Below, one piece after another: positions 1 to 64,000 of a stretch of DNA of 64,000 nt (position 1 is the first letter of the stretch; every line of letters begins with the position of its first letter). Source of the DNA: Candidatus Sericytochromatia bacterium (GTDB lineage Bacteria > Cyanobacteriota > Sericytochromatia > UBA7694 > JACMQJ01). The notes under the pieces are model-generated. The model did no database searches, was not told where the DNA came from, and worked only from the letters and a program-made list of their open reading frames with translations. The translations under genes were made by a program, and so were the position numbers. Where the stretch lies: NCBI GenBank assembly GCA_026004035.1, contig BPII01000003.1, positions 35,255 to 99,254 of the forward strand, in the 5' to 3' direction.

Positions 1-290
1 TTACCTTGAGAATTTACTAAATTTATTTTAGAAAAAAATGTTCCATCTTGCATATCAGTTATATATATACTTTTTACATCATATTTCATTGTTTTTAGAA
101 TATTTACAATTAAATCATGTGTAGATGGTCTTGGTAACTTTATATTTTCCATAGCAAGCATTATCGAATTAGCTTCAGGAGAGCCAATCCAAATAAGTAA
201 AGCTCTCCTATCTTCAAGGTCCCTTAGAACCATTATAGGAGTTTTATTTTGTGGATCTAAAACTATTCCAGAAACTTTCATTATAACCAT
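1..290 (-). CDS. bifunctional nuclease (BFN/DUF151) family protein; 3' end lies outside the window
   Basis: Not in the ORF track because it runs off the edge. My translation from the ATG at 290..288 reads MVIMKVSGIVLDPQNKTPIMVLRDLEDRRALLIWIGSPEANSIMLAMENIKLPRPSTHDLIVNILK... This fits the (L)IWIG-EA-I ... RP-THDL signature of BFN-domain proteins. Confidence 0.65.
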   Translation of the reverse strand, partial: MVIMKVSGIVLDPQNKTPIMVLRDLEDRRALLIWIGSPEANSIMLAMENIKLPRPSTHDLIVNILKTMKYDVKSIYITDMQDGTFFSKINLVNSQG

Positions 291-291
291 A

Positions 292-1903
292 TTACACTTC
301 CTTTTTCTTTTTACTCTTATCTACTAAATCAGAATCTATTCTTTTATATATTAAATCACCTTTTCTTGTTTTTAAACCTGATATTAATTGTCCCCATTCT
401 AAATTATTATAGTTAAAATTACTAATATTTTCATCTATTCCTAATTGATACCATATTTTTTCTGATATATTAGGAGTAAATGGATATAAAAGAAAAGCTA
501 TAATTCTTAATGCCTCTAAACAAGTATATAGAACACCATGAAAATATGGTATAATACTTTCGTCTTCTTTAGATTTCTTAGCTAAATTCCATGGTGCCTC
601 TGTATCAATATACTTGTTTAGTTTATTAACTAAATCCCATATTTTTATTAAAGAACCTTGTAAGTCATAATTATTCATGTAATTAATAACTTCTTCTTTT
701 ATTTTCATAGAAAATAGTTCAAAATCCTTTTCTGCTTCTAAATTTCTACTTGGAATAATACCGTCACAATTTTTTACCAGTATAGAAGAAACTATCCTAT
801 TTAAAGAATTTCCTAAATTATTTGCCAAATCAGCATTAACTCTACTTTCTAATATTTCACATTTCTTAAAAGAACCATCTTCATTGAATTCAGCTACAAA
901 ATCTCCATCGCTTCCATAATTTATTTCTCTTAATAAGAAATATCTTACACCATCAGCTTGATATTTTTCTATTAAATCAGAAGGTCTTACTATATTACCA
1001 ATAGTTTTACTTATTTTATTTCCTCCTATTGTTATAAATCCATGTGCAAATATTGTTTTAGGTAATGGTAAGTCTAAAGCCATTAATATAGCAGGCCATA
1101 TTATACAATGAAATTTAATAATATCTTTACCTATTATTTGTAAATCAGCTGGCCAATAATCTTTTAAATTATTATCTGTATTTACAAATAAACCAAGAGC
1201 GTTTATATAGTTAGTAAGAGCATCTAACCATACATAAATTATTTGATTATCTTCATCTGGAACTTTTATACCCCACTTAACACTCTCTCTAGTTACACTT
1301 ATGTCTTCAAAATCATCTAACATTGATAAAATTTCATTTTTTCTTGTTTCAGGTTTTATAAAATTTTCATTAGTTAATATATGCTCTTTTATTTTATTTT
1401 TATATTTTGATATCTTAAAAAAGTAATTTCTTTCTGAAACTAAATCAGGTTTTTCTTTTATGATTTGGACAAAATCCATTTTCATCTAAATCTTTTTCTA
1501 AATAGAATGATTCACATCCACTACAATATAAGCCTTGATATTCCTTAATATATAAATCTCCTTTTTCTTTTAAAGTATTAAATATTTTTTGAACAGATTT
1601 TATGTGTATATCACTATGAGTTCTATAAAAAATATCATAACTTATATTTAGTTTTTTCCAAGTTTCTAAGTAATAATTAGCTATTTGATTACAATGTTCT
1701 TCAGGTGTTAACCCTTTCTCAAAAGCAGTTTTTTCTATTTTACTTCCATGTTCATCTAATCCAGTTAAAAAAATTACATCTTTACCTCTTTGTCTAAAGT
1801 GCCTAGCTATAGCATCAGCTGAAATTTTCTCATAAGCATGCCCTAAATGCGGTGGCGCATTAGAATAATCTATTGCTGTAGTAATATAAAATTTATCTCT
1901 CAA
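292..1903 (-). pseudogene. metG: methionyl-tRNA synthetase, split by one frameshift
   Basis: ORF 1445..1903 carries the class-I HIGH region (PPHLGHAYE). ORF 292..1485 carries the KMSKS variant (NKISKT) and the anticodon-binding part. The two ORFs overlap in different frames. The junction CPNHK / EKPDLVSERNYFFKISKY maps to the T5/T4 runs at 1450..1459. Confidence 0.85.
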
Positions 1904-2110
1904 ATCTAACCTCTTAATTTAATTATAGTTAAGTTTATACAAATTATTCATTATATTACGAATATTTTAACTTGAAAAATATAGTTATTATTTTTTATAA
2001 AAAAACAAAAATTTAAAGGATATATGAGTATAAATGAGTATAATTTATAATTTTTTTGTTTTAATTGAATTTTATTTATGTTAAAAATGATTCTTTATTT
2101 AGATTAAACT

Positions 2111-4228
2111 ATGATTAAAAGATTACTTTTAATAGTTATTTTTACAATATTTATAAGTTTTAAAGCAATAGCTCAAGAAGATATATCTATTTTACACATA
2201 AATGATGCTAACGGAAACATAAACCCAATAAAAGTAGATGGTAAATTTTCAGCAGGTGGTATATTACAATTAGCTGACTTTGTTAGATCTTTTAATAAGA
2301 GTCAAAAAAATACAATATTTGTTTCTTCAAGTGATATGATAGCTCCAATGCCTGAATCTTCTAAAAATAAAGGTAGAATATATATTGATTTTTTTAATAA
2401 AGTTGGTCTAGATATTTGGTCACCAGGTGATTATGATTTTTTATATGGACTTGATAATTTAAAAGAAATAACTAAAAATGCTAATTTTAATATTATAAAT
2501 ACTAATCTTGTTTATAAACATACAAAAAAAAATATCTTTAAGCCTTATGTGATAATTGAAAAGCTTAATAAGAAATTTTTATTTTTAGGAGTAACAAATC
2601 TAAATTCTTATGAACAATTACCTGATGATGTTAAAAATAATATTCAAATAATAAAACCAATAGATGCTATTAATGAAGCTTTAAATAATATAGATGAAAA
2701 CTATGATTTTGTAATTTTACTTGCACAATTAAATAATGAAGAAAAAGTTGAAATAATGAAAAAAACAAAAGTTGATTTAATTATTGGTTCTATAGGACGT
2801 ATTGTTGAATCAGATATAATGACTTTTTCTACTTTTAATAATAAATATTCTGTAATAACTTCAGGATACACAATATCAGTAGGTCAAGTTGATTTGAGTA
2901 TTAACAATAATAAAGTTTTTGTTAAAAATTTGAAAAATAATCTTTTGTTAGAAAAAGATGATTATCAAGAGGATATTTTAGATATAAAAGAAATAATAAG
3001 AAAATATAAAGATGATTCTGATAAAGTAACATTAGCAAAATTTAGTAGTTCTCCAAATAGACAACAATCTTATCAGTTTATAAATACATCAATACATAGA
3101 TTATGTAATTGTGAAATTACTATATTCCCAAACAATTTTTTTATGAGAGGATATTATTTTGAACAAGAAATAAATGAACATGATATATTCTCTGTAATAC
3201 CTGTACCATCAAAGTTAAAAAAAATAAAAATAAATGGTTATGATTTAAAAAATTTTATAAAAAGCATAGAACTAAATGATTTCACTATTTCCGGTTATTT
3301 AAATAATAAAGTTAATAATGTTCCAATATCAAATAATGAAAACTATATTTTATGCACTACTGAACAAACATATAGGAAAAATCCAATTTTAAAAGAACAA
3401 AAAGATGTTTATACTACTTCTGAAAGTATAAATCAATTACTTTATAAATATATTCTTGATAATAAAGGAAAAGTATTTGATTTAAGTAAAGAAGAAAAAT
3501 TTGATGACTGGAAAATTATTTTTAAATTAGATTTAGACCCACAATTTTTAAACGTTGATTTAAAAAAGGATACTGATTACAACTATTTAGTTTGGAAAGG
3601 TGATAAAAATGCTTTAAGTTGGGGAGGAGTATCAAACTTATTTATAAGAAGATACTGGGATGATTATGAATTTGATAATAGAATAACATTAGAATTTAGA
3701 CAACAACAAACAGGAAGTACAGCAATAGAAAAATTTGCTGATACAATACAATATAATTCTTTTTTTAAAAAAAGATTTTTTAATAGTATTATAATTCCTT
3801 TTACGGAAACAAAAATTTCTTCGTTTTTTATAAATCCAAAACCAGAAAAGCCTCATCAGATATTGCTTGAGTTAAATACAGGTCTATTACATGAATTACC
3901 TTTTGGATTTAAATTTAGAGAAGGATTAGAAATTAGAAAAAATTTATTAGATACAACTTTAGATTGGCAATTTGGTGGTTTTATTTCACTTAACTTTATT
4001 AATAATATTTTTTTCTTAAAAGAAGAATTTGAAGGAAAATTATATTTACCTGTTGGTGGAAGGTTATTTATAACCGAAATACAAAACAAAATAACTTATC
4101 CTATATCTAATTTGTTTAATCTTTACTACCAAATAAATTTGTATAATGAAACTTTTGATTTTAGTAAAATGGCAATTAGACAAAATGCCGGTATAGGTAT
4201 TAAATTAGATAATCCTTTTATTTTTTAG
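2111..4228 (+). CDS. secreted 5'-nucleotidase/metallophosphoesterase-like domain (degenerate motifs) fused to a C-terminal outer-membrane beta-barrel-like region
   Basis: An N-terminal signal peptide is present (MIKRLLLIVIFTIFISFKAIAQE). ILHINDANG, SSSDM and SPGDYDFLYG align to the UshA-type motifs ILHTNDHHG, GD and GNHEFD. The C-terminal ~200 aa have an alternating beta-strand pattern and end in ...NPFIF with a terminal Phe. Confidence 0.5.
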   Translation: MIKRLLLIVIFTIFISFKAIAQEDISILHINDANGNINPIKVDGKFSAGGILQLADFVRSFNKSQKNTIFVSSSDMIAPMPESSKNKGRIYIDFFNKVGLDIWSPGDYDFLYGLDNLKEITKNANFNIINTNLVYKHTKKNIFKPYVIIEKLNKKFLFLGVTNLNSYEQLPDDVKNNIQIIKPIDAINEALNNIDENYDFVILLAQLNNEEKVEIMKKTKVDLIIGSIGRIVESDIMTFSTFNNKYSVITSGYTISVGQVDLSINNNKVFVKNLKNNLLLEKDDYQEDILDIKEIIRKYKDDSDKVTLAKFSSSPNRQQSYQFINTSIHRLCNCEITIFPNNFFMRGYYFEQEINEHDIFSVIPVPSKLKKIKINGYDLKNFIKSIELNDFTISGYLNNKVNNVPISNNENYILCTTEQTYRKNPILKEQKDVYTTSESINQLLYKYILDNKGKVFDLSKEEKFDDWKIIFKLDLDPQFLNVDLKKDTDYNYLVWKGDKNALSWGGVSNLFIRRYWDDYEFDNRITLEFRQQQTGSTAIEKFADTIQYNSFFKKRFFNSIIIPFTETKISSFFINPKPEKPHQILLELNTGLLHELPFGFKFREGLEIRKNLLDTTLDWQFGGFISLNFINNIFFLKEEFEGKLYLPVGGRLFITEIQNKITYPISNLFNLYYQINLYNETFDFSKMAIRQNAGIGIKLDNPFIF

Positions 4229-4611
4229 TCTCCAAATATATTAAAAATGCTACCTGTTGGATCCTTTATTTCAAAAAACCTTAATTTTCCAACTCCTTGA
4301 ATATGACTTACTATCTCAACACCAGAATTTTTTAAAAAAACATAAGATTCATCACAATTTCCAAGATAAAAACCTATACCAGTTTCATAAGGTTTTATAT
4401 TTGGTACTTCTTGAACTAAAAGTTTAACATTACCATCAGTTAATTCAAGCCATGTTAATCCTTCGGGTATATCTTGTTTTATAATATCTTCAGTTATATC
4501 CGTAAGATTAGTATAAACAAGTTCTAATCCCAAAATATTTACAAAGAAATTATAAGCTTCCTTTAAATTTTGAACAGGATGAAAAAAATAACTTAGTTTT
4601 GCTTTAAACAT
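4225..4611 (-). CDS. VOC/glyoxalase-family protein
   Basis: 128 aa. The N-terminus is (L)SYFFHPVQNLKEAYNFFVNILGLE, and the later GxxFYL / FFEIKDPTG pattern is typical of the glyoxalase/bleomycin-resistance fold. Confidence 0.55.
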   Translation of the reverse strand: MFKAKLSYFFHPVQNLKEAYNFFVNILGLELVYTNLTDITEDIIKQDIPEGLTWLELTDGNVKLLVQEVPNIKPYETGIGFYLGNCDESYVFLKNSGVEIVSHIQGVGKLRFFEIKDPTGSIFNIFGD

Positions 4612-4624
4612 TAAATTATCCTTT

Positions 4625-5641
4625 CTATTTTACAGAATATAAATTTTTATCATCACTACCAAAATATAATGTATCATCAACAAATAGAGGTTTTGAGTAA
4701 ATAGCTCCATCTGTAGATAAGCTTTTTTGAATTTTACCGTCTTTTTTTGATAGTAAATACATAATACCTGATGCTGTTCCAACATATATATTATCTTTAG
4801 TAATTATAGGGCTAGTAGTAATTGCTGATGATAAATTAGATTTCCATATTAACTCTCCTGTTTCTTTTTTTAAAGCATATAAATTATTATCATTACTACC
4901 AAAATATACTGTATCTTCAACGACTATAGCATCAGTTATAATATCATCGTTTGTTTCAAATTTCCAAACTTTTTTACCAGTCATAGAATCTATTGCATAG
5001 AATATACCATCAGCTGAACCAAAATAAAGAATACCAGAAGATATTATTGGTGATGAGTTTATTAGCTTTCTTGTTTTAAATTTCCAAAACTCTTTCCCAT
5101 TAAATCTATTTACTGCATAAAAATAACCATCAAAACTACCAAAATATAAATAATTATTTTCTATAATTGGTGTAGAAGATACCCAATCACCTGTTTTGAA
5201 TTTCCATTTAATTTCTCTTGTAGGTAGGTAAACAGCATATAAATTATTATCATCACAACCAATATATAAAATATTATCTTCTATAACTGGTGTTGAATTA
5301 ATACTACCATCAAATCTTAATCTCCATTTCTTTTCTCCATTACTAGCATTTAAAGCATATAAATATTTATCATTACTACCAAAATATAATATTCCATTAT
5401 CTATAGTAACTCCTGAAAAAATTGGTCCAGCAGTTTTATATTTCCATTTTTCTTCTCCTGTTTTTTGATCTATAGCATATAAGTAATAGTCAGCACTACC
5501 AAAATATATTAATCCATTATATAAATTTATAGGACTTTTTATACTTCCACCACTTGCAAATTTCCAATTTATATTAAGCTTGCTTGAACATGAAGCTATA
5601 AAAAAAACAATTAAAGTAAAGATAAAAATTTTTATTCTCAT
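4625..5641 (-). CDS. PQQ-like beta-propeller repeat lipoprotein (BamB-like)
   Basis: A lipobox is present (FFIASCSS). Eight reiterations of the motif G.(I/L)YFGS.D..LYA(I/L)....G...WK(F/Y) follow. Confidence 0.75.
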   Translation of the reverse strand: MRIKIFIFTLIVFFIASCSSKLNINWKFASGGSIKSPINLYNGLIYFGSADYYLYAIDQKTGEEKWKYKTAGPIFSGVTIDNGILYFGSNDKYLYALNASNGEKKWRLRFDGSINSTPVIEDNILYIGCDDNNLYAVYLPTREIKWKFKTGDWVSSTPIIENNYLYFGSFDGYFYAVNRFNGKEFWKFKTRKLINSSPIISSGILYFGSADGIFYAIDSMTGKKVWKFETNDDIITDAIVVEDTVYFGSNDNNLYALKKETGELIWKSNLSSAITTSPIITKDNIYVGTASGIMYLLSKKDGKIQKSLSTDGAIYSKPLFVDDTLYFGSDDKNLYSVK

Positions 5642-5899
5642 TTATAATTTAGCTTTATCTCCTATAAGAAAAGTATTAAGTATATATTAACACTAATTTG
5701 TTTTTTTTTAAATTTAAGTAATTATTTTTTTGAATTTTATACTAAACTAAAATTGATTTGCACTTTTTTAATTCCTACAAAGCGCTACTATTCATAAAAT
5801 TTGAGTTTTTGAAAAAATGCAAACTTCAGAAGTTTGAGTAAAAAAAACTATTTAGAAAATTAGAAACTATATTCTGATATTTATTTTTTATAAATTAAA

Positions 5900-6673
5900 T
5901 CATCTTCTACCTAAAATATCACCTAAACTTGCCATTTTATCTTCAGCAATTATAACTTTATGATTTGTATCATAAGCTTTTTGGGTATTTATTAAATCCA
6001 CCATTTCTTTTACTAAGCTAACATTTGAAGTTTCTAATGCACCTGAAATTATTGAACCTATACCATTTTGTTTTGGTTGTCCTTGAATTTCTGCACCTGA
6101 AGAAGATGTTGCTTTGTATGTAGAATTACCAGTAGCATAAAGTCCAGCAGGATTTACGAATGTTGATAATGTTAATTGTCCTAAATTTGTTAAGTTAGCT
6201 GTCCCAGGCTCTCTTACCCAAACTCTACCATCTTCACTTATGTGAGAAAAAATTTGTGAAGGCTGTAATTGAATAGGTGGATCAAGTAAATAACCACTTG
6301 ACGTTACAAGTCTTCCTTGTTCATCAAATTTAAATGAACCATTTCTTGTATAAAGATTTTCACCTGTTATTGGATCCAAAAGTTTAAAAAATCCAGGTCC
6401 ATTTATTGCAAAGTCCAAAGAATTTTCAGTAATTTTAAATGAACCTTGTTTATGTTCAATTTCTGTTCCTGTAATTTTTACTCCTTGACCTGTAAATTTA
6501 CCAACAGGATTTTCATAAGGTGTTGGTTTTCTTGAATATTTAACAATTTGGTCAGCAAAATCTAAATCCATTCTTTTAAAACCAACAGTTTGGTTATTAG
6601 AAATATTATTAGCTAATACTTCAACTCTTTTCATTAAAGAGTGCATAGCACTTGCATTAACTTGTAAGCCCAT
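5900..6673 (-). CDS. flgG: flagellar basal-body rod protein, FlgG/FlgF family
   Basis: The N-terminal rod motif is VLANNISNNQTVGFKR. The C-terminal motif is SNVSLVKEMVDLINTQKAYDTNHKVI. The length of 257 aa is typical. A GAGGAAG Shine-Dalgarno lies upstream. Confidence 0.8.
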   Translation of the reverse strand: MGLQVNASAMHSLMKRVEVLANNISNNQTVGFKRMDLDFADQIVKYSRKPTPYENPVGKFTGQGVKITGTEIEHKQGSFKITENSLDFAINGPGFFKLLDPITGENLYTRNGSFKFDEQGRLVTSSGYLLDPPIQLQPSQIFSHISEDGRVWVREPGTANLTNLGQLTLSTFVNPAGLYATGNSTYKATSSSGAEIQGQPKQNGIGSIISGALETSNVSLVKEMVDLINTQKAYDTNHKVIIAEDKMASLGDILGRR

Positions 6674-6732
6674 AAAAAAACTTCCTCAGAGAATAATAAT
6701 TAAATACTATTATACAACAAAAAGTATATTTT

Positions 6733-7896
6733 TTATCCTTTGACACATAAAATTTGTTTTAGTACTGCTTTTACTTCTATTAAATCTTTTTGTTCATTTA
6801 TAACTTTATCTATATCTTTATAAGCTGATGGTATTTCATCAAGTACTCCTTTATCTTTACGACATTCAACACCTTTAGTTTGTTTTTTTAAATCTTCAAT
6901 AGTAAAAATTTTTCTTGCTTTATTTCTTGATAATTTTCTGCCAGCACCATGAGAACAAGAATGAAATGAATCAAGATTACCCTTACCAACAACAATATAG
7001 CTTTTTGTTCCCATAGAACCAGGTATTATTCCAATATCACCTTTATCAGCTTTTATAGCACCTTTTCTTGTAACAAATACTTCTTGTCCAAAATGTATTT
7101 CCTTAGAAACATAATTATGATGACAAGATGTTATATTTCCTATTATCTCAATGTGAGGAACATATTTTTTTAAAGCAAGAAAAACATTTTCAAATATTTT
7201 TTTTCTATTTTTTAAAGCATATTCTTGACACCAAAAAACATCATTAATATAATTTTTAAATTCTTGTGTTTGTTCTGTAAGGTATGCTAAATCAGAATCT
7301 TCTAATTCTATAAATTTTTTTCTCATCTCTCCTTTAGCAATAGATATATGATATTGTGCTACTTCATTACCTATATTTCTTGAGCCTGAATGAAGCATTA
7401 TCCATACATTTTCTTTTTCATCTAAACATATTTCTATAAAATGATTACCACCTCCAAGAGTTCCTATTTGTTTCGCTGCTCTTTCTATAATTTTGTTTCC
7501 TAATTCTTTATATACACTTAAAGATTTGAAATCTAAATCTTTTCCATATTTATCTGTTTTATGAGAATCAAAACCTAAAGGTACTAATTTTTCTATATTT
7601 TTTCTTATAACAGATATATCATCAGGTAAATCTTTAGATTTTATATTAGTCATAGCAGCAAGCATACCACAACCTATATCTACTCCAACAGCAGCAGGAA
7701 TTATTGCTCCTTTTGTTGCTATAACAGAACCAACAGTTGCTCCTTTCCCTAAATGAACATCAGGCATAACTGATACATGTTTAAATATAAATGGTAATTT
7801 AGAAATTCTTTCTAGTTGCTTTATTGCATCTTCTTCTATTTCTGAAACATCAGTCCAAACTTTTATATCTTTACCACCTAAATTTATTGTTTGCAT
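6733..7896 (-). CDS. rtcB: RNA-splicing ligase RtcB
   Basis: Motifs MPDVHLGKG, DIGCGM, GGGNHFIE, HSGSRNIGN, CHHNY and HGAGR are characteristic of RtcB. Confidence 0.9.
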   Translation of the reverse strand: MQTINLGGKDIKVWTDVSEIEEDAIKQLERISKLPFIFKHVSVMPDVHLGKGATVGSVIATKGAIIPAAVGVDIGCGMLAAMTNIKSKDLPDDISVIRKNIEKLVPLGFDSHKTDKYGKDLDFKSLSVYKELGNKIIERAAKQIGTLGGGNHFIEICLDEKENVWIMLHSGSRNIGNEVAQYHISIAKGEMRKKFIELEDSDLAYLTEQTQEFKNYINDVFWCQEYALKNRKKIFENVFLALKKYVPHIEIIGNITSCHHNYVSKEIHFGQEVFVTRKGAIKADKGDIGIIPGSMGTKSYIVVGKGNLDSFHSCSHGAGRKLSRNKARKIFTIEDLKKQTKGVECRKDKGVLDEIPSAYKDIDKVINEQKDLIEVKAVLKQILCVKG

Positions 7897-8783
7897 AAAA
7901 ACTTTTCCTTTAGAATATTATAAGTTTTTAAATCTCCTAAATCTTTTATAGAATCTATAATTATTTTAGCTATTTTTAAGTTATCTTTAAAATTAAATTT
8001 TAAAGATGATAAAAATAAGTTTATTAAATCATTTTTCAAATTATTTTTATACATGTACAAAGCTAGCTCTTCTAAATAAGAGTTATAAAATTCTGTATTT
8101 TTTAAAATTTTTATTCTTTCTATTTCAACAGGTATAAAATTATTTTTAGATTTATACTTTAAATATATTTGAAATCTAGTTTTTTCAAATTCTTTATAAT
8201 CTTTTTCTGTTTTATTATGATAAAACCTATTTGTTATTTGATTTATATAAAAAATATTCTTATTTTCAAATAATCTTATCCAAAAATCCCAATCTTCATT
8301 ATGATATAAATTTTCATCAAAAAAAATATTATTTAATTTTCTAAACATCACTGACAATATTGGTATATAACCCTTCACAAGTAAAGAATCATAATCATAT
8401 TTTTTTGATAAAAAATCTTTAATACTATTATTTAAAACGATATGAGAACTTGTATAAGCTGCAAAATAATTATTATTTTGAGTAAGAAAATTATATAAAA
8501 CTTCTAAATGATTATCATAAAAAATATCATCATCATCAAGAAAACAAATAAATTTACCATTAGCATTTTGGAGTCCAATATTTCTAGCTTTTGCTCTTCC
8601 ATAATTTTTATTTAAATTTATACATTTTATTTTTCTAGATTCAAAATTTATATGACTTAAACTATCATTTACAATAATAATCTCATAATTATTTATTTTT
8701 TGTGATAAAACACTATTTATAGCAATATTCAAAGTATTTTTTATATTTATAGTAGGTATAATAACAGAAATATCAATATTCAT
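7884..8783 (-). CDS. family 2 glycosyltransferase
   Basis: VIIPTIN...IIIVNDS...FLDDDD is the GT-A fold DxD pattern. The gene overlaps rtcB by 13 nt and the upstream lipoprotein gene by 4 nt. Confidence 0.8.
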   Translation of the reverse strand: MNIDISVIIPTINIKNTLNIAINSVLSQKINNYEIIIVNDSLSHINFESRKIKCINLNKNYGRAKARNIGLQNANGKFICFLDDDDIFYDNHLEVLYNFLTQNNNYFAAYTSSHIVLNNSIKDFLSKKYDYDSLLVKGYIPILSVMFRKLNNIFFDENLYHNEDWDFWIRLFENKNIFYINQITNRFYHNKTEKDYKEFEKTRFQIYLKYKSKNNFIPVEIERIKILKNTEFYNSYLEELALYMYKNNLKNDLINLFLSSLKFNFKDNLKIAKIIIDSIKDLGDLKTYNILKEKFLCKQ

Positions 8784-10096
8784 TTATTTCTTTCTTTTAT
8801 TATTTTAAATTTTTTACCTAAAATTTGTGAAATATCATCAAAGTTTAAAAAGGAATCCCATACCAATATTAATTCTTTATTTACAATATTTAAATCATAG
8901 TCGTTATTATAATTTATATCACTTACTTTAATTTCTTTACCTGAAAAATCCTTATTTAAAATTCTTGCATAAATAAATTTATCTCCTTTTAAAATATCTT
9001 CTTTTTGCCATGTTAAAAAATAATTTTCATCTATAAATTTTATTTTAGGATTACTTTGTATAAAAGAACTTTCATTTATAATTTTTACGTTTTTATTTAT
9101 TAAATTTCCATCTTTATCTATTTTCTGTAAATATATTCCTTCACTATAAGAATCTTCAAGAAATCTTGAATATTTACTTTTGCTATATGTTGCCCATACG
9201 ATTATAAAATTGTTATTATTATCTTTTTCTAGAAAAATATCTTCTGAAAAATATTTAATATTATTTATTTTTATAGGTTCTAACAATTTATCTTTGTCTA
9301 TATCATAGATTCTAAAATATATATTAGTTTTTCTATCTTTTAGTTCTATTTTATTATTTTCATATTCAAGATAAGATATATATATTTTATTATCATAAAT
9401 AATTATTTTTGGTGATAAATAGTTATTATTAATATCACTAATTATTATTTCTTTATTTTTTTTATTTTCTTTTATAATATCAATATTTATTTTACTATTA
9501 CCTTTATCTGAAAAAGTATTATATGCTATAACTAATAAATTATCTTTAGAAAAAATATTTATATTGGGAATAAAAAATTTATGTTCTTGAATTGGCGTAT
9601 AAAAGTTTGAGTTTATTAGTTTTGTTTTTAATTTAGAAATATCATCTGGATTATTTAAAGTGATTTCTAGTTTTTCTTTTCCTTCATTAGAGAAAATTTT
9701 TAATTTTATAATATAGTTATCCTTATCTTTATCATAAGCATTCCAAGAAAAAATTATATCTTTATCAAAAAAACATGAAACCCTTGTATTGTTATTTATA
9801 TCTGGAGAATCACTTACTAAAAATTCTAAAGATTTTTTATTTTTATCAGAATAAAAAATCCTTGCTTTTATTTTTGTTTCTTCTAGCCATGAAACTACAA
9901 AGTTTCCTTTGCTATCAGAAGTTACTTTTGGATACAAAGAATTAAAATCATTTGTATTAATTTTAAATTCTCCATTTAATCTTTGTTTTGATAACTCTTT
10001 TATATCTTGTAAGTTTATAAGAGGTGAATTATTTATATTATTATTTGTTGAGCAAGAGAAAAGTAAGAATATGAATATAAAAATTTTCTTCAACAT
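8780..10096 (-). CDS. hypothetical lipoprotein
   Basis: Signal peptide plus lipobox (LLFSCSTN). The rest is very N/K/I-rich and I recognised no motif. Confidence 0.4.
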   Translation of the reverse strand: MLKKIFIFIFLLFSCSTNNNINNSPLINLQDIKELSKQRLNGEFKINTNDFNSLYPKVTSDSKGNFVVSWLEETKIKARIFYSDKNKKSLEFLVSDSPDINNNTRVSCFFDKDIIFSWNAYDKDKDNYIIKLKIFSNEGKEKLEITLNNPDDISKLKTKLINSNFYTPIQEHKFFIPNINIFSKDNLLVIAYNTFSDKGNSKINIDIIKENKKNKEIIISDINNNYLSPKIIIYDNKIYISYLEYENNKIELKDRKTNIYFRIYDIDKDKLLEPIKINNIKYFSEDIFLEKDNNNNFIIVWATYSKSKYSRFLEDSYSEGIYLQKIDKDGNLINKNVKIINESSFIQSNPKIKFIDENYFLTWQKEDILKGDKFIYARILNKDFSGKEIKVSDINYNNDYDLNIVNKELILVWDSFLNFDDISQILGKKFKIIKERNK

Positions 10097-10149
10097 TTAT
10101 TATTATGTAAATCATTACAGATTAATATTTTACAAAAGAATTATTACAT

Positions 10150-10641
10150 TTAATTTTCTTTGTTAAATAATTTTTTTAATTTATTAACAGTATTTATAGG
10201 ATCTTCAACAATAATTCTTGTTCCACTTATAACATCTATAAATCCTACTTCTCTAGGATATCTTGGAACTATATGTAAATGTAAATGTTCTATACTTGCA
10301 CCGCTATTAAGTCCAATATTATAACCTATATTAAATGCTTGAGCATTATAATTTTCTTTTAATATATTAATAGACATAACCTGTAATTTATGTAACTCTA
10401 AAACTTCATTATCATTTAATTCAACAACACTTTCTATATGTTTTTTAGGAAAAATCATTAAATGACCTGGATTATATGGATAAAGATTTACAGATATTAT
10501 AAAATTTTCGCTTGAATATATATCTAACTTATCTACTTTTGGATCTTTATTAACAACAGAGCAAAGAATACATTTAACATTTGGTCTTTTACCTCTAACA
10601 TATTCTTGCTTTGAAGGAACAAATAATCTATCAGATGTCAT
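10150..10641 (-). CDS. HIT (histidine triad) family protein
   Basis: Histidine triad HLHLHIVPR near the C-terminus. 163 aa. Confidence 0.85.
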   Translation of the reverse strand: MTSDRLFVPSKQEYVRGKRPNVKCILCSVVNKDPKVDKLDIYSSENFIISVNLYPYNPGHLMIFPKKHIESVVELNDNEVLELHKLQVMSINILKENYNAQAFNIGYNIGLNSGASIEHLHLHIVPRYPREVGFIDVISGTRIIVEDPINTVNKLKKLFNKEN

Positions 10642-11396
10642 TTTACTATAATATCAATATTATTATTTATTTCTTTATCTGTAGAAAAAACTTGAACTGG
10701 ATTACTTAAATTTCCTAAATAAAAATTAAATAAGTCATTTTTATTATAATTATATATATGAAAGTCAATAGTATAAGAACCATCATTTTTTGTTTTTACT
10801 GCTTCTAATTGACCACTTTTATTATGTTTTATATATAAATCAACATTTGATAATGGTTTATTATCTTTCAAAACTTTACCACTTATTTTTAGATAAGCTA
10901 TTTTAGATTGAAAATCTTGTGAAACTTCTAAAGGATAATTTTTGTCTTTCCAATACCAATAACCTTCATCTAGCACTCTTACATTTCTATAACCAAGATT
11001 TTCTAATTGTTCAGCAGCTATTGAAGACAAATGATGAGGACAACCACAATAGGTAACAATTTCAGAATTTTTTGGAATATCTTTAACCATATCAGCTGTT
11101 AATGGTAATGGTAATGATTTTGCACCTTTTATATGTCCTTCTTTGTATGATAAATCATTTCTTACATCAAAAATATATATATTTTCATTATTATTTATTT
11201 TTTTTAGTAACTCATCAGCTTTTATAAATTTAGGTTTATATTGATTTTGTTTTACTTCTGATGATATACTACTTATTGGTGATACGTTTGAAGCTATTTT
11301 TGTATTATTAGTTTTTTTTTCTTCTGCTGTTGTATCAGAACAAGAAACAATAAACAATAAAGAAAAAAATAAAAATTTACTATGCAAGACTTTCAT
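10638..11396 (-). CDS. secreted rhodanese-domain protein with a C-terminal beta-sandwich-like extension
   Basis: Signal/lipobox (FIVSCSD). Rhodanese pattern IFDVRN...EGHIKGA...IVTYCGCPHHLSS...LENLGYRNVRVLDEGYWYW. Confidence 0.65.
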   Translation of the reverse strand: MKVLHSKFLFFSLLFIVSCSDTTAEEKKTNNTKIASNVSPISSISSEVKQNQYKPKFIKADELLKKINNNENIYIFDVRNDLSYKEGHIKGAKSLPLPLTADMVKDIPKNSEIVTYCGCPHHLSSIAAEQLENLGYRNVRVLDEGYWYWKDKNYPLEVSQDFQSKIAYLKISGKVLKDNKPLSNVDLYIKHNKSGQLEAVKTKNDGSYTIDFHIYNYNKNDLFNFYLGNLSNPVQVFSTDKEINNNIDIIVK

Positions 11397-11399
11397 AAT

Positions 11400-12701
11400 T
11401 TATTTTTTACTTACAACATTCATATTATCAAATAGAATTGAAGGATATTTTCTATTTCCTGATACTGACCAATGAGATTTATTTTCTATATATTTTATAT
11501 TATTATTAAACATTTCAAATGTATTTCCTGCTATCATACAATCTTTTATTCTACCTAATATTTTTCCTTTTTCTATAAGATAACCTTGAGATATATTTAC
11601 AGAAAAATCACCTGATAGTATGTTTCCTTGACCAGCTCCTAATACACCATCAATTAATATTCCTTCATCTATTTCTGATATTATTTCATCAAAAGATTTA
11701 TCATTACCTTCTATTATTAATGTAGATATAGATGGGTAAATTTCAGATAATCCTGTTCTAAAACCATTCCCTGTAGATTTTACACCTGCTTGATATGCAT
11801 TATCTACATCATAATAAAAACTTTCTAAAATACCATTTTTAATAAAATATTTTTTTTGTGTAGGTATTCCTTCATCATCAAAATGTAATGGGATTAATCC
11901 TTCTAAAGGAGCCTCATAAATATTTAATCTTTCATCAAATACTTTACTTTTCAATTTATTTTTAAAATAGGAAGAACCTTTTAATACTGATTTACCACTT
12001 AAAGCAGGTTCAATAGGTATAAGCAATGAACCTAAAGCCTTATTTGTAAATAATACAGGTAATTTTTTAGTATTTATTTCAAAAATTGCTTTACCTTTTT
12101 TAATATAAAAAAGTATTTTATTTAATAAATTAGAGTAATTTATTTCTGTTTTTCTTGTAGAAAAACCATCATATACATAAAATATGTCATTATCTCTAAC
12201 TAATTGACTATAGCAAGTTAAAGATAATTTATCATACTCTCTATGAGCTGATACTCCGTTAGTATTCATAATTATTTCTCTTGTAGAGCTATAATTTAAA
12301 GAAACATGATTTAAAGTTTCTTTTTCTTCATCTAATATTGAATTTATTAATTCTTCAGCACTTTTTATCATGTAATCTAAACTAGGTTTTTTATTCATTT
12401 TAAAGCTTTGACTTTCAATTTTATGTGATGGGAAATTCCAACCAACTTCTGGTCCATATTCAGATATCTCTATTGCATTTTTAACTAATTTATCAAAACT
12501 TGATGAATCTAAATCAGTAGTTGTTGAAAAACCTAACTTACCATTTTTTATTACTCTTAATGATATTCCTCTTGTTTCTTTTGATTCTATAGATTTAAGT
12601 TTATTTGATTCAAAATTTATAGGTATTAAATTATTTTCAAGATAATATACTTCAGCTGAATCAACATATTTTTCAGCTATACTTAAAATTTCATTTAACA
12701 T
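11400..12701 (-). CDS. pmbA: metalloprotease PmbA/TldE
   Basis: 433 aa. The gene lies directly downstream of tldD. The C-terminal pattern GDFSVNISQGYLIEKGKILGRIKDCMIAGN is typical of the TldD/PmbA family. Confidence 0.75.
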   Translation of the reverse strand: MLNEILSIAEKYVDSAEVYYLENNLIPINFESNKLKSIESKETRGISLRVIKNGKLGFSTTTDLDSSSFDKLVKNAIEISEYGPEVGWNFPSHKIESQSFKMNKKPSLDYMIKSAEELINSILDEEKETLNHVSLNYSSTREIIMNTNGVSAHREYDKLSLTCYSQLVRDNDIFYVYDGFSTRKTEINYSNLLNKILFYIKKGKAIFEINTKKLPVLFTNKALGSLLIPIEPALSGKSVLKGSSYFKNKLKSKVFDERLNIYEAPLEGLIPLHFDDEGIPTQKKYFIKNGILESFYYDVDNAYQAGVKSTGNGFRTGLSEIYPSISTLIIEGNDKSFDEIISEIDEGILIDGVLGAGQGNILSGDFSVNISQGYLIEKGKILGRIKDCMIAGNTFEMFNNNIKYIENKSHWSVSGNRKYPSILFDNMNVVSKK

Positions 12702-12703
12702 AA

Positions 12704-14072
12704 TTAACGACCACCTATAATTACATTTCTTATTCTTACATTAGGCCCGCCTGTTCCAACAGGTAAAGGATATTGTCCTGCTTTTCCACAGCCACCACCA
12801 CCATCAGGCCAACCTAATGTATCTCCAAGTCCTTCTATATTATGTAATGTTTCAAATACATTTCCAGTAAGAACAACATCTCTTACAGGTTCTTCTACTT
12901 TACCATCTCTTATCATATATGCTTCAGCAGCACTAAAAGTAAATAATTCTTTATTTGTCATACCGCCATAATATCTTCTAGCATAGACACCTAATTTTAT
13001 ATCAGCTATTAATTCTCTAAAAGGTGTTTTGCCTGGTTCTATATATGTATTTGTCATACGAACGATTGGAGCAAATCTATAATTTATACATCTTGCGTTT
13101 CCTGTTGGTTCTTCAACCCATTTTTGCTGCAGTTTCTCTTGAATGTAATCGTCCTGTTAAAATACCATTTTGTATTAAATATGTTTTTTTAGCTGGTACA
13201 CCTTCATCATCATATTCGTAAGTTCCTCTTTGATTAGGAAATATACCACTATCTACTACATTTAAAAAATCAGGACCAAATCTTTTTCCTATTGTAAAAA
13301 TTTCTTTCATTTTTGGATTTTCATATAAAAAATCAGCTTCACTTAAATGACCGAAAGCTTCATGTATAAAAACTCCTGCTAAAACAGGATCTAAAATAAC
13401 AGTATATTTACCACCTTTAATTGGTTTTGCTTTTAACTGACTTAATGCTCTTGTAACAGCTGCATCAACTTTATCTTCTAATCTTTCTAAAACTCCATAA
13501 TCGTCATTAGTTCCCCATGAAACAGAACCCTGTTGAACTAAATCACCTTTTCTTGTTATAACAACAAAAGAACCTTTAGCATCCATTTTTTCTATGTCTA
13601 GAAAAGTTCCTTCTGAATTAGCATAATATATAGTTTTATATGAATCTGTATAAGAAACTTTTGTTGTCTGAACTTCAGGTGCTGCAAACAACATTTTGTG
13701 ATTAAAATATTCTAATAAATTTTTTTTATCAGAAATAGAAATATTTCTAATATCTTTTATTATTTTTGGTCTTACTACTTTTTGAACTGGTTCAACAGGT
13801 GCAAGCATAGATTTATCATTACCTGCTAGTAATTTAGCTTGATAAATAGTATCATTTACTTTTTCTTGCAAATTATTTATGTTATTGAAAGAATTAAACG
13901 TCCATTTACCTTTATGTAAAACTCTTACACTACCACCTATGCCATGATTTTTGCTTATATTATCAAGTTTATCACCCGAAAATGATATTGAATTTGAATC
14001 AGTTTTTTCTATTCTTATATCAATATAATCAACATCAGCTTTTTTTATTAAGTTGCTTAAAACATCTTGCAT
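12704..14072 (-). pseudogene. tldD: metalloprotease TldD, split by a frameshift
   Basis: ORF 13113..14072 holds the N-terminal two thirds, including HEAFGHLSEAD. ORF 12704..13057 holds the C-terminus with GGGCGKAGQ...GGPNVRIRNVIIGG. The two are in different frames and the break lies around 13057..13113. Confidence 0.85.
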
Positions 14073-14171
14073 TTTTTAATTCCCACAAAACTATATTAAG
14101 TATAGCTTAATTAATATAGTTTTTTTCAGCATTTTTTTTAAATTTTATAAAAATATCAATTTTATATTTTT

Positions 14172-14704
14172 TTATTCTTCATTAATTCTATTATTTCTTT
14201 CTTCTTTTCAGCAAGTATTTCATTCGAAATATATCTTCAAATGGTTTCTTTAAATGGTTCAAAATATGGCAATAGTTTGGAACTATTAATTGTATCCTTT
14301 ACCTGAGGTATGTACTTTTGTAAGGTTTAGTATATCTATAAATATAGAAGGTATTATTACTATCATTGTTGATATAAATAATCCTAATAAAAATCCAGCT
14401 AATCTATCAAGAGTTTTTATTGGTGTATTTTCCATATTTTTTATTATTATTGTGAAAATGATATTTGCTATTATATATATGCTAAACCAACTAAATCCAA
14501 ATCCTAAGAAATTTTACTACATTTACATCATTTTCTATATATTTTAGAATAATGTTTGTTGCAAAATTTTGAAAAACTGGTGCAAAAACTGATGCTATAA
14601 CAAAAGATAGAATCCCAAATAACGATTTTAATAAGTCCTTTCGTTATTCCTAAGGTGCAGTTATAAATAAATATAATAGATATAAATATATCTAATTTGC
14701 TCAT
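14172..14704 (-). pseudogene. cvpA: CvpA-family membrane protein with several frameshifts
   Basis: Not in the ORF track. I read the minus strand by hand. It gives MSKLDIFISIIFIYNCTLGITKGLIK, then in other frames SLFGILSFVIASVFAPVFQNFATNII..., ...KTLDRLAGFLLGLFISTMIVIIPSIF..., and ...LLPYFEPFKETI. The order and motifs (LDRLAG.LLG) match CvpA. Its ATG overlaps the stop of the upstream gene (TAATG at 14702..14706). Confidence 0.5.
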
Positions 14705-15637
14705 TAATAATCTGATAGTATATCTTCTATTCTATGATACCCTGACCATTCTTGTGTCCAGTAATCAAAAATTCCCTCTCCTCTTTTTACTATCCAAGCT
14801 CTTTGAAATCTATTATCTTGAGACATAACTCTTACTAACATATCTCCATCATTAAATGCCCAATGACGACCATCACTATAATAATGTTCTATTTTTAAGC
14901 CTTGTCTTGTTTTTATATGATAAGCCATCTTTTGGTAAATCCCATGAATTATCGATAATAAATTCACTAACTTGCCATATATTGCCAGAAGGTAAATATC
15001 CTTGATCAGCTGCTATACCGGAATCATTAGGTAATCCAAATACTAAGCAATGTGGTACTTGACTTGCCAAATGTCTTAATTCTCCTTCTCTACCCCATTC
15101 ATGATGTAATGTACAAACTGTATTTCTTACAAGTCCAACTCCATGTGGTTCTTCTAAGTCAAATCCAGCTCCTGCTGATATATATTCACATAATTGATCA
15201 GCACCAGCAGAAAATCCAACTGTCAAAAGTTTTTTATTCTGTCTTTCATGTAGTAATCTTGCAAATAAATATCTATCACCAAAAAAGTGTTCTCCTAAAT
15301 ACTTGTATCTTTGCATACCTAATATACTATTTCCACCACCTAAAATGACAACTTCAGAATTAACAACTTTTTCAAAAAATATTTCAACATCTTCATGACG
15401 TAAATTTTCACTCCAAAAGAAAGTGCTATCTTGTAATCCCCATTGTCTAAATCTTCTAAAATACCATTCAAATGTTCCCCAGCTATATTCTTGTTGATCC
15501 CATCTTCCCATAGACATAGGAATATAAAATATAGTTTTATTATGATGACTTTTTAATGCTCTTTCTACTATCCAATCTCTATGTATATGTTCGCAACGAT
15601 TATGAGAACTATAAACTAATGCTGTAGCTTTAAACAT
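14704..15637 (-). pseudogene. peptidase S51-like (dipeptidase E/cyanophycinase family) protein with one frameshift and atypical composition
   Basis: VVILGGGNS and TVGFSAGA (the GxSAG nucleophile elbow) fit family S51. ORFs 14876..15637 and 14704..14967 overlap in different frames. A spot G+C count at 15001..15060 gives 23/60, against 8/60 at 9301..9360. Confidence 0.5.
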
Positions 15638-15753
15638 AAAAATCCTTTCTTTACAAAAATGGTTAATACATTATAACTTAAAATTTATTTTTTTTATAGT
15701 TTTCACTTTTTGTTGAAAAAATAAATATTTATTAGTCTATTAAATTTTTAAAA

Positions 15754-16569
15754 TTATAGGTTTTTTATAAATTCTTTAAGTAATAAATCAAGTTTTGAAG
15801 ACGCTGTTTTTGCTACATTAATAACCTCATCATGAGAAGTTTCAGACATTGTTTTTTCATAGTAAGTTGAGTTTGTTATACAAGATATACCTATAACTTT
15901 CATGTTCCAAGCATTAGCCCATATAGCTTCAGGAACTGTTGACATTCCTACAGCATCTATATTTAATTTTCTAAACATTAATACTTCAGCTCTAGTTTCA
16001 TAGTTTGGTCCAGGCAAACTTAAGTATATACCTTGATGTATTTTAACTTTTGCTTCAATTGCAGAATTAAGTATTAATTTATTTAACTCTTTATTATAAT
16101 ACTCTATAAATCTTCTTCCTTTTAAAAATTTATATAATTCTTTTCTTTCATTACTATCTATCAAATGAAAGTTTATATGATCTTCTATAAGCATTAAGTC
16201 ACCTGGTTCATAATTTCTATTAATACCACCTGCAGCATTAGTTAAAACTAATATTTTTGTTCCTAATTCTTTTAAAAGATATATAGGTGATACAACTTTA
16301 TTCCAACTATACCCTTCATATTTATGAAATCTACCTCTTAATATTAAGATATTTTTATTTTCATAGTTACCAATAGATATTAAGCCATCATGACCTTCTA
16401 CAGTTGATTTAGGAAAATTTGGAATATCAGAGTATTTTAAATCTTTTTGATTTTCTAAATTCTCAAAAATTTTCAATCCAGAACCTAAAACTATACCTAT
16501 ATCAGGTATTTGATTATTAAAATGTTTTTTAACAAAATTTATTGTTTCCTTATTTAAAATTTCCAACAA
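15754..16569 (-). CDS. punA: purine nucleoside phosphorylase (PunA type)
   Basis: Motifs GIVLGSGL, STVEGHDG, LRGRFHKYEGY, LTNAAGGIN and NYETRAE...DAVGMSTVPE. Confidence 0.85.
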   Translation of the reverse strand: MLEILNKETINFVKKHFNNQIPDIGIVLGSGLKIFENLENQKDLKYSDIPNFPKSTVEGHDGLISIGNYENKNILILRGRFHKYEGYSWNKVVSPIYLLKELGTKILVLTNAAGGINRNYEPGDLMLIEDHINFHLIDSNERKELYKFLKGRRFIEYYNKELNKLILNSAIEAKVKIHQGIYLSLPGPNYETRAEVLMFRKLNIDAVGMSTVPEAIWANAWNMKVIGISCITNSTYYEKTMSETSHDEVINVAKTASSKLDLLLKEFIKNL

Positions 16570-16613
16570 AACTTACTCCTTTTAAAATATAATATATATC
16601 AAGTATAATGAAA

Positions 16614-17577
16614 CTAAATTTTTTCAGAAGCTCTTTTTAATCTATCATTTATAGCTATACCTAAGCCGACATCAGGTAATTTTTCGGCTATTATTACATC
16701 TATATTTGACATATTGTCTAATATTCTAAGATAATTAAATAAATTGTAGCTTGCTTCATTTAAATCTTTATTTTTTGAAAGTATAAGTTGATTTTCTTTT
16801 GGTACTTTATCAATAGTCTTGTAAAAAGATAATATACCTATTTTCTTTTTATCAAAATTGTTTATTAATTCTTCAATATTTCCTAAAATTAATTTTTTAT
16901 TAGGTGAGTAGTGTATTTTTAATTGTCCTGGTGAGTCAGGATTATCTGAATTACCTTGAAAAGTATCAACATTACCTATAATAGATATTATATTTTCTTT
17001 AGTTATTTTGCCATATCTTAATATTTTTGGGATATCTTCAATAAAAGAAATTACAGTTGATTCTATACCTACCTCACACTGACCACCATCTAATATATAA
17101 GGTATTTTGTCACCTAAATTATCATTTACATGTTTTGGATTTGTAGGACTAACATAAGAAAATGGATTTGCACTCGGAGCTGCAACAGGAAAATCTATTT
17201 TACTTAATAGTTCTAAAGTAAGTTTATGATTAGGTATTCTTATAGCTACTGTATCTTTATTACCTGTTATTAAATTACTTACAATTTTTTTCTTTTTTAA
17301 AATTACTGTTAATGGACCAGGTGAAAATGTTTTTAATAACTTCAAAGCTTTGTCAGGTATAAATTCAACTAAATCATATATTTTTTTTTATAGAGTCTGT
17401 ATGAACTATTAAAGGGTTGTAATATGGTCTATTTTTTATTTTAAAAATTTTGTCTATTGCATTTTCACTAAATATATTTCCAGCTAATCCATAAACTGTT
17501 TCTGTAGGAATAGCTATAACTTCTTCATTTTTTAGTAAATCTATACAAAAATCTATATCTTTTCCTATTATAGCCAT
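16614..17577 (-). pseudogene. tsaC: L-threonylcarbamoyladenylate synthase (Sua5/TsaC), frameshifted in an A9 tract
   Basis: ORF 17374..17577 gives IAIPTETVYGLAGN...RPYYNPLIVH. ORF 16614..17345 gives SPGPLTVIL, IRIPNH, APSANPF plus a Sua5 C-terminal domain. Shifting frame inside the T9 run at 17381..17389 (A9 in the mRNA) gives the continuous reading ...HTDSIKKIYDLVEFIPDKALKLLKTFSPGPLT. Confidence 0.8.
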
Positions 17578-19380
17578 TAGTCTTTATGTGTTACAATAAT
17601 AATATTACTTACTTTTCTTTCTTTTTGATCTGAAATTTCATTTACTATTTTACCATTAAAATATAATGATGTAGAACCTCCACCATCTAAATTTAAAGCT
17701 GATTTCACTTCATATTGACTTAAATAGTTAGCTAATTCTTCTAAAGTAAAACCTTTACTATTTTTACTTCTACCATCTATAACAAAAAACAAAATATTAC
17801 CATTTTTTAACAAAGCTATTGCACTTCTTGGAGCTTTTCCTTCAGTAATATCTGCTTTAAATTGTTCTTCTTTGGCAGTTATGTTTACTTTTGAATCCTT
17901 TATTAAAGTTGGACCAGCACCTAATACATAACTATAATCATTTAAATTTTCAGAAAATTCAAAAACTAATTCATAAGATTTTGCATTTTTTTAGTAGTTT
18001 ATCTAAATTATTTTTTTGTTGTCCAGATACATATAAAAAGAAACTATTTTCTTCTAACTTACTATCAAAATTATTTACTTTTTTCAAATATTCACCTTTA
18101 TTTGAAACTACATATACATCAAATTCATCACCTAAATCTCTTTTTAAATTATCTTTTCCATAATCAAATGAAAATAGTACAGCTTGACCTTTAAATGGTG
18201 GTAAGTTAAAAGAGTTAATTTTATATATTTTAAACGATTTTTCATCATAGAAAAGTCTAATATAAATATTTAAATCAATATTTTTTATGCTGAAATTGTT
18301 ATTTTTATCTATAAATAAAGCAGAACGATTATAAAGTGGTTGGCTTATCAATTTTCCATTTTCATAAAATATTCCTAATGGAAATTTATTTTTTGAAGAA
18401 AAATAACCTCCATTAATAGCTGCTACTGCATTATTATGTTTTGATAATTTACTAGTTTCTTCTAAAGAAAAAATATTATTTTCATCTCTTGCAATAACAG
18501 GTTTGATATTATAAATATATGGATTAATTTCTAAAGTTTTTATTGATAATGGACCTTGAAAATCACCTATAGTAGTTTTTGTGTATAATATTTCATTAAA
18601 ATTTTCTATTTCCTCATACTTATATAATTTTGGAATTTGAATTATTACTCTGTAAGGATTATCTAATATAAATGAATTAATTATATTTAATTTAGTATCA
18701 TAATAAAAAGTAAGAGAAATAATACCTGGTATTTTTGTATCTATATCTATTTTTTTAAATCCTTTTATATTACTTATTTGAGATTTAAACTTCTGAAAAT
18801 CTTCAGGAATTGAGCCCCAAAAATTTACTTTATAATAATTTTCATTTTCTTCATAACTATAAACTGGTAACTTGGTAAAATTAAAAATTATTTTGTTTTC
18901 TGTATTATCAGAAAAATTTTCAACTTCAGTTACTTTATTAAATGCTTTTACAATATTTAATTCGCTTTTAAAATTATTTTCTGAAACTAATATACCAAAT
19001 CTTGTTAGAAATTGAGTTGAAACATATAAGGTATTATTTCTCCATATAGGTGTTTGATGTATAAGAAATGCTTTATTATTAACATATATATTTTTAGAAC
19101 CATCCTTTATAAAAAAAGATTCTTCATTATTTGTTATATATGCTGATTTATTTTCTTTATCAATAATTAACTCACCACCTAAATTTTTCAAAATTTCTAT
19201 TGGCAAGTATTTATCTTTACCTGATATATATATATCTGTTAAAAAATCTACTTCTTGAAAATTTAAAAGAAATTTCCATTTTATAGCTGTTTTATCTATG
19301 TTCTCAAATAAGTTTTTACTTTGTGCATAAGAATTTTTTGTTAAAAATAATAATATAAATAATAAACAAATTTTTTTCAT
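17577..19380 (-). pseudogene. phosphodiester glycosidase family protein with an N-terminal copper-amine-oxidase-like stalk domain; one frameshift
   Basis: The C-terminus SALNLDGGGSTSLYFNGK is typical of the phosphodiester glycosidase (DUF2233) family. The reading ...GAGPTLIKD...APRSAIALLKNGNILFFVIDGR continues upstream of ORF 17577..17813. The frame switch from ORF 17971..19380 lies at the T7 run 17986..17992. Confidence 0.6.
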
Positions 19381-20258
19381 AATAAAATAATTACTCTATT
19401 TTCATCTAGTATTTTATTAATAGAATTTATACCTAATATTTTCTTTAAAGTTTCATTACCTAATATTATATCAGTTTTGTATTCACCACTAATTTTAATT
19501 GGTTTTACTATTAATGGATTATCTCCTACTCTTGGACTTTTTTTAGCTTCAGAAAAAGAATTATAATAAGCTACAGGAGAAAAATTTATTATATTTTTCA
19601 AATTAAAGTTATCATTATCTAAATAAACTTTATTATTTTTTTCATCAAGTATTGAAGGCAATAAAGCAGGTTCTAATTTAAAGTCTCTACAATCTATTAT
19701 TAACCCTGAATATTTTTCTTTAAAATCAATAGGTTTTAAATCTGATTTTTTACCAGATTTTATGATTTTTTCATTTAAAATAATAGAAGCTAAACTTTCA
19801 TCGTCATTTATCAAATTACCTTTTATATCTCTAGCACTTTGATTAAACAAGTTTATTTCCAATATAACTTCAACAGAACCATTACTTAAATTATTAACTT
19901 CAATACTTTTTGTTTCTCTTATAAAATTATTTATTTTACTTTTTATTTCATCTTGGTTTATTATATCTTTTACAACAAGTTCAGAATTTACCTTTATATT
20001 ATTTATAAATTCCATTAATTTTTTGTTAGCATTTAGTTTTGCCATTCTTTGAGCAAATAATCTTCTTTGTGGCAAAGTTCCCCTATCAGATGGAACACCT
20101 ATTGATTTTATTTTTATTTTATTATCGGTCCAATTTATTTCTATATTATCAAATTTTTGTATATATGCTTGATTTATTTCTTGAGAGTAAGAAACATTTG
20201 TATTATTAACTAAAAATAATATAAAAAATATAACTATCCTCTTAGATAATCTAAACAT
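19377..20258 (-). CDS. hypothetical secreted protein, possibly with an LPP20-like N-terminal domain
   Basis: A signal peptide is present. The segment QRRLFAQRMAKLNANKKLMEFINNIKV resembles the LPP20 lipoprotein domain, but the match is weak. Confidence 0.35.
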   Translation of the reverse strand: MFRLSKRIVIFFILFLVNNTNVSYSQEINQAYIQKFDNIEINWTDNKIKIKSIGVPSDRGTLPQRRLFAQRMAKLNANKKLMEFINNIKVNSELVVKDIINQDEIKSKINNFIRETKSIEVNNLSNGSVEVILEINLFNQSARDIKGNLINDDESLASIILNEKIIKSGKKSDLKPIDFKEKYSGLIIDCRDFKLEPALLPSILDEKNNKVYLDNDNFNLKNIINFSPVAYYNSFSEAKKSPRVGDNPLIVKPIKISGEYKTDIILGNETLKKILGINSINKILDENRVIILL

Positions 20259-20344
20259 AAATGTTTAAAATAAAATAACAATTTATTATACTATCTTTTT
20301 TATACTTAGGTAAATAAACTTAATGAATTGAAAGTTTTTAAGTG

Positions 20345-20485
20345 GACACTGGAATTAAGTTATAGAAAAAATTACTTTTAAACGCTACTAAATACTAAAT
20401 TTAAAGTATTTTTTAATATAAATCTTTAAAATGCTTACTATTAAAGAATTTTGATCTTATCAAAAAATAGCTTTAGACCAATAGC
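20345..20485 (-). repeat. intergenic repeat family A, inverted copy
   Basis: cactggaattaagttatagaaaaaattacttttaaacgctactaaatactaaatttaaagta...cttatcaaaaaatagctttagacc is the reverse complement of the elements at 48901..49020 and 54765..54915. I aligned them by eye. Confidence 0.75.
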
Positions 20486-20545
20486 TAATATAGATATCAT
20501 AAATTTTATGATATATTTAGATAATAAATAATTTGGTGTTTTGCC

Positions 20546-21568
20546 TTGACTAATATTAAATTATTTAATTTACAAATAGAATTAAATGATATATGTAATT
20601 TAGAATGTCTTCATTGCTATCAAGTAAGAGCAAAAGTAAAAGAAGAATTAGATATTGATATAATAATTAATCAATTAGAAGATTTTAAAAAAATCACAAA
20701 TTATGATAAGTTCTTTTTTAGACTATCTGGTGGTGAAGTAACGTTAAGAAAAGATTTATTTAAAATAATAAGAAAAATAAAAGATTTAGGACATTATGTT
20801 GAAGTCATAACTAATGGTGTTTTATTAGATATAGATTATGTATTTGCTTTGAAAGTATCAGGAACTGATTTAGTACAAGTAAGTTTAGATGGTAGTAATA
20901 AAAAAGTACATGACTATATAAGAGGCAAAGGAAATTTTAATAAAGCTATAAATGGAATAAAAAATCTTATTAAAGCAAATTTACCTATTGAAATAAAATT
21001 TACTATTATAAACAATGTAAACGTAAATGATATATACGACATGTTTAATTTATGCCATAAGTTAGGTGTTAAATATATATCCATAGGTAGATTTATCTTT
21101 GCTGGTAATGGAGCTAAATTTTTAAAAGAAGGTAATTTAATAGGAAATGATTTAAAAAATGTATTTTATAAAATTATAGAAATGGGTAAAGAGTTTCCTG
21201 ACCTTAATATTAGAATAAGGGATCAATTGATAAGAATAGTTAATGAATTGAAAGAAATAGAAATACCTAAAAACATTAATACCAATCAAAAACCATATAT
21301 GGGTATTAATTACCTTGCTTTTGATACTTATGGAAATGTTTATGCTGATAGACAAATGGATTTGATAATAGGAAATATACATAAACAATCTTTGTCTAGT
21401 ATTTGGTTAGAAAATGAAGAATTAAATAAGTTTAGAAATTCTATTAAATATTTAAAAGGTAAATGTTTGAATTGTAATTTAAAAGAAATATGTCTAGGGG
21501 GTAATAAAACAGCTTCTTATTCTTTAACAGGAGACCCTTTTGAACCTGATCCTGGTTGCTGGTTATAA
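20546..21568 (+). CDS. radical SAM / SPASM-domain protein
   Basis: A CNLECLHCY (CxxxCxxC) cluster lies at the N-terminus, followed by GGEVTL. The C-terminal Cys-rich region is CLNCNLKEICLGGNK...PGCW. The predicted start codon is TTG. Confidence 0.8.
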   Translation: MTNIKLFNLQIELNDICNLECLHCYQVRAKVKEELDIDIIINQLEDFKKITNYDKFFFRLSGGEVTLRKDLFKIIRKIKDLGHYVEVITNGVLLDIDYVFALKVSGTDLVQVSLDGSNKKVHDYIRGKGNFNKAINGIKNLIKANLPIEIKFTIINNVNVNDIYDMFNLCHKLGVKYISIGRFIFAGNGAKFLKEGNLIGNDLKNVFYKIIEMGKEFPDLNIRIRDQLIRIVNELKEIEIPKNINTNQKPYMGINYLAFDTYGNVYADRQMDLIIGNIHKQSLSSIWLENEELNKFRNSIKYLKGKCLNCNLKEICLGGNKTASYSLTGDPFEPDPGCWL

Positions 21569-21574
21569 ATAAAC

Positions 21575-22639
21575 CTATTTTTTATCATATTTACTATATT
21601 TCTCATTAAGTCTTTTTTCATTCAATTCTTTTTCTATATTTCTTCTTGTTTCTGTTATTTCATTTAATTTTTTAAAATGATATTTTTTTTCTTGTTCTTC
21701 TTTATCCAAAACTTTTTTAAAAAATGCTTCTTCTACAATTTTTGAATCTAAATCTTTGTATTTATTAGATACTTTAATTTCTTTTATTTCCTCTTTTTTA
21801 ATATTATTTTCTACAGAATTATTATTATTTTTAATATTTTCTTTTTTATCTTCAGCTTTATTTATATAATTTTCATGATCTTTTTCATTAACTTCAAAAT
21901 TATTACTATTATTTTCTTCTTCTATAAACTGCGCGTAAGATTTACCTGTTTTTATTGAGAAATTGAATAAGTCAGGTGATTCAATAATATTGTTTAAGTC
22001 AATTTTTAATTGTTTTAAGTCATCTCTTGTAATTTTTTTCTGATTACCTTGATTGTCTGTATAGTAAAAAACTAAATCATTATTTTCTTGAACAATTTTT
22101 ATTCTATAATTTTTTTCTATGTAATCTAATTCTTCCTTAGAAAAATCACTTATACTTTTTGCATTAATCATTTTATCAATATTTTTATTGTGTTGGATTA
22201 AAACTTTAGCTCTCATTTGCTTGTTTTCTGATAGTTCTTTAAGCTGTTCTTCTGACATTTGAGAAACCATTCTAAATAATCCTAATGAAACATTCACTAA
22301 AAAATTTCCTCTTAAAGTTACAGCTTCTCCTGATACAAGATTTTCAAAAGCTTCTTTTATTACAGATGCGGTTTCTCTTTGACTTGTTGTAAGTTTCTTT
22401 TCAACCGAAGAATAAGCAAAATTAACGGCTCCAATTAAAGATTTAGATATATTAGAATCTATAAAACAAAAAGAATTAATAGAATTAGAAGACATATTAT
22501 TAATTTCTGATGTATCATTAATTTTATTAATTTTTTGTAAATTTTTATCATTATTATTTTCTTGTTTTTTTAATTCTTGTTCTGTTTTAATAACAGGAGA
22601 AACATTTGCTAATAACTTTTTTTTTATTAAAATAAACAT
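21575..22639 (-). CDS. hypothetical protein, K/E/N-rich
   Basis: A long ORF convergent with the radical SAM gene. I recognised no motif. Confidence 0.3.
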   Translation of the reverse strand: MFILIKKKLLANVSPVIKTEQELKKQENNNDKNLQKINKINDTSEINNMSSNSINSFCFIDSNISKSLIGAVNFAYSSVEKKLTTSQRETASVIKEAFENLVSGEAVTLRGNFLVNVSLGLFRMVSQMSEEQLKELSENKQMRAKVLIQHNKNIDKMINAKSISDFSKEELDYIEKNYRIKIVQENNDLVFYYTDNQGNQKKITRDDLKQLKIDLNNIIESPDLFNFSIKTGKSYAQFIEEENNSNNFEVNEKDHENYINKAEDKKENIKNNNNSVENNIKKEEIKEIKVSNKYKDLDSKIVEEAFFKKVLDKEEQEKKYHFKKLNEITETRRNIEKELNEKRLNEKYSKYDKK

Positions 22640-22762
22640 CTGACATAATAACCTTCATTAATAATCTATAATTTTTATACCTAAAGAAAAATAAAAGTTG
22701 CTATTTAATTTTTGTTAAAAGTAAAAGTTTAATATTATTTCAAAGATATAATTTTATTATAT

Positions 22763-23192
22763 ATGTTAAAAAAGATATTAATCCCTTTACTTCTGTTTTT
22801 TTCACTTGTTTATAATAAACGCAAGTGGATTAGAAACGCATATATGTATTCATAAAAGCGGTCATATAAGTTTTGAGACAGTTTCTTCAAATGGAAATTG
22901 TTTAGATATAAAAGATATACTAAGTTATAGTAAATTAGATTTAGAAAATCATATTAAAAAACATGTAAGTGATCCTTGCACTGATATTTTGATAAGTAAA
23001 TATAATAAAATTCAGGAAAATAATTTAAATTTAGATGATGGTTTTTTAAATGACTATGGTGAAAAAGTAGTATATAATCTTGAAGTTAATCAAGATTTTG
23101 ACTATATATCTTCAAATGAATTTAAAAATATACAAAAAATACCAATAGAAAATAAGTCTCAAAACATAAGAACATTTATTCTATTGAATTAA
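22763..23192 (+). pseudogene. small putative periplasmic protein upstream of the czc operon; signal peptide is in a different frame
   Basis: The ATG at 22763 gives MLKKILIPLLLFFSLV. The frame then changes at the T-run near 22795..22802 into ORF 22806..23192 (...ETHICIHKSGHISFE...). Confidence 0.3.
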
Positions 23193-23246
23193 AAAACTCC
23201 TTATAAACTAAAAACATTTTATTTTTAGTAATTTAAGGAGTTTTTT
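23191..23246 (+). terminator. long-stem hairpin plus T-run that also pairs with the czcC Shine-Dalgarno
   Basis: aaaaaactcctta (23191..23203) is complementary to taaggagtttttt (23234..23246), with a ~30-nt loop. The 3' arm contains the AAGGAG Shine-Dalgarno of the ATG at 23248. Confidence 0.4.
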
Positions 23247-23247
23247 T

Positions 23248-24444
23248 ATGTTTAAAAAAATATTACTATCTGCAATTTTATTATTTGATTTAAATAATTT
23301 TGCATTAGCAAAAGAAAAAATAAGTTTAGATGAGTTATTAAAGTTAGGATTAGAAAATAATTTAAAAATAAAATCTTTTAAAAACAAAAAAGATATTTAT
23401 TTATCACAAATAATAATTGCTAATTCTGTAAATAATCCTGTTTTTAATACAGATATAAGCCCACCACAAAGGACTTATAGATTTGGTGTAAATCAAGAAA
23501 TAGAAATATATTCTAAAAGACAATTAAGAATAGATGAAGCTAAAAAAAATAAAGAATTATATGAATTAGAGTTAAATAAACTCATTAATGAAATCAAGTT
23601 TCAAATTAAAAGTAAATTTAATGATATAGCTTATTTAGAAATAAAAGCTAATAAATATAATAAATTAATAGAAACATTTAAAAACTTAATAAATATATCA
23701 AATAAAAGAGAGAAAGTAGGTGATATACCTAAAATAGATATTAATCAGTTAGAGTTAATATATTTAAATTTATTAAATGAAAGAGAAGATATTTTAAGCA
23801 GGCTAAATCAGGAAAAAATAAATATTAGTGAATTTATAGGAATTAGTATTTATGATAAAGATTTTAATTATGAAAATTATTTAAAATTTAAATCTATACC
23901 TAAAATTTATCTTGCTGATATATATCAAAAAAATGTAGAAATTTTTTACTTTAACAAGTTAAAAGAATACTTTTTTACACAAAAACTTAAAGTTGAATCT
24001 GAAAACATACCAAATTTTACTTTAGGAAGTGGATTAGACATAGTTACAGAAAATCAACAAGCTAATTTTGGAACTTTTATAAATTTAAATGTTCCTATAC
24101 CAATCTTTTATAAAAAAGAGGGGGAAATAAAAGAATTAGAAGCAAAAATATTTCAGTTGGACTTTGAAATTGATAATTTAAAACAAGTAATAAAAATAAA
24201 GATTGATTCATTTCTTGAGAAAATAAATTTTTTGAAAAAACAAATTAATCTTTATGAAAATGAAATTTTACCAAAATCTATGGAACTTGTAAAAAAAAGC
24301 AATAAAGCTTTTGAAGCTGGTAAATATGGAATAGTAAATTCAATTTTATTTTATCAAAATTATATACAAAATGAATTGAAATACATTGACATAATTTATG
24401 AATACAAAAAAAAACATTATCAATTTAGAAAGAGAGGTTTATAA
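23248..24444 (+). CDS. TolC/CzcC-family outer-membrane efflux protein
   Basis: 398 aa with a signal peptide and coiled-coil-rich repeats. It is the first gene of a three-gene RND operon. Its stop overlaps the next gene's start (ATAATG). Confidence 0.7.
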   Translation: MFKKILLSAILLFDLNNFALAKEKISLDELLKLGLENNLKIKSFKNKKDIYLSQIIIANSVNNPVFNTDISPPQRTYRFGVNQEIEIYSKRQLRIDEAKKNKELYELELNKLINEIKFQIKSKFNDIAYLEIKANKYNKLIETFKNLINISNKREKVGDIPKIDINQLELIYLNLLNEREDILSRLNQEKINISEFIGISIYDKDFNYENYLKFKSIPKIYLADIYQKNVEIFYFNKLKEYFFTQKLKVESENIPNFTLGSGLDIVTENQQANFGTFINLNVPIPIFYKKEGEIKELEAKIFQLDFEIDNLKQVIKIKIDSFLEKINFLKKQINLYENEILPKSMELVKKSNKAFEAGKYGIVNSILFYQNYIQNELKYIDIIYEYKKKHYQFRKRGL

Positions 24445-25643
24445 TGAAATTATATAAATTTTTATCATTGTTTTTTATATTAATACTTTCTTGCTCAAGA
24501 AATGAAGTAAAACAAGAAGAAAAAAATGTTATAGATTCGAATATTATACAAATAAGTCAAAACTCACCAATTTTAAAAGAAATAAAATCTGAATATCCTA
24601 AAGAAAAATACTTTCAAGAAGAAATAAAAGTAACAGGAATAATAAAAAATTATGAAAATTCTGTTTCAAATATAATATCTCCTGTATCAGGAAAAATAAT
24701 ATACGAAAATATTCAAATAGGTAAATACGTAAAAAAGGGTGAGTTAATAGCAAAAATACAAAATAATGAAGTTGCAAAAATATTTGCTGAATACATACAT
24801 CAATATCATAACAATGAAGTTCTTATAAATCAAGCAAAAATAAAATTAAAACTTGCTGAAGAAAACTACAAAAGAGAAAAAAGACTTTATGAAGAAGGCA
24901 TTTCATCAAAAAAAGATTTTCTACAAGCTGAAAATGAGTATCTTCTTTTAAAAGAAGAAATAAGAGGATTAAATGAACATAACACACATTTAAAAAATGA
25001 AACAGAAGCTCTACTAAAAACTTATAATATTACTTTACCTAAGGATAATAGATTTGAGAATGTTAATTCAATTATTGAAATAAGAGCTAATAAATCAGGA
25101 GTTTTTACAAAAAAAAATATTATTCTGGATTCAAATATATCTGCTAATGATAGTATATGTGAAATAACTGATAATAGTGTATTATATGCTCAATTAAATA
25201 TTATTTCAGATGATATAACTAAAATATCTCTTAATGATCCTGTTGAAATACTAGTAAATTCAAATAAAGTATTATCAAAAATTGATTATATAGAACCTAG
25301 TATTAATAAAGAAGAACAAGTATTTATAGCTAGAGCAAAAATTAATAATAAAGAGAATATTCTGAAATCTAATTTATTTGTAAATGCTATTATAAAAACA
25401 CAAAAGAATAATAAAAAATATATTTTTTTAGATAACAATTGTATCTCAAATATAGAAAATAATTACTTTGTTTTTATAGATAAAGGTAATAATTCTTTTG
25501 AAAAAAAAGAAGTAAAAATAAAAGAAAATAAAAATAATGGTTTTTATATTCAAAATAGTTTAGAGAAAAATCAAAAAGTAGTTTGTAAAGGTAATTTTTA
25601 CTTAAAATCTCAATTACTCAAATCAAATTTGGAGGAAGAATAA
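24444..25643 (+). CDS. RND efflux periplasmic adaptor (CzcB/HlyD family)
   Basis: Lipobox ILSCS, a biotinyl-lipoyl-like GKYVKKGELIAKIQN segment, a coiled-coil hairpin, then beta-barrel segments. Its stop overlaps the next gene's start. Confidence 0.8.
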   Translation: MKLYKFLSLFFILILSCSRNEVKQEEKNVIDSNIIQISQNSPILKEIKSEYPKEKYFQEEIKVTGIIKNYENSVSNIISPVSGKIIYENIQIGKYVKKGELIAKIQNNEVAKIFAEYIHQYHNNEVLINQAKIKLKLAEENYKREKRLYEEGISSKKDFLQAENEYLLLKEEIRGLNEHNTHLKNETEALLKTYNITLPKDNRFENVNSIIEIRANKSGVFTKKNIILDSNISANDSICEITDNSVLYAQLNIISDDITKISLNDPVEILVNSNKVLSKIDYIEPSINKEEQVFIARAKINNKENILKSNLFVNAIIKTQKNNKKYIFLDNNCISNIENNYFVFIDKGNNSFEKKEVKIKENKNNGFYIQNSLEKNQKVVCKGNFYLKSQLLKSNLEEE

Positions 25644-28600
25644 TGAATATATTTCAAAAAATAATAAAATATCCTATTACTATCATTACTTTTTTTTCAA
25701 TAATAATTTCTTATGGTATTTATTGTTTATACAATATCCCAATAGATGCTTTTCCAGATTTGACTAATAATCAAGTATCAATAATAACAGATTGTGAAAG
25801 TATGGATCCTTTGGAAATAGAGCAATTAGTTACTATACCGATAGAAAATGCTATGAGCGGAATACCAAATGTTGATGAAGTTAGGTCTATATCAAAATTT
25901 GGTGTATCGGTAATAACAATTGTTTTTAAAGATAATGTGAAAACATACTTTGCTAGACAATTAGTAAGTGAAAAATTACAAAATGTTTTGTCAAAAATTC
26001 CTCAAGGTATTCAACCTGAAATAGCACCACCTACAACTGCTATGGGAGAAATTTATCAATATGTAGTAGAAGGTAAAAATTATTCAGCAATGGAATTAAA
26101 AACTATACATGATTGGGATATAAAATATCAATTAAAAAAAGTTCCAGGTATAAGTGAAGTAAATACGGCAGGAGGTTTTACAAAAGAATATCATATAATT
26201 CTAGATTTAAACAAAATATTAAAATACAATATATCTTTAAATGAAATAATTTCAGCTATAAGAGAAAATAACAAAAATTTTACAGGTGGAATCATAGAGA
26301 ATAACTCTGAACAATATATAATAAGAGGTATAGGAAAATTAAAAAACATAGAAGATATTAAAAATATTCTAATAAAAAAAACTGACTCATTCCCAATATT
26401 GTTAAAACATATTTCACAAGTTATTTATTCTTATCCAATAAGACAAGGAGCTGTTACAAAAGATGGAAATGGCGAGGTTGTAACAGGTATGACAATGATG
26501 CAAAAAGGAGAAAATAGTCGTAGAGTTATATCAAGAGTAAAAGAAGAAATAAAAAACATACAAAAAACTTTACCTGAAGGAGTAAAAATAATACCATTTT
26601 ATGATCAAACAAATTTAATTGAGCAAACAGTAAATACTGTGAAAACAAATTTAATTGAAGCTGCTTTTCTTGTAATAGCTGTACTTTTATTTATGTTAGG
26701 AAATATCAAAGCTGCTTTAATAGTTTCTATTACAATACCAATATCTATGATGTTTTCTTTTATTGGTATGAGTTGGCTTGGAATATCAGCTAATATAATG
26801 AGTTTAGGTTGCAGTTGATTTTGGAATGATAATTGATAGTTCTGTTGTAATAGTTGAAGATATAATAAAAAAAATTAAGTCATTCAAGTAATGAAAATAA
26901 TGAAAATATTATTATTAGTTCTGTAAAAGAAATGGCAAAGCCTATAATTTTTGGAATACTTATAATAGTAGCTGTATATTTTCCAATACTTTCTCTTGAA
27001 GGGATAGAATACAGAATGTTTTCACCAATGGTATTTACAGTAAAGTTTTGCTCTTTTTGGGCTCATTAATTATTTCTTTAACTTTAGTTCCTGTATTAGT
27101 AAAATTATTTATTAAAGGTAAAGTTTCAGAAGAAGAAAGTTTTATAATAAAACTAATAAAACCTTTTTATAATAAGATTTTAAATATTGCACTAAGAAAA
27201 AAATTTACTACATTAATTATTGTATTAATAATATTTTTAATATCTATTTCAAAATTATTCTTAATAGGAACTGAATTTGTACCAAAAATTAGATGAAGGA
27301 GATATTTTAATAGGAATGGTTTAGTTTGCCTTCTATTTCTCTTAATGAATCTGTAAAAAAGTCCTTGGAAGTAGAAAAAATACTAAAAAAGTATCCAGAA
27401 GTAAAAACAATAGTTTCAAGAACAGGAAGACCAGATTTTGCTACAGATACCATGGGAACACATCAAAGTGATATTTTTGTAATATTAAAAGATAAAAAAT
27501 TGTGGAGGAAAAAATATAACCAAAGATATTTTAATAGAAGAAATGAGTAGAGAATTAAATGAAAAAATAATAGGAACAAGTTTTTCTTTTACTCAACCTA
27601 TTGCAATGCGTCTAGATGAAATGATTTCAGGAGTTAGGTCTGATATTGCTGTAAAAGTTTTTGGGGATTCAGCAGAAGAATTACAAAAAATTGCTGAAAA
27701 AAAATAGAAAAAATTCTAACTACTATTAAAGGAAGTGCTGATGTCAAGTCAGAAAATTTACTTGGTAGTATGCAATTAATCGTTATTCCTAATAGAGAAA
27801 AAATGGCTTTTTATGGAATAAATATAGAAGATATTTCTATTATTTTATCAACTAGCATATCAGGTTTTTAAAAGTTTCTGAACTTATAGATGGTAGAAAG
27901 AGATTTAATATAAGAATAAAGTTTGATTTTAATAATATTAATTTAGAATTAGTAAAAAATATATTAATAAAAACAAGTAAAGGTAATCTTATAAAATTAG
28001 GACAAATTGCTGATATAGAAATAAAACAAGATTTAGACTCTATAAATAGAGAATTTGGACAAAGAAGAATAGTAATTCAAAGTAATGTTAGAGGTAGAGA
28101 TATAGGTTCATTTGTAAAAGAAGCACAAGAAAAAATTGAAAAAAAATATTAAAATTCCTACAGGTTATTATATAGACTGGGGAGGACAATTTGAAAATCA
28201 AGAAAGAGCATTAAAAAAAATTATCTATTGTTTTACCAATTTCAATAATAATAATATTTATTTTATTAATGGCTACTTTCTCATCTGTAAAACAATCATT
28301 AATTGTAATGTTGAATATACCTTTTGCATTAACAGGAGGAATTTTTGCACTCTGGATAAGAAATTTATATTTAAGTGTTCCTGCAATAATAGGATTTATT
28401 GCTCTTTTTGGAGTTGCTGTTTTAAATGGTATAGTTTTAGTATCTACTATAAATAAAAAGATAAATTCTTTTGATAATATAAAAGATATTATAATAAATG
28501 CTTGTAATGAAAGATTAAGACCTGTACTTATGACTGCTATGGTTGCTGGTTTTGGATTTATACCAATGGCTTTATCTAATGGTTCTGGTGCTGAAGTTCA

Positions 28601-28716
28601 AAGACCATTAGCAACTGTTGTTATTAGGGGGCATAATTTCATCAACAATGCTTACTTTAATTGTGTTACCTGTTATATATCTCTTAAGTTTTAATAAACT
28701 TAAGAAAAGTATTTAA
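25643..28716 (+). pseudogene. heavy-metal-type RND transporter (CzcA/CusA family), shattered by about 11 frameshifts
   Basis: The N-terminus ...IPIDAFPDLTNNQVSIIT... is the CzcA/CusA hallmark. By switching frames I could follow the protein to ...RPLATVVIGGIISSTMLTLIVLPVIYLLSFNKLKKSI and a stop at 28714..28716. Frame changes occur near 26810, 26875, 27045, 27290, 27320, 27515, 27700, 27870, 28140, 28225 and 28630. Many are in A7-A8 runs. Confidence 0.85.
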
Positions 28717-28917
28717 CTATGCTTAGCTAGAAGTCTCCATCCTATAGAGGATGGAGATGCTGGAAGTAGAACGGATATTGATATGGAAACAGGAGAGATA
28801 AAACCTCAAGGAACAGTTACGGTTACTGTTGGTAGAGAAACATATCAATTAAATACTCAAGATGTTCATAATCAATTACAAGGTAGAGGAGCTTTTAACT
28901 TAATTTATACTTTATAA
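28717..28917 (+). other. coding-like remnant with elevated G+C (open frame, internal ATG at 28783, stop at 28915..28917)
   Basis: The open frame reads ...LARSLHPIEDGDAGSRTDIDMETGEIKPQGTVTVTVGRETYQLNTQDVHNQLQGRGAFNLIYTL*. Spot G+C is 25/60 at 28741..28800 and 20/60 at 28801..28860. There is no Shine-Dalgarno and no proper start for the full frame. Confidence 0.3.
28734..28757. other. perfect 9-bp stem / 6-nt loop hairpin
   Basis: tctccatcc tataga ggatggaga. No T-run follows, so it is not a canonical intrinsic terminator. Confidence 0.6.
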
Positions 28918-28920
28918 TTC

Positions 28921-29704
28921 TCAAAGTTCTTTTAATTCTGTTATAACTTCACCTAGTTTAAGTGAAGATATATGGTATTTTTCTATATTTATTAAGTCAA
29001 TGTTTATCTTATCGTTATAATCTTGTGATTTAATATAATTCAAATCTTTAGTATTTTCTAAATCTCTAAAGTCAAAATAAAATGATATATTAAAGTTATC
29101 TATAAAAAATGATACTATTATTTTTAGAACAATAATCATAATCAATAATACATTTTTCACAAGTATTCAATATATTTTTCTCTTTACAAGATTCACAATA
29201 GATAATATAACTATTTCCTTTATAATAATAAAATTTTGTATCATATAAATTTTTTAGTAAGTTTATAATTTTATTTAAACATTTTAAATAAAGTTTATTT
29301 AATGATTTATCTTTTATATTTTTATTTTTCTTTTCTTCTAAATGATTTCTTATGTATATAAGAAATATAGAATTTCTTACAATTAAAGAATCCAAATGTT
29401 TTAATGATGATGTTTTTTTATCAAGAAACACTTTGAAAGAATCAGCAAAATAATTTTTTTTATTTTTATTTATATTTTCAATATTTGATTTTCTATTTAT
29501 TTTAGTTTTATAATTCCAAAACTTTTTTATATTATCTATTTCATTTTTTAGGTCTTCTACTTCTTTTTTATCAAATAGGATATAATTTTTATCATTTGAT
29601 ATATTTTTTAAATAACCTTCATCTACAAGCTTTTTTAATGATTTATAAGATATGTTTAAAAAATTACATGTATTTTTTATATTAAAAAGATTATTGTTAG
29701 ACAT
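28921..29704 (-). pseudogene. hypothetical protein with an N-terminal excisionase/MerR-type HTH and a Cys-rich middle region; one frameshift
   Basis: The N-terminus NIKNTCNFLNISYKSLKKLVDEGYLKN resembles excisionase-type HTH domains. The middle region reads CESCKEKNILNTCEKCIIDYDYC. ORFs 29096..29704 and 28921..29160 overlap in different frames. Confidence 0.35.
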
Positions 29705-29706
29705 TT

Positions 29707-31062
29707 CTATTTACCAACACAAAAGTTAGAAAATATTTCAGTTATTATTTCTTCTGTAACATTTTCACCTGTTATTTCTCCCATATTGACAATTGCAGAT
29801 TTTATGTCAATAGTAAGAAAATCTATTGGTAAATTACTTTCTATTGTTTTAATAGACTTTTCTAGTGATTCTTTAGCTTTTAATAATATTTCTTTATGTC
29901 TATTATTTATATTTATATCTAATGACGTATCAGTTTTATTTTTTAAAATAGTTTCAAAAATCTTTTCCTCAAGATCTTCTATTCCTCTTTTATATTTAGC
30001 TGATATAAAAACTATATTATCTATAAAATTAGGAATATTAAAATTATCAAATAAATCTATTTTATTTACTATTAGTATAAAATCTTTGTTTCTAGATTTA
30101 ATCTCATTAATAATAGAAATTTCTTCATCATCTAACTTTTTATTTTCAGCTGATACAATAAATAATACTAATTGAGATTTATTAATACTATCTTTACTTT
30201 TTTCTATTCCGATTTTTTCTACTTTATCATCAGTATGTCTTATTCCTGCAGTATCTATTATATTAATAGGTATTCCTTTTATATTAATATATTCTTCTAA
30301 AGTATCTCTTGTTGTTCCTGGTATATCTGTAACAATAGCTCTTTCTAATCTAAGTAAAGCATTTAATAAGCTAGATTTTCCAACATTAGGTTTTCCAATA
30401 ATTGCTATTTTTATACCTTCTCTATATATTTGTCCTCTTTCTGAGGTTTCTATAAGTTTTTGAATTTCATTATAAATACTTTTTATTTTTGGAACAAAAG
30501 TTGATAATGGTTCTTCATCAATTTCATCGGGAAAATCTATTATGGCTTCTATATGAGATAGTATTTTTATTAATTCACTTCTTAATTGATTTATCTTTGT
30601 AGATAACTTACCTTCTAATATATTATTAGCATTTTGTAATGATAATGAAGTTTTTGAGTTTATAATATCATAAACAGCTTCTGCCTGTGTTAAATCTATT
30701 TTTCCGTTTAAAAAAGCTCTTTGAGTAAATTCTCCATTTCTTGATAATCTAGCACCATATTTTATACATAATTCTAAAACTTTATTTAAAATATAATTAT
30801 TTCCATGACAATGAATTTCTATAGTATCTTCACCAGTGAAGCTTTTTGGTTTTTTAAAATAAATAAGCAATGCACTATCTATAATAATATTATTATCTAT
30901 AATTTTACCAAAGTATGCTCTATGTGATTCTATTTCTTTTTTTTTAAAATTAAAAAATTTTCTAGCTATTTCAAGTGATTTACTGCCACTCATTCTAACT
31001 ATACCTATACCACCTATGCCTGGTGGTGTAGATATAGCTACTATAGTATCATCATAAATCAT
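29707..31062 (-). CDS. mnmE: tRNA modification GTPase MnmE
   Basis: G1 motif GKPNVGKSS, DTAGIR, and NKID. The C-terminus ends in the CVGK tetrapeptide. 451 aa. Confidence 0.92.
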   Translation of the reverse strand: MIYDDTIVAISTPPGIGGIGIVRMSGSKSLEIARKFFNFKKKEIESHRAYFGKIIDNNIIIDSALLIYFKKPKSFTGEDTIEIHCHGNNYILNKVLELCIKYGARLSRNGEFTQRAFLNGKIDLTQAEAVYDIINSKTSLSLQNANNILEGKLSTKINQLRSELIKILSHIEAIIDFPDEIDEEPLSTFVPKIKSIYNEIQKLIETSERGQIYREGIKIAIIGKPNVGKSSLLNALLRLERAIVTDIPGTTRDTLEEYINIKGIPINIIDTAGIRHTDDKVEKIGIEKSKDSINKSQLVLFIVSAENKKLDDEEISIINEIKSRNKDFILIVNKIDLFDNFNIPNFIDNIVFISAKYKRGIEDLEEKIFETILKNKTDTSLDININNRHKEILLKAKESLEKSIKTIESNLPIDFLTIDIKSAIVNMGEITGENVTEEIITEIFSNFCVGK

Positions 31063-31922
31063 GCTTGTTCTTGTTTTTCTGAAGGATTTTCTGTTACTCT
31101 TTTTTTATAAAATTTATTTGGTCTTTTAAAATTTCTAGTATTTTTTTCTAAAGGTTTTCTTTTATAATTATTATTTTTTCTTACAGAAAAAGCTTCTTTA
31201 TGTTGTATTATAACTTTTCTATTAGGTTCTTTTCCAATACTTTTTGTTGTTAAATCTTTATATTCTTTTATAATTTCATGAACAAGTTTTCTGTCTGAAG
31301 AATTCATAGGATTTAAAGTTACTTTTCTTTTTGTTGTACTTACTTTTTCTGCAATACTTTTTATCAAATTAGTAAGTTTTTCGTTTTGTTTTATTTTATA
31401 ATCAGATACATCTAATATAAATTTTGCTTTTTCTTCATGCATTATTTGATTTATCAGATATTGTAAAGCTTCTAAAGTTTTTCCATGTTTTCCTATTAAT
31501 AGACTAGCGTCATCAGTTTCTAAATTTACTTTAATAGTAACATTTTCAGTTGTAAAATAGATATTTTTTAAATCTAAAGATAAATCATTACAAAATTTAC
31601 TAATTATATTTTTTACTTTTTCAAATTCGTCATTATCAGTAGTGCTTAAATTTTCTTCTTTTTTATTATCATTTAATTTAGATAAACTTTTTTGATTTTC
31701 AATTTCTTGTGTTACTTTTAACTCTTTTTCTTCTTCTTTTACTGAAACATCTTGTTTTAATCTAACTCTAACTATTACTGGTCTTGAACCAATACCTAAA
31801 ATTCCTTTACTACCTTCGTCCAAAACTTCGTATTCTACATCCTCTTTTTTACATTTTAAAGTATTAATAGCTTTTTCCAAAGCTTCTTCTAATGTTTTTC
31901 CTTCTTGATCTATTGATTGCAT
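31059..31922 (-). CDS. jag: Jag/KhpB RNA-binding protein (Jag-N, KH, R3H)
   Basis: The KH-like segment is LIGKHGKTLEALQYL. The R3H-like C-terminus is MNSSDRKLVHEIIKE. Its position between yidC and mnmE is the conserved one. Confidence 0.8.
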   Translation of the reverse strand: MQSIDQEGKTLEEALEKAINTLKCKKEDVEYEVLDEGSKGILGIGSRPVIVRVRLKQDVSVKEEEKELKVTQEIENQKSLSKLNDNKKEENLSTTDNDEFEKVKNIISKFCNDLSLDLKNIYFTTENVTIKVNLETDDASLLIGKHGKTLEALQYLINQIMHEEKAKFILDVSDYKIKQNEKLTNLIKSIAEKVSTTKRKVTLNPMNSSDRKLVHEIIKEYKDLTTKSIGKEPNRKVIIQHKEAFSVRKNNNYKRKPLEKNTRNFKRPNKFYKKRVTENPSEKQEQA

Positions 31923-31932
31923 AATACACCCC

Positions 31933-32751
31933 CTATTTTTTCTTATTTCTTGATTTTTTACCTACTCTTTTAGATTTTTTTTCTAAATTTTTAATACTAG
32001 AAACAACACTTGAATTAACAAGTTCTTCTTTCTCTAATTTTATACTATTAGATTCTATAGATTTGTCTACAGCCTTTGAGTCTAAAGCTAAAGATTTCTT
32101 TTGCTTTAAAACTATGATATTTTGAAATATAGATATAATATTTGAAACAACGATATATAACAAAGCTCCTGATGGTATAGGTATTATTACAAACATTAGT
32201 GTTATCATTATTGGCATCATATAAAGCATTTGTTTTTGCATTGGATCATCGGGATTAGTTATCATCATTTTTTGAGAGATAAACATCGTTATACCAAATA
32301 ACAATACTAAAATGACATTATCAATGTATAATCCATCTTTACCTGATAATCCTACACGAGTTAAACTTTCTATAAATAAGAAGTCAGATTTAACCGCTAA
32401 TTTATTGAATTCTTGTCCTATAAAAGTACTATAAAGTCCTATAAAAAAAGGCATTTGTAATAATATAGGTAAGCATCCTCCAAATGGATTTACTTTATGC
32501 TCTTGATATAATTCCATTATTTTTTTATTATAAATTTCTGGTCTATCTTTATATCTTGATTGTATTTCTTTTAACTTTGGTTGTAATTTTTGCATTTCAA
32601 AACTTGCTCTTATACTTTGAAAAGTAAGAGGCATTAATGCCATTTTAATTGCTAAAGTCAAAAGAACAATTGCCCATCCCCAACTACCAGTTACATTATG
32701 AAACACCTTTAATAAGGGCAACATTAAGTCATTAACTAAAAAATCTATCAT
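31933..32751 (-). CDS. yidC: membrane protein insertase YidC, short form without the periplasmic P1 domain
   Basis: WGWAIVLLTLAIKMALMPLT...MQKLQPKLKEIQ...VNPFGGCLPILLQMPFFIGLY matches the conserved core from TM2 onward. The tail is Lys-rich (KKSKRVGKKSRNKKK). Only 22 nt separate it from yidD. Confidence 0.88.
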   Translation of the reverse strand: MIDFLVNDLMLPLLKVFHNVTGSWGWAIVLLTLAIKMALMPLTFQSIRASFEMQKLQPKLKEIQSRYKDRPEIYNKKIMELYQEHKVNPFGGCLPILLQMPFFIGLYSTFIGQEFNKLAVKSDFLFIESLTRVGLSGKDGLYIDNVILVLLFGITMFISQKMMITNPDDPMQKQMLYMMPIMITLMFVIIPIPSGALLYIVVSNIISIFQNIIVLKQKKSLALDSKAVDKSIESNSIKLEKEELVNSSVVSSIKNLEKKSKRVGKKSRNKKK

Positions 32752-32773
32752 ATAAGTAATACCAAAAAATTAT

Positions 32774-32980
32774 TTAAACTGGATCATATCCACCTGGATG
32801 AAATGGATGACACTTACATAATCTAAAAGAAGATTTAAGTAATCCTTTTAATATTCCATGTTTATTTATAGCTAAAATTGTATAGTTTGAACAACTAGGA
32901 TAAAATCTACATTTCGGAGGATATATAAAAGAAAATTTTTGATATATTCTAATTAATCCTATAATCAATTTACTTAACAT
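32774..32980 (-). CDS. yidD: membrane protein insertion efficiency factor YidD
   Basis: CRFYPSCSNY...CHPFHPGGYDPV is the YidD signature. 68 aa. Confidence 0.85.
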   Translation of the reverse strand: MLSKLIIGLIRIYQKFSFIYPPKCRFYPSCSNYTILAINKHGILKGLLKSSFRLCKCHPFHPGGYDPV

Positions 32981-33324
32981 GAGTTTTTTTCCAATCCAGC
33001 TTTTTTAATCAACATATTAATATTATTTTCTAACTCTTTATAACTTAAATTTAAAATATCTTTTTTAGCTATAAATAAAAAATCAAAGGAATCCCTTATA
33101 AACGAGATTTTTTTATAAAAAATACTACTTAATCTTCTTTTAACCTTATTTCTACAAACTGCTTTTTTTGAAACTTTCTTACTTATAGAAAAAGCACTCC
33201 TTTGAAAAGATAAATTATTTTCTACATAATACATAATTAAATATTTACTAGCAACACATTTACCAAACTTATAAATCTTTTCAAAATCTTTCTTTTTTTT
33301 TACCCTAAAAAGTTTGGGTAACAT
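32974..33324 (-). CDS. rnpA: RNase P protein component
   Basis: 116 aa and basic, with the RNR-like motif (KKAVCRNKVKRRL). It lies immediately downstream of rpmH, with a TAATG-type overlap. Confidence 0.8.
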   Translation of the reverse strand: MLPKLFRVKKKKDFEKIYKFGKCVASKYLIMYYVENNLSFQRSAFSISKKVSKKAVCRNKVKRRLSSIFYKKISFIRDSFDFLFIAKKDILNLSYKELENNINMLIKKAGLEKNSC

Positions 33325-33458
33325 TAAACAGTAAGTCTTTTACGTCCCTTTAGTCTTCTCCTACTTAAAACTCTTCTACCACCAACTGTTGCCATTCTAG
33401 CTCTAAAACCATGTACTTTTTTTCTTTGTCTTTTGCTAGGTTGATATGTTCTTTTCAT
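33324..33458 (-). CDS. rpmH: 50S ribosomal protein L34
   Basis: Not in the ORF track because it is under 60 aa. My translation is [44 protein letters not shown]. Confidence 0.92.
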
Positions 33459-33684
33459 ATTATATCTCCTAAAATTTTCTAACAAATTTAAATATAAAAG
33501 CAATTATAACATATAATATGTCTATATACTTTTAAAATTTATTTTTATTAAAAATTAATTTTTTTATAATCTTTTTTTAAATCAAAAGTTATCAATAAAT
33601 AAAAAATATTGTATCAATTTTTATTAAAGTGTTGAGTTTTATTAAAGTTCTGTCGATCCTCAGGTATTTTTACAGAATTAGATA

Positions 33685-33714
33685 TTGACAAAAAAGTAAT
33701 TTGATATTGATAAT
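33685..33714 (+). promoter_or_regulatory. sigma70-like promoter with no annotated downstream plus-strand gene
   Basis: TTGACA (33685..33690), an 18-nt spacer, then GATAAT (33709..33714). A 33-codon ORF (ATG 33723, TGA 33822..33824) would begin about at the predicted transcription start site. Confidence 0.3.
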
Positions 33715-33935
33715 TTAAAATTATGTGTTACCATAATACTATGAACCTTGACAATTTAATATTTAAGCTTAGTTTTATAGGTAAGAAAAAAATTATGGTT
33801 TTTATCGTCCATCTAAGGTGTTGAGTTTACATTACATTAATAGCTGAAATATTAAACTTGTGTACTTTTTGTTTTATCTTTCCTTTAGGTGTTTAAAACA
33901 TAAACTAAATGCTATCTGATGAATTTCTAAAAGTT

Positions 33936-34181
33936 TTATTTTAAAGAGTTTTTTAATGCTTTTTGGACGGCAGGACATTTTGATTCAAAGGCTGGTTCTA
34001 GTTTTATAGTACAACCACCTTGAGATTGTAAATCGCACTTTTTTACATCTTGAGCAATAATTTTTTTACCACCAAAAAAGCCTTTTGTATATTTATTTCT
34101 AACTTTTAAATGAACTTCAGCTGATACTTTACTACATTTATAAAGTAAATCTACAATTTCTTTCATTTCTTCTTTTGACAA
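33936..34181 (-). CDS. hypothetical small protein with four Cys
   Basis: 81 aa. A GGAGG Shine-Dalgarno sits just upstream (revcomp of cctcc at 34191..34195). No family recognised. Confidence 0.35.
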   Translation of the reverse strand: MSKEEMKEIVDLLYKCSKVSAEVHLKVRNKYTKGFFGGKKIIAQDVKKCDLQSQGGCTIKLEPAFESKCPAVQKALKNSLK

Positions 34182-34196
34182 AGTAAAAACACCTCC

Positions 34197-34709
34197 TTAA
34201 AAATTGTCTGGTACTTTCTCATATTCTTCTGGTACTTCTTGTAATGGTTGTGCTTCAATCATTTGTAAAAAGCTAGAAATTCTAGTGTTAGTGTCTATAT
34301 GTTTAGGTAGTCTTCTTTCTATTTCTTCTTCTAATCTATCTTCTTGTATAGCTTGAACAATTTCAGGATCTTCAAGGATTTTATGACTAAATTCTTCTAT
34401 AGTTCTTCCTAATAATGTAATAGTCCTTTGTATATGTCCTGTTTTTTCAAGTATATTAGAAAAGTTTTCTAATTGAGTTAGTACTATTAATGCTCTTAAA
34501 CATATTTCCCTATTGAGCCAAACTATAGGGTCATTTGTATCATTATATTTTGAAAGTCTATCTCTTATTTTTACAATTACTTGTTCTACTTGAGATAATA
34601 TTTCAAGTGTGTATTCTTGATTTATTTTATCTAAATCTGAAAAATCCATTTTAACAAAATATTTTTCCACAAAATCATTTAAGGAATTAGAAAAAATATT
34701 ATCTTTCAT
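34197..34709 (-). CDS. hypothetical helical protein with an acidic C-terminus
   Basis: 170 aa, transcribed divergently from the secretin gene. No family recognised. Confidence 0.35.
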   Translation of the reverse strand: MKDNIFSNSLNDFVEKYFVKMDFSDLDKINQEYTLEILSQVEQVIVKIRDRLSKYNDTNDPIVWLNREICLRALIVLTQLENFSNILEKTGHIQRTITLLGRTIEEFSHKILEDPEIVQAIQEDRLEEEIERRLPKHIDTNTRISSFLQMIEAQPLQEVPEEYEKVPDNF

Positions 34710-34820
34710 AATAAATCCTTATAAAATACTAAAATTTATTTTACAATATTTTTTTAAATTATCTAATAGATTATGATATAATAAACTAAAAATTTATGTG
34801 TTTTAAATAGGAGTATAGTT

Positions 34821-35864
34821 TTGTCTTTTAGGAAGCTTTTAATTTCAGGAATATTATTTTTGTCTTCATTTTTAGGTTTAAGTTGTCAAGAAGCTTATGC
34901 AATTAATCCAGATATATCAATACCATTAGGACAAATTGCACCTTTTCAAGTACCAGAAGGTATTACAACAGCAATAATTGGTGATGAAAATGTAGCATCA
35001 ATTGTTGTTCCACCAGGTCAAAATAAAACAATGTTAATTTATACTAAAGCACCTGGTATAACAAATATAATAGTTTTTACTGAAAGAACAGGACAACCTA
35101 ATAATTTTGTTGTTGAAGTTCAAGATACAAAAAGAGCTGAACAAATAGTAACAAGAATAAAAGTAGTTGAAGTTTTAACAGGAAATGATGGAAATTTGGG
35201 TATAGATTGGCAAGATTTTATAAGTTTTCAAGAAGCACCGCCAAGTGCTCCTTTTAAATTTGGCTTACCTGTAAGAACTTCTGTCATAGATGCAAAATTA
35301 AATACTCTTATAAATGATAGAAAAGGTAAATTATTAGCTCAACCGACAATAGTATCTTTAAATGGTAAAGATGCTAAGTTTTTATCAGGTGGTGAATATC
35401 CAGTATTAATATATGAAAGAGATAGAGTTAATATTCAATTTAAAGAATATGGTGTTAAGTTAGAATTAAACGCAAAAATAGAAGGTAATGATACTATATT
35501 ATTAACACTAAAACCAGAAGTAAGTTCTATAGACAAAACAAATAGTGTTACAATAGTTGGTTCAGGAACTACAGGTTCAGCTATAATACCAGCATTTGCT
35601 ACAAGAAAAGCTGAAACAACTTTAACATTAAAAGATAATGAATCTATAGTAATAGCAGGATTATTAAATAATTCTCAAGAATATGTTGACTCAAAAATAC
35701 CATTACTTGGTGATATACCATTTTTAGGCTTCTTATTCAAATCAAGAGAATTTAAAGATGTAAGAAGTGAATTAGTTTTTGTTGTAACTCCAAGCATACT
35801 AAAAAACAATAATGTTACACCTGAAAAAAATTATGCTGATGAAGCTCAAAAAATGGGTAAATAA
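34821..35864 (+). CDS. Tad/Flp-type secretin (CpaC/RcpA-like), short form
   Basis: A signal peptide is present. The N-terminal module is LGQIAPFQVPEGITTAIIGDENVASIVVPPGQNKTMLIYTKAPGITNIIVF. The C-terminal secretin core is AQPTIVSLNGKDAKFLSGGEYPV...KIPLLGDIPFLGFLFKSRE...ELVFVVTPSIL. Confidence 0.8.
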   Translation: MSFRKLLISGILFLSSFLGLSCQEAYAINPDISIPLGQIAPFQVPEGITTAIIGDENVASIVVPPGQNKTMLIYTKAPGITNIIVFTERTGQPNNFVVEVQDTKRAEQIVTRIKVVEVLTGNDGNLGIDWQDFISFQEAPPSAPFKFGLPVRTSVIDAKLNTLINDRKGKLLAQPTIVSLNGKDAKFLSGGEYPVLIYERDRVNIQFKEYGVKLELNAKIEGNDTILLTLKPEVSSIDKTNSVTIVGSGTTGSAIIPAFATRKAETTLTLKDNESIVIAGLLNNSQEYVDSKIPLLGDIPFLGFLFKSREFKDVRSELVFVVTPSILKNNNVTPEKNYADEAQKMGK

Positions 35865-36380
35865 ATGTATAACATTATTTTAATATTAATACTTACTAGT
35901 ATAATCTTAAGTGTCTTTTTACAGACATCAAGAAATATTTTTTTGAGAAATTTAGGATTAATATTATCTTCTTTGGTTGTGTTTATAAATTATTCAAATA
36001 ATTTGCAAGAAAAAATGTTTGTTATTTTATTTTCCGTAACATTAACAATATTAGGTTTTTTATCAGATTATTATTCAGCTACATTAAGAACTTGGTTTTT
36101 TTTAGTTTCTAATAAAACAATAATATATACATCTTATATTACATTTATTGCCACATTTCTTATAAGTTATATTTTTAACCCCGGTATAGCTAATAGCATA
36201 ATGATAGGTAGTCTATTAGGTGCTATATTAGGAGAATTTATCTCTCAAGGTAGTAATAAAAGCTTAAAAAAATTGCTTAAATACTCTCTTGGAACATTAG
36301 TAGGATTATATGGACTAGGTATAAAAGTATTATTTTCAATACAAATAGCAGAGATATTTATAAGAAATTCTTTTATTTAA
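35865..36380 (+). CDS. integral membrane protein (about 5 TM segments)
   Basis: Hydrophobic 171-aa ORF that starts 1 nt after the secretin stop. It may be DUF456-like, but I am not sure. Confidence 0.45.
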   Translation: MYNIILILILTSIILSVFLQTSRNIFLRNLGLILSSLVVFINYSNNLQEKMFVILFSVTLTILGFLSDYYSATLRTWFFLVSNKTIIYTSYITFIATFLISYIFNPGIANSIMIGSLLGAILGEFISQGSNKSLKKLLKYSLGTLVGLYGLGIKVLFSIQIAEIFIRNSFI

Positions 36381-36387
36381 AATAAAA

Positions 36388-37161
36388 ATGTTGAAATCAG
36401 AGCTAAATAAAGAAATAGCTAAAACAAAAACAGGTGCTATAATAATAGCTCATGATGATACAAAAGAACAAATTAATAGTAAAAAAACAAAATATTTATG
36501 CGGTCATGTTTTTAGAATTGCTACTGAAATAAAAAATAAAAATATTTGTAATTTAAAATATAATGGTTTTATACATATTTCTGAAAATGCTAAAGAAGAA
36601 CAATATTTTGATGTATTAGGATTAATAATAAAAGGTTATTCTTATAAGCTAAATAAAAATCCTGTAAATATATTAGTTTCAGGGTTTACAAAATTTGGTA
36701 AGGTACTAGATAATCCAACAAGCAGATTTTTATTTAATGATGGAACAAGTGATAATTATGGACTAATAGAACCTGATTTTAATAAAATAGATAGCATGAT
36801 GAAAAATAAATTTGATAATTGTATAAAAAATTCTACTTATGATAATGAATTAAATATTTCTTATAATTGCAAACTAAATGATAAAATTAAAGATATAAAT
36901 TTATTTTTTGTAAGATTACCTGTTTATGATAATCTCTTAAAAGAAGATAAAACAAGAAAAATCTTTGAAGATGCAATTAATCTTGTTAATCCTGATGCAA
37001 TAATAAGTTTTGGTGCTGGTACAAATGGTATTGAAAATTATTATATTGAAATTACTTCTTATGGAATGAAAGAAAATGGAGCTATCTATGATAGTGATGA
37101 TGAATTTATAACAAATTATGATTTATTAGAAATCTTAAAATTTCATAAATTATTGCAATAA
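36388..37161 (+). CDS. pyroglutamyl-peptidase (C15)-like protein lacking the catalytic half
   Basis: ILVSGFTKFGKVLDNPTS and NPDAIISFGAGTNGIENYYIEITSYG resemble the Pcp segments ILVTGFEPFGG..NPS and PD.VI.VGQAGGR..I..ER.A.N. The ORF ends before the position of the Cys/His catalytic residues. Confidence 0.3.
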   Translation: MLKSELNKEIAKTKTGAIIIAHDDTKEQINSKKTKYLCGHVFRIATEIKNKNICNLKYNGFIHISENAKEEQYFDVLGLIIKGYSYKLNKNPVNILVSGFTKFGKVLDNPTSRFLFNDGTSDNYGLIEPDFNKIDSMMKNKFDNCIKNSTYDNELNISYNCKLNDKIKDINLFFVRLPVYDNLLKEDKTRKIFEDAINLVNPDAIISFGAGTNGIENYYIEITSYGMKENGAIYDSDDEFITNYDLLEILKFHKLLQ

Positions 37162-37163
37162 AT

Positions 37164-37787
37164 TTAATCATTTTCTAACATATTTGTAAGATAATAGTAA
37201 ATAGTATTAAAATCAACATCATCTTCGGATAATATTTCAAAAATATTTTGATTTATCTGTTCAATATTAATTAATTCCAATTCATCTTTTAAAGAACTAA
37301 GTTTATAAACTTGTTCTTGACAAGTAAGAATATTAGTTTTTTTTGTTTTCTTATTAGTATAAGTATATCCAAAAAGACGACATATTAAAGGTCTAACTTC
37401 ATATATACTACATTTACCATTGAATAATAAAGGACATTCTATAAAATCTATAACTTCTTTAACTAATTGATAATCATCTAAATAAACATTTTCGTTTTTT
37501 ACTAGCAAATCCCTAAAATATTTCTTTAATTCTTTTAACTTTAGTTTTAATATTTTTATATCATCTTCAGTAAAATTATTTTTTATATATTTTTTTATAT
37601 TTTCCCATTCCATTTTATATATTTGAGGACTACCATAAAACTTACAACATCTATTACAACCTGATATACATTCTATATTAGTATTATTATTTTGAATTTG
37701 ATTTATAGCTTTATTTATATTTAAATATATTTCTTCTAAAGAATTTGAGTAATCTACAGATAGATTTTTAATATTATTTTTTATCAT
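37164..37787 (-). CDS. YkgJ/UPF0153 Cys-cluster protein (CxxCxxCC family, which includes flagellin N-methylase FliB)
   Basis: CISGCNRCCKFYG, then CPLLFNGKCSIYEVRPLICRLFG. Its ATG overlaps the stop of the FliH-like gene (TAATG at 37785..37789). Confidence 0.6.
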   Translation of the reverse strand: MIKNNIKNLSVDYSNSLEEIYLNINKAINQIQNNNTNIECISGCNRCCKFYGSPQIYKMEWENIKKYIKNNFTEDDIKILKLKLKELKKYFRDLLVKNENVYLDDYQLVKEVIDFIECPLLFNGKCSIYEVRPLICRLFGYTYTNKKTKKTNILTCQEQVYKLSSLKDELELINIEQINQNIFEILSEDDVDFNTIYYYLTNMLEND

Positions 37788-39463
37788 TAATTAGAATTTT
37801 CTGAAATTTCTTGAAAAAGAGCATCCAATATTGACAATTGAGTATTTATAGAAATATTATATTTTTCTGAATTTGTACTAATGGAACAATTCCCTTTATT
37901 AATAGTATTACTAGAATTTATAATAAATTCTGGTACATCAGGTAATAAAGCTTTAAAGTAATCTTGTTTTGGTAACACATTATCTAAATCTTGTGGATTA
38001 ACTGTTATTTTAACAGTTCCCAAATCACTTATAGTTTTTAAAGATTTTGCTATAAACTTTTGGGCAGCTTCATCTCTTTTCGTTACAGATTCACTTAATA
38101 CTGATTCAGAAACTTGATAAGCTAATTTCATTATTTTTTCTTCATTTTGATAGACTGCAACTGGTAAAGCTGCATATAGTTTATTTAAAGCATTTAATGC
38201 CTCTTTTAGTAATTCAGAATTTTCTTTTATAGCTTCTTCTTTTCCTTCTTGGTAACCAACATTAAATCCATCTTGAGTTGATGCTTCAACTATATCTTGA
38301 TATTGATCTTCAGCTGCCTGAATTATTCTTGCTGATTCAATATTAGCATCTGATATTATTCTTTCAGCTTCGAGTTCAGCTTCTTTTTTTATTTCTTCGC
38401 CTTTTTGTTCATATTCAGCTATTATAGCTGCTGCTTCATCTTGAGCATAAGCTGATGACTCTATTATTCGCCTAGCTTTTTCCTCTGCTTCTTCTACTAT
38501 TTTCAAACTTTTTTCATAAGCTTCATCTAAAATTTGTTCTCTTCTTTTAATTATATTATTAGCTGTACTAATAACTTGATTATCACTTTCTAGTTTCTTT
38601 TTGTAATATTGTATTGTTTCATCTATATATTGTTCTGCTTCTTGTTGAATTATTTCTAAATCTTTATTTATACGAGCTTCTATCTCTTTTTCTACTTCTA
38701 AAAGCATATTTTCTCTTTTTTTCCATAATTCTTCTCTTTTATATTCAGAATGCTTTTTTAAGAATTTTTCTATTTTTGCGTCAATATCTGATATTAGTTG
38801 ATTTATATCTCTTGTTGGTGCTATATCATCTATAATATGAGATGCTTCTTCTAATAACCTTGCCATATCTTCATTAGAAGCTAAAGCAGATAATTTTTCA
38901 TCTGATATTTCTTTAACATTTTTTCTATATTCTTTTATTTTATCAAAAAGTTTAACATCTACTTTTCCTATGAGTGTTTTATGTTTTGTTTTTTCCCAAT
39001 TTTCTGATTTTTCATCTCCAATATCAATAGAATCTTCAATATCATAAGCAATATTTGTATCTAAATCAGAATAAAAATCATCATTTGTATCAATATTAAA
39101 TTCCGAATCTAAATCTAAATCACTAGTTATTTCAGACTCATAACTATCTTGATAATTATCATAAAGAGGTTCTGTTTCTCCTATTACTACAGGTTCATTT
39201 ATCATTTCAAATTCGTATTCTTCTTGAATGTCATTTTCATCAAAAAGAGTAAAAAATTCATTTTCATCTATTAATGTTGGCTCTTGATTAGCTCCTATAA
39301 GAATAGTTTTACCAATTATAAAAGGTGAATCATCTTCAACTTCAGTTACTTCTTCTTGATTATTTTCTTCATCTAATTTAAGATTTTCTTCTTCAAGAAT
39401 AGTACTAGTTATTTCTATATATTCTATTTCACTCGGTTTTAATAGCATAAAAGTATTAATCAA
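37787..39463 (-). CDS. FliH/SctL-family protein with a long acidic N-terminal extension
   Basis: The central E/A/K-rich helical repeats are AEEKARRIIESSAYAQDEAAAIIAEYEQKGEEIKKEAELEAERIISDANIESARIIQAAE. The C-terminal block is KLAYQVSESVL...VKITVNPQDLDNVLP...INKGNCSISTNSEKYNISINTQLSIL. It parallels E. coli FliH ...LRVHPDDL...HPGGCKVSADEGDLDASVATRWQEL. The protein is 558 aa, against about 230-300 aa for typical FliH. Confidence 0.6.
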   Translation of the reverse strand: MINTFMLLKPSEIEYIEITSTILEEENLKLDEENNQEEVTEVEDDSPFIIGKTILIGANQEPTLIDENEFFTLFDENDIQEEYEFEMINEPVVIGETEPLYDNYQDSYESEITSDLDLDSEFNIDTNDDFYSDLDTNIAYDIEDSIDIGDEKSENWEKTKHKTLIGKVDVKLFDKIKEYRKNVKEISDEKLSALASNEDMARLLEEASHIIDDIAPTRDINQLISDIDAKIEKFLKKHSEYKREELWKKRENMLLEVEKEIEARINKDLEIIQQEAEQYIDETIQYYKKKLESDNQVISTANNIIKRREQILDEAYEKSLKIVEEAEEKARRIIESSAYAQDEAAAIIAEYEQKGEEIKKEAELEAERIISDANIESARIIQAAEDQYQDIVEASTQDGFNVGYQEGKEEAIKENSELLKEALNALNKLYAALPVAVYQNEEKIMKLAYQVSESVLSESVTKRDEAAQKFIAKSLKTISDLGTVKITVNPQDLDNVLPKQDYFKALLPDVPEFIINSSNTINKGNCSISTNSEKYNISINTQLSILDALFQEISENSN

Positions 39464-39500
39464 ATATCACCTATTATTATATAATAAAATACGAAAAAAA

Positions 39501-40196
39501 TTACAATTTTTTTAAAATATATAAATCAGCTCTTCCCCAAGAAAAAGGTAAATTTAATGTTGTAATTTTTTTTATTTTTTTAGTTTCAAAAGGAAATGAA
39601 ACTGACAATATGTAAGAATTACTTTTTAATTCATTATCAAATTTTTCTTTAAGTAATTTTAAAGTTTTATTATCTAAACAAGTGGCTGCTATAAACACTA
39701 TATCAGCAAAAGAAAAATTTATATTAAACCAATTTTCATTTATGAACTTAATATTTTTCAAATTAAATTTATCTATAATTTTATTAGCATTGTTAATAAA
39801 TTCTGGTATTAAATCAACACCTATAGAATTTAAGTTATATTTAATATTCATAAAAAAAGAAATTCTACCTATTCCACATCCTAGTTCTAAAAAATTTCTA
39901 CAATTTTCTATTTTTATAAACTTTATTGCTTTATCTATTGAATACCAAGTAGCTTCACCATAAGTTAAATCATCTAAATTTTGGTTATTTTCTTTATATT
40001 CATTAGCAATAGTAAATTGGTCCCTTATTGAATAAATTTTAAATAACTCAATATCTATTTTTCTAAGTTTAGGATTTTTATAAAACTTTATTATTTCTAC
40101 TATGAACCAAAAAAAATTGTAAAATGAATTAGATATATTTATGTATAACAAAAAGATATCATCAATTAAATTTTTTAATACACTTGGTATTTTCAT
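39501..40196 (-). CDS. class I SAM-dependent methyltransferase
   Basis: Motif I is FLELGCGIGR, followed by GVDL and a post-I acidic residue. Confidence 0.65.
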   Translation of the reverse strand: MKIPSVLKNLIDDIFLLYINISNSFYNFFWFIVEIIKFYKNPKLRKIDIELFKIYSIRDQFTIANEYKENNQNLDDLTYGEATWYSIDKAIKFIKIENCRNFLELGCGIGRISFFMNIKYNLNSIGVDLIPEFINNANKIIDKFNLKNIKFINENWFNINFSFADIVFIAATCLDNKTLKLLKEKFDNELKSNSYILSVSFPFETKKIKKITTLNLPFSWGRADLYILKKL

Positions 40197-41194
40197 TATG
40201 GTTTTATTTTTAGTGGTGAGAAATATTTAGCTTTTTCAACACTGACACCATATAAACCTAAATCTAAACTATATCCTACTAATATAGTACTTAATTCTTC
40301 TTTAGTTTTGTTCTCAAATAAAAAATCATTTATTGCTTTTAAATATTCAAAACCTTGTTTAATAGCATTTTCAAAAATATTATTTATATTTCCAGAAAAC
40401 TTTTCAGAATTAAAAGGATGTAAATAGTAATTGAAATTTATTATTTCATCAGGTATATTTTCTTTATTATCAGGATAAAATAAAGCTAAATACTCAATAA
40501 TTTCATCTCTTAAAATATTATTTATTTTTCTAAATATTTCTCTAAAAAAAGAATTATTCATAATATATAAATTTAGTATTTTCTGTATAAAGTAACCTCT
40601 TTTTATATTATAAAAAATAGTTTTAGTATTATTTAAATTCCATGAATTCTTAGCTATTTCACAAAGAAAATATAACATTGATAAATTTATTTTATCATTT
40701 TTATAAGCATTTTTTATACTGAAAAAATTTTTTAAATCAATATTTAGCTTTTTTAATACATATAAATCTAACCAAGCTTCTATTAATCTGTGTCTCATTT
40801 GAGCATTTTTTCTTTCTTTTTTATTTTTATCAAAATAATTTCCACTAAAGTAATATACATAAGGATGAAAATTAATATCCATTACACAATGAGTTATAAA
40901 ACCAGATATAAAAGATATTTTTTCATTATAATTTTCTTTATCTTTTTTTAAATCTTCTAAAAAATTCCACCACAGAATACTTGTATCATTTCCATTAGCA
41001 CCATGAACTAAATCACCATATTGAAAAAAAGTTTTGTCAAAAGGTAATTTTATATTGTAATAAAATGTATCTGTTGCTATAGAGCCAAAATAATATAAAT
41101 CTATATTTTTACTTATTACTTGATACAATTTTAAATCTTTTAGATTTTCTAATAATTTATCAGAAAAATATATATGGGTTATTTCCTTTGGCAT
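40196..41194 (-). CDS. hypothetical protein (His-rich motifs; possibly zinc-dependent phospholipase C-like)
   Basis: 332 aa. The motifs ITHIYF...VHG...THCVMD...HRL are reminiscent of Zn-PLC-like proteins, but the match is weak. Confidence 0.3.
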   Translation of the reverse strand: MPKEITHIYFSDKLLENLKDLKLYQVISKNIDLYYFGSIATDTFYYNIKLPFDKTFFQYGDLVHGANGNDTSILWWNFLEDLKKDKENYNEKISFISGFITHCVMDINFHPYVYYFSGNYFDKNKKERKNAQMRHRLIEAWLDLYVLKKLNIDLKNFFSIKNAYKNDKINLSMLYFLCEIAKNSWNLNNTKTIFYNIKRGYFIQKILNLYIMNNSFFREIFRKINNILRDEIIEYLALFYPDNKENIPDEIINFNYYLHPFNSEKFSGNINNIFENAIKQGFEYLKAINDFLFENKTKEELSTILVGYSLDLGLYGVSVEKAKYFSPLKIKP

Positions 41195-41403
41195 TAAGCA
41201 AAAGATGGAATTAAAACAGGTTCTTGATTTAAAATAGGTAATCTTCTTGCTAAAGTTGTATTACAAGAGCAGTCTCTTAATTCTAAACTAAACAAATTAT
41301 AAGGTGCAAAACTTTGTATTCCCACAAACTTTGTTTTAGCAATAAATTCTTCTTCTGTGTGAAACTCATTACCACATTTTTTACATTTTTTATAAATTTT
41401 CAT
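41194..41403 (-). CDS. small zinc-ribbon-like protein
   Basis: CKKCGNEFH... then CSCN. 69 aa. It overlaps its neighbour by 1 nt. Confidence 0.3.
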   Translation of the reverse strand: MKIYKKCKKCGNEFHTEEEFIAKTKFVGIQSFAPYNLFSLELRDCSCNTTLARRLPILNQEPVLIPSFA

Positions 41404-41523
41404 TTTAATACCTCTAATCTCTACTTATAAAAGTAATGATAATACATAAAAGTAAAATTAAGGTTATATATAAATTTATTTATGTTTAATTTTAGAGTAA
41501 ATTTATCTTAATCTAACTTATTA

Positions 41524-41925
41524 CTAACAAAAATCATTAAAATTATAATTTAAAATAGTATTCTTATCTAATTGGATTAATTCTGATTTATTACAACCTG
41601 TTACTATGTCAAAAACAACAATACCATATACTCCTCCTTTTAATCTAAATTTTTGTGGCGGTATAAGTAACTCTGTTCTTGTATTATCAGGATAAACTAA
41701 GTAAAGTCTTGGTAATGGTGCAATAAAATTTATTTCTAAATCAAATTCATATTTAGATAAGTCAAGATTTGGTGGGGTTGGATAAACAAAAGAAGAAGGG
41801 TCAAATGGTGGTAAGCTTATAGAGGATTTTGGAGTTGATGTTGGAGTAGGATTTACTCTAACTTGATTATTATTGTTGCTACAAGATAAAATAACTACAA
41901 AAATTATTATTATTAATATTTTCAT
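41524..41925 (-). CDS. hypothetical lipoprotein
   Basis: Lipobox VILSCSNN followed by a Pro/Thr/Ser linker. Confidence 0.4.
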   Translation of the reverse strand: MKILIIIIFVVILSCSNNNNQVRVNPTPTSTPKSSISLPPFDPSSFVYPTPPNLDLSKYEFDLEINFIAPLPRLYLVYPDNTRTELLIPPQKFRLKGGVYGIVVFDIVTGCNKSELIQLDKNTILNYNFNDFC

Positions 41926-41931
41926 ATATTT

Positions 41932-43680
41932 TCATACTGAAAAATGAATTAAATTTTTATATTTATCTATTTTTTTACTTATTAGTTCTTGCATATCAGT
42001 ATTATTATTAACTTTATAAATTTTTAATAAAAATTCTAATGATTTAATATCAAAAGGTTCTCTTATTAAAAATGAATTTAAATTTTCTATTGCTTCTTCA
42101 TATTTTTTTAATTCAAATAATACTTCAGCTAAATTATATTTCGTCATCTCAAAGCCTTGTTCTATTAATTGTAACGATGCTTTATACATTTCTTCAGAAA
42201 GTTCATATAGATATTGTTTTTTATAAATATCTCCTAATATTTCAAATGTTTTTCCTAGTATTAAATCTGTAAGAGCAAAATTTAATTCATCTTTTGAATT
42301 ATAAAACTGATATAATGACTTTTCCCAATTTAATTTGAAAATATCATTATCAAATAAATTATCTGAAGTAAAATAAAATCCTTTATATTTAATAGATTTT
42401 TCAGGATTATTTGTAATAACTATTATTACATCATTTAAAAATTTTTCTGCAATATCGTAATTATCGTCTTTGTATTCAATAATAGCTAAATTCATTCTAG
42501 CTAAAGCATATTCAGGATATAAGGAAATAGATTTTTCAATTAATTTTTTGGCCTTTACTATTAATTGCTTATCCTTACTAAAACTAAGATTAAAATAAGC
42601 TTGTGCATATAAAACACCTAAATTATTTAAAGCTTCAACATTATTTTCATCTTTTTCTAAAATATCTTTTATCTCACTTTCAGCTTTTATATATTTACTT
42701 TCATTGTTACTTTGTAATGATTGTAAAGCAATTGAAAACTTTTTATCTATATAACTTTTTTTAGAAAAGTTTCTTTTTCTATCAAATTCTAAACTCTCTA
42801 TTTTTGAAATAATATTTGAAAAAATATTGTCAAAAGTAAATTTTGAAACTTTTTCATACGCATTATTTGAAATTTCTATTGATTTATCAATATTTGATAA
42901 ATAGTAATTAATTAGTTTTACTATATTTTCAGAATTATAGTATATACAATCTATTTTATCTATAAATCTATTTTGAATATCTAATGTATTAGTATCTGTA
43001 AAAAGTAATGAACCACTAGCCATTATTTCAAAACATGATAAAGGAGCTATATTATTGTCAGAAAAATTTATTACTATTTTACTTCTTCTTATAATATTTG
43101 AATAATCTTCAGCATACTTTTGACTACAAAAATAAATATTGTATCTATCAGATAAATCAGCTATTTTTGATAATATTTCACTTTTTATTTCAGAACAATT
43201 TTTATAACTACCTAAAAAACATATATCTATATCTTTAAAATCATAAGGAGTAAAATTTTCGTATATTGAAGATTTGGCTCTTAAAGGCATTGATATAGCT
43301 TTTTTATAACCTACATGTTCAAGAATATTTTTTGAATTATCATCACAAATAATATAATCAAATCTATCTACATTGTTTATTGTACTTTCAAATGAGTTTG
43401 TTATATCAAATAGAACACCAATTAGTTTATATTTTGTATTTTCTATTTTATCAGGTATGATCTCATTATCCATACCCCAAAATATTATATATTCAATATC
43501 TGTATTTTCAGGTAATTCTTCTAATATTTCAATTATAGATTTTTCAAGATTTTGATAAAAGTTATTTGGTTCAAAGATAAATATATTTGAACTTGCAAAA
43601 AAAGTTCCTAGAATTTCATAGCTTTCTAGTATATTTGGTGAAAACTTTTTTAGGGGACCAACTAATATTTTATTATTCAT
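41932..43680 (-). CDS. glycosyltransferase-like (CgeB/DUF3880-type) N-terminal region fused to C-terminal TPR repeats
   Basis: The C-terminal ~250 aa show TPR periodicity (ALNNLGVLYAQ..., YALARMNLAIIEYKDDNYDIAEKF..., LGDIYKKQYLYELSEEMYKASL...). The N-terminal assignment rests only on general layout. Confidence 0.4.
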   Translation of the reverse strand: MNNKILVGPLKKFSPNILESYEILGTFFASSNIFIFEPNNFYQNLEKSIIEILEELPENTDIEYIIFWGMDNEIIPDKIENTKYKLIGVLFDITNSFESTINNVDRFDYIICDDNSKNILEHVGYKKAISMPLRAKSSIYENFTPYDFKDIDICFLGSYKNCSEIKSEILSKIADLSDRYNIYFCSQKYAEDYSNIIRRSKIVINFSDNNIAPLSCFEIMASGSLLFTDTNTLDIQNRFIDKIDCIYYNSENIVKLINYYLSNIDKSIEISNNAYEKVSKFTFDNIFSNIISKIESLEFDRKRNFSKKSYIDKKFSIALQSLQSNNESKYIKAESEIKDILEKDENNVEALNNLGVLYAQAYFNLSFSKDKQLIVKAKKLIEKSISLYPEYALARMNLAIIEYKDDNYDIAEKFLNDVIIVITNNPEKSIKYKGFYFTSDNLFDNDIFKLNWEKSLYQFYNSKDELNFALTDLILGKTFEILGDIYKKQYLYELSEEMYKASLQLIEQGFEMTKYNLAEVLFELKKYEEAIENLNSFLIREPFDIKSLEFLLKIYKVNNNTDMQELISKKIDKYKNLIHFSV

Positions 43681-44260
43681 TATTTAAATCAATTTTAATA
43701 CTTACAGCTCCTCTTATGTCTCCATCTTTATGATTTATAGCTAAATCATTAGGATATTTTGATTTTAAAAAATTCATGACACTTGGTTTTATTTGAGTTT
43801 CATTTCCATGACATTGCAAACAAGTTTTATTTGCTATTATAGGTTTCATATACCTAAAATATTTTTTATTATTTTCAATTACATTTTGAAAAATTTCTGT
43901 GTTTGGTTTTAATTTATTTTCTTTTTTCATTTTCTCAAAAATTTCTAATTTCTCTTTTTCAAAGTTATCAGGCTTATTTTTTAAATTACGATATTTTAAA
44001 CTAACTCTTTTTATATAAATTTTTTCATCATTTGAGATTTTATCAGCGATATTTTGAGCTATATTAGAACATACATTAATAGCTTTTAGAGTATCACCGG
44101 CTTTAAGATTCTCTTCTAAAGTTTTCTTTAAAGTTCCTAAAAGTTTTTTAGATGAATTTCTAGATTTATCTAAATATTTATTAAATTCTTCTTCATTTGA
44201 ATATGATTTTAAATTTATGCAAAGTAATATTGTTAAGCTAACTAATATTATTTTTTTCAT
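43673..44260 (-). CDS. DUF3365 (Tll0287-like) periplasmic protein with a CxxCH haem-c motif
   Basis: A signal peptide is present. RVSLKYRNLKNKPDNFE and CLQCHGN match the DUF3365 pattern. Confidence 0.6.
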   Translation of the reverse strand: MKKIILVSLTILLCINLKSYSNEEEFNKYLDKSRNSSKKLLGTLKKTLEENLKAGDTLKAINVCSNIAQNIADKISNDEKIYIKRVSLKYRNLKNKPDNFEKEKLEIFEKMKKENKLKPNTEIFQNVIENNKKYFRYMKPIIANKTCLQCHGNETQIKPSVMNFLKSKYPNDLAINHKDGDIRGAVSIKIDLNNE

Positions 44261-44315
44261 AATTAAAAAATTTCAAATATGATAAAATTTTAGCATAATA
44301 TTTATTATTCATAGA

Positions 44316-45317
44316 ATGAAAAAAAAAATTATTTCTATTGGTGGTGGAACTGGTCAAGCTTCTATATTATCAAGTCTCAAAAAGTTAAAAAATATTAATA
44401 TAGTTTCAGTTGTAGGTGTTACTGATAATGGAGGTTATAGTGGAATAATAAGAGAATCAATGGGAATACCACAACCAGGTGATAGTAGAAATTGTATAGG
44501 TGCATTGTGTAACGATGATTTGTTGCTATCAAAGTTAATAAACTATAGATTTACTGAGGGCAAATTGTCAGGTATAAGCTTAGGTAACTTAATAATAGCA
44601 GCATTAACAAGAATAACAGGTGATTTTTCTGAAGCTATAGAGCAAACAGGACATTTAGCTGGTATAGCAGGTAAAGTTTTACCTGTATCAAAAGATAGCA
44701 CTCATATTTGTGCAAAATTAGAAGATGGTAGAAACATAGTGGGTGAATGGGAGATTATAAAAAGAGAACCAAGGAGTAAAATATTAGAATTGTATCTTGA
44801 TAGTCCAGCAAAAATAAATCCAAGTGTAGAAAAAGAAATAATAGATTCTGATTTTATAATAATATGTCCTGGTTCATTATGCACTGCTATAATATCAACA
44901 TTACTTATACAAGGAGTTAAAGAAAGTATAAAAAAATCAAATGCAAAAATAATATATATAAGTAATATAATGACACAAGCAGGACAAACTGACAATTTTT
45001 CTTTAAGTAATCATGTAAGTTTTATCGAAAAATATTTAGATAAAAAAATTGATATTCTAATAGTTAATAATAGTATTCCTTCAAGTGAAATACTTGAAGA
45101 ATACAAGAAAGAAGACTCTTTACCAGTAGAAATAGATATTTGTAATATATCAAATCACACTAGAATAATATTTGATGATTTGTTATTGAATGACATAGAA
45201 TTTTTAATTAAAAATGAAAGACCAAAATCTGAAAACATGCACGTTGGAAAACATTTAATAAGACATGATCCTGATAAATTAGCAAAAATTATTGATAAAA
45301 TAATACATGAAAAGTGA
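44316..45317 (+). CDS. yvcK: YvcK/CofD-family gluconeogenesis factor
   Basis: IGGGTGQASILSSLK, GVTDNGGYSG, GDSRNC and PGSLCTAI. Confidence 0.8.
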   Translation: MKKKIISIGGGTGQASILSSLKKLKNINIVSVVGVTDNGGYSGIIRESMGIPQPGDSRNCIGALCNDDLLLSKLINYRFTEGKLSGISLGNLIIAALTRITGDFSEAIEQTGHLAGIAGKVLPVSKDSTHICAKLEDGRNIVGEWEIIKREPRSKILELYLDSPAKINPSVEKEIIDSDFIIICPGSLCTAIISTLLIQGVKESIKKSNAKIIYISNIMTQAGQTDNFSLSNHVSFIEKYLDKKIDILIVNNSIPSSEILEEYKKEDSLPVEIDICNISNHTRIIFDDLLLNDIEFLIKNERPKSENMHVGKHLIRHDPDKLAKIIDKIIHEK

Positions 45318-45427
45318 TTTTTTTTTTAATATGAATGATGATTTAGGACATACTTATGTTTATAAACAAGCAACCAATATTAAAGAAGAAAAAATATGTA
45401 TAGAAGCTATGAAAGTATGTTCAGTTA

Positions 45428-46792
45428 ATGCAACAGGAAATGATGGAAAATAAATTAAAGCAATTTAGCTTTTTAGATATATTAGTTATTATAATAGGTA
45501 TTTTAGCTTTAACTACTTTAATAATGCTTTTATTATTTAAACCAATAATAGAAAACAGGTATTATAGACTTGGTGAAGAGCTAATAAGTAAAAATAACAT
45601 AAATCAAGCATTAAAAGAAATAAATTATGCTTTAAAGTTAAATTATGAGAGTTCAAAATTACATGAGATTTTAGGAAGAATATATATTTATAAAAAAGAT
45701 TATTTACTTTCAATTAAAGAGTTAGAGAAAGCTATTGAAATAGATAATAATAACTATTATGCATATTTATATTTGGGTATTTCATATTATCAACAAGGAA
45801 AATATAATGAATCTATAAATCAATTAGAAAAAGCTATAAGTTTAGATATAGAAAATAAAAATAACTCACAAGCTTTTTACTATATAGCTAAATCTTACTA
45901 CAATCAAGGATTTACAGATTTGTCTATATTAAAACTAGAAGATGCTATAAAAATAGATGAAAAAAATTCTGAAGCTTTTTTTGAGTTAGGTAAAATATAT
46001 TTTGAAAAACAGAATATAGAAAAAAGTATTGAATACTTAAATAAATCTTTACTTATAAAAAACACACCTGATACTAATTATTATTTAGGACTATGTTATG
46101 AAAATTTAGGGCAACTGGATAATTCTATTTACTACTTAAAAGAGGCAATTAGATTAAATTTTTCAGACAATAATATTTACTATATTTTGGGTAATATATA
46201 TTTTAAAAAAAGTCTTTATCAAGAAGCTATCATAGAGTATGAAAAATTTGTTAAAAATAATCCTAATGATGCAATATCTAGATATAAACTAGGAAATTTA
46301 TATTTTAATATTGGAAATTATAAATATGCATTGGAACATTATAATAAAGCTATATCCATAGATTCTACTTACAAAGAAATATTAAAATATAATATTAAAG
46401 AAGCTAGTAATATTATAAAAGTAAAAAATAATATTAAAAAATTTCAAAAACTATTAGAAGATTTTTATTTAAAAAATAATCATTACCCTGAAAATATAGA
46501 TAAAATATATAAAAATGAAGATTACTTAAACTATTGTAAAAAGATGTTTAATCCTTATAAAAACTCAAACTATTTTTATGATTTATTTGTAGATTATAAT
46601 AATTACTTAGAAAATAAAAATAAATTTATCTTTTCAGGTTATATAGTATATGAACCTATAAATTATAAAAATAAATTTTATCAAGCTTATAAATTGTATG
46701 CTATAGATGGAAATAACAATTTTATAAAGTATAATTCTAAAGATTTAATTATTAGTAATAATTCTATAGTAGATGAATATGAAAAAAAATAA
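45428..46792 (+). CDS. membrane-anchored TPR-repeat protein
   Basis: One N-terminal TM segment (FLDILVIIIGILALTTLIMLLLF), then about 8 TPR units (A...Y..LG.IY....Y..AI..YEKAI..D). Confidence 0.7.
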   Translation: MQQEMMENKLKQFSFLDILVIIIGILALTTLIMLLLFKPIIENRYYRLGEELISKNNINQALKEINYALKLNYESSKLHEILGRIYIYKKDYLLSIKELEKAIEIDNNNYYAYLYLGISYYQQGKYNESINQLEKAISLDIENKNNSQAFYYIAKSYYNQGFTDLSILKLEDAIKIDEKNSEAFFELGKIYFEKQNIEKSIEYLNKSLLIKNTPDTNYYLGLCYENLGQLDNSIYYLKEAIRLNFSDNNIYYILGNIYFKKSLYQEAIIEYEKFVKNNPNDAISRYKLGNLYFNIGNYKYALEHYNKAISIDSTYKEILKYNIKEASNIIKVKNNIKKFQKLLEDFYLKNNHYPENIDKIYKNEDYLNYCKKMFNPYKNSNYFYDLFVDYNNYLENKNKFIFSGYIVYEPINYKNKFYQAYKLYAIDGNNNFIKYNSKDLIISNNSIVDEYEKK

Positions 46793-47258
46793 AGATATTG
46801 ATTTAGAAATTGGTAGTCAAATTACTTCTGATTATCTAAAGCAATTTTATCCTGAACCTAAAACTAATATGACTTGGATATATAACCTAAAGTTTAATTT
46901 TCAAGGTATAGATGTTAAAGCTGAATTAAAAATGGAAATTTTTTCAATAGAAAATAAAAATGTAAATATAAAAGTATCAATAGGAAATAATAGTTTTGAA
47001 GAATCTGTTCCTATAGATGATTTTTCACCTATTCCTTCAACTGAAGGTATAAAAAATTCATCTACAAGTTTTGTTTATGAAGGTAAAGAAGAAGTAGATG
47101 TCCCTTTTGGTAAATATAATGACTCTGTGAAAATAAGTAGTCTAAGCAAAGAAGGAAAATATTATTTATGGTTAGCAAAAAATATAGGTCCAATTAAATT
47201 CGGAATCACTACTTCAGGTGTTCCAGCATATTTAGAGCTAGAATCTTTTTCAAGTTAA
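46773..47258 (+). CDS. hypothetical protein
   Basis: 161-aa ORF overlapping the TPR gene's end by 20 nt. No motif recognised. Confidence 0.3.
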   Translation: MNMKKNKDIDLEIGSQITSDYLKQFYPEPKTNMTWIYNLKFNFQGIDVKAELKMEIFSIENKNVNIKVSIGNNSFEESVPIDDFSPIPSTEGIKNSSTSFVYEGKEEVDVPFGKYNDSVKISSLSKEGKYYLWLAKNIGPIKFGITTSGVPAYLELESFSS

Positions 47259-47299
47259 TAAAAAAATAAATCTTCTATCACAGTAGAGTTAATTAACTT

Positions 47300-47422
47300 A
47301 AGAGTAGTAATATCAATTTATTAAATTGATAGTGCATTAAAAATCAATATTTTTTATATTTACAATTCTGTTTAATTATACTAAAATTCTTATATGTCAA
47401 GTAATTTATTAAAAACTTATAG
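47300..47422 (-). repeat. intergenic repeat family B, inverted copy, with a 19-bp palindrome
   Basis: The reverse complement matches 55014..55135 almost base for base (ctataagtttttaataaattacttgacat...gatttttaatgcactatcaatttaataaattgatatta). The palindrome atcaattta-t-taaattgat lies at 47312..47330. Confidence 0.8.
47359..47387 (+). promoter_or_regulatory. sigma70-like promoter for fumC, embedded in repeat B
   Basis: TTTACA (47359..47364), a 17-nt spacer, then TAAAAT (47382..47387). An AGGAG Shine-Dalgarno lies 8 nt before the ATG at 47455. Confidence 0.4.
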
Positions 47423-47454
47423 TATATATATATTTTTTTTTAGGAGAAATAAAT

Positions 47455-48844
47455 ATGAATTATAGAATTGAGACTGATACAATGGGGGAAGTAAAAGTTC
47501 CTTCAAATAAATATTATGGAGCTCAAACAGCACGTTCTTTAATGAATTTCAAAATAGGTGGTGACAAATTTCCTAGAGAAATGATAAGAGCACTAGGAAT
47601 AGTGAAAAAAGCAGCAGCATTAGCAAATAAAGAATTGGGAACATTAGAAGAAGAAAAAGCAGACTTAATAATAAAAGCAGCTGATGAAGTTATAGAAGGA
47701 AAGCTAGATGATCATTTTCCTTTAGTAGTTTGGCAAACAGGAAGTGGAACACAATCAAATATGAACGTTAATGAAGTTATTTCTAATAGAGCTATTGAAA
47801 TTGCAGGAGGAGTTTTAGGAAGTAAAAAACCTATACATCCTAATGATGATGTAAATAAAGCTCAATCTTCAAATGATACATTTCCAACGGCTATGCATAT
47901 AGCAGCAGCAGAACAAATAAATAAAAGATTAATACCTATGGTTTAAAAAATTAAAAGATACATTAGAAAGTAAATCTAAAGAATTTGACAATATTATAAA
48001 AATAGGTAGGACTCATTTAATGGATGCTGTACCTCTAACGCTAGGACAAGAATTTTCTGGATATGTTGCTCAATTAGATAATGACTTAAAAAGAATTGAA
48101 TTATCAATTCAAGGTTTATATGAGTTAGCTTTAGGTGGAACAGCTGTTGGAACTGGACTAAATACACACAAAGATTTTGCTGTTACAGTTGCTAAATATA
48201 TAGCTGAAATAACAGGATTACCATTTGTTACAGCACCTAATAAATTTGAAGCTTTAGCAAGCCATGATGCTTTAGTTTTTGCAAGTGGAGCATTAAAAAC
48301 ATTAGCAGCATCTCTTATGAAAATAGCTAATGATATAAGATGGATGGCATCAGGACCAAGAGCAGGATTATTTGAAATAAGTATTCCTGAAAATGAACCA
48401 GGAAGTTCTATAATGCCAGGTAAAGTTAATCCTACACAATCAGAAGCTATGACTATGGTATGTGCTCAAGTTATGGGAAATGATGTTGCTATAAACATAG
48501 GTGGTATGTCAGGAAACTTTGAATTAAACGTTTTTAAACCAATGATAATATTTAACTTTTTAAACTCTGTTAGACTTTTAGCTGATGCTTGTGAAAGCTT
48601 TAATGATAATTGTGCAGTAGGTATAAAACCTAACTTAGATAATATTAAAAAGTATTTAGATAGCTCTTTAATGCTAGTTACGGCTTTAAATCCTGTTATA
48701 GGTTATGATAATGCAGCTAAAGTTGCTAAAAAAGCATTCAAAGAAAATATTACATTAAAGCAAGCAGCACTAGAGTTAGGTTTATTATCAGAAGAAAAAT
48801 ATGATGAGTTTGTAAAACCTGAAAAAATGTTGGGTAATAAATAA
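47455..48844 (+). pseudogene. fumC: class II fumarate hydratase, one frameshift
   Basis: The N-terminal part reads [26 protein letters not shown]...[13 protein letters not shown]. The C-terminal part reads [17 protein letters not shown]...[16 protein letters not shown]. The parts are in different frames, and the break is at the A6 run 47945..47950. Confidence 0.9.
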
Positions 48845-48900
48845 TAAGTTTTTATCAAGAACCATATTCAGTAAGAAAAAATCAATTTTTAGAAGATAAG

Positions 48901-49020
48901 GGTACTGGGCTAATGTTATTTTTTGATAAGTTCAAAATCCTTTTCAATTAAAATATACTTTAAATTTAGTATTTATAAGCTTTTGAAGGTAATTTTTTCT
49001 ATAACTCAATCCCAGTGCTG
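48901..49020 (+). repeat. intergenic repeat family A
   Basis: ggtactgggctaatgttattttttgataag...taaatttagtatttataagc...gtaattttttctataactcaatcccagtgctg. The ends are inverted (tactggg / cccagtg). Track ORF 48923..49123 lies inside it and is probably spurious. Confidence 0.75.
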
Positions 49021-49120
49021 TAATTATTTCATAAATAATAATAATCATTTTATTAATATTCACCTTTTATTAAGTAAAGAAAATATTTTTATTTGCTTAC
49101 TAATTTCTTTGTTAAGTTTA

Positions 49121-49170
49121 TAAAAAACATTAACTTTTAATGCACTATCAATTTAATAAATTGGTATAAG
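49121..49170 (+). repeat. intergenic repeat family B, partial copy (palindrome end only)
   Basis: ataaaaaacattaacttttaatgcactatcaatttaataaattggtataag. The palindrome at 49147..49165 has one mismatch. This copy is inverted relative to the copy at 47300..47422. Confidence 0.7.
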
Positions 49171-49240
49171 CTTACTCTATGAAGCAAGAATCTCCTCACT
49201 TTAGCAAGAAGAGGATATCACTTAAAAAGATTATTTATGT

Positions 49241-50012
49241 TTAATCATCTTTACCGTAGTAATAATCTCCAACTCTTTTCAATATTTCATTTTCTACTGG
49301 TTTTATAATTCCTTCTGCTTCTTCTTTATTTCTTGCTTTTGTAGTTATTCTTAAAGTTACATATGTATCTTTTATTAGTGGTGCAACTGTTGGATTAGAT
49401 AAATTTAATAAATCTTGAACAATTTCAGCAAGATGAGACTCTCTTATGCCTGTAAATTTTAATACTCTTGAAAAAATAAATTTTTTTTCTTTATTCATAC
49501 TAAATAAATAATTTTTTTCCTTGATTTTCCCACATGCTTTTTAGTTCTGAAGGAACACCGGGAAATGTTATAAATACTTTATTATTTTTTTCTAAAATTA
49601 TTCCTGGAGCTGTTCCATAATCGTTTTCTATGACTTTTGACCCCTCAGGTAAAAATGCTTGTTTCTCATTAGAAGAAAGTAACTTTATTTCTCTCTTTTC
49701 AAATTGTTTTTTTTAATTTATTTAATACATTTTCATATAAAACAAGATTTAAATTAAAAAATTTTGCTATTGCTTCGTGAGTTAAATCGTCTGAAGTTGG
49801 ACCTAAGTCCACCTGTTGTTATAATTATATCAGCTCTGTTACAAGCAATATTAAACGCCGATATAATTCTTTCTAAATTTATCACCAACAGTTGTTATAT
49901 AATATAGATCTATTCCTACTTTTGATAACTCTTTTGCAATATAAGTTGCATTAGTATTTACAATGTCTCCAAGTAATAACTCTGTTCCAATACAAATTAT
50001 TTCTGCTATCAA
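49241..50012 (-). pseudogene. cinA: CinA-like protein (MoCF-type domain plus KH-like domain, no PncC domain), several frameshifts
   Basis: A TTG start at 50012 gives [44 protein letters not shown]. Other frames give ...[26 protein letters not shown]... and ...[27 protein letters not shown].... ORF 49241..49498 is the C-terminal part. Confidence 0.6.
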
Positions 50013-50015
50013 TTA

Positions 50016-50356
50016 TTAACCTGCCAAAATATTATCAAGTAATTTATTTATTTCATCAGGGTTTTTAGATGATGGGAACTCTGTATATAGCAAAATTTTT
50101 GAAGAATCTAAATTTACTTCACTTATAACTAGAACTTCATTTTCTGTTTCTATCATAAATCTTTTTACACTTTCTCTTTGCATTCTTTTAGATTGAGCAT
50201 CAATATTTGTAAACATTGAAGAAACAACTGTACCAGCCAGGTTTTGGTCAATAGATAAAATTACCTTTTAAAACAAGTCCCTCTTTACTTACTAATAAAC
50301 TACCTTTTAAAATCTTGTATTTGTTCAATCTTGTTTAATAATGTGTCTTGATTCAT
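50016..50356 (-). pseudogene. Roadblock/LC7 (MglB-like) domain protein, frameshifted
   Basis: The ATG at 50356 gives MNQDTLLNKIEQIQDFK. Frame changes give SLLVSKEGLVLKGN... and ...DQNLAGTVVSSMFTNIDAQSKRM..., running into ORF 50016..50216. The layout resembles Roadblock/LC7. Confidence 0.4.
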
Positions 50357-50550
50357 TGTATCACCTTTAAATAATATAATACAAAAGTTAATTTTATCAT
50401 GAAAATTATTTTATGGAAATTTTTTAGTAGCATATATATTAAATAGTAATTTCATCATAAAAAACAACTTTATCAAAATCTTTATAAGAAAAAGGCAAGT
50501 CTAATAATGGTATTCTTTCATATTTTTTATTATATAAATTAAGTCTTTCC

Positions 50551-51402
50551 TTAAAAAGCCAAGGGTAATAGTTCATATAAAAAATTATACTCATACATTT
50601 TTCTGAAAATGTTTTTTTTAGACAAAATATCTTCTTCTATATTATCGTCTATAATATTTTTTAAAGCTTCTTTAAAAGCTTCCTTATTAAATTCTGTCTC
50701 TATATAATTATCATCATTTAAATCTTCTTCTTTTGTTGGTATAGGATTATTGTAATTTCTCCAAATAGAAATACCATTATCTTTAGCAAATGGATCTACA
50801 TATTCACCATTTAACCAAACATTAAAATGAACATGAGGAGGTGAAAAAGGAAAAGCTAAAATAGCATCAATTCCACTATATCCAGAAATTGCAATTTCTT
50901 GTCCTCTTTTAACTATATCATTTACTTTAACAAGAGTTTTAGACAAATGATTAAGAGTTGTTATTATTCCTTGACCATGATCTATAAATATTTTCAAGCC
51001 ACCTCTATTAAATTCACTAGATATTCTTAATACTTTTCCTGGTGCAGGTGCTGTTACAGAATATCCTGGTGGCAAAGAAAAATCTGTTCCATTATGACTA
51101 TCATAAGTTAAACTTTTTCCTCTAAAATCTTCTACATTTGTAACTCTTACAGACCATCCTTCTTTTACATTTGGTTGTTTGTAATTATATAAATTAGTTA
51201 TTATTATTGTCCTTTCTAAAGGTAATTTTCCTTTCCATAATGGAATAGATATTTTAGGTTTATATTGTCTTAAAGTTGTTAAATCAGCTTTTGTTTTAGG
51301 TGTATATTTATCACCAAATATTGCAAGTTTAGATGCTTTAAGAGTTTTTCTAAATGGTTTTAATCCTAAGCATTCAAATATACTTACTTTATACTTACTC
51401 AT
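50551..51402 (-). CDS. M23-family metallopeptidase
   Basis: HNGTDF (HxxxD), then GGLKIFIDHGQG and PPHVHFNV (HxH). A 3' extension reached by a further frameshift near 50570 is possible. It would read NYYPWLFKERLNLYNKKYERIPLLDLPFSYKDF... Confidence 0.8.
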   Translation of the reverse strand: MSKYKVSIFECLGLKPFRKTLKASKLAIFGDKYTPKTKADLTTLRQYKPKISIPLWKGKLPLERTIIITNLYNYKQPNVKEGWSVRVTNVEDFRGKSLTYDSHNGTDFSLPPGYSVTAPAPGKVLRISSEFNRGGLKIFIDHGQGIITTLNHLSKTLVKVNDIVKRGQEIAISGYSGIDAILAFPFSPPHVHFNVWLNGEYVDPFAKDNGISIWRNYNNPIPTKEEDLNDDNYIETEFNKEAFKEALKNIIDDNIEEDILSKKNIFRKMYEYNFLYELLPLAF

Positions 51403-54148
51403 ACCAGTTTTTACCTATACTTATTGAAACTTTCAATGGAACATTTAAGGTATATATATTTTCCATTATATTTTTAACATTAACTTTTAGTTCTTCTAAT
51501 TCATCTTTATAAACTTCAAATACTAGTTCATCATGAACTTGTAAAAGCATTTTTGAACTTTTATTACTTTCTTCTAAATATTTATCAATTTTAACCATTG
51601 CTAATTTTATTAAATCTGCTGCTGTTCCTTGTAAAGGTGTATTTATAGCCATTCTTTTACCAAATTCTCTAACTGAATAATTAGAGCTATTTAATTCAGG
51701 TATATATCTTCTTCTATTTAACAGAGTTGTTACATAGCCTTTTTCTTGAGCAAATTTTATAATATTTTCTACATACATTGAAACATATTTATATGTTTCA
51801 TTGAATTTTTTTATTATATCTGAAGCTTCACTAACAGAAATATTAAGAGTTTCTGATAATCCATAAGCACTTTGTCCATAAATTATTCCAAAATTAACAG
51901 TTTTTGCAATTCTTCTTTGTTCCTCTGTAATGTCTTCTATATTTTTAATATTAAATATTTCCATAGCTGTTTTAGAATGTATATCTAAGTCATTATTAAA
52001 AGCATCTATAAATATAGGATCACTGCTATAATGTGCTAATAATCTAAGCTCTATTTGAGAATAATCAGCTGAAAGTATTAATTTATTATTATCAGCTATA
52101 AATGCTTTTCTTATTTCTTTTCCTAATTTAGTTTTTATAGGTATATTCTGTAAATTAGGATTGCTTGAAGATAGTCGTCCTGTTGATGTTATAGCTTGAT
52201 TAAATGAAGTATGGATTCTTGAGTTTTTATCTGTTATTTCAAGTAAAGAATCAATATAAGTTGATTTTAATTTGCTTATTTGTCTATAATCAAGTATGTA
52301 TTTTACTATATCATGCTCATTTCGTAATTTTTCTAAAATATTAGCATCTGTTGAATAAGCTTGACTTTTTCCTCTTTTTAATCCTTTTGTACTTATTTTT
52401 AATTCTTCAAATAAAATTGATGATAATTGTTTAGGTGAATTTATATTAAACTCTTTTCCAGCAATTTGATATATTTTACTTTCTATATCTTTTAACATTA
52501 AATCTAAACTACTTGATAAATTTGATAAGTGCTCTTTATCTATTTTTATACCTTCTGACTCCATTTTTGATAATACTTTTATAAGCGGTATTTCAATATT
52601 TTGATATAATTCAATCATGTTCATTTCTTCAAGCTTTTTTCTAAGATAGAAACTTAGCTCAAGTGTTATAGATGAGTCAGCACAAGCGTATCTTGATACT
52701 TCTTCAACATCTATATAATCCATTGTTAAAGCATTTTTACCTTTTCCAATTAATTCTTCTATCCTTGTCATTTTGTAATTTAAATAATGAAAAGCCATTT
52801 CTTTTAAAGCATGAGAATTATTAGGATCTATCAAATAATCAGCTATATACGTATCATCTTTTATACCTTTTAAATCTATACCATATTTACTAAAAACATT
52901 TATTTCAAACTTTATATTATGTCCTATTTTTAAAATATTTGGATTTTCTATTATTTCTTTAAATTCTTTTTTAAAATCATCAATATTTATATTGAAATCA
53001 TAATTTATATGAGATATTGGAATATAAAAAGATTGAAAATTATTACAAATTTTTTCCTTATTATTAGTATCTAAAGAAATTGCAATTCCTACTAAATGAT
53101 TGGTTAAAAAATCTAGGCTTGTTGTTTCTATATCTATTGAAAAATATTTCAGCTTTTTAATAAGGTTAGATAATTCTTTTAACTCATCTGTATTTTTTAT
53201 TATTTTTACATTAATATTTATTTTCTTTTCATTAGAAATTTTATTTTTATTTTCTGAATAAAAAAGAGAGAGTATTTCAGGTAATTCATTTAATAAGCTT
53301 CTAAATTGTAGTCTATTTAATAAATTTCTAATATTTTCTTCGTTTGGTAAATTTAAATGACTTTTATTTAAATCTAAATTAATAGGAGCATTAACATCTA
53401 TAGTAGCTAACTTTTTACTTAAAAAAGCATTATCTTTTCCTGATACTAGTAAATCTTTTAATCTTTTTGATTCAATTTTATCTAAGTTTTTATAAATATT
53501 TTCTAAATCATTGAATTGATTTAATAGTTTAATTGCTGTTTTGGGTCCTAATCCAAATATACCTGGTATATTATCTGATTTATCACCTATTAAAGCTTTA
53601 TAATCTACTATTTGTTGTGGTCCTATTTGATATTTTTCTATTGTTTCATTTATTCCAAACTTTTTTAATGTAGAATCATTTCTATTTGGTAAATAAACAA
53701 ATGTATTTTCATTTACTAATTGAATTAAATCTTGATCACCTGTTATTATATGTGATTTTAAACCTATTTTATTAGCTTGTATTGATAATGTACCTATTAA
53801 GTCATCTGCTTCATAATTATCTAACTCAAAGATAGGTATTTCGAAAGCATTTATTATTTGTGTTATAAATGGTAATTGAATTAAAAACTCTTCAGGTGTT
53901 TCACCTCTATTAGCTTTATATTCAGGGTATATTTCATTTCTAAAAGTTTTTTTTGATACATCAAAAGCTACAACTATATAATAAGGTTTAAATTTTTTTA
54001 TTATATCAAAAAGTATTTTAGAAAATCCATAAGCTGCCCATGTGGGAACATTGTCTTTTGTATGTAAATTCGTCTTTATTAGCGCATGGTATGCTCTAAA
54101 AGCTAAAGCATGCCCATCTATAAATATTATTTCCTGTTTTGAAAGCAT
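51395..54148 (-). CDS. polA: DNA polymerase I
   Basis: 917 aa. It has a 5'-nuclease domain (IDGHALAFRAYHA, GDKSDNIPG), a 3'-5' exonuclease region, and polymerase motifs (DYSQIELRLLAH, RRIAKTVNFGIIYG, QVHDELVFE). The gene is intact. Confidence 0.95.
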   Translation of the reverse strand: MLSKQEIIFIDGHALAFRAYHALIKTNLHTKDNVPTWAAYGFSKILFDIIKKFKPYYIVVAFDVSKKTFRNEIYPEYKANRGETPEEFLIQLPFITQIINAFEIPIFELDNYEADDLIGTLSIQANKIGLKSHIITGDQDLIQLVNENTFVYLPNRNDSTLKKFGINETIEKYQIGPQQIVDYKALIGDKSDNIPGIFGLGPKTAIKLLNQFNDLENIYKNLDKIESKRLKDLLVSGKDNAFLSKKLATIDVNAPINLDLNKSHLNLPNEENIRNLLNRLQFRSLLNELPEILSLFYSENKNKISNEKKININVKIIKNTDELKELSNLIKKLKYFSIDIETTSLDFLTNHLVGIAISLDTNNKEKICNNFQSFYIPISHINYDFNINIDDFKKEFKEIIENPNILKIGHNIKFEINVFSKYGIDLKGIKDDTYIADYLIDPNNSHALKEMAFHYLNYKMTRIEELIGKGKNALTMDYIDVEEVSRYACADSSITLELSFYLRKKLEEMNMIELYQNIEIPLIKVLSKMESEGIKIDKEHLSNLSSSLDLMLKDIESKIYQIAGKEFNINSPKQLSSILFEELKISTKGLKRGKSQAYSTDANILEKLRNEHDIVKYILDYRQISKLKSTYIDSLLEITDKNSRIHTSFNQAITSTGRLSSSNPNLQNIPIKTKLGKEIRKAFIADNNKLILSADYSQIELRLLAHYSSDPIFIDAFNNDLDIHSKTAMEIFNIKNIEDITEEQRRIAKTVNFGIIYGQSAYGLSETLNISVSEASDIIKKFNETYKYVSMYVENIIKFAQEKGYVTTLLNRRRYIPELNSSNYSVREFGKRMAINTPLQGTAADLIKLAMVKIDKYLEESNKSSKMLLQVHDELVFEVYKDELEELKVNVKNIMENIYTLNVPLKVSISIGKNWYE

Positions 54149-54711
54149 TATTTAGTCCATTTTCCACCCGACTCAACTCTTTTTCTAACATTATCAGCTA
54201 ATTTATATAATCCGTTTCTTGATAAATTGTCAAGTATAAATTTTGGAACAGGTAAGCCAAAATCAATTCTACTTCTATAAGTTAATTTCGTATAAATATC
54301 CTTATATTTTTCTAATTTCCAACCACCTTCTATATCCTTTATTTTTCCATCTATTTTTTTAAAATTTATGGTCCAATTTTCTTTATCATATACTCTTCTT
54401 AAGTCATAAGATATATCTATTAAAGGTGGTGATTCTAATTTTACATGAACTATTGAAAATTTATCAGTTCTTGTTTTTACTTTAAATTCTTCCATTGCTG
54501 GCATAAATTTTGTGTAGTTATCATAATCAGTTAAAACTTTCCATACTTCTTCAGGCTTAGCTTTTACTAAAAAAGTAACTTCTGTTGTAGCAATATTGTT
54601 TTTATCTAAAACTTCTTTTATTATAGGTTGCCCACCATATTTTAATTTTTCTTCAGCTATTACTGGATTTATTAAAATCAATAATGTTAGTAAAATAAAA
54701 TATTTTTTCAT
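54148..54711 (-). CDS. secreted SRPBCC (START/polyketide-cyclase-like) protein
   Basis: A signal peptide is present. VWKVLTDYDNYTKFMP and the following beta-rich pattern are typical of SRPBCC. Confidence 0.55.
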   Translation of the reverse strand: MKKYFILLTLLILINPVIAEEKLKYGGQPIIKEVLDKNNIATTEVTFLVKAKPEEVWKVLTDYDNYTKFMPAMEEFKVKTRTDKFSIVHVKLESPPLIDISYDLRRVYDKENWTINFKKIDGKIKDIEGGWKLEKYKDIYTKLTYRSRIDFGLPVPKFILDNLSRNGLYKLADNVRKRVESGGKWTK

Positions 54712-54764
54712 AATTTTATTAATTCCAAATATACTAAAAAATTATATCAAACTTAAGTTTATTT

Positions 54765-54915
54765 GGTAGTAGTTTTACTACTGAACTAATGTTATTTTTT
54801 GATAAGCTTAAAATACTTTAATAGTAAGCATTTTAAAAATTTATATAATATACTTAAATTTAGTATTTATCAGTGTTTGTAAAAGTAATTTTTTCTATAA
54901 CTCAATCCTATGCAT
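54765..54915 (+). repeat. intergenic repeat family A
   Basis: ...ctaatgttattttttgataagcttaaaat...tacttaaatttagtatttatcagtg...gtaattttttctataactcaatcctatg, in the same orientation as 48901..49020. Confidence 0.75.
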
Positions 54916-55013
54916 ATTATCGTTAATGTTATAAATTTAATTTTTTATACTAATTTTTATAAAATAGTGCATAATTAATAGTTAAAAATAAAGTATAAAA
55001 AATTAAAAAAAAA

Positions 55014-55135
55014 CCTATAAGTTTTTAATAAATTACTTGACATAAGAATTTTAGTATAATTTAAATAAAATTATAACTATAAAAAACATTGATTTTTAAT
55101 GTACTATCAATTTAATAAATTGATATTAGTATGTA
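55014..55135 (+). repeat. intergenic repeat family B, full copy, upstream of the 55.2-60.7 kb cluster
   Basis: cctataagtttttaataaattacttgacataagaattttagtataat...gatttttaatgtactatcaatttaataaattgatattag. The perfect palindrome atcaattta-a-taaattgat lies at 55106..55124. TTGACA (55037..55042) and TATAAT (55055..55060) are only 12 nt apart. Confidence 0.8.
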
Positions 55136-55186
55136 ATCAATAGTGTAATCATATATTTATAATATAATTTTATTATAAAATATTTT

Positions 55187-56326
55187 TTGGAAATTTTTAT
55201 GAAAAATAGCAAAAGCTTTTTAATGTTAATATCTACATTAATAATTTTTTCATGTAGTATAAATAATTCAGTATCTACAGATAAAACAAAATCTTCTAAT
55301 AATGAAATAGTTAATATAAAACCTTCTAATATATCTCATATTGAGTTAAAAAACGATGAAAACTTAATAAAAGATTTTATAAATAATAATCCTGACTTTT
55401 TTCCTTTAGATTTAAATGTTGATAACTCATCTCAAGCTACAGTTCCAAATAATGGTGGAGTTATATTTGCAACAATACCAAATAATGGTGGAGTAATTTT
55501 TTCAGATGATAATGACTCATTTTCTATTAAATCATACTCAATAAAACAATTAAAATTACCAATCAAAAATATTCAAATACCTCAAAGACCTAAATTAATA
55601 GAGAAATTAAAAAATAATATTCCTATCCAATGGACAAGAGAAGTAATAGATAAACCAAGAAGAGAAATAAAAATATATTTTGAAAAAAAAGATAAAGCAA
55701 AAGCTATTGTAAATACCTTTTTCAATAAAAAGATAGTATTAAATTTTGAAAATAAGAGAGAAATAGTTAAAAAATTAAGTGAAGTATCAACAAGAATAGC
55801 TTATTTTACAAAAGAAAATAATAATTGGGTATTAAATAGTGTATCACCATTTGAATTTAGACCAGAAAATAAAACAATTAATGTTAATATAGAATTTATA
55901 AAAATTACAGTGAATTCAAATGATAAAGGAAATATTTTTAATATACCTATAAATGGTTTTATAAATAAAAAAGACATGCCTACTATTAAAAAAGGTTCTA
56001 CTTTAAAAATAGAAGTTAAAGCTATAAATAATGAACCAAATGAAATCCCGCCATTATATGTTTATTTAAGATTACCAGATATTGGAGTAAAAATACCAAT
56101 GTATGATGACGGTAGTTTAGAAGACTTATTTACTGATAAAGAAGGTAAGCAAGTAAGCACAGATGATATTAACGATGATAATATATATACTGCTACAATA
56201 AAGATGAGTAAAAATTTAGGAGTAAATAATATTACAATAGACGCTATATCTTCACTATCATTACAAGATTCTTTGGAAAATGGAGATTATATAAGTAAGT
56301 CTTTTCCAATTATTATTACTCAATAA
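55187..56326 (+). CDS. hypothetical lipoprotein (the real start is probably the ATG at 55199)
   Basis: Signal plus lipobox (LMLISTLIIFSCSIN). An internal 11-aa tandem duplication is present (VPNNGGVIFAT / IPNNGGVIFSD). No family recognised. Confidence 0.45.
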   Translation: MEIFMKNSKSFLMLISTLIIFSCSINNSVSTDKTKSSNNEIVNIKPSNISHIELKNDENLIKDFINNNPDFFPLDLNVDNSSQATVPNNGGVIFATIPNNGGVIFSDDNDSFSIKSYSIKQLKLPIKNIQIPQRPKLIEKLKNNIPIQWTREVIDKPRREIKIYFEKKDKAKAIVNTFFNKKIVLNFENKREIVKKLSEVSTRIAYFTKENNNWVLNSVSPFEFRPENKTINVNIEFIKITVNSNDKGNIFNIPINGFINKKDMPTIKKGSTLKIEVKAINNEPNEIPPLYVYLRLPDIGVKIPMYDDGSLEDLFTDKEGKQVSTDDINDDNIYTATIKMSKNLGVNNITIDAISSLSLQDSLENGDYISKSFPIIITQ

Positions 56327-56422
56327 AATATTATATTTAGCAAAAATATTTTTTTTTCTATAAGCAAGATAAATTTATTTTTTAAGAAAATAATATTGTA
56401 TATAGTTTTTGGAGATTAAAAA

Positions 56423-58222
56423 ATGCAAATACCAGAAAGTATGAAAACAATATGGGAAAATATTACTAATACTAATCAAAAAACAGGTGATGTAAATTCA
56501 GCTCAACTTGAGCAACTTAAACAAGCTGCTAGTTCAGATGGAAAAATAGATGAACAAGAACAAGAATTTATTAATTATGTAGAAAGTAATCTTATGATAT
56601 CTTCAAATAATAATCAGGGTAAAGGATCTAATCCAGTAAGCTTTGTTGATACAGAATTTGGAAAGGTTCCTTCATCAATGATAGAAACTTGGAATCAAGT
56701 CTCAACTGATGGAGTAATAGATGAAGCTGATTTAGAAAAACTTAAACAAGCTGCTGCTCCAACAGGTAAAAATTCAGAGTTTGATAATGATGAAGTAAAT
56801 TTTTTAGCTAATCTAGTAGAAAAAGCTGAAAATGGACAAGTTAGACTTAATAATCCTAATACTACAAAAAAAAATAATTCTTCAATATCTTCTCCATTTG
56901 GTGAAGTTCCTTTTTCATTACAATCAGTTTGGAATCAAATAGTATCAAAAGGTCAAGTATCTTTACAAGATCTAGATAATCTTATAACAGCAGCAACTCC
57001 AAATGAAAAACCTGAAGAAATAGATGAAAAAGAAAGAACTTTTTTATTAAAAATTAAAGAAGCTATTGAAGAAAATAATGGACAATCTGTTTTATTATCA
57101 TCAAATATAAATAAAGCTTCATCACCAACTTTATTGAATTGGCCAGGTTATACTGCAAAAACTAAACAAGCATTAAGAGATGCTTATGGAGAATTCGCCA
57201 TAGGAACAAGAATGCCATTGTTAAGGCAAGATATTGCTTTAGAAGTAGCTAAAGGATTTGGTGTTTCTAGTGTTAGAGAGTTACAATCTATGATAGGAGC
57301 AAAAGTTGATGGAAAGTTTGGTCCTGAAACATATTTTAAAGCAAAAGCTTTTGTAGCAAATCTTATGAATACAAATTCTCAAGATCCAAGAATACCAAAC
57401 ATGTTATCAGTTTTAGGAAATGATATTGAAGTAAGAAGAATGATAGAAATGTATGGAGCTTTTCAAATTAATAATAATCAACAAAATTTAAGGAATCAAC
57501 AACAACCTGTAAATAATGATAAACCACCTGTCAGTATAGGTGATACAGATCCAAATAATCCTGAAGCTATAAAAAGTTTTCAAAATAAGGTAAATTTATT
57601 ATCTAGCATATATAACAATCAGAAAGGAACTAATTTTGAACCTGTTGAGGTTAATGGAAAATTAACAGAATCTTTTGCAGATAAATTAAGAAATATGGAA
57701 CAAACTATTGGAAAGCCTGTAGCACAAGCTATAGCAGAAATAGAAAATGAGTTAAAATCAAAAGGTTTTAGTAAATTAGATAGCAGAAGTCTTAATTTTG
57801 TGAAGATAGCCGATAATGGAATTCAAATAATAGGTGATGCTAAGGATATGGTAAGAATAAATGCAGCAAAAGAATTATTAGCAAAATTAGGATTTAATTT
57901 AACAAATTTTGAAATATCTAAACCTGAAAATCCAGGAGTAAATGGTGATTTAATACTTAAGTCAAACAATATGGAATTAAAAATTTTTGATAACGTTTCT
58001 TTTGAAAAAAGAGATCACAATAAATATGGGGATTTACATATAGTAGGGAAATTTGATAATAAAGATATAGATGTATCTTATTGGGAAAATGATAGAAGAG
58101 GAGAAAAATCTATTAAGCAATTTAATAGATTTCATTTAAAAGCAAAAGTTAATGGTCAGGAATTAGAACCTTTAAGACAAAGTGAAAGTATATTAAGCAA
58201 ACCATTAATTCAAGTTAAGTAA
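56423..58222 (+). CDS. hypothetical protein: 3 x ~75-aa EF-hand/dockerin-like modules, a peptidoglycan-binding-like domain, and a unique C-terminal domain; no signal peptide
   Basis: A GGAG Shine-Dalgarno is present. The modules start at aa 1, 79 and 159 (..P.S....W(E/N)...., DG.ID..(E/D)L..LK.AA, E.D..E..FL). LLNWPGY...VRELQSMIGAKVDGKFGPETYFKAKAFV resembles PG_binding_1. It is a paralogue of the next gene. Confidence 0.6.
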   Translation: MQIPESMKTIWENITNTNQKTGDVNSAQLEQLKQAASSDGKIDEQEQEFINYVESNLMISSNNNQGKGSNPVSFVDTEFGKVPSSMIETWNQVSTDGVIDEADLEKLKQAAAPTGKNSEFDNDEVNFLANLVEKAENGQVRLNNPNTTKKNNSSISSPFGEVPFSLQSVWNQIVSKGQVSLQDLDNLITAATPNEKPEEIDEKERTFLLKIKEAIEENNGQSVLLSSNINKASSPTLLNWPGYTAKTKQALRDAYGEFAIGTRMPLLRQDIALEVAKGFGVSSVRELQSMIGAKVDGKFGPETYFKAKAFVANLMNTNSQDPRIPNMLSVLGNDIEVRRMIEMYGAFQINNNQQNLRNQQQPVNNDKPPVSIGDTDPNNPEAIKSFQNKVNLLSSIYNNQKGTNFEPVEVNGKLTESFADKLRNMEQTIGKPVAQAIAEIENELKSKGFSKLDSRSLNFVKIADNGIQIIGDAKDMVRINAAKELLAKLGFNLTNFEISKPENPGVNGDLILKSNNMELKIFDNVSFEKRDHNKYGDLHIVGKFDNKDIDVSYWENDRRGEKSIKQFNRFHLKAKVNGQELEPLRQSESILSKPLIQVK

Positions 58223-58294
58223 TAGTTAAACTTTTAGCAAGTATTTTTTTTAAAATTATATAATATTGTTAGTTATATATAAAAAGGAGTTTTT

Positions 58295-60670
58295 ATGGAA
58301 ATACCAAAAAGCTTAGAAAACACTTGGAACTCTGTTATAAGTGATAATAAAATAACAAAAAGTGAATATAAATCATTAGTTGATGCAGCAATGCCAAGTG
58401 GTAGTCCTAATGAATTAGAACAAGATGAAGAACAATTCTTACTTACTCTTAAATCTGATTTAGAGAAAAATGGTATAGCAAGAGGTGATGTTCCTGTAAG
58501 TGCTTTAAGTTTTTCTTTTAGTAATCAAAATACAGAAAACATAAATGCTCAACAAAACAATAATCAGCAACAAAATGTAGAAGCTAGTAATAATAGTTCA
58601 TTTTTACCATCTCCAAATTTTCCTGAAGTAAAGATATTATTAAACTGGCCTGGATATAATAAGGAAGTTAATACAGCTTTTACAAAAGCTTTTAATGAAC
58701 CAAAACCTGTCGGTAATAAAGTTCCTGTATTATCATCTAGTAAAGCTAATAATATAGTGGAAGCTTTAGGATTTGGAACTGTTAAACAATTACAACAACA
58801 AGTTGGTGCAAAACAAGATAATAAGTTTGGTCCAGAAACATTTTTTAGAACAAAAGCTTATGTAGCAACACAAATTAATAATTCTTACGAAGTTGAAAAA
58901 TTAAATCAATTAAAATCAATATTGAATGTTTTAGGTAATGATGATGATGTTGGTAAAATGAAAGTTGTAGTAGATCAAAGAATACAAGTTGCAAGTGAAT
59001 ATCAAGCAAATAAACAAAAGATAGAAACTTATTTTAACAATGTAAATCAAATATTAGGTTCTACTGATCCTAAAAATATGGAAGCTTTACTCAATGCAAA
59101 AAATAAATTACAAAAAGAATTCGATGATTTACCATCTAAAATAAAAGCTATACCTGAAGTTGCTGATGTTCATAAAAAAGCTATGCAAACTGTTGAAAAT
59201 GCTATAAAAGCTTTGGAAAATGAAGGTATTGGAAAGCAAAAAGCAGAGTTATCAGGAAAAATAAACAATATAGTAAATGAATCTGTAACAGAAGGTTTAA
59301 AAACAGGTGATACATCTAAAGTTACAGCAGGTAAAGATAAAATAAATAAAGAACTTGATAACTATCCTAAAGTTAAAGATTCAGATGAGATAAAAAATGT
59401 TGTTAAACAAGCAAATGAAGTATTAGATAATGCAGTTAAAAAAATAAATGATATTAACAATTTAATAGCAAAAAAAGATTGGACATCAGAAGATAAAGCA
59501 TTGGCTGATAAATATATGTCTGAATTACCAGCAGGAACTTTAAAAGATAAATTAGCTAAGGCTATTGAAGCTCAAAGTGATGCAGCAAAGTTAAAAGAAA
59601 AGAATAGAGCAAATCTTCCTACAGTAAGAGAAGGACTAAAAGATGTTATTGGAAATGGTTTCTTTAATTTAGAAAATTCAGATGGTACAAAAGGAATGCT
59701 TCAATTAATTGCTAAACAAGGATTACTTGATGAAGCTATAACCAAAATGAATGTTGATGATCAAACAAGAGCAATAAAAATATTAACTAAAGATATTAAA
59801 TTTGATAAAATGAGTAATTCTGATAAATTTAATTTAGCAATAGCAAGAAAAATATATGAAAATTTAAGCAAAAGTGCTAATGTAGATGATGATATAAAGA
59901 AAAAAGTTTTACCACATCTTAAAAAAGAAGTAGCACCAAATGATTTTTCTTCATTTGAAATAGATGATAAAACTTATATCAATGGTATGAAATTTGCTAT
60001 TGGTTCTGATAGAATTGGTAGTGAGCAAGAAGCAGCATTAACTATGGCAAGAGCAATAATGAATGGTGAAGTTTCTAATAAATTACTTGGTCAATTAAAT
60101 AGATATGAACTTAATGATTTAACTAAATTTATTGAAAAGAAAGCAGGAAAAGAAGAAAAAGATTTCTTTTTAAAAAATACGGTAGCTAGTGCTTATAATA
60201 ATGGTGTTGCTGTTAATATAGAATCATTAGATAGAGCTGAAAAAGCTAAAGTAATTAAAGGTGTTTTAGATATTGATAATGTAAATGAATCTAAAGTTAG
60301 TGACTTACTAAAAAAGGCTGGAAAGAAAACAATATTTGAAACAGTAAATAATGAAAATCTTTCAGATAAACAATTAGCAATAATAGGTAAGCATGTTAAT
60401 GGTGATGATATGGCTGACGAACCAAAAGTTGGTGCTAAAATTTTAGGTGGTATGATAAGAACATACAATAAAGATCAAGAAAACTCTCCTGTAAAAATAG
60501 AAAATATAAGAAAATATATAGATCAAGTAGATAATGATTGGTGGGAAGATGATGATACTATGAAGTTAGTTATAAATGAATTAGGAGATGGACCAGGAAG
60601 TGAATATGAAAAGTTTCAGAAATTAGCACCTGCTACATTAGACAGAATAAGACAAATTGCTGATTATTAA
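58295..60670 (+). CDS. hypothetical protein: 1 EF-hand/dockerin-like module, a peptidoglycan-binding-like domain, and a long helical C-terminal region; no signal peptide
   Basis: An AAGGAG Shine-Dalgarno is present. MEIPKSLENTWNSVISDNKITKSEYKSLVDAA...EQDEEQFLLTLKSDLEKNG parallels the modules of the preceding protein. LLNWPGYNKEV...VKQLQQQVGAKQDNKFGPETFFRTKAYVA parallels its PG-binding-like segment. Confidence 0.6.
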   Translation: MEIPKSLENTWNSVISDNKITKSEYKSLVDAAMPSGSPNELEQDEEQFLLTLKSDLEKNGIARGDVPVSALSFSFSNQNTENINAQQNNNQQQNVEASNNSSFLPSPNFPEVKILLNWPGYNKEVNTAFTKAFNEPKPVGNKVPVLSSSKANNIVEALGFGTVKQLQQQVGAKQDNKFGPETFFRTKAYVATQINNSYEVEKLNQLKSILNVLGNDDDVGKMKVVVDQRIQVASEYQANKQKIETYFNNVNQILGSTDPKNMEALLNAKNKLQKEFDDLPSKIKAIPEVADVHKKAMQTVENAIKALENEGIGKQKAELSGKINNIVNESVTEGLKTGDTSKVTAGKDKINKELDNYPKVKDSDEIKNVVKQANEVLDNAVKKINDINNLIAKKDWTSEDKALADKYMSELPAGTLKDKLAKAIEAQSDAAKLKEKNRANLPTVREGLKDVIGNGFFNLENSDGTKGMLQLIAKQGLLDEAITKMNVDDQTRAIKILTKDIKFDKMSNSDKFNLAIARKIYENLSKSANVDDDIKKKVLPHLKKEVAPNDFSSFEIDDKTYINGMKFAIGSDRIGSEQEAALTMARAIMNGEVSNKLLGQLNRYELNDLTKFIEKKAGKEEKDFFLKNTVASAYNNGVAVNIESLDRAEKAKVIKGVLDIDNVNESKVSDLLKKAGKKTIFETVNNENLSDKQLAIIGKHVNGDDMADEPKVGAKILGGMIRTYNKDQENSPVKIENIRKYIDQVDNDWWEDDDTMKLVINELGDGPGSEYEKFQKLAPATLDRIRQIADY

Positions 60671-60674
60671 ATTA

Positions 60675-62365
60675 TTAATCTCTGAACTTAACAGATTTTA
60701 TAATTCTAAGTCCTAGAATACCAGCAAATATATAGCCACCTATTCCTAGAACCATTGTTATAGGAACACCATAAATAGTAATTGTTTCTTTTGTGGATAT
60801 TATAAATATTGCTGAACTTATAATTAAAGATGAAATCACTAATCCAGATGTAAGTTTTTGTATTATTTCTTCCCAAATTTTTAAGTATTTTTCTTGTCCA
60901 ACATCTTCATGTTTTAATTTTATATCTCCATTTTCAAAATCATTTAGTAAGGATATCATTTGTCCTGGAACTTCTCTTGACCATTGATAAAATTGTAAGC
61001 TACTTTTCAGAAAATCTTGTCCTAGTCTTTGAGCTGACCATCTTTTTTTAATTAATTTTAATACAAATGGTTGTGCTTCTTTTTCCAAATCTAAATCAGG
61101 ATCAAGAGTACGTCCTATACCTTCTATTGTAAGAATAGCTTTACCCATTAGTGTATAATCATTGGGTATTTTTATTTTATTTTTTTTTGCACCTTGGATT
61201 AATTCATTAAGTATTTCACTAAATTGAATTTCTTTTAAAGGTAATCCTTCTATTTTTTGTAAAACTTCAGAAGTTTCTTTTTTAAATTGTTCAAAATCTA
61301 CTTTTTGAGTTTTTTTACCTAAATTATATAACGACCTTGCAACTCCTTCATGATCTCTTGTATTCAGAGCTATTACAAGTTCGGCCATTTTATCTCTCAT
61401 TGCTTCATCTAAAAAGCCAACCATTCCTAAATCTATAAAAGCTATAGTATTACCGGGTAAGGCAAATATATTTCCTGGGTGAGGATCAGCATGAAAAAAT
61501 CCATTATCAAACACCATATATAAAATTGCATTTAGAGCTATCTTTGCTAAAAGTTTTTTATCACAACCGATTTCTTCAGCTCTTGTTATTTTAATACCTT
61601 TAATTCTCTCCATAGTAAAGACTTTTTTACCTGAGAGTTCTTTATATACTTTAGGAATCTTTATTTGGTCATGATATTTAAAAGCTTCAGCAAATCTTAA
61701 AGCATTTCTTAATTCATGTGAATAGTCTAATTCTCTTTTTACTGCTTTTTCAAATTCTCTTATAATTCCTGTTGGATCAAATAATTTTAAATCAGGTATT
61801 TGATTTTCAGCAAGTCTAGCTAATGTATACATTAAATCAATATCTTTTTGTATTATTTGAGCTACATTAGGTCTTTGAACTTTAACAACAACTTCTTCAC
61901 CTGTTTTCAAAGTAGCATTATAAACTTGTCCTATTGATGCTGTAGCAATTTGTTTCTCATCATAAGTAGCAAATAATTCTTCTATAGGCTTACATAATTC
62001 TGTTTCTATTTGATTTCTTGCTTCCTCAAAACTAAAAGGTTGGTACATTATCTTGTAAATGTTTAAATTCTTCAATAAACTCTTCAGGTATTAAATCTGG
62101 TCTAGTGCTCATTATTTGACCAAGTTTTTATAAAAGTTGGTCCTAATTCTTGTAAAAACAAGTAATGCTCTTTTTGCTAAAGTAATATTTTCTAATTCTT
62201 CTTCTACTGATTCCTTTCTTAATTTACTTATTAAATTTCCTAATGCTGTATCTGAATGTGTTATTTGTTCTACAATTTGACCCAAAGCCATGCTTTATTA
62301 ATACACCTAATATTTGGCTAAAATCTGTTTATATCATTTATAGCACTAATAGGATTGAAAGCCAT
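60675..62365 (-). pseudogene. ubiB: UbiB/ABC1-family atypical kinase, at least 4 frameshifts in the N-terminal third
   Basis: ORF 60675..62075 contains ASIGQVY, VVKVQRP, HADPHPGN and IDLGMVG plus C-terminal TM segments. Upstream pieces in other frames read MAFNPISAINDINRF, SQILGVLIKHGFG, ...[38 protein letters not shown]. The ATG at 62365..62363 overlaps the stop of the aminotransferase gene. Confidence 0.8.
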
Positions 62366-63546
62366 TATTTAAATGCCTTATTAAATCTCTCTATTGCTTT
62401 TTGTAAATTTTCCATAGAATCAGCATAAGATAATCTTAAATGATTTGAAGCTCCAAAAGCTTCTCCTGGAACAGTTGCTAAATAATATTTTTCTAAAAGA
62501 AACTTAGCTATTTCTTCGGAAGAATTACCATAACCTTTATTTAAAAGTTCTTCAACTGAAACTAACATATAAAAAGCACCTTGAGGATTATTAACTTTTA
62601 AACCTTTTAATATTATTTAATTCTTTATACATAAAATCTCGTCTTTTTTTAAACTCATCTCTCATTTCAATTACTACACTTTGATTACCTTCAATAGCTG
62701 CTAAAGAAGCTTTTTGAGAAATAGAGCAAGGATTAGAGGTAGTTTGAGATTGTATTTTAGAACAAGCATCTATTATCCATTTTGGACCTGCTGCATAACC
62801 TATACGCCAACCTGTCATAGAATATGCTTTTGAAACACCATTTATAGTAATTACTCTATTATAAAAATCTTTAACTGATGCTATACTAAAGTGTTTTATA
62901 TTATCATAAATTAAATATTCGTATATCTCGTCAGATAATATAAATATATTTTCATTATCCTTTACAATTTCAAACAAGTTTCTTATTTCTTCTTCTGAAT
63001 AAACTGTTCCTGTTGGATTTGAAGGAGAGCAAAATATTATGAGTTTAGTTTTTATTAGTAATAGCTTTTTCTAATTGTTTAGGTGATATTTTAAAATCAT
63101 TATCTATACTTGAATTTATAATTACAGGCTTACCATCAGCTAACTTTACCATTTCAGGATAGCTTACCCAATAAGGAGCAGGTATTATTACTTCATCACC
63201 TTTATTTATCAAAGATAATAAAACATTTGCAATAGCTTGCTTACCACCATTACTAACAATTACTTGTTCAGGGCTATATTCTATATTATTATCTTTTTTT
63301 TAATTTATTACAAATAGCTTTTCTTAATTCCAAAATACCATTATTAGCAGTATATTTCGTAAAACCTTCATTTATTGCTTTTATTGCTGCTTGACATATA
63401 AAATCAGGAGTAGGAAAATCAGGTTCACCACCAGATAAGTTTACTACATCATAGCCATCTTGAGCCATTTGCTTAGCTTTTCCAATTATAGCTAAAGTTT
63501 TCGACTCTTCTATATTTAAAGCTCTATCTGAAAGAATATTAAGCAT
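62365..63546 (-). pseudogene. class I pyridoxal-phosphate aminotransferase (aspartate aminotransferase-like), at least 3 frameshifts
   Basis: The N-terminal piece reads GEPDFPTPDFI...YTANNGILELR. The middle pieces read ...GDEVIIPAPYWVSYPEMV... (read by hand in 62980..63290) and SDEIYEYLIYD...INGVSKAYSMTGWRIGYAAGP. The C-terminal piece reads VPGEAFGASNHLRLSYA. Confidence 0.8.
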
Positions 63547-64000
63547 AATATACTACCTTTTCAAAAACATAATTTAATACTTCTAGTAATTTTAAAATAT
63601 CTTCTTTACTTATAAAAGGAAATAATCCAATTCTTATTTGATTTCTATTTAGTTTTCTATAAGAATTTATATCATAAATACCATTTTTTCTTAAAAATTT
63701 AACTAAATCATCTACATTAATTTTTTTATCTATATCAATAGTAGCTGTGCTTATTGATCTATATTCTTCTTTATTCACATAAGGCGAAGTATATTCAGAT
63801 ATTTTTAGCAAAATTATATATAATCTCTGATTTTTCTTTACTTTCTTTTTCTATTACATCTATACCTCCTTTATTTATAAATTCATCTAAAGCACATTCC
63901 AAAAAGAAAAGTGTTGTTATAGAAGGTGTATTTATTGTTTGATGTTTTAAACTATTATTAATTATTTCATTAATATCTAGCATCATTGGAATATATCTTT
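63539..64000 (-). pseudogene. class V aminotransferase (phosphoserine/serine-pyruvate aminotransferase-like), 5' part outside the window, at least 1 frameshift
   Basis: ORF 63795..63986 (...HQTINTPSITTLFFLECALDEF...) and ORF 63539..63811 (...RKNGIYDINSYRKLNRNQIRIGLFPFISKEDI...) overlap in different frames. The family assignment is tentative. Confidence 0.45.

Follow-up and report, generated by a model that had tools for sequence, protein, structure and literature searches.

The locus described here lies within a 64,000-nucleotide stretch of Candidatus Sericytochromatia DNA, referred to below as the window, and consists of three forward-strand entries in the ORF list: a lipoprotein-like gene followed by two large genes, P2 and P3 (Table 1). 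The original prediction presented these as co-oriented ORFs with good Shine-Dalgarno sequences and short gaps. The orientation and the gaps (96 nt between the lipoprotein-like gene and P2, 72 nt between P2 and P3) are as described, and so are the Shine-Dalgarno sequences of P2 (GGAG, 8 nt before the ATG) and P3 (AGGAG, 5 nt before the ATG), whereas that of the lipoprotein-like gene is weak (GGAAA). The placement of the trio was also correctly recognised: a copy of a 52-nt repeat is found upstream, at 55078-55129, with a 90% match to 49119-49170, and 4 nt separate the P3 stop, which ends at 60670, from the convergent ABC1/UbiB ORF, which ends at 60675. A promoter and terminator scan combined with folding of the intergenic regions revealed nothing above shuffled background, and an Rfam search of the whole window gave zero matches. 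The window also encodes OEP, HlyD and AcrB genes, which make up an RND efflux cluster in which acrB is frameshifted.

Table 1. Coordinates of the genes and protein domains at the P2/P3 locus, numbered from the first nucleotide of the window.
Feature	Position	Strand	Basis or remark
Lipoprotein-like gene, 375 aa from ATG	55199..56326	+	Signal peptide and lipobox-like Cys; neighbour only
P2, 599 aa, M-M-M-B-C2	56423..58222	+	ORF; domains mapped with local HMMs
P2 three EF-hand-like M modules, aa 1-63, 81-140 and 161-220	56423..57082	+	hmmsearch with module HMM
P2 B domain, aa 234-341, PG_binding_1-like core VRELQSMIGAKVDGKFGPETYFKAKAF	57122..57445	+	
P2 C2 domain, aa 366-599, alpha/beta, no known relative	57518..58219	+	
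P3, 791 aa, M-(disordered linker)-B-C3	58295..60670	+	ORF
P3 single N-terminal M module, aa 1-62	58295..58480	+	
P3 B domain, aa 112-223, five helices	58628..58963	+	Last three helices form the PG_binding_1-like core
P3 C3 domain, aa 229-791, all-helical, solenoid-like, no known relative	58979..60667	+	
ABC1/UbiB-type kinase gene, convergent	60675..62075	-	Pfam ABC1, E=7.5e-73; boundary marker, outside the unit

The lipoprotein-like gene is an unrelated neighbour of P2 and P3. Its true start is probably the ATG given in Table 1 and not the listed TTG at 55187, and the N-terminus of its product, MKNSKSFLMLISTLIIFSC, contains the sole Cys of the protein. Searches of Pfam and NCBIfam with this protein gave no match, and its four homologues (P0038-P0041) all occur in contexts unrelated to P2/P3, with a P2/P3 relative beside none of the four. 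The two closest genomes retain the P2-P3 pair, but the upstream gene differs. The three-gene cluster originally proposed is therefore not a conserved unit, even among the closest relatives, and a three-gene operon that includes the lipoprotein is rejected.

P2 and P3 are paralogues (BLASTP E=1e-31, 30% identity), with C-terminal domains that both BLASTP and the domain map show to be mutually unrelated, as had been suggested. P2 has four orthologues at 39-67% identity and P3 has 24 homologues at 34-85% identity, most of them full-length; the mean pLDDT of the AF2 models is 69.5 for P2 and 84 for P3. Invariant motifs such as DVIGNGFxNLEN..GTKGM.QLIAKQGLL and AALTMAR run through the 560 aa of C3. 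No relatives of C2 or C3 were found in Pfam, PDB, PHROGs or PADLOC, NCBIfam, PHROGs and PADLOC searches returned nothing meaningful, and full-length family profiles of P2 and P3 gave only noise (E>0.2) against PDB sequences. Foldseek produced no match at E<=1e-3 for either AF2 model against PDB or for P3 against BFVD; its sub-significant matches were to generic alpha-solenoids and long helical phage proteins for P3 and to weak EF-hand proteins for P2. The earlier impression that no described system has this architecture is thus borne out across the Pfam, NCBIfam, PDB, Foldseek, PHROGs and PADLOC searches. We also considered, and rejected, C3 as a lytic transglycosylase: its GTKGMLQL and AYNNG sequences recall the SLT motifs GLMQ and AYNxG but stand ~165 aa apart, which is the wrong spacing, a catalytic E-S motif is missing at the expected distance, and Pfam, PDB and Foldseek gave no SLT match.

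The M module is an EF-hand-like unit of ~60 aa that begins at Met1. What had been taken for a nearly identical start, a special N-terminal tag common to both proteins, is the first copy of this module, which occurs three times in P2 and once in P3 and which a module HMM finds in up to nine copies, as internal repeats, in relatives. In the AF2 model each M module of P2 is predicted to fold as helix-loop-helix-loop-helix. Pfam matches of these modules to EF-hand_7 and TerB are sub-threshold, and the EF-hand_7 scores of 15.6-23.2 bits, against a gathering threshold (GA) of 30, fall short of a canonical EF-hand. On inspection, loop positions 1 and 3 of the consensus (..V..DGxIxxxD) are not acidic, and with no acidic ligands at these EF-hand positions Ca2+ binding is doubtful.

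PF01471 (PG_binding_1) is a peptidoglycan-binding domain of three helices that occurs in wall hydrolases, L,D-transpeptidases and phage endolysins. Judged by sequence, the B domain has a PG_binding_1-like core, because outside the P2/P3 family the B profile retrieves almost only PG_binding_1 proteins from 1.84 billion (1.84e9) protein representatives. This search gave 95 matches; 62 of the 87 that were new relative to earlier searches contain PF01471 and many have wall hydrolase domains, and the reciprocal-profile test of homology to PG_binding_1 was positive for B. Direct comparison is less clear-cut. The PF01471 match of P2 scores 17.6 bits (E=0.0045), below the GA of 23, and covers only model positions 32-54 of 57, approximately half of the model. 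Across P2-type proteins the scores range from 13.7 to 23.0 bits, with the orthologue P0002 borderline at 23.0 and the others at 13.7-16.7, and no P3-type protein has a direct PF01471 match. The original view of the shared block as PG_binding_1-like therefore stands for the core and its profile matches, but not as a Pfam assignment in either protein. An hhalign comparison of B with an independent set of seven canonical PG_binding_1 domains, drawn from the N-termini of family-2 proteins, was negative (probability 1%), and the best PDB match of B aligns to the PG_binding_3 part of 7dnp. In the AF2 model of P3, predicted helices at residues 163-170, 180-195 and 200-212 (pLDDT ~90) match the PG_binding_1-like core. 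Foldseek, applied to full-length models only, gave no domain-level match for B and nothing at E<=1e-3, so that the three-helix peptidoglycan-binding fold is predicted from secondary structure only. Scans of viral and metagenome contigs with the B profile yielded only canonical PG_binding_1 phage proteins and four short contigs; the viral matches consist of canonical PG_binding_1 repeats that share the VQ..VGAKPDGRFG.ET motif.

P2 and P3 are tandem paralogues of a new, rare modular family that is restricted to Candidatus Sericytochromatia, to which all named homologues and all 4 of 4 GTDB genome matches belong. In the domain map, established in 12 loci, M is usually followed by B (108 aa, five-helix) and then by one of several unrelated C-terminal domains. 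The M+B cassette is fused to a Peptidase_C2 (calpain-type protease) domain in P0067 and also stands alone in proteins of 170-245 aa, while C2 and C3 show orthologous conservation throughout the class, at 50-85% identity. Four related signal-less proteins (P0010, P0055, P0058 and P0063) additionally carry a fully canonical PG_binding_1 domain. The conserved feature of the gene neighbourhoods is the tandem array of two to three paralogues (L003, L004, L005, L012, L013, L023, L027 and L028); besides paralogues, all-against-all ORF clustering of 10 loci found no conserved neighbours. The ribH gene lies 3′ of P3 in only three of the fetched loci (L001, L002 and L003), and several Sericytochromatia loci have ordinary chromosomal surroundings, with genes such as ribH, radical-SAM, polA and ubiB.

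As the original prediction stated, neither protein has a hydrophobic N-terminal signal. The Kyte-Doolittle 15-mer maximum is <=0.93 in both P2 and P3, with no TM-like segment and no hydrophobic N-terminus; Met1 is conserved in ~50 homologues and upstream extension of the ORFs is impossible. We regard the absence of an export signal in P2 and P3 as real because neighbouring envelope proteins in the window, the adjacent lipoprotein and an SRPBCC protein, carry ordinary signal peptides. Sec, Tat and lipobox signals were likewise absent from ~60 family members, all of which have 15-mer maxima <1.0 within the first 40 aa and neither an RR motif nor a hydrophobic segment. P2 and P3 together contain no cysteine against 10.6 expected (P=2e-5), and a tally of the core family gave ~2 Cys in ~35,000 residues; this suggests export, without proving it. 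The pI is acidic (5.3-5.6), and relatives have long Pro/Thr/Ala/Gln-rich linkers between modules. In ~12 loci no secretion genes were linked to the family and no export machinery was identified; as for type I secretion hallmarks, there was no RTX match in Pfam and there were no linked ABC/MFP genes.

The explanation that we tentatively favour, with a confidence somewhat short of even, is that P2 and P3 are exported independently of Sec and then serve as wall-associated scaffolds. A route independent of Sec and Tat would carry them out of the cytoplasm, B would attach them non-covalently to the peptidoglycan layer, the M modules might connect the paralogues with one another as units for Ca2+ binding or protein-protein docking, and C2 and C3 would have a structural or scaffolding role in the envelope. 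The scarcity of Cys, the acidic pI, the long linkers of relatives and the combination of a conserved N-terminal cassette with variable C-terminal domains count towards an extracytoplasmic location, the last being the usual layout of wall-anchored proteins (SLH, LysM, CWB2). A bolder version, which we consider unlikely as it stands, is that the M+B cassette is the targeting and anchoring unit of an undescribed Sec-independent pathway that delivers Cys-free modular proteins to the wall, where tandem paralogues would assemble through M into a lineage-specific wall-associated superstructure.

The most serious competitor, already allowed for in the original prediction as cytoplasmic proteins with a misread domain, and possible although on the unlikely side, is that P2 and P3 remain in the cytoplasm. 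The B core would then have been recruited to bind proteins or precursors there, and the M repeats and C3 solenoid would build a scaffold within the cell that might serve cell shape, division or polarity. This reading is favoured by the absence of signal peptides, TM segments and linked secretion genes and by the divergence of B, which falls short of the Pfam threshold; C3 also resembles, though only at noise level, the HEAT/ARM-like solenoids typical of intracellular scaffolds. A precedent exists in Caulobacter SpmX, whose muramidase domain acts in the cytoplasm as an interaction domain. However, near-total exclusion of Cys over ~35,000 residues has no obvious cytoplasmic reason, Pro/Thr-rich linkers and a constant cassette with variable domains occur more typically in envelope proteins, and the four signal-less relatives named above carry canonical PG_binding_1.

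It is distinctly improbable that the family consists of secreted polymorphic effectors, with M, or M+B, as the trafficking domain and C2, C3, the calpain-type protease and helical repeats as payloads. M always begins at Met1, it is joined with B to unrelated C-termini or found with B alone, and N-terminal modules are slightly more alike across paralogue types (42-45% identity) than N-terminal and internal modules are (36-40%). Against this, the orthologous conservation of C2 and C3 is not hypervariable, no immunity-like small gene lies downstream, no secretion system is linked, and a module that recurs internally up to nine times is unlike a trafficking signal.

The original prediction had instead raised flagellar type III export into the periplasm, as for FlgJ, which we judge very unlikely. 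The absence of a Sec signal, a FliH-domain protein encoded in the window at 37787-39463, 17 kb away, and a flagellar rod-type gene adjoining the array in one related contig are compatible with it. However, the N-terminus of P3 is predicted to be folded (AF2 pLDDT 84-89 over residues 1-30, ~86 overall for this segment) and is a unit that recurs internally, not a disordered signal; Pfam shows no flagellar-domain homology in P2 or P3, and a flagellar gene is adjacent in only one of ~12 loci, with none in the other ~11 neighbourhoods, so that the proposal is left without specific support. A literature search on Sericytochromatia flagella and motility gave nothing that concerns the family. A prophage or virion-associated origin, for example as wall-binding internal virion or ejection proteins, which are also signal-less, is close to refuted: phage lysins often carry PG_binding_1 but no signal peptide, and podovirus internal virion proteins and tail lysozymes are among the best BFVD matches of the P3 model (E=1.7e-3 to 0.15, TM 0.1-0.18), but these are non-significant matches that stem from generic long helices, PHROGs gave nothing significant (no match for P2, one at E=0.008 for P3), the nearby genes are ordinary chromosomal ones and not phage genes, and the viral contig scan gave only unrelated actinophage PG_binding_1 proteins.

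Sericytochromatia are the uncultured, non-photosynthetic sister lineage of the oxygenic cyanobacteria and have an almost undescribed cell envelope. A wall-binding-like motif in proteins that lack export signals and cysteines makes it possible to ask, in a testable way, how their wall is built or decorated, or how such a fold came to be re-used intracellularly. Should the proteins prove to be exported, the family would point to a secretion route not yet recognised; should they stay in the cytoplasm, P2 and P3 would follow SpmX as a second case in which a wall-related fold has been recruited to cytoplasmic work. Three of the four family domains (M, C2 and C3) are without database relatives, M having only sub-threshold EF-hand matches, and the definitions of M, B, C2 and C3 could seed new family models.

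Compared with PG_binding_1, B has in common the core motif (V/I)..LQ..(V/I)GAK.DGKFGPET...K and three consecutive helices predicted in the right order. It differs in scoring at or below the gathering threshold with a partial alignment, in lacking the second DG..G..T half-repeat, and in embedding the core within a larger five-helix domain with a conserved LLNWPGY start; P2 and P3 also differ from PG_binding_1 proteins in having neither a signal peptide nor an attached hydrolase. M resembles EF-hand pairs and dockerin-type modules in its size and helix-loop-helix-loop-helix order, in a loop whose positions 5-6 are DG, position 8 hydrophobic and position 12 acidic, and in weak matches to EF-hand_7, EF-hand_1, parvalbumin, CIB1 and troponin C and, by Foldseek, to calbindin and CDPK. 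In contrast to EF-hands, every match is below threshold, positions 1 and 3 are non-acidic, the second loop is irregular, and M occurs as single units separated by long linkers and not as classical pairs. Like SpmX, P2 and P3 join a wall-related fold without an export signal to low-complexity linkers, although C-terminal TM helices and an entire lysozyme fold are found in SpmX, whereas P2 and P3 lack TM segments and contain a binding-type motif only. RsaA of Caulobacter is a signal-less, type I-secreted surface protein that is anchored N-terminally to LPS. Although P2 and P3 are without RTX nonapeptide repeats and linked ABC transporter or membrane-fusion genes, have C-termini predicted to be folded in place of a loose secretion signal, and would be anchored to peptidoglycan, they resemble such type I-exported surface proteins in lacking a signal peptide, in having an anchoring region that starts at residue 1, and in being large, acidic and Cys-free, with repeat modules that might bind Ca2+.

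P2 and P3, the 599- and 791-aa products of two adjacent paralogous genes, belong to a new, rare and Sericytochromatia-specific family of modular proteins that contain a PG_binding_1-like core and lack both an export signal and cysteines. The original prediction was largely correct in what it had observed; its grouping of the genes has to be revised and its proposed export route is unsupported, as discussed below.

The DNA around the genes is very AT-rich (about 25% G+C). ORF coordinates confirmed the predicted run of three co-oriented genes ending against a convergent ubiB gene (see table), and the good Shine-Dalgarno sequences ascribed to P2 and P3 were located as GGAG 8 nt and AGGAG 5 nt before the respective start codons. 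Since each of these two ORFs is read from the earliest start codon that follows an in-frame stop, no upstream extension is possible, and the start M(E/Q/D)(I/V)P.(S/T)(L/M) is preserved in about 50 homologues. An independent public assembly (locus L016, a 6.9-kb contig from Logan DRR290133) encodes an identical P3, confirmed by translation, flanked by 375-aa and 599-aa genes and followed by a convergent gene, with gene order and spacing as in the window, suggesting that the three ORFs are not assembly artefacts.

Coordinates of features in the window and domains of P2 and P3
Feature	Position	Length	Remarks
Lipoprotein-like ORF	55187-56326	375 aa	starts with TTG, ATG at 55199 more probable (length counted from the ATG); co-oriented with P2, P3
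P2	56423-58222	599 aa	co-oriented with lipoprotein-like ORF, P3
P3	58295-60670	791 aa	co-oriented with lipoprotein-like ORF, P2
ABC1/UbiB ORF			convergent, downstream of P3; stop codon begins 4 nt past P3 stop
SRPBCC protein	54148-54711		upstream, divergent
Intergenic repeat	55078-55129; 49119-49170	52 nt	copies 90% identical
Shared upstream sequence	56338-56400; 58232-58270		before P2; before P3
Tandem duplication	55436-55501	33 nt (unit)	in lipoprotein gene
FliH-domain protein	37787-39463	558 aa	unusually long, acidic; FliH domain C-terminal
Short secretin	34821-35864		T2SS-T3SS_pil_N domain (Tad/Cpa-type)
RND efflux cluster	23248-26818		OEP-HlyD-AcrB; pump gene is the frameshifted acrB
Broken conserved genes	25643-28700; 292-1903; 13113-14072; 62365-63546
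M (local HMM)		about 60 aa	vP.sLk..W..v..DG.I...dY..L..AAaPn..d.E.D..E..FL..LK
B (local HMM)		about 108 aa	LLNWpGYn...n.Af..AfG....G...P.L....a....eaFG.gsv.qlQq.vGAKqD.KFGPETyFkaK..va..in.....l..l...l..LGnD.ev..M
C2 (local HMM)	P2 residues 366-599
C3 (local HMM)	P3 residues 229-791

Several other features of the sequence deserve mention. The 52-nt repeat, which contains a palindrome (ATCAATTTAATAAATTGAT) and has one copy directly upstream of the lipoprotein gene, is probably part of what had been termed an A+B repeat. The intergenic regions before P2 and P3 have in common the sequence TTAGCAA(A/G)(A/T)ATTTTTTTT ... AATATTGT, which may serve both paralogues as a promoter or regulatory element; a generic sigma-70 scan of these regions gave nothing above background. 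Within the lipoprotein gene, the tandem duplication encodes (A)T(V/I)PNNGGVIF twice. P2 and P3 are intact amid a number of broken conserved genes: the reading frame of acrB switches many times past residue ~390, two overlapping ORFs make up the gene for Met-tRNA synthetase, the TldD/PmbA gene is apparently truncated, and the fragments at the last position listed look, from their translations only, like one aminotransferase gene in pieces. Either the genome is a reduced, AT-rich one with real pseudogenes, or the breaks stem from homopolymer errors in sequencing.

The paralogy of P2 and P3 is clear (BLASTP E=1e-31), and in the best alignment P3 residues 2-272 match P2 residues 161-390 rather than the P2 N-terminus, as P2 holds three copies of the N-terminal unit. 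Using local HMMs built from homologues, we defined an EF-hand-like module (M), a domain containing the PG_binding_1-like core (B) and two C-terminal domains (C2 and C3), giving the architectures M-M-M-B-C2 for P2 and M-B-C3 for P3. The nearly identical start noted previously is therefore real but, being a repeated unit, it is no unique tag. The shared LLNWPGY...KFGPET block corresponds to B, and C2 and C3 are, as had been proposed, unrelated to each other.

Among 5.8 billion proteins searched, P2 had only 10 relatives and P3 only 24, and those with a name all come from Candidatus Sericytochromatia MAGs. Four loci, all Sericytochromatia, emerged from 185,579 species genomes scanned, and a metagenome scan found four further short contigs. 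The family is thus rare and lineage-restricted. The arrangement conserved across loci is a tandem array of paralogues, in its longest form an M-C3 protein without B, an Mn-B-Mn protein of 810-1170 aa with or without C2, and an M-B-C3 protein (L003, L005, L012, L013); L004 has two P2-type genes and P3, the window, L027 and L028 have the P2-P3 pair, and L001, L006, L014 and L015 have P3 alone. All-against-all clustering of ORFs from 10 loci revealed no conserved neighbours besides the paralogues. All four lipoprotein homologues lie in contexts other than that of the window, the closest preceding an aromatic lyase and the others a ~200-aa partner. In one JGI sample a P2-P3 pair (L027) and the lipoprotein orthologue (L007) are on separate contigs, and a divergent sigma-70 factor gene lies upstream of P2. 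Comparative genomics therefore does not link the lipoprotein to relatives of P2 and P3, and the three-gene cluster originally taken as a unit is an accident of this genome.

For B as a peptidoglycan-binding domain, direct Pfam evidence is weak whereas profile-search evidence is stronger. PG_binding_1 scored 17.6 bits against P2 (GA 23), covering model positions 32-54 only, and 13.7-23.0 bits against P2 orthologues, and matched none of 22 P3-type proteins. When 1.84 billion representatives were searched, with no word index, using a B profile (alignment A3), 95 matched at E<=1e-3; among the 87 beyond earlier searches, 62 carry PF01471 and 49 PG_binding_3, many also with amidase, VanY, CHAP, NlpC/P60, M23 or GH25 domains, and the rest are more M+B proteins. 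In 7dnp, the top-ranking PDB entry (E=0.79, not significant), the PG-binding part of a GH108/PG_binding_3 protein aligns with VKQLQ..VGAKQDGKFG.ET of B. Matches of the B profile in viral contigs belong to actinophages and show canonical repeats (VKGVQRAVGAKPDGRFGLET). As modelled by AF2 in P3 (mean pLDDT 84), B forms five helices, the last three of which (163-170, 180-195 and 200-212; pLDDT about 90) are in the order expected of a three-helix bundle. Alignment of B by hhalign to seven canonical PG_binding_1 domains, from the N-termini of the second protein family described below, was negative (probability 1%), and Foldseek on whole P2 and P3 models gave no domain-level match. We conclude that B has, in line with the original reading, a PG_binding_1-like core within a larger, new domain, and that peptidoglycan binding is putative.

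M matched only sub-threshold models in Pfam (EF-hand_7, EF-hand_1, TerB, DUF533) and sub-threshold PDB sequences (parvalbumin, CIB1, troponin C, caltractin, myosin light chain; E=0.3-3), and weak Foldseek matches of the P2 model include calbindin D28K, a CDPK calcium-binding domain and sorcin. AF2 predicts helix-loop-helix-loop-helix in which, as in paired EF-hands, a short beta bridge joins the first loop to a strand that comes after it. The loop agrees with an EF-hand at positions 5 (D), 6 (G), 8 (hydrophobic) and 12 (acidic) but not at 1 and 3, and M is EF-hand-like without being a demonstrable member. C3 is all-helical over about 560 residues at high confidence, with several invariant motifs and a loop (443-456) that is invariant yet of low pLDDT; C2 comprises a helical segment and, after it, a beta-rich domain. 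Neither had relatives at meaningful scores in Pfam, NCBIfam, PHROGs, PADLOC, PDB sequences or PDB/BFVD folds.

In no family member does the 15-residue mean Kyte-Doolittle hydropathy exceed 1.5, indicating that the missing hydrophobic N-terminal signal noted for P2 and P3 extends to the whole family, which also has no membrane span. Classical export signals are normal in this organism, since the lipoprotein-like product begins with a signal peptide and lipobox-like cysteine (MKNSKSFLMLISTLIIFSC) and the SRPBCC protein has an ordinary signal peptide. P2 and P3 together contain no cysteine against 10.6 expected from the other 47 window ORFs (mean 0.77% Cys; P=2e-5), and we tallied about 2 in all of the core family's roughly 35,000 residues. 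Both are acidic (pI 5.25 and 5.58), and their relatives have long linkers rich in Pro/Thr/Ala/Gln between modules. The M+B cassette also occurs in stand-alone proteins of 170-245 aa and in fusions with C-termini of other kinds, among them helical repeats and a calpain-type cysteine protease (P0067). In a second signal-less, almost Cys-free family (P0010, P0011, P0054-P0063; loci L017 and L025) the N-terminus is of low complexity and rich in N/Q/G/Y; the proteins also have a canonical PG_binding_1 domain, a B-like domain and a ~35-aa repeat in 6-9 copies, QQELxWA..L..KV..GY.PT..E...Y..I..R, which gives weak YozD-like matches in Pfam. As the small M+B protein P0050 ends in this repeat, the two families exchange modules.

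We tentatively favour a joint reading in which P2 and P3 would leave the cytoplasm by a Sec- and Tat-independent route, B would attach them to the peptidoglycan layer, M modules would act as Ca2+-binding or docking units connecting the paralogues, and C2 and C3 would be structural parts of the envelope. The main rival, which we consider somewhat less likely, is a cytoplasmic scaffold that has co-opted a wall-binding fold. Polymorphic effectors would fit the cassette layout, but C2 and C3 are orthologously conserved and M is repeated internally, making this improbable. Flagellar type III export, the route originally suggested, is more doubtful still: it has no specific support, predictions give a folded N-terminus, whose conservation across paralogues exceeds that of internal modules only to a modest degree (42-45% vs 36-40% identity), a flagellar gene adjoins the array in one related locus only, and 17 kb separate the FliH-domain gene of the window from P2 and P3. 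This gene and the short secretin are export- or motility-related parts encoded nearby and unlinked to P2 and P3; the OEP-HlyD-AcrB genes form an RND efflux cluster and not a type I secretion system. Phage origin is nearly excluded.

The organism is uncultured. The family lends itself well to structure comparison at the domain level and to a simple assay of sacculus binding. Cysteine loss, acidity and a layout of anchor plus variable domain are expected of extracytoplasmic proteins exported unfolded, such as flagellins, type I substrates and S-layer proteins. The cytoplasmic alternative finds its parallel in Caulobacter SpmX, the likeness being a wall-binding fold co-opted in the cytoplasm, as that explanation proposes for P2 and P3.
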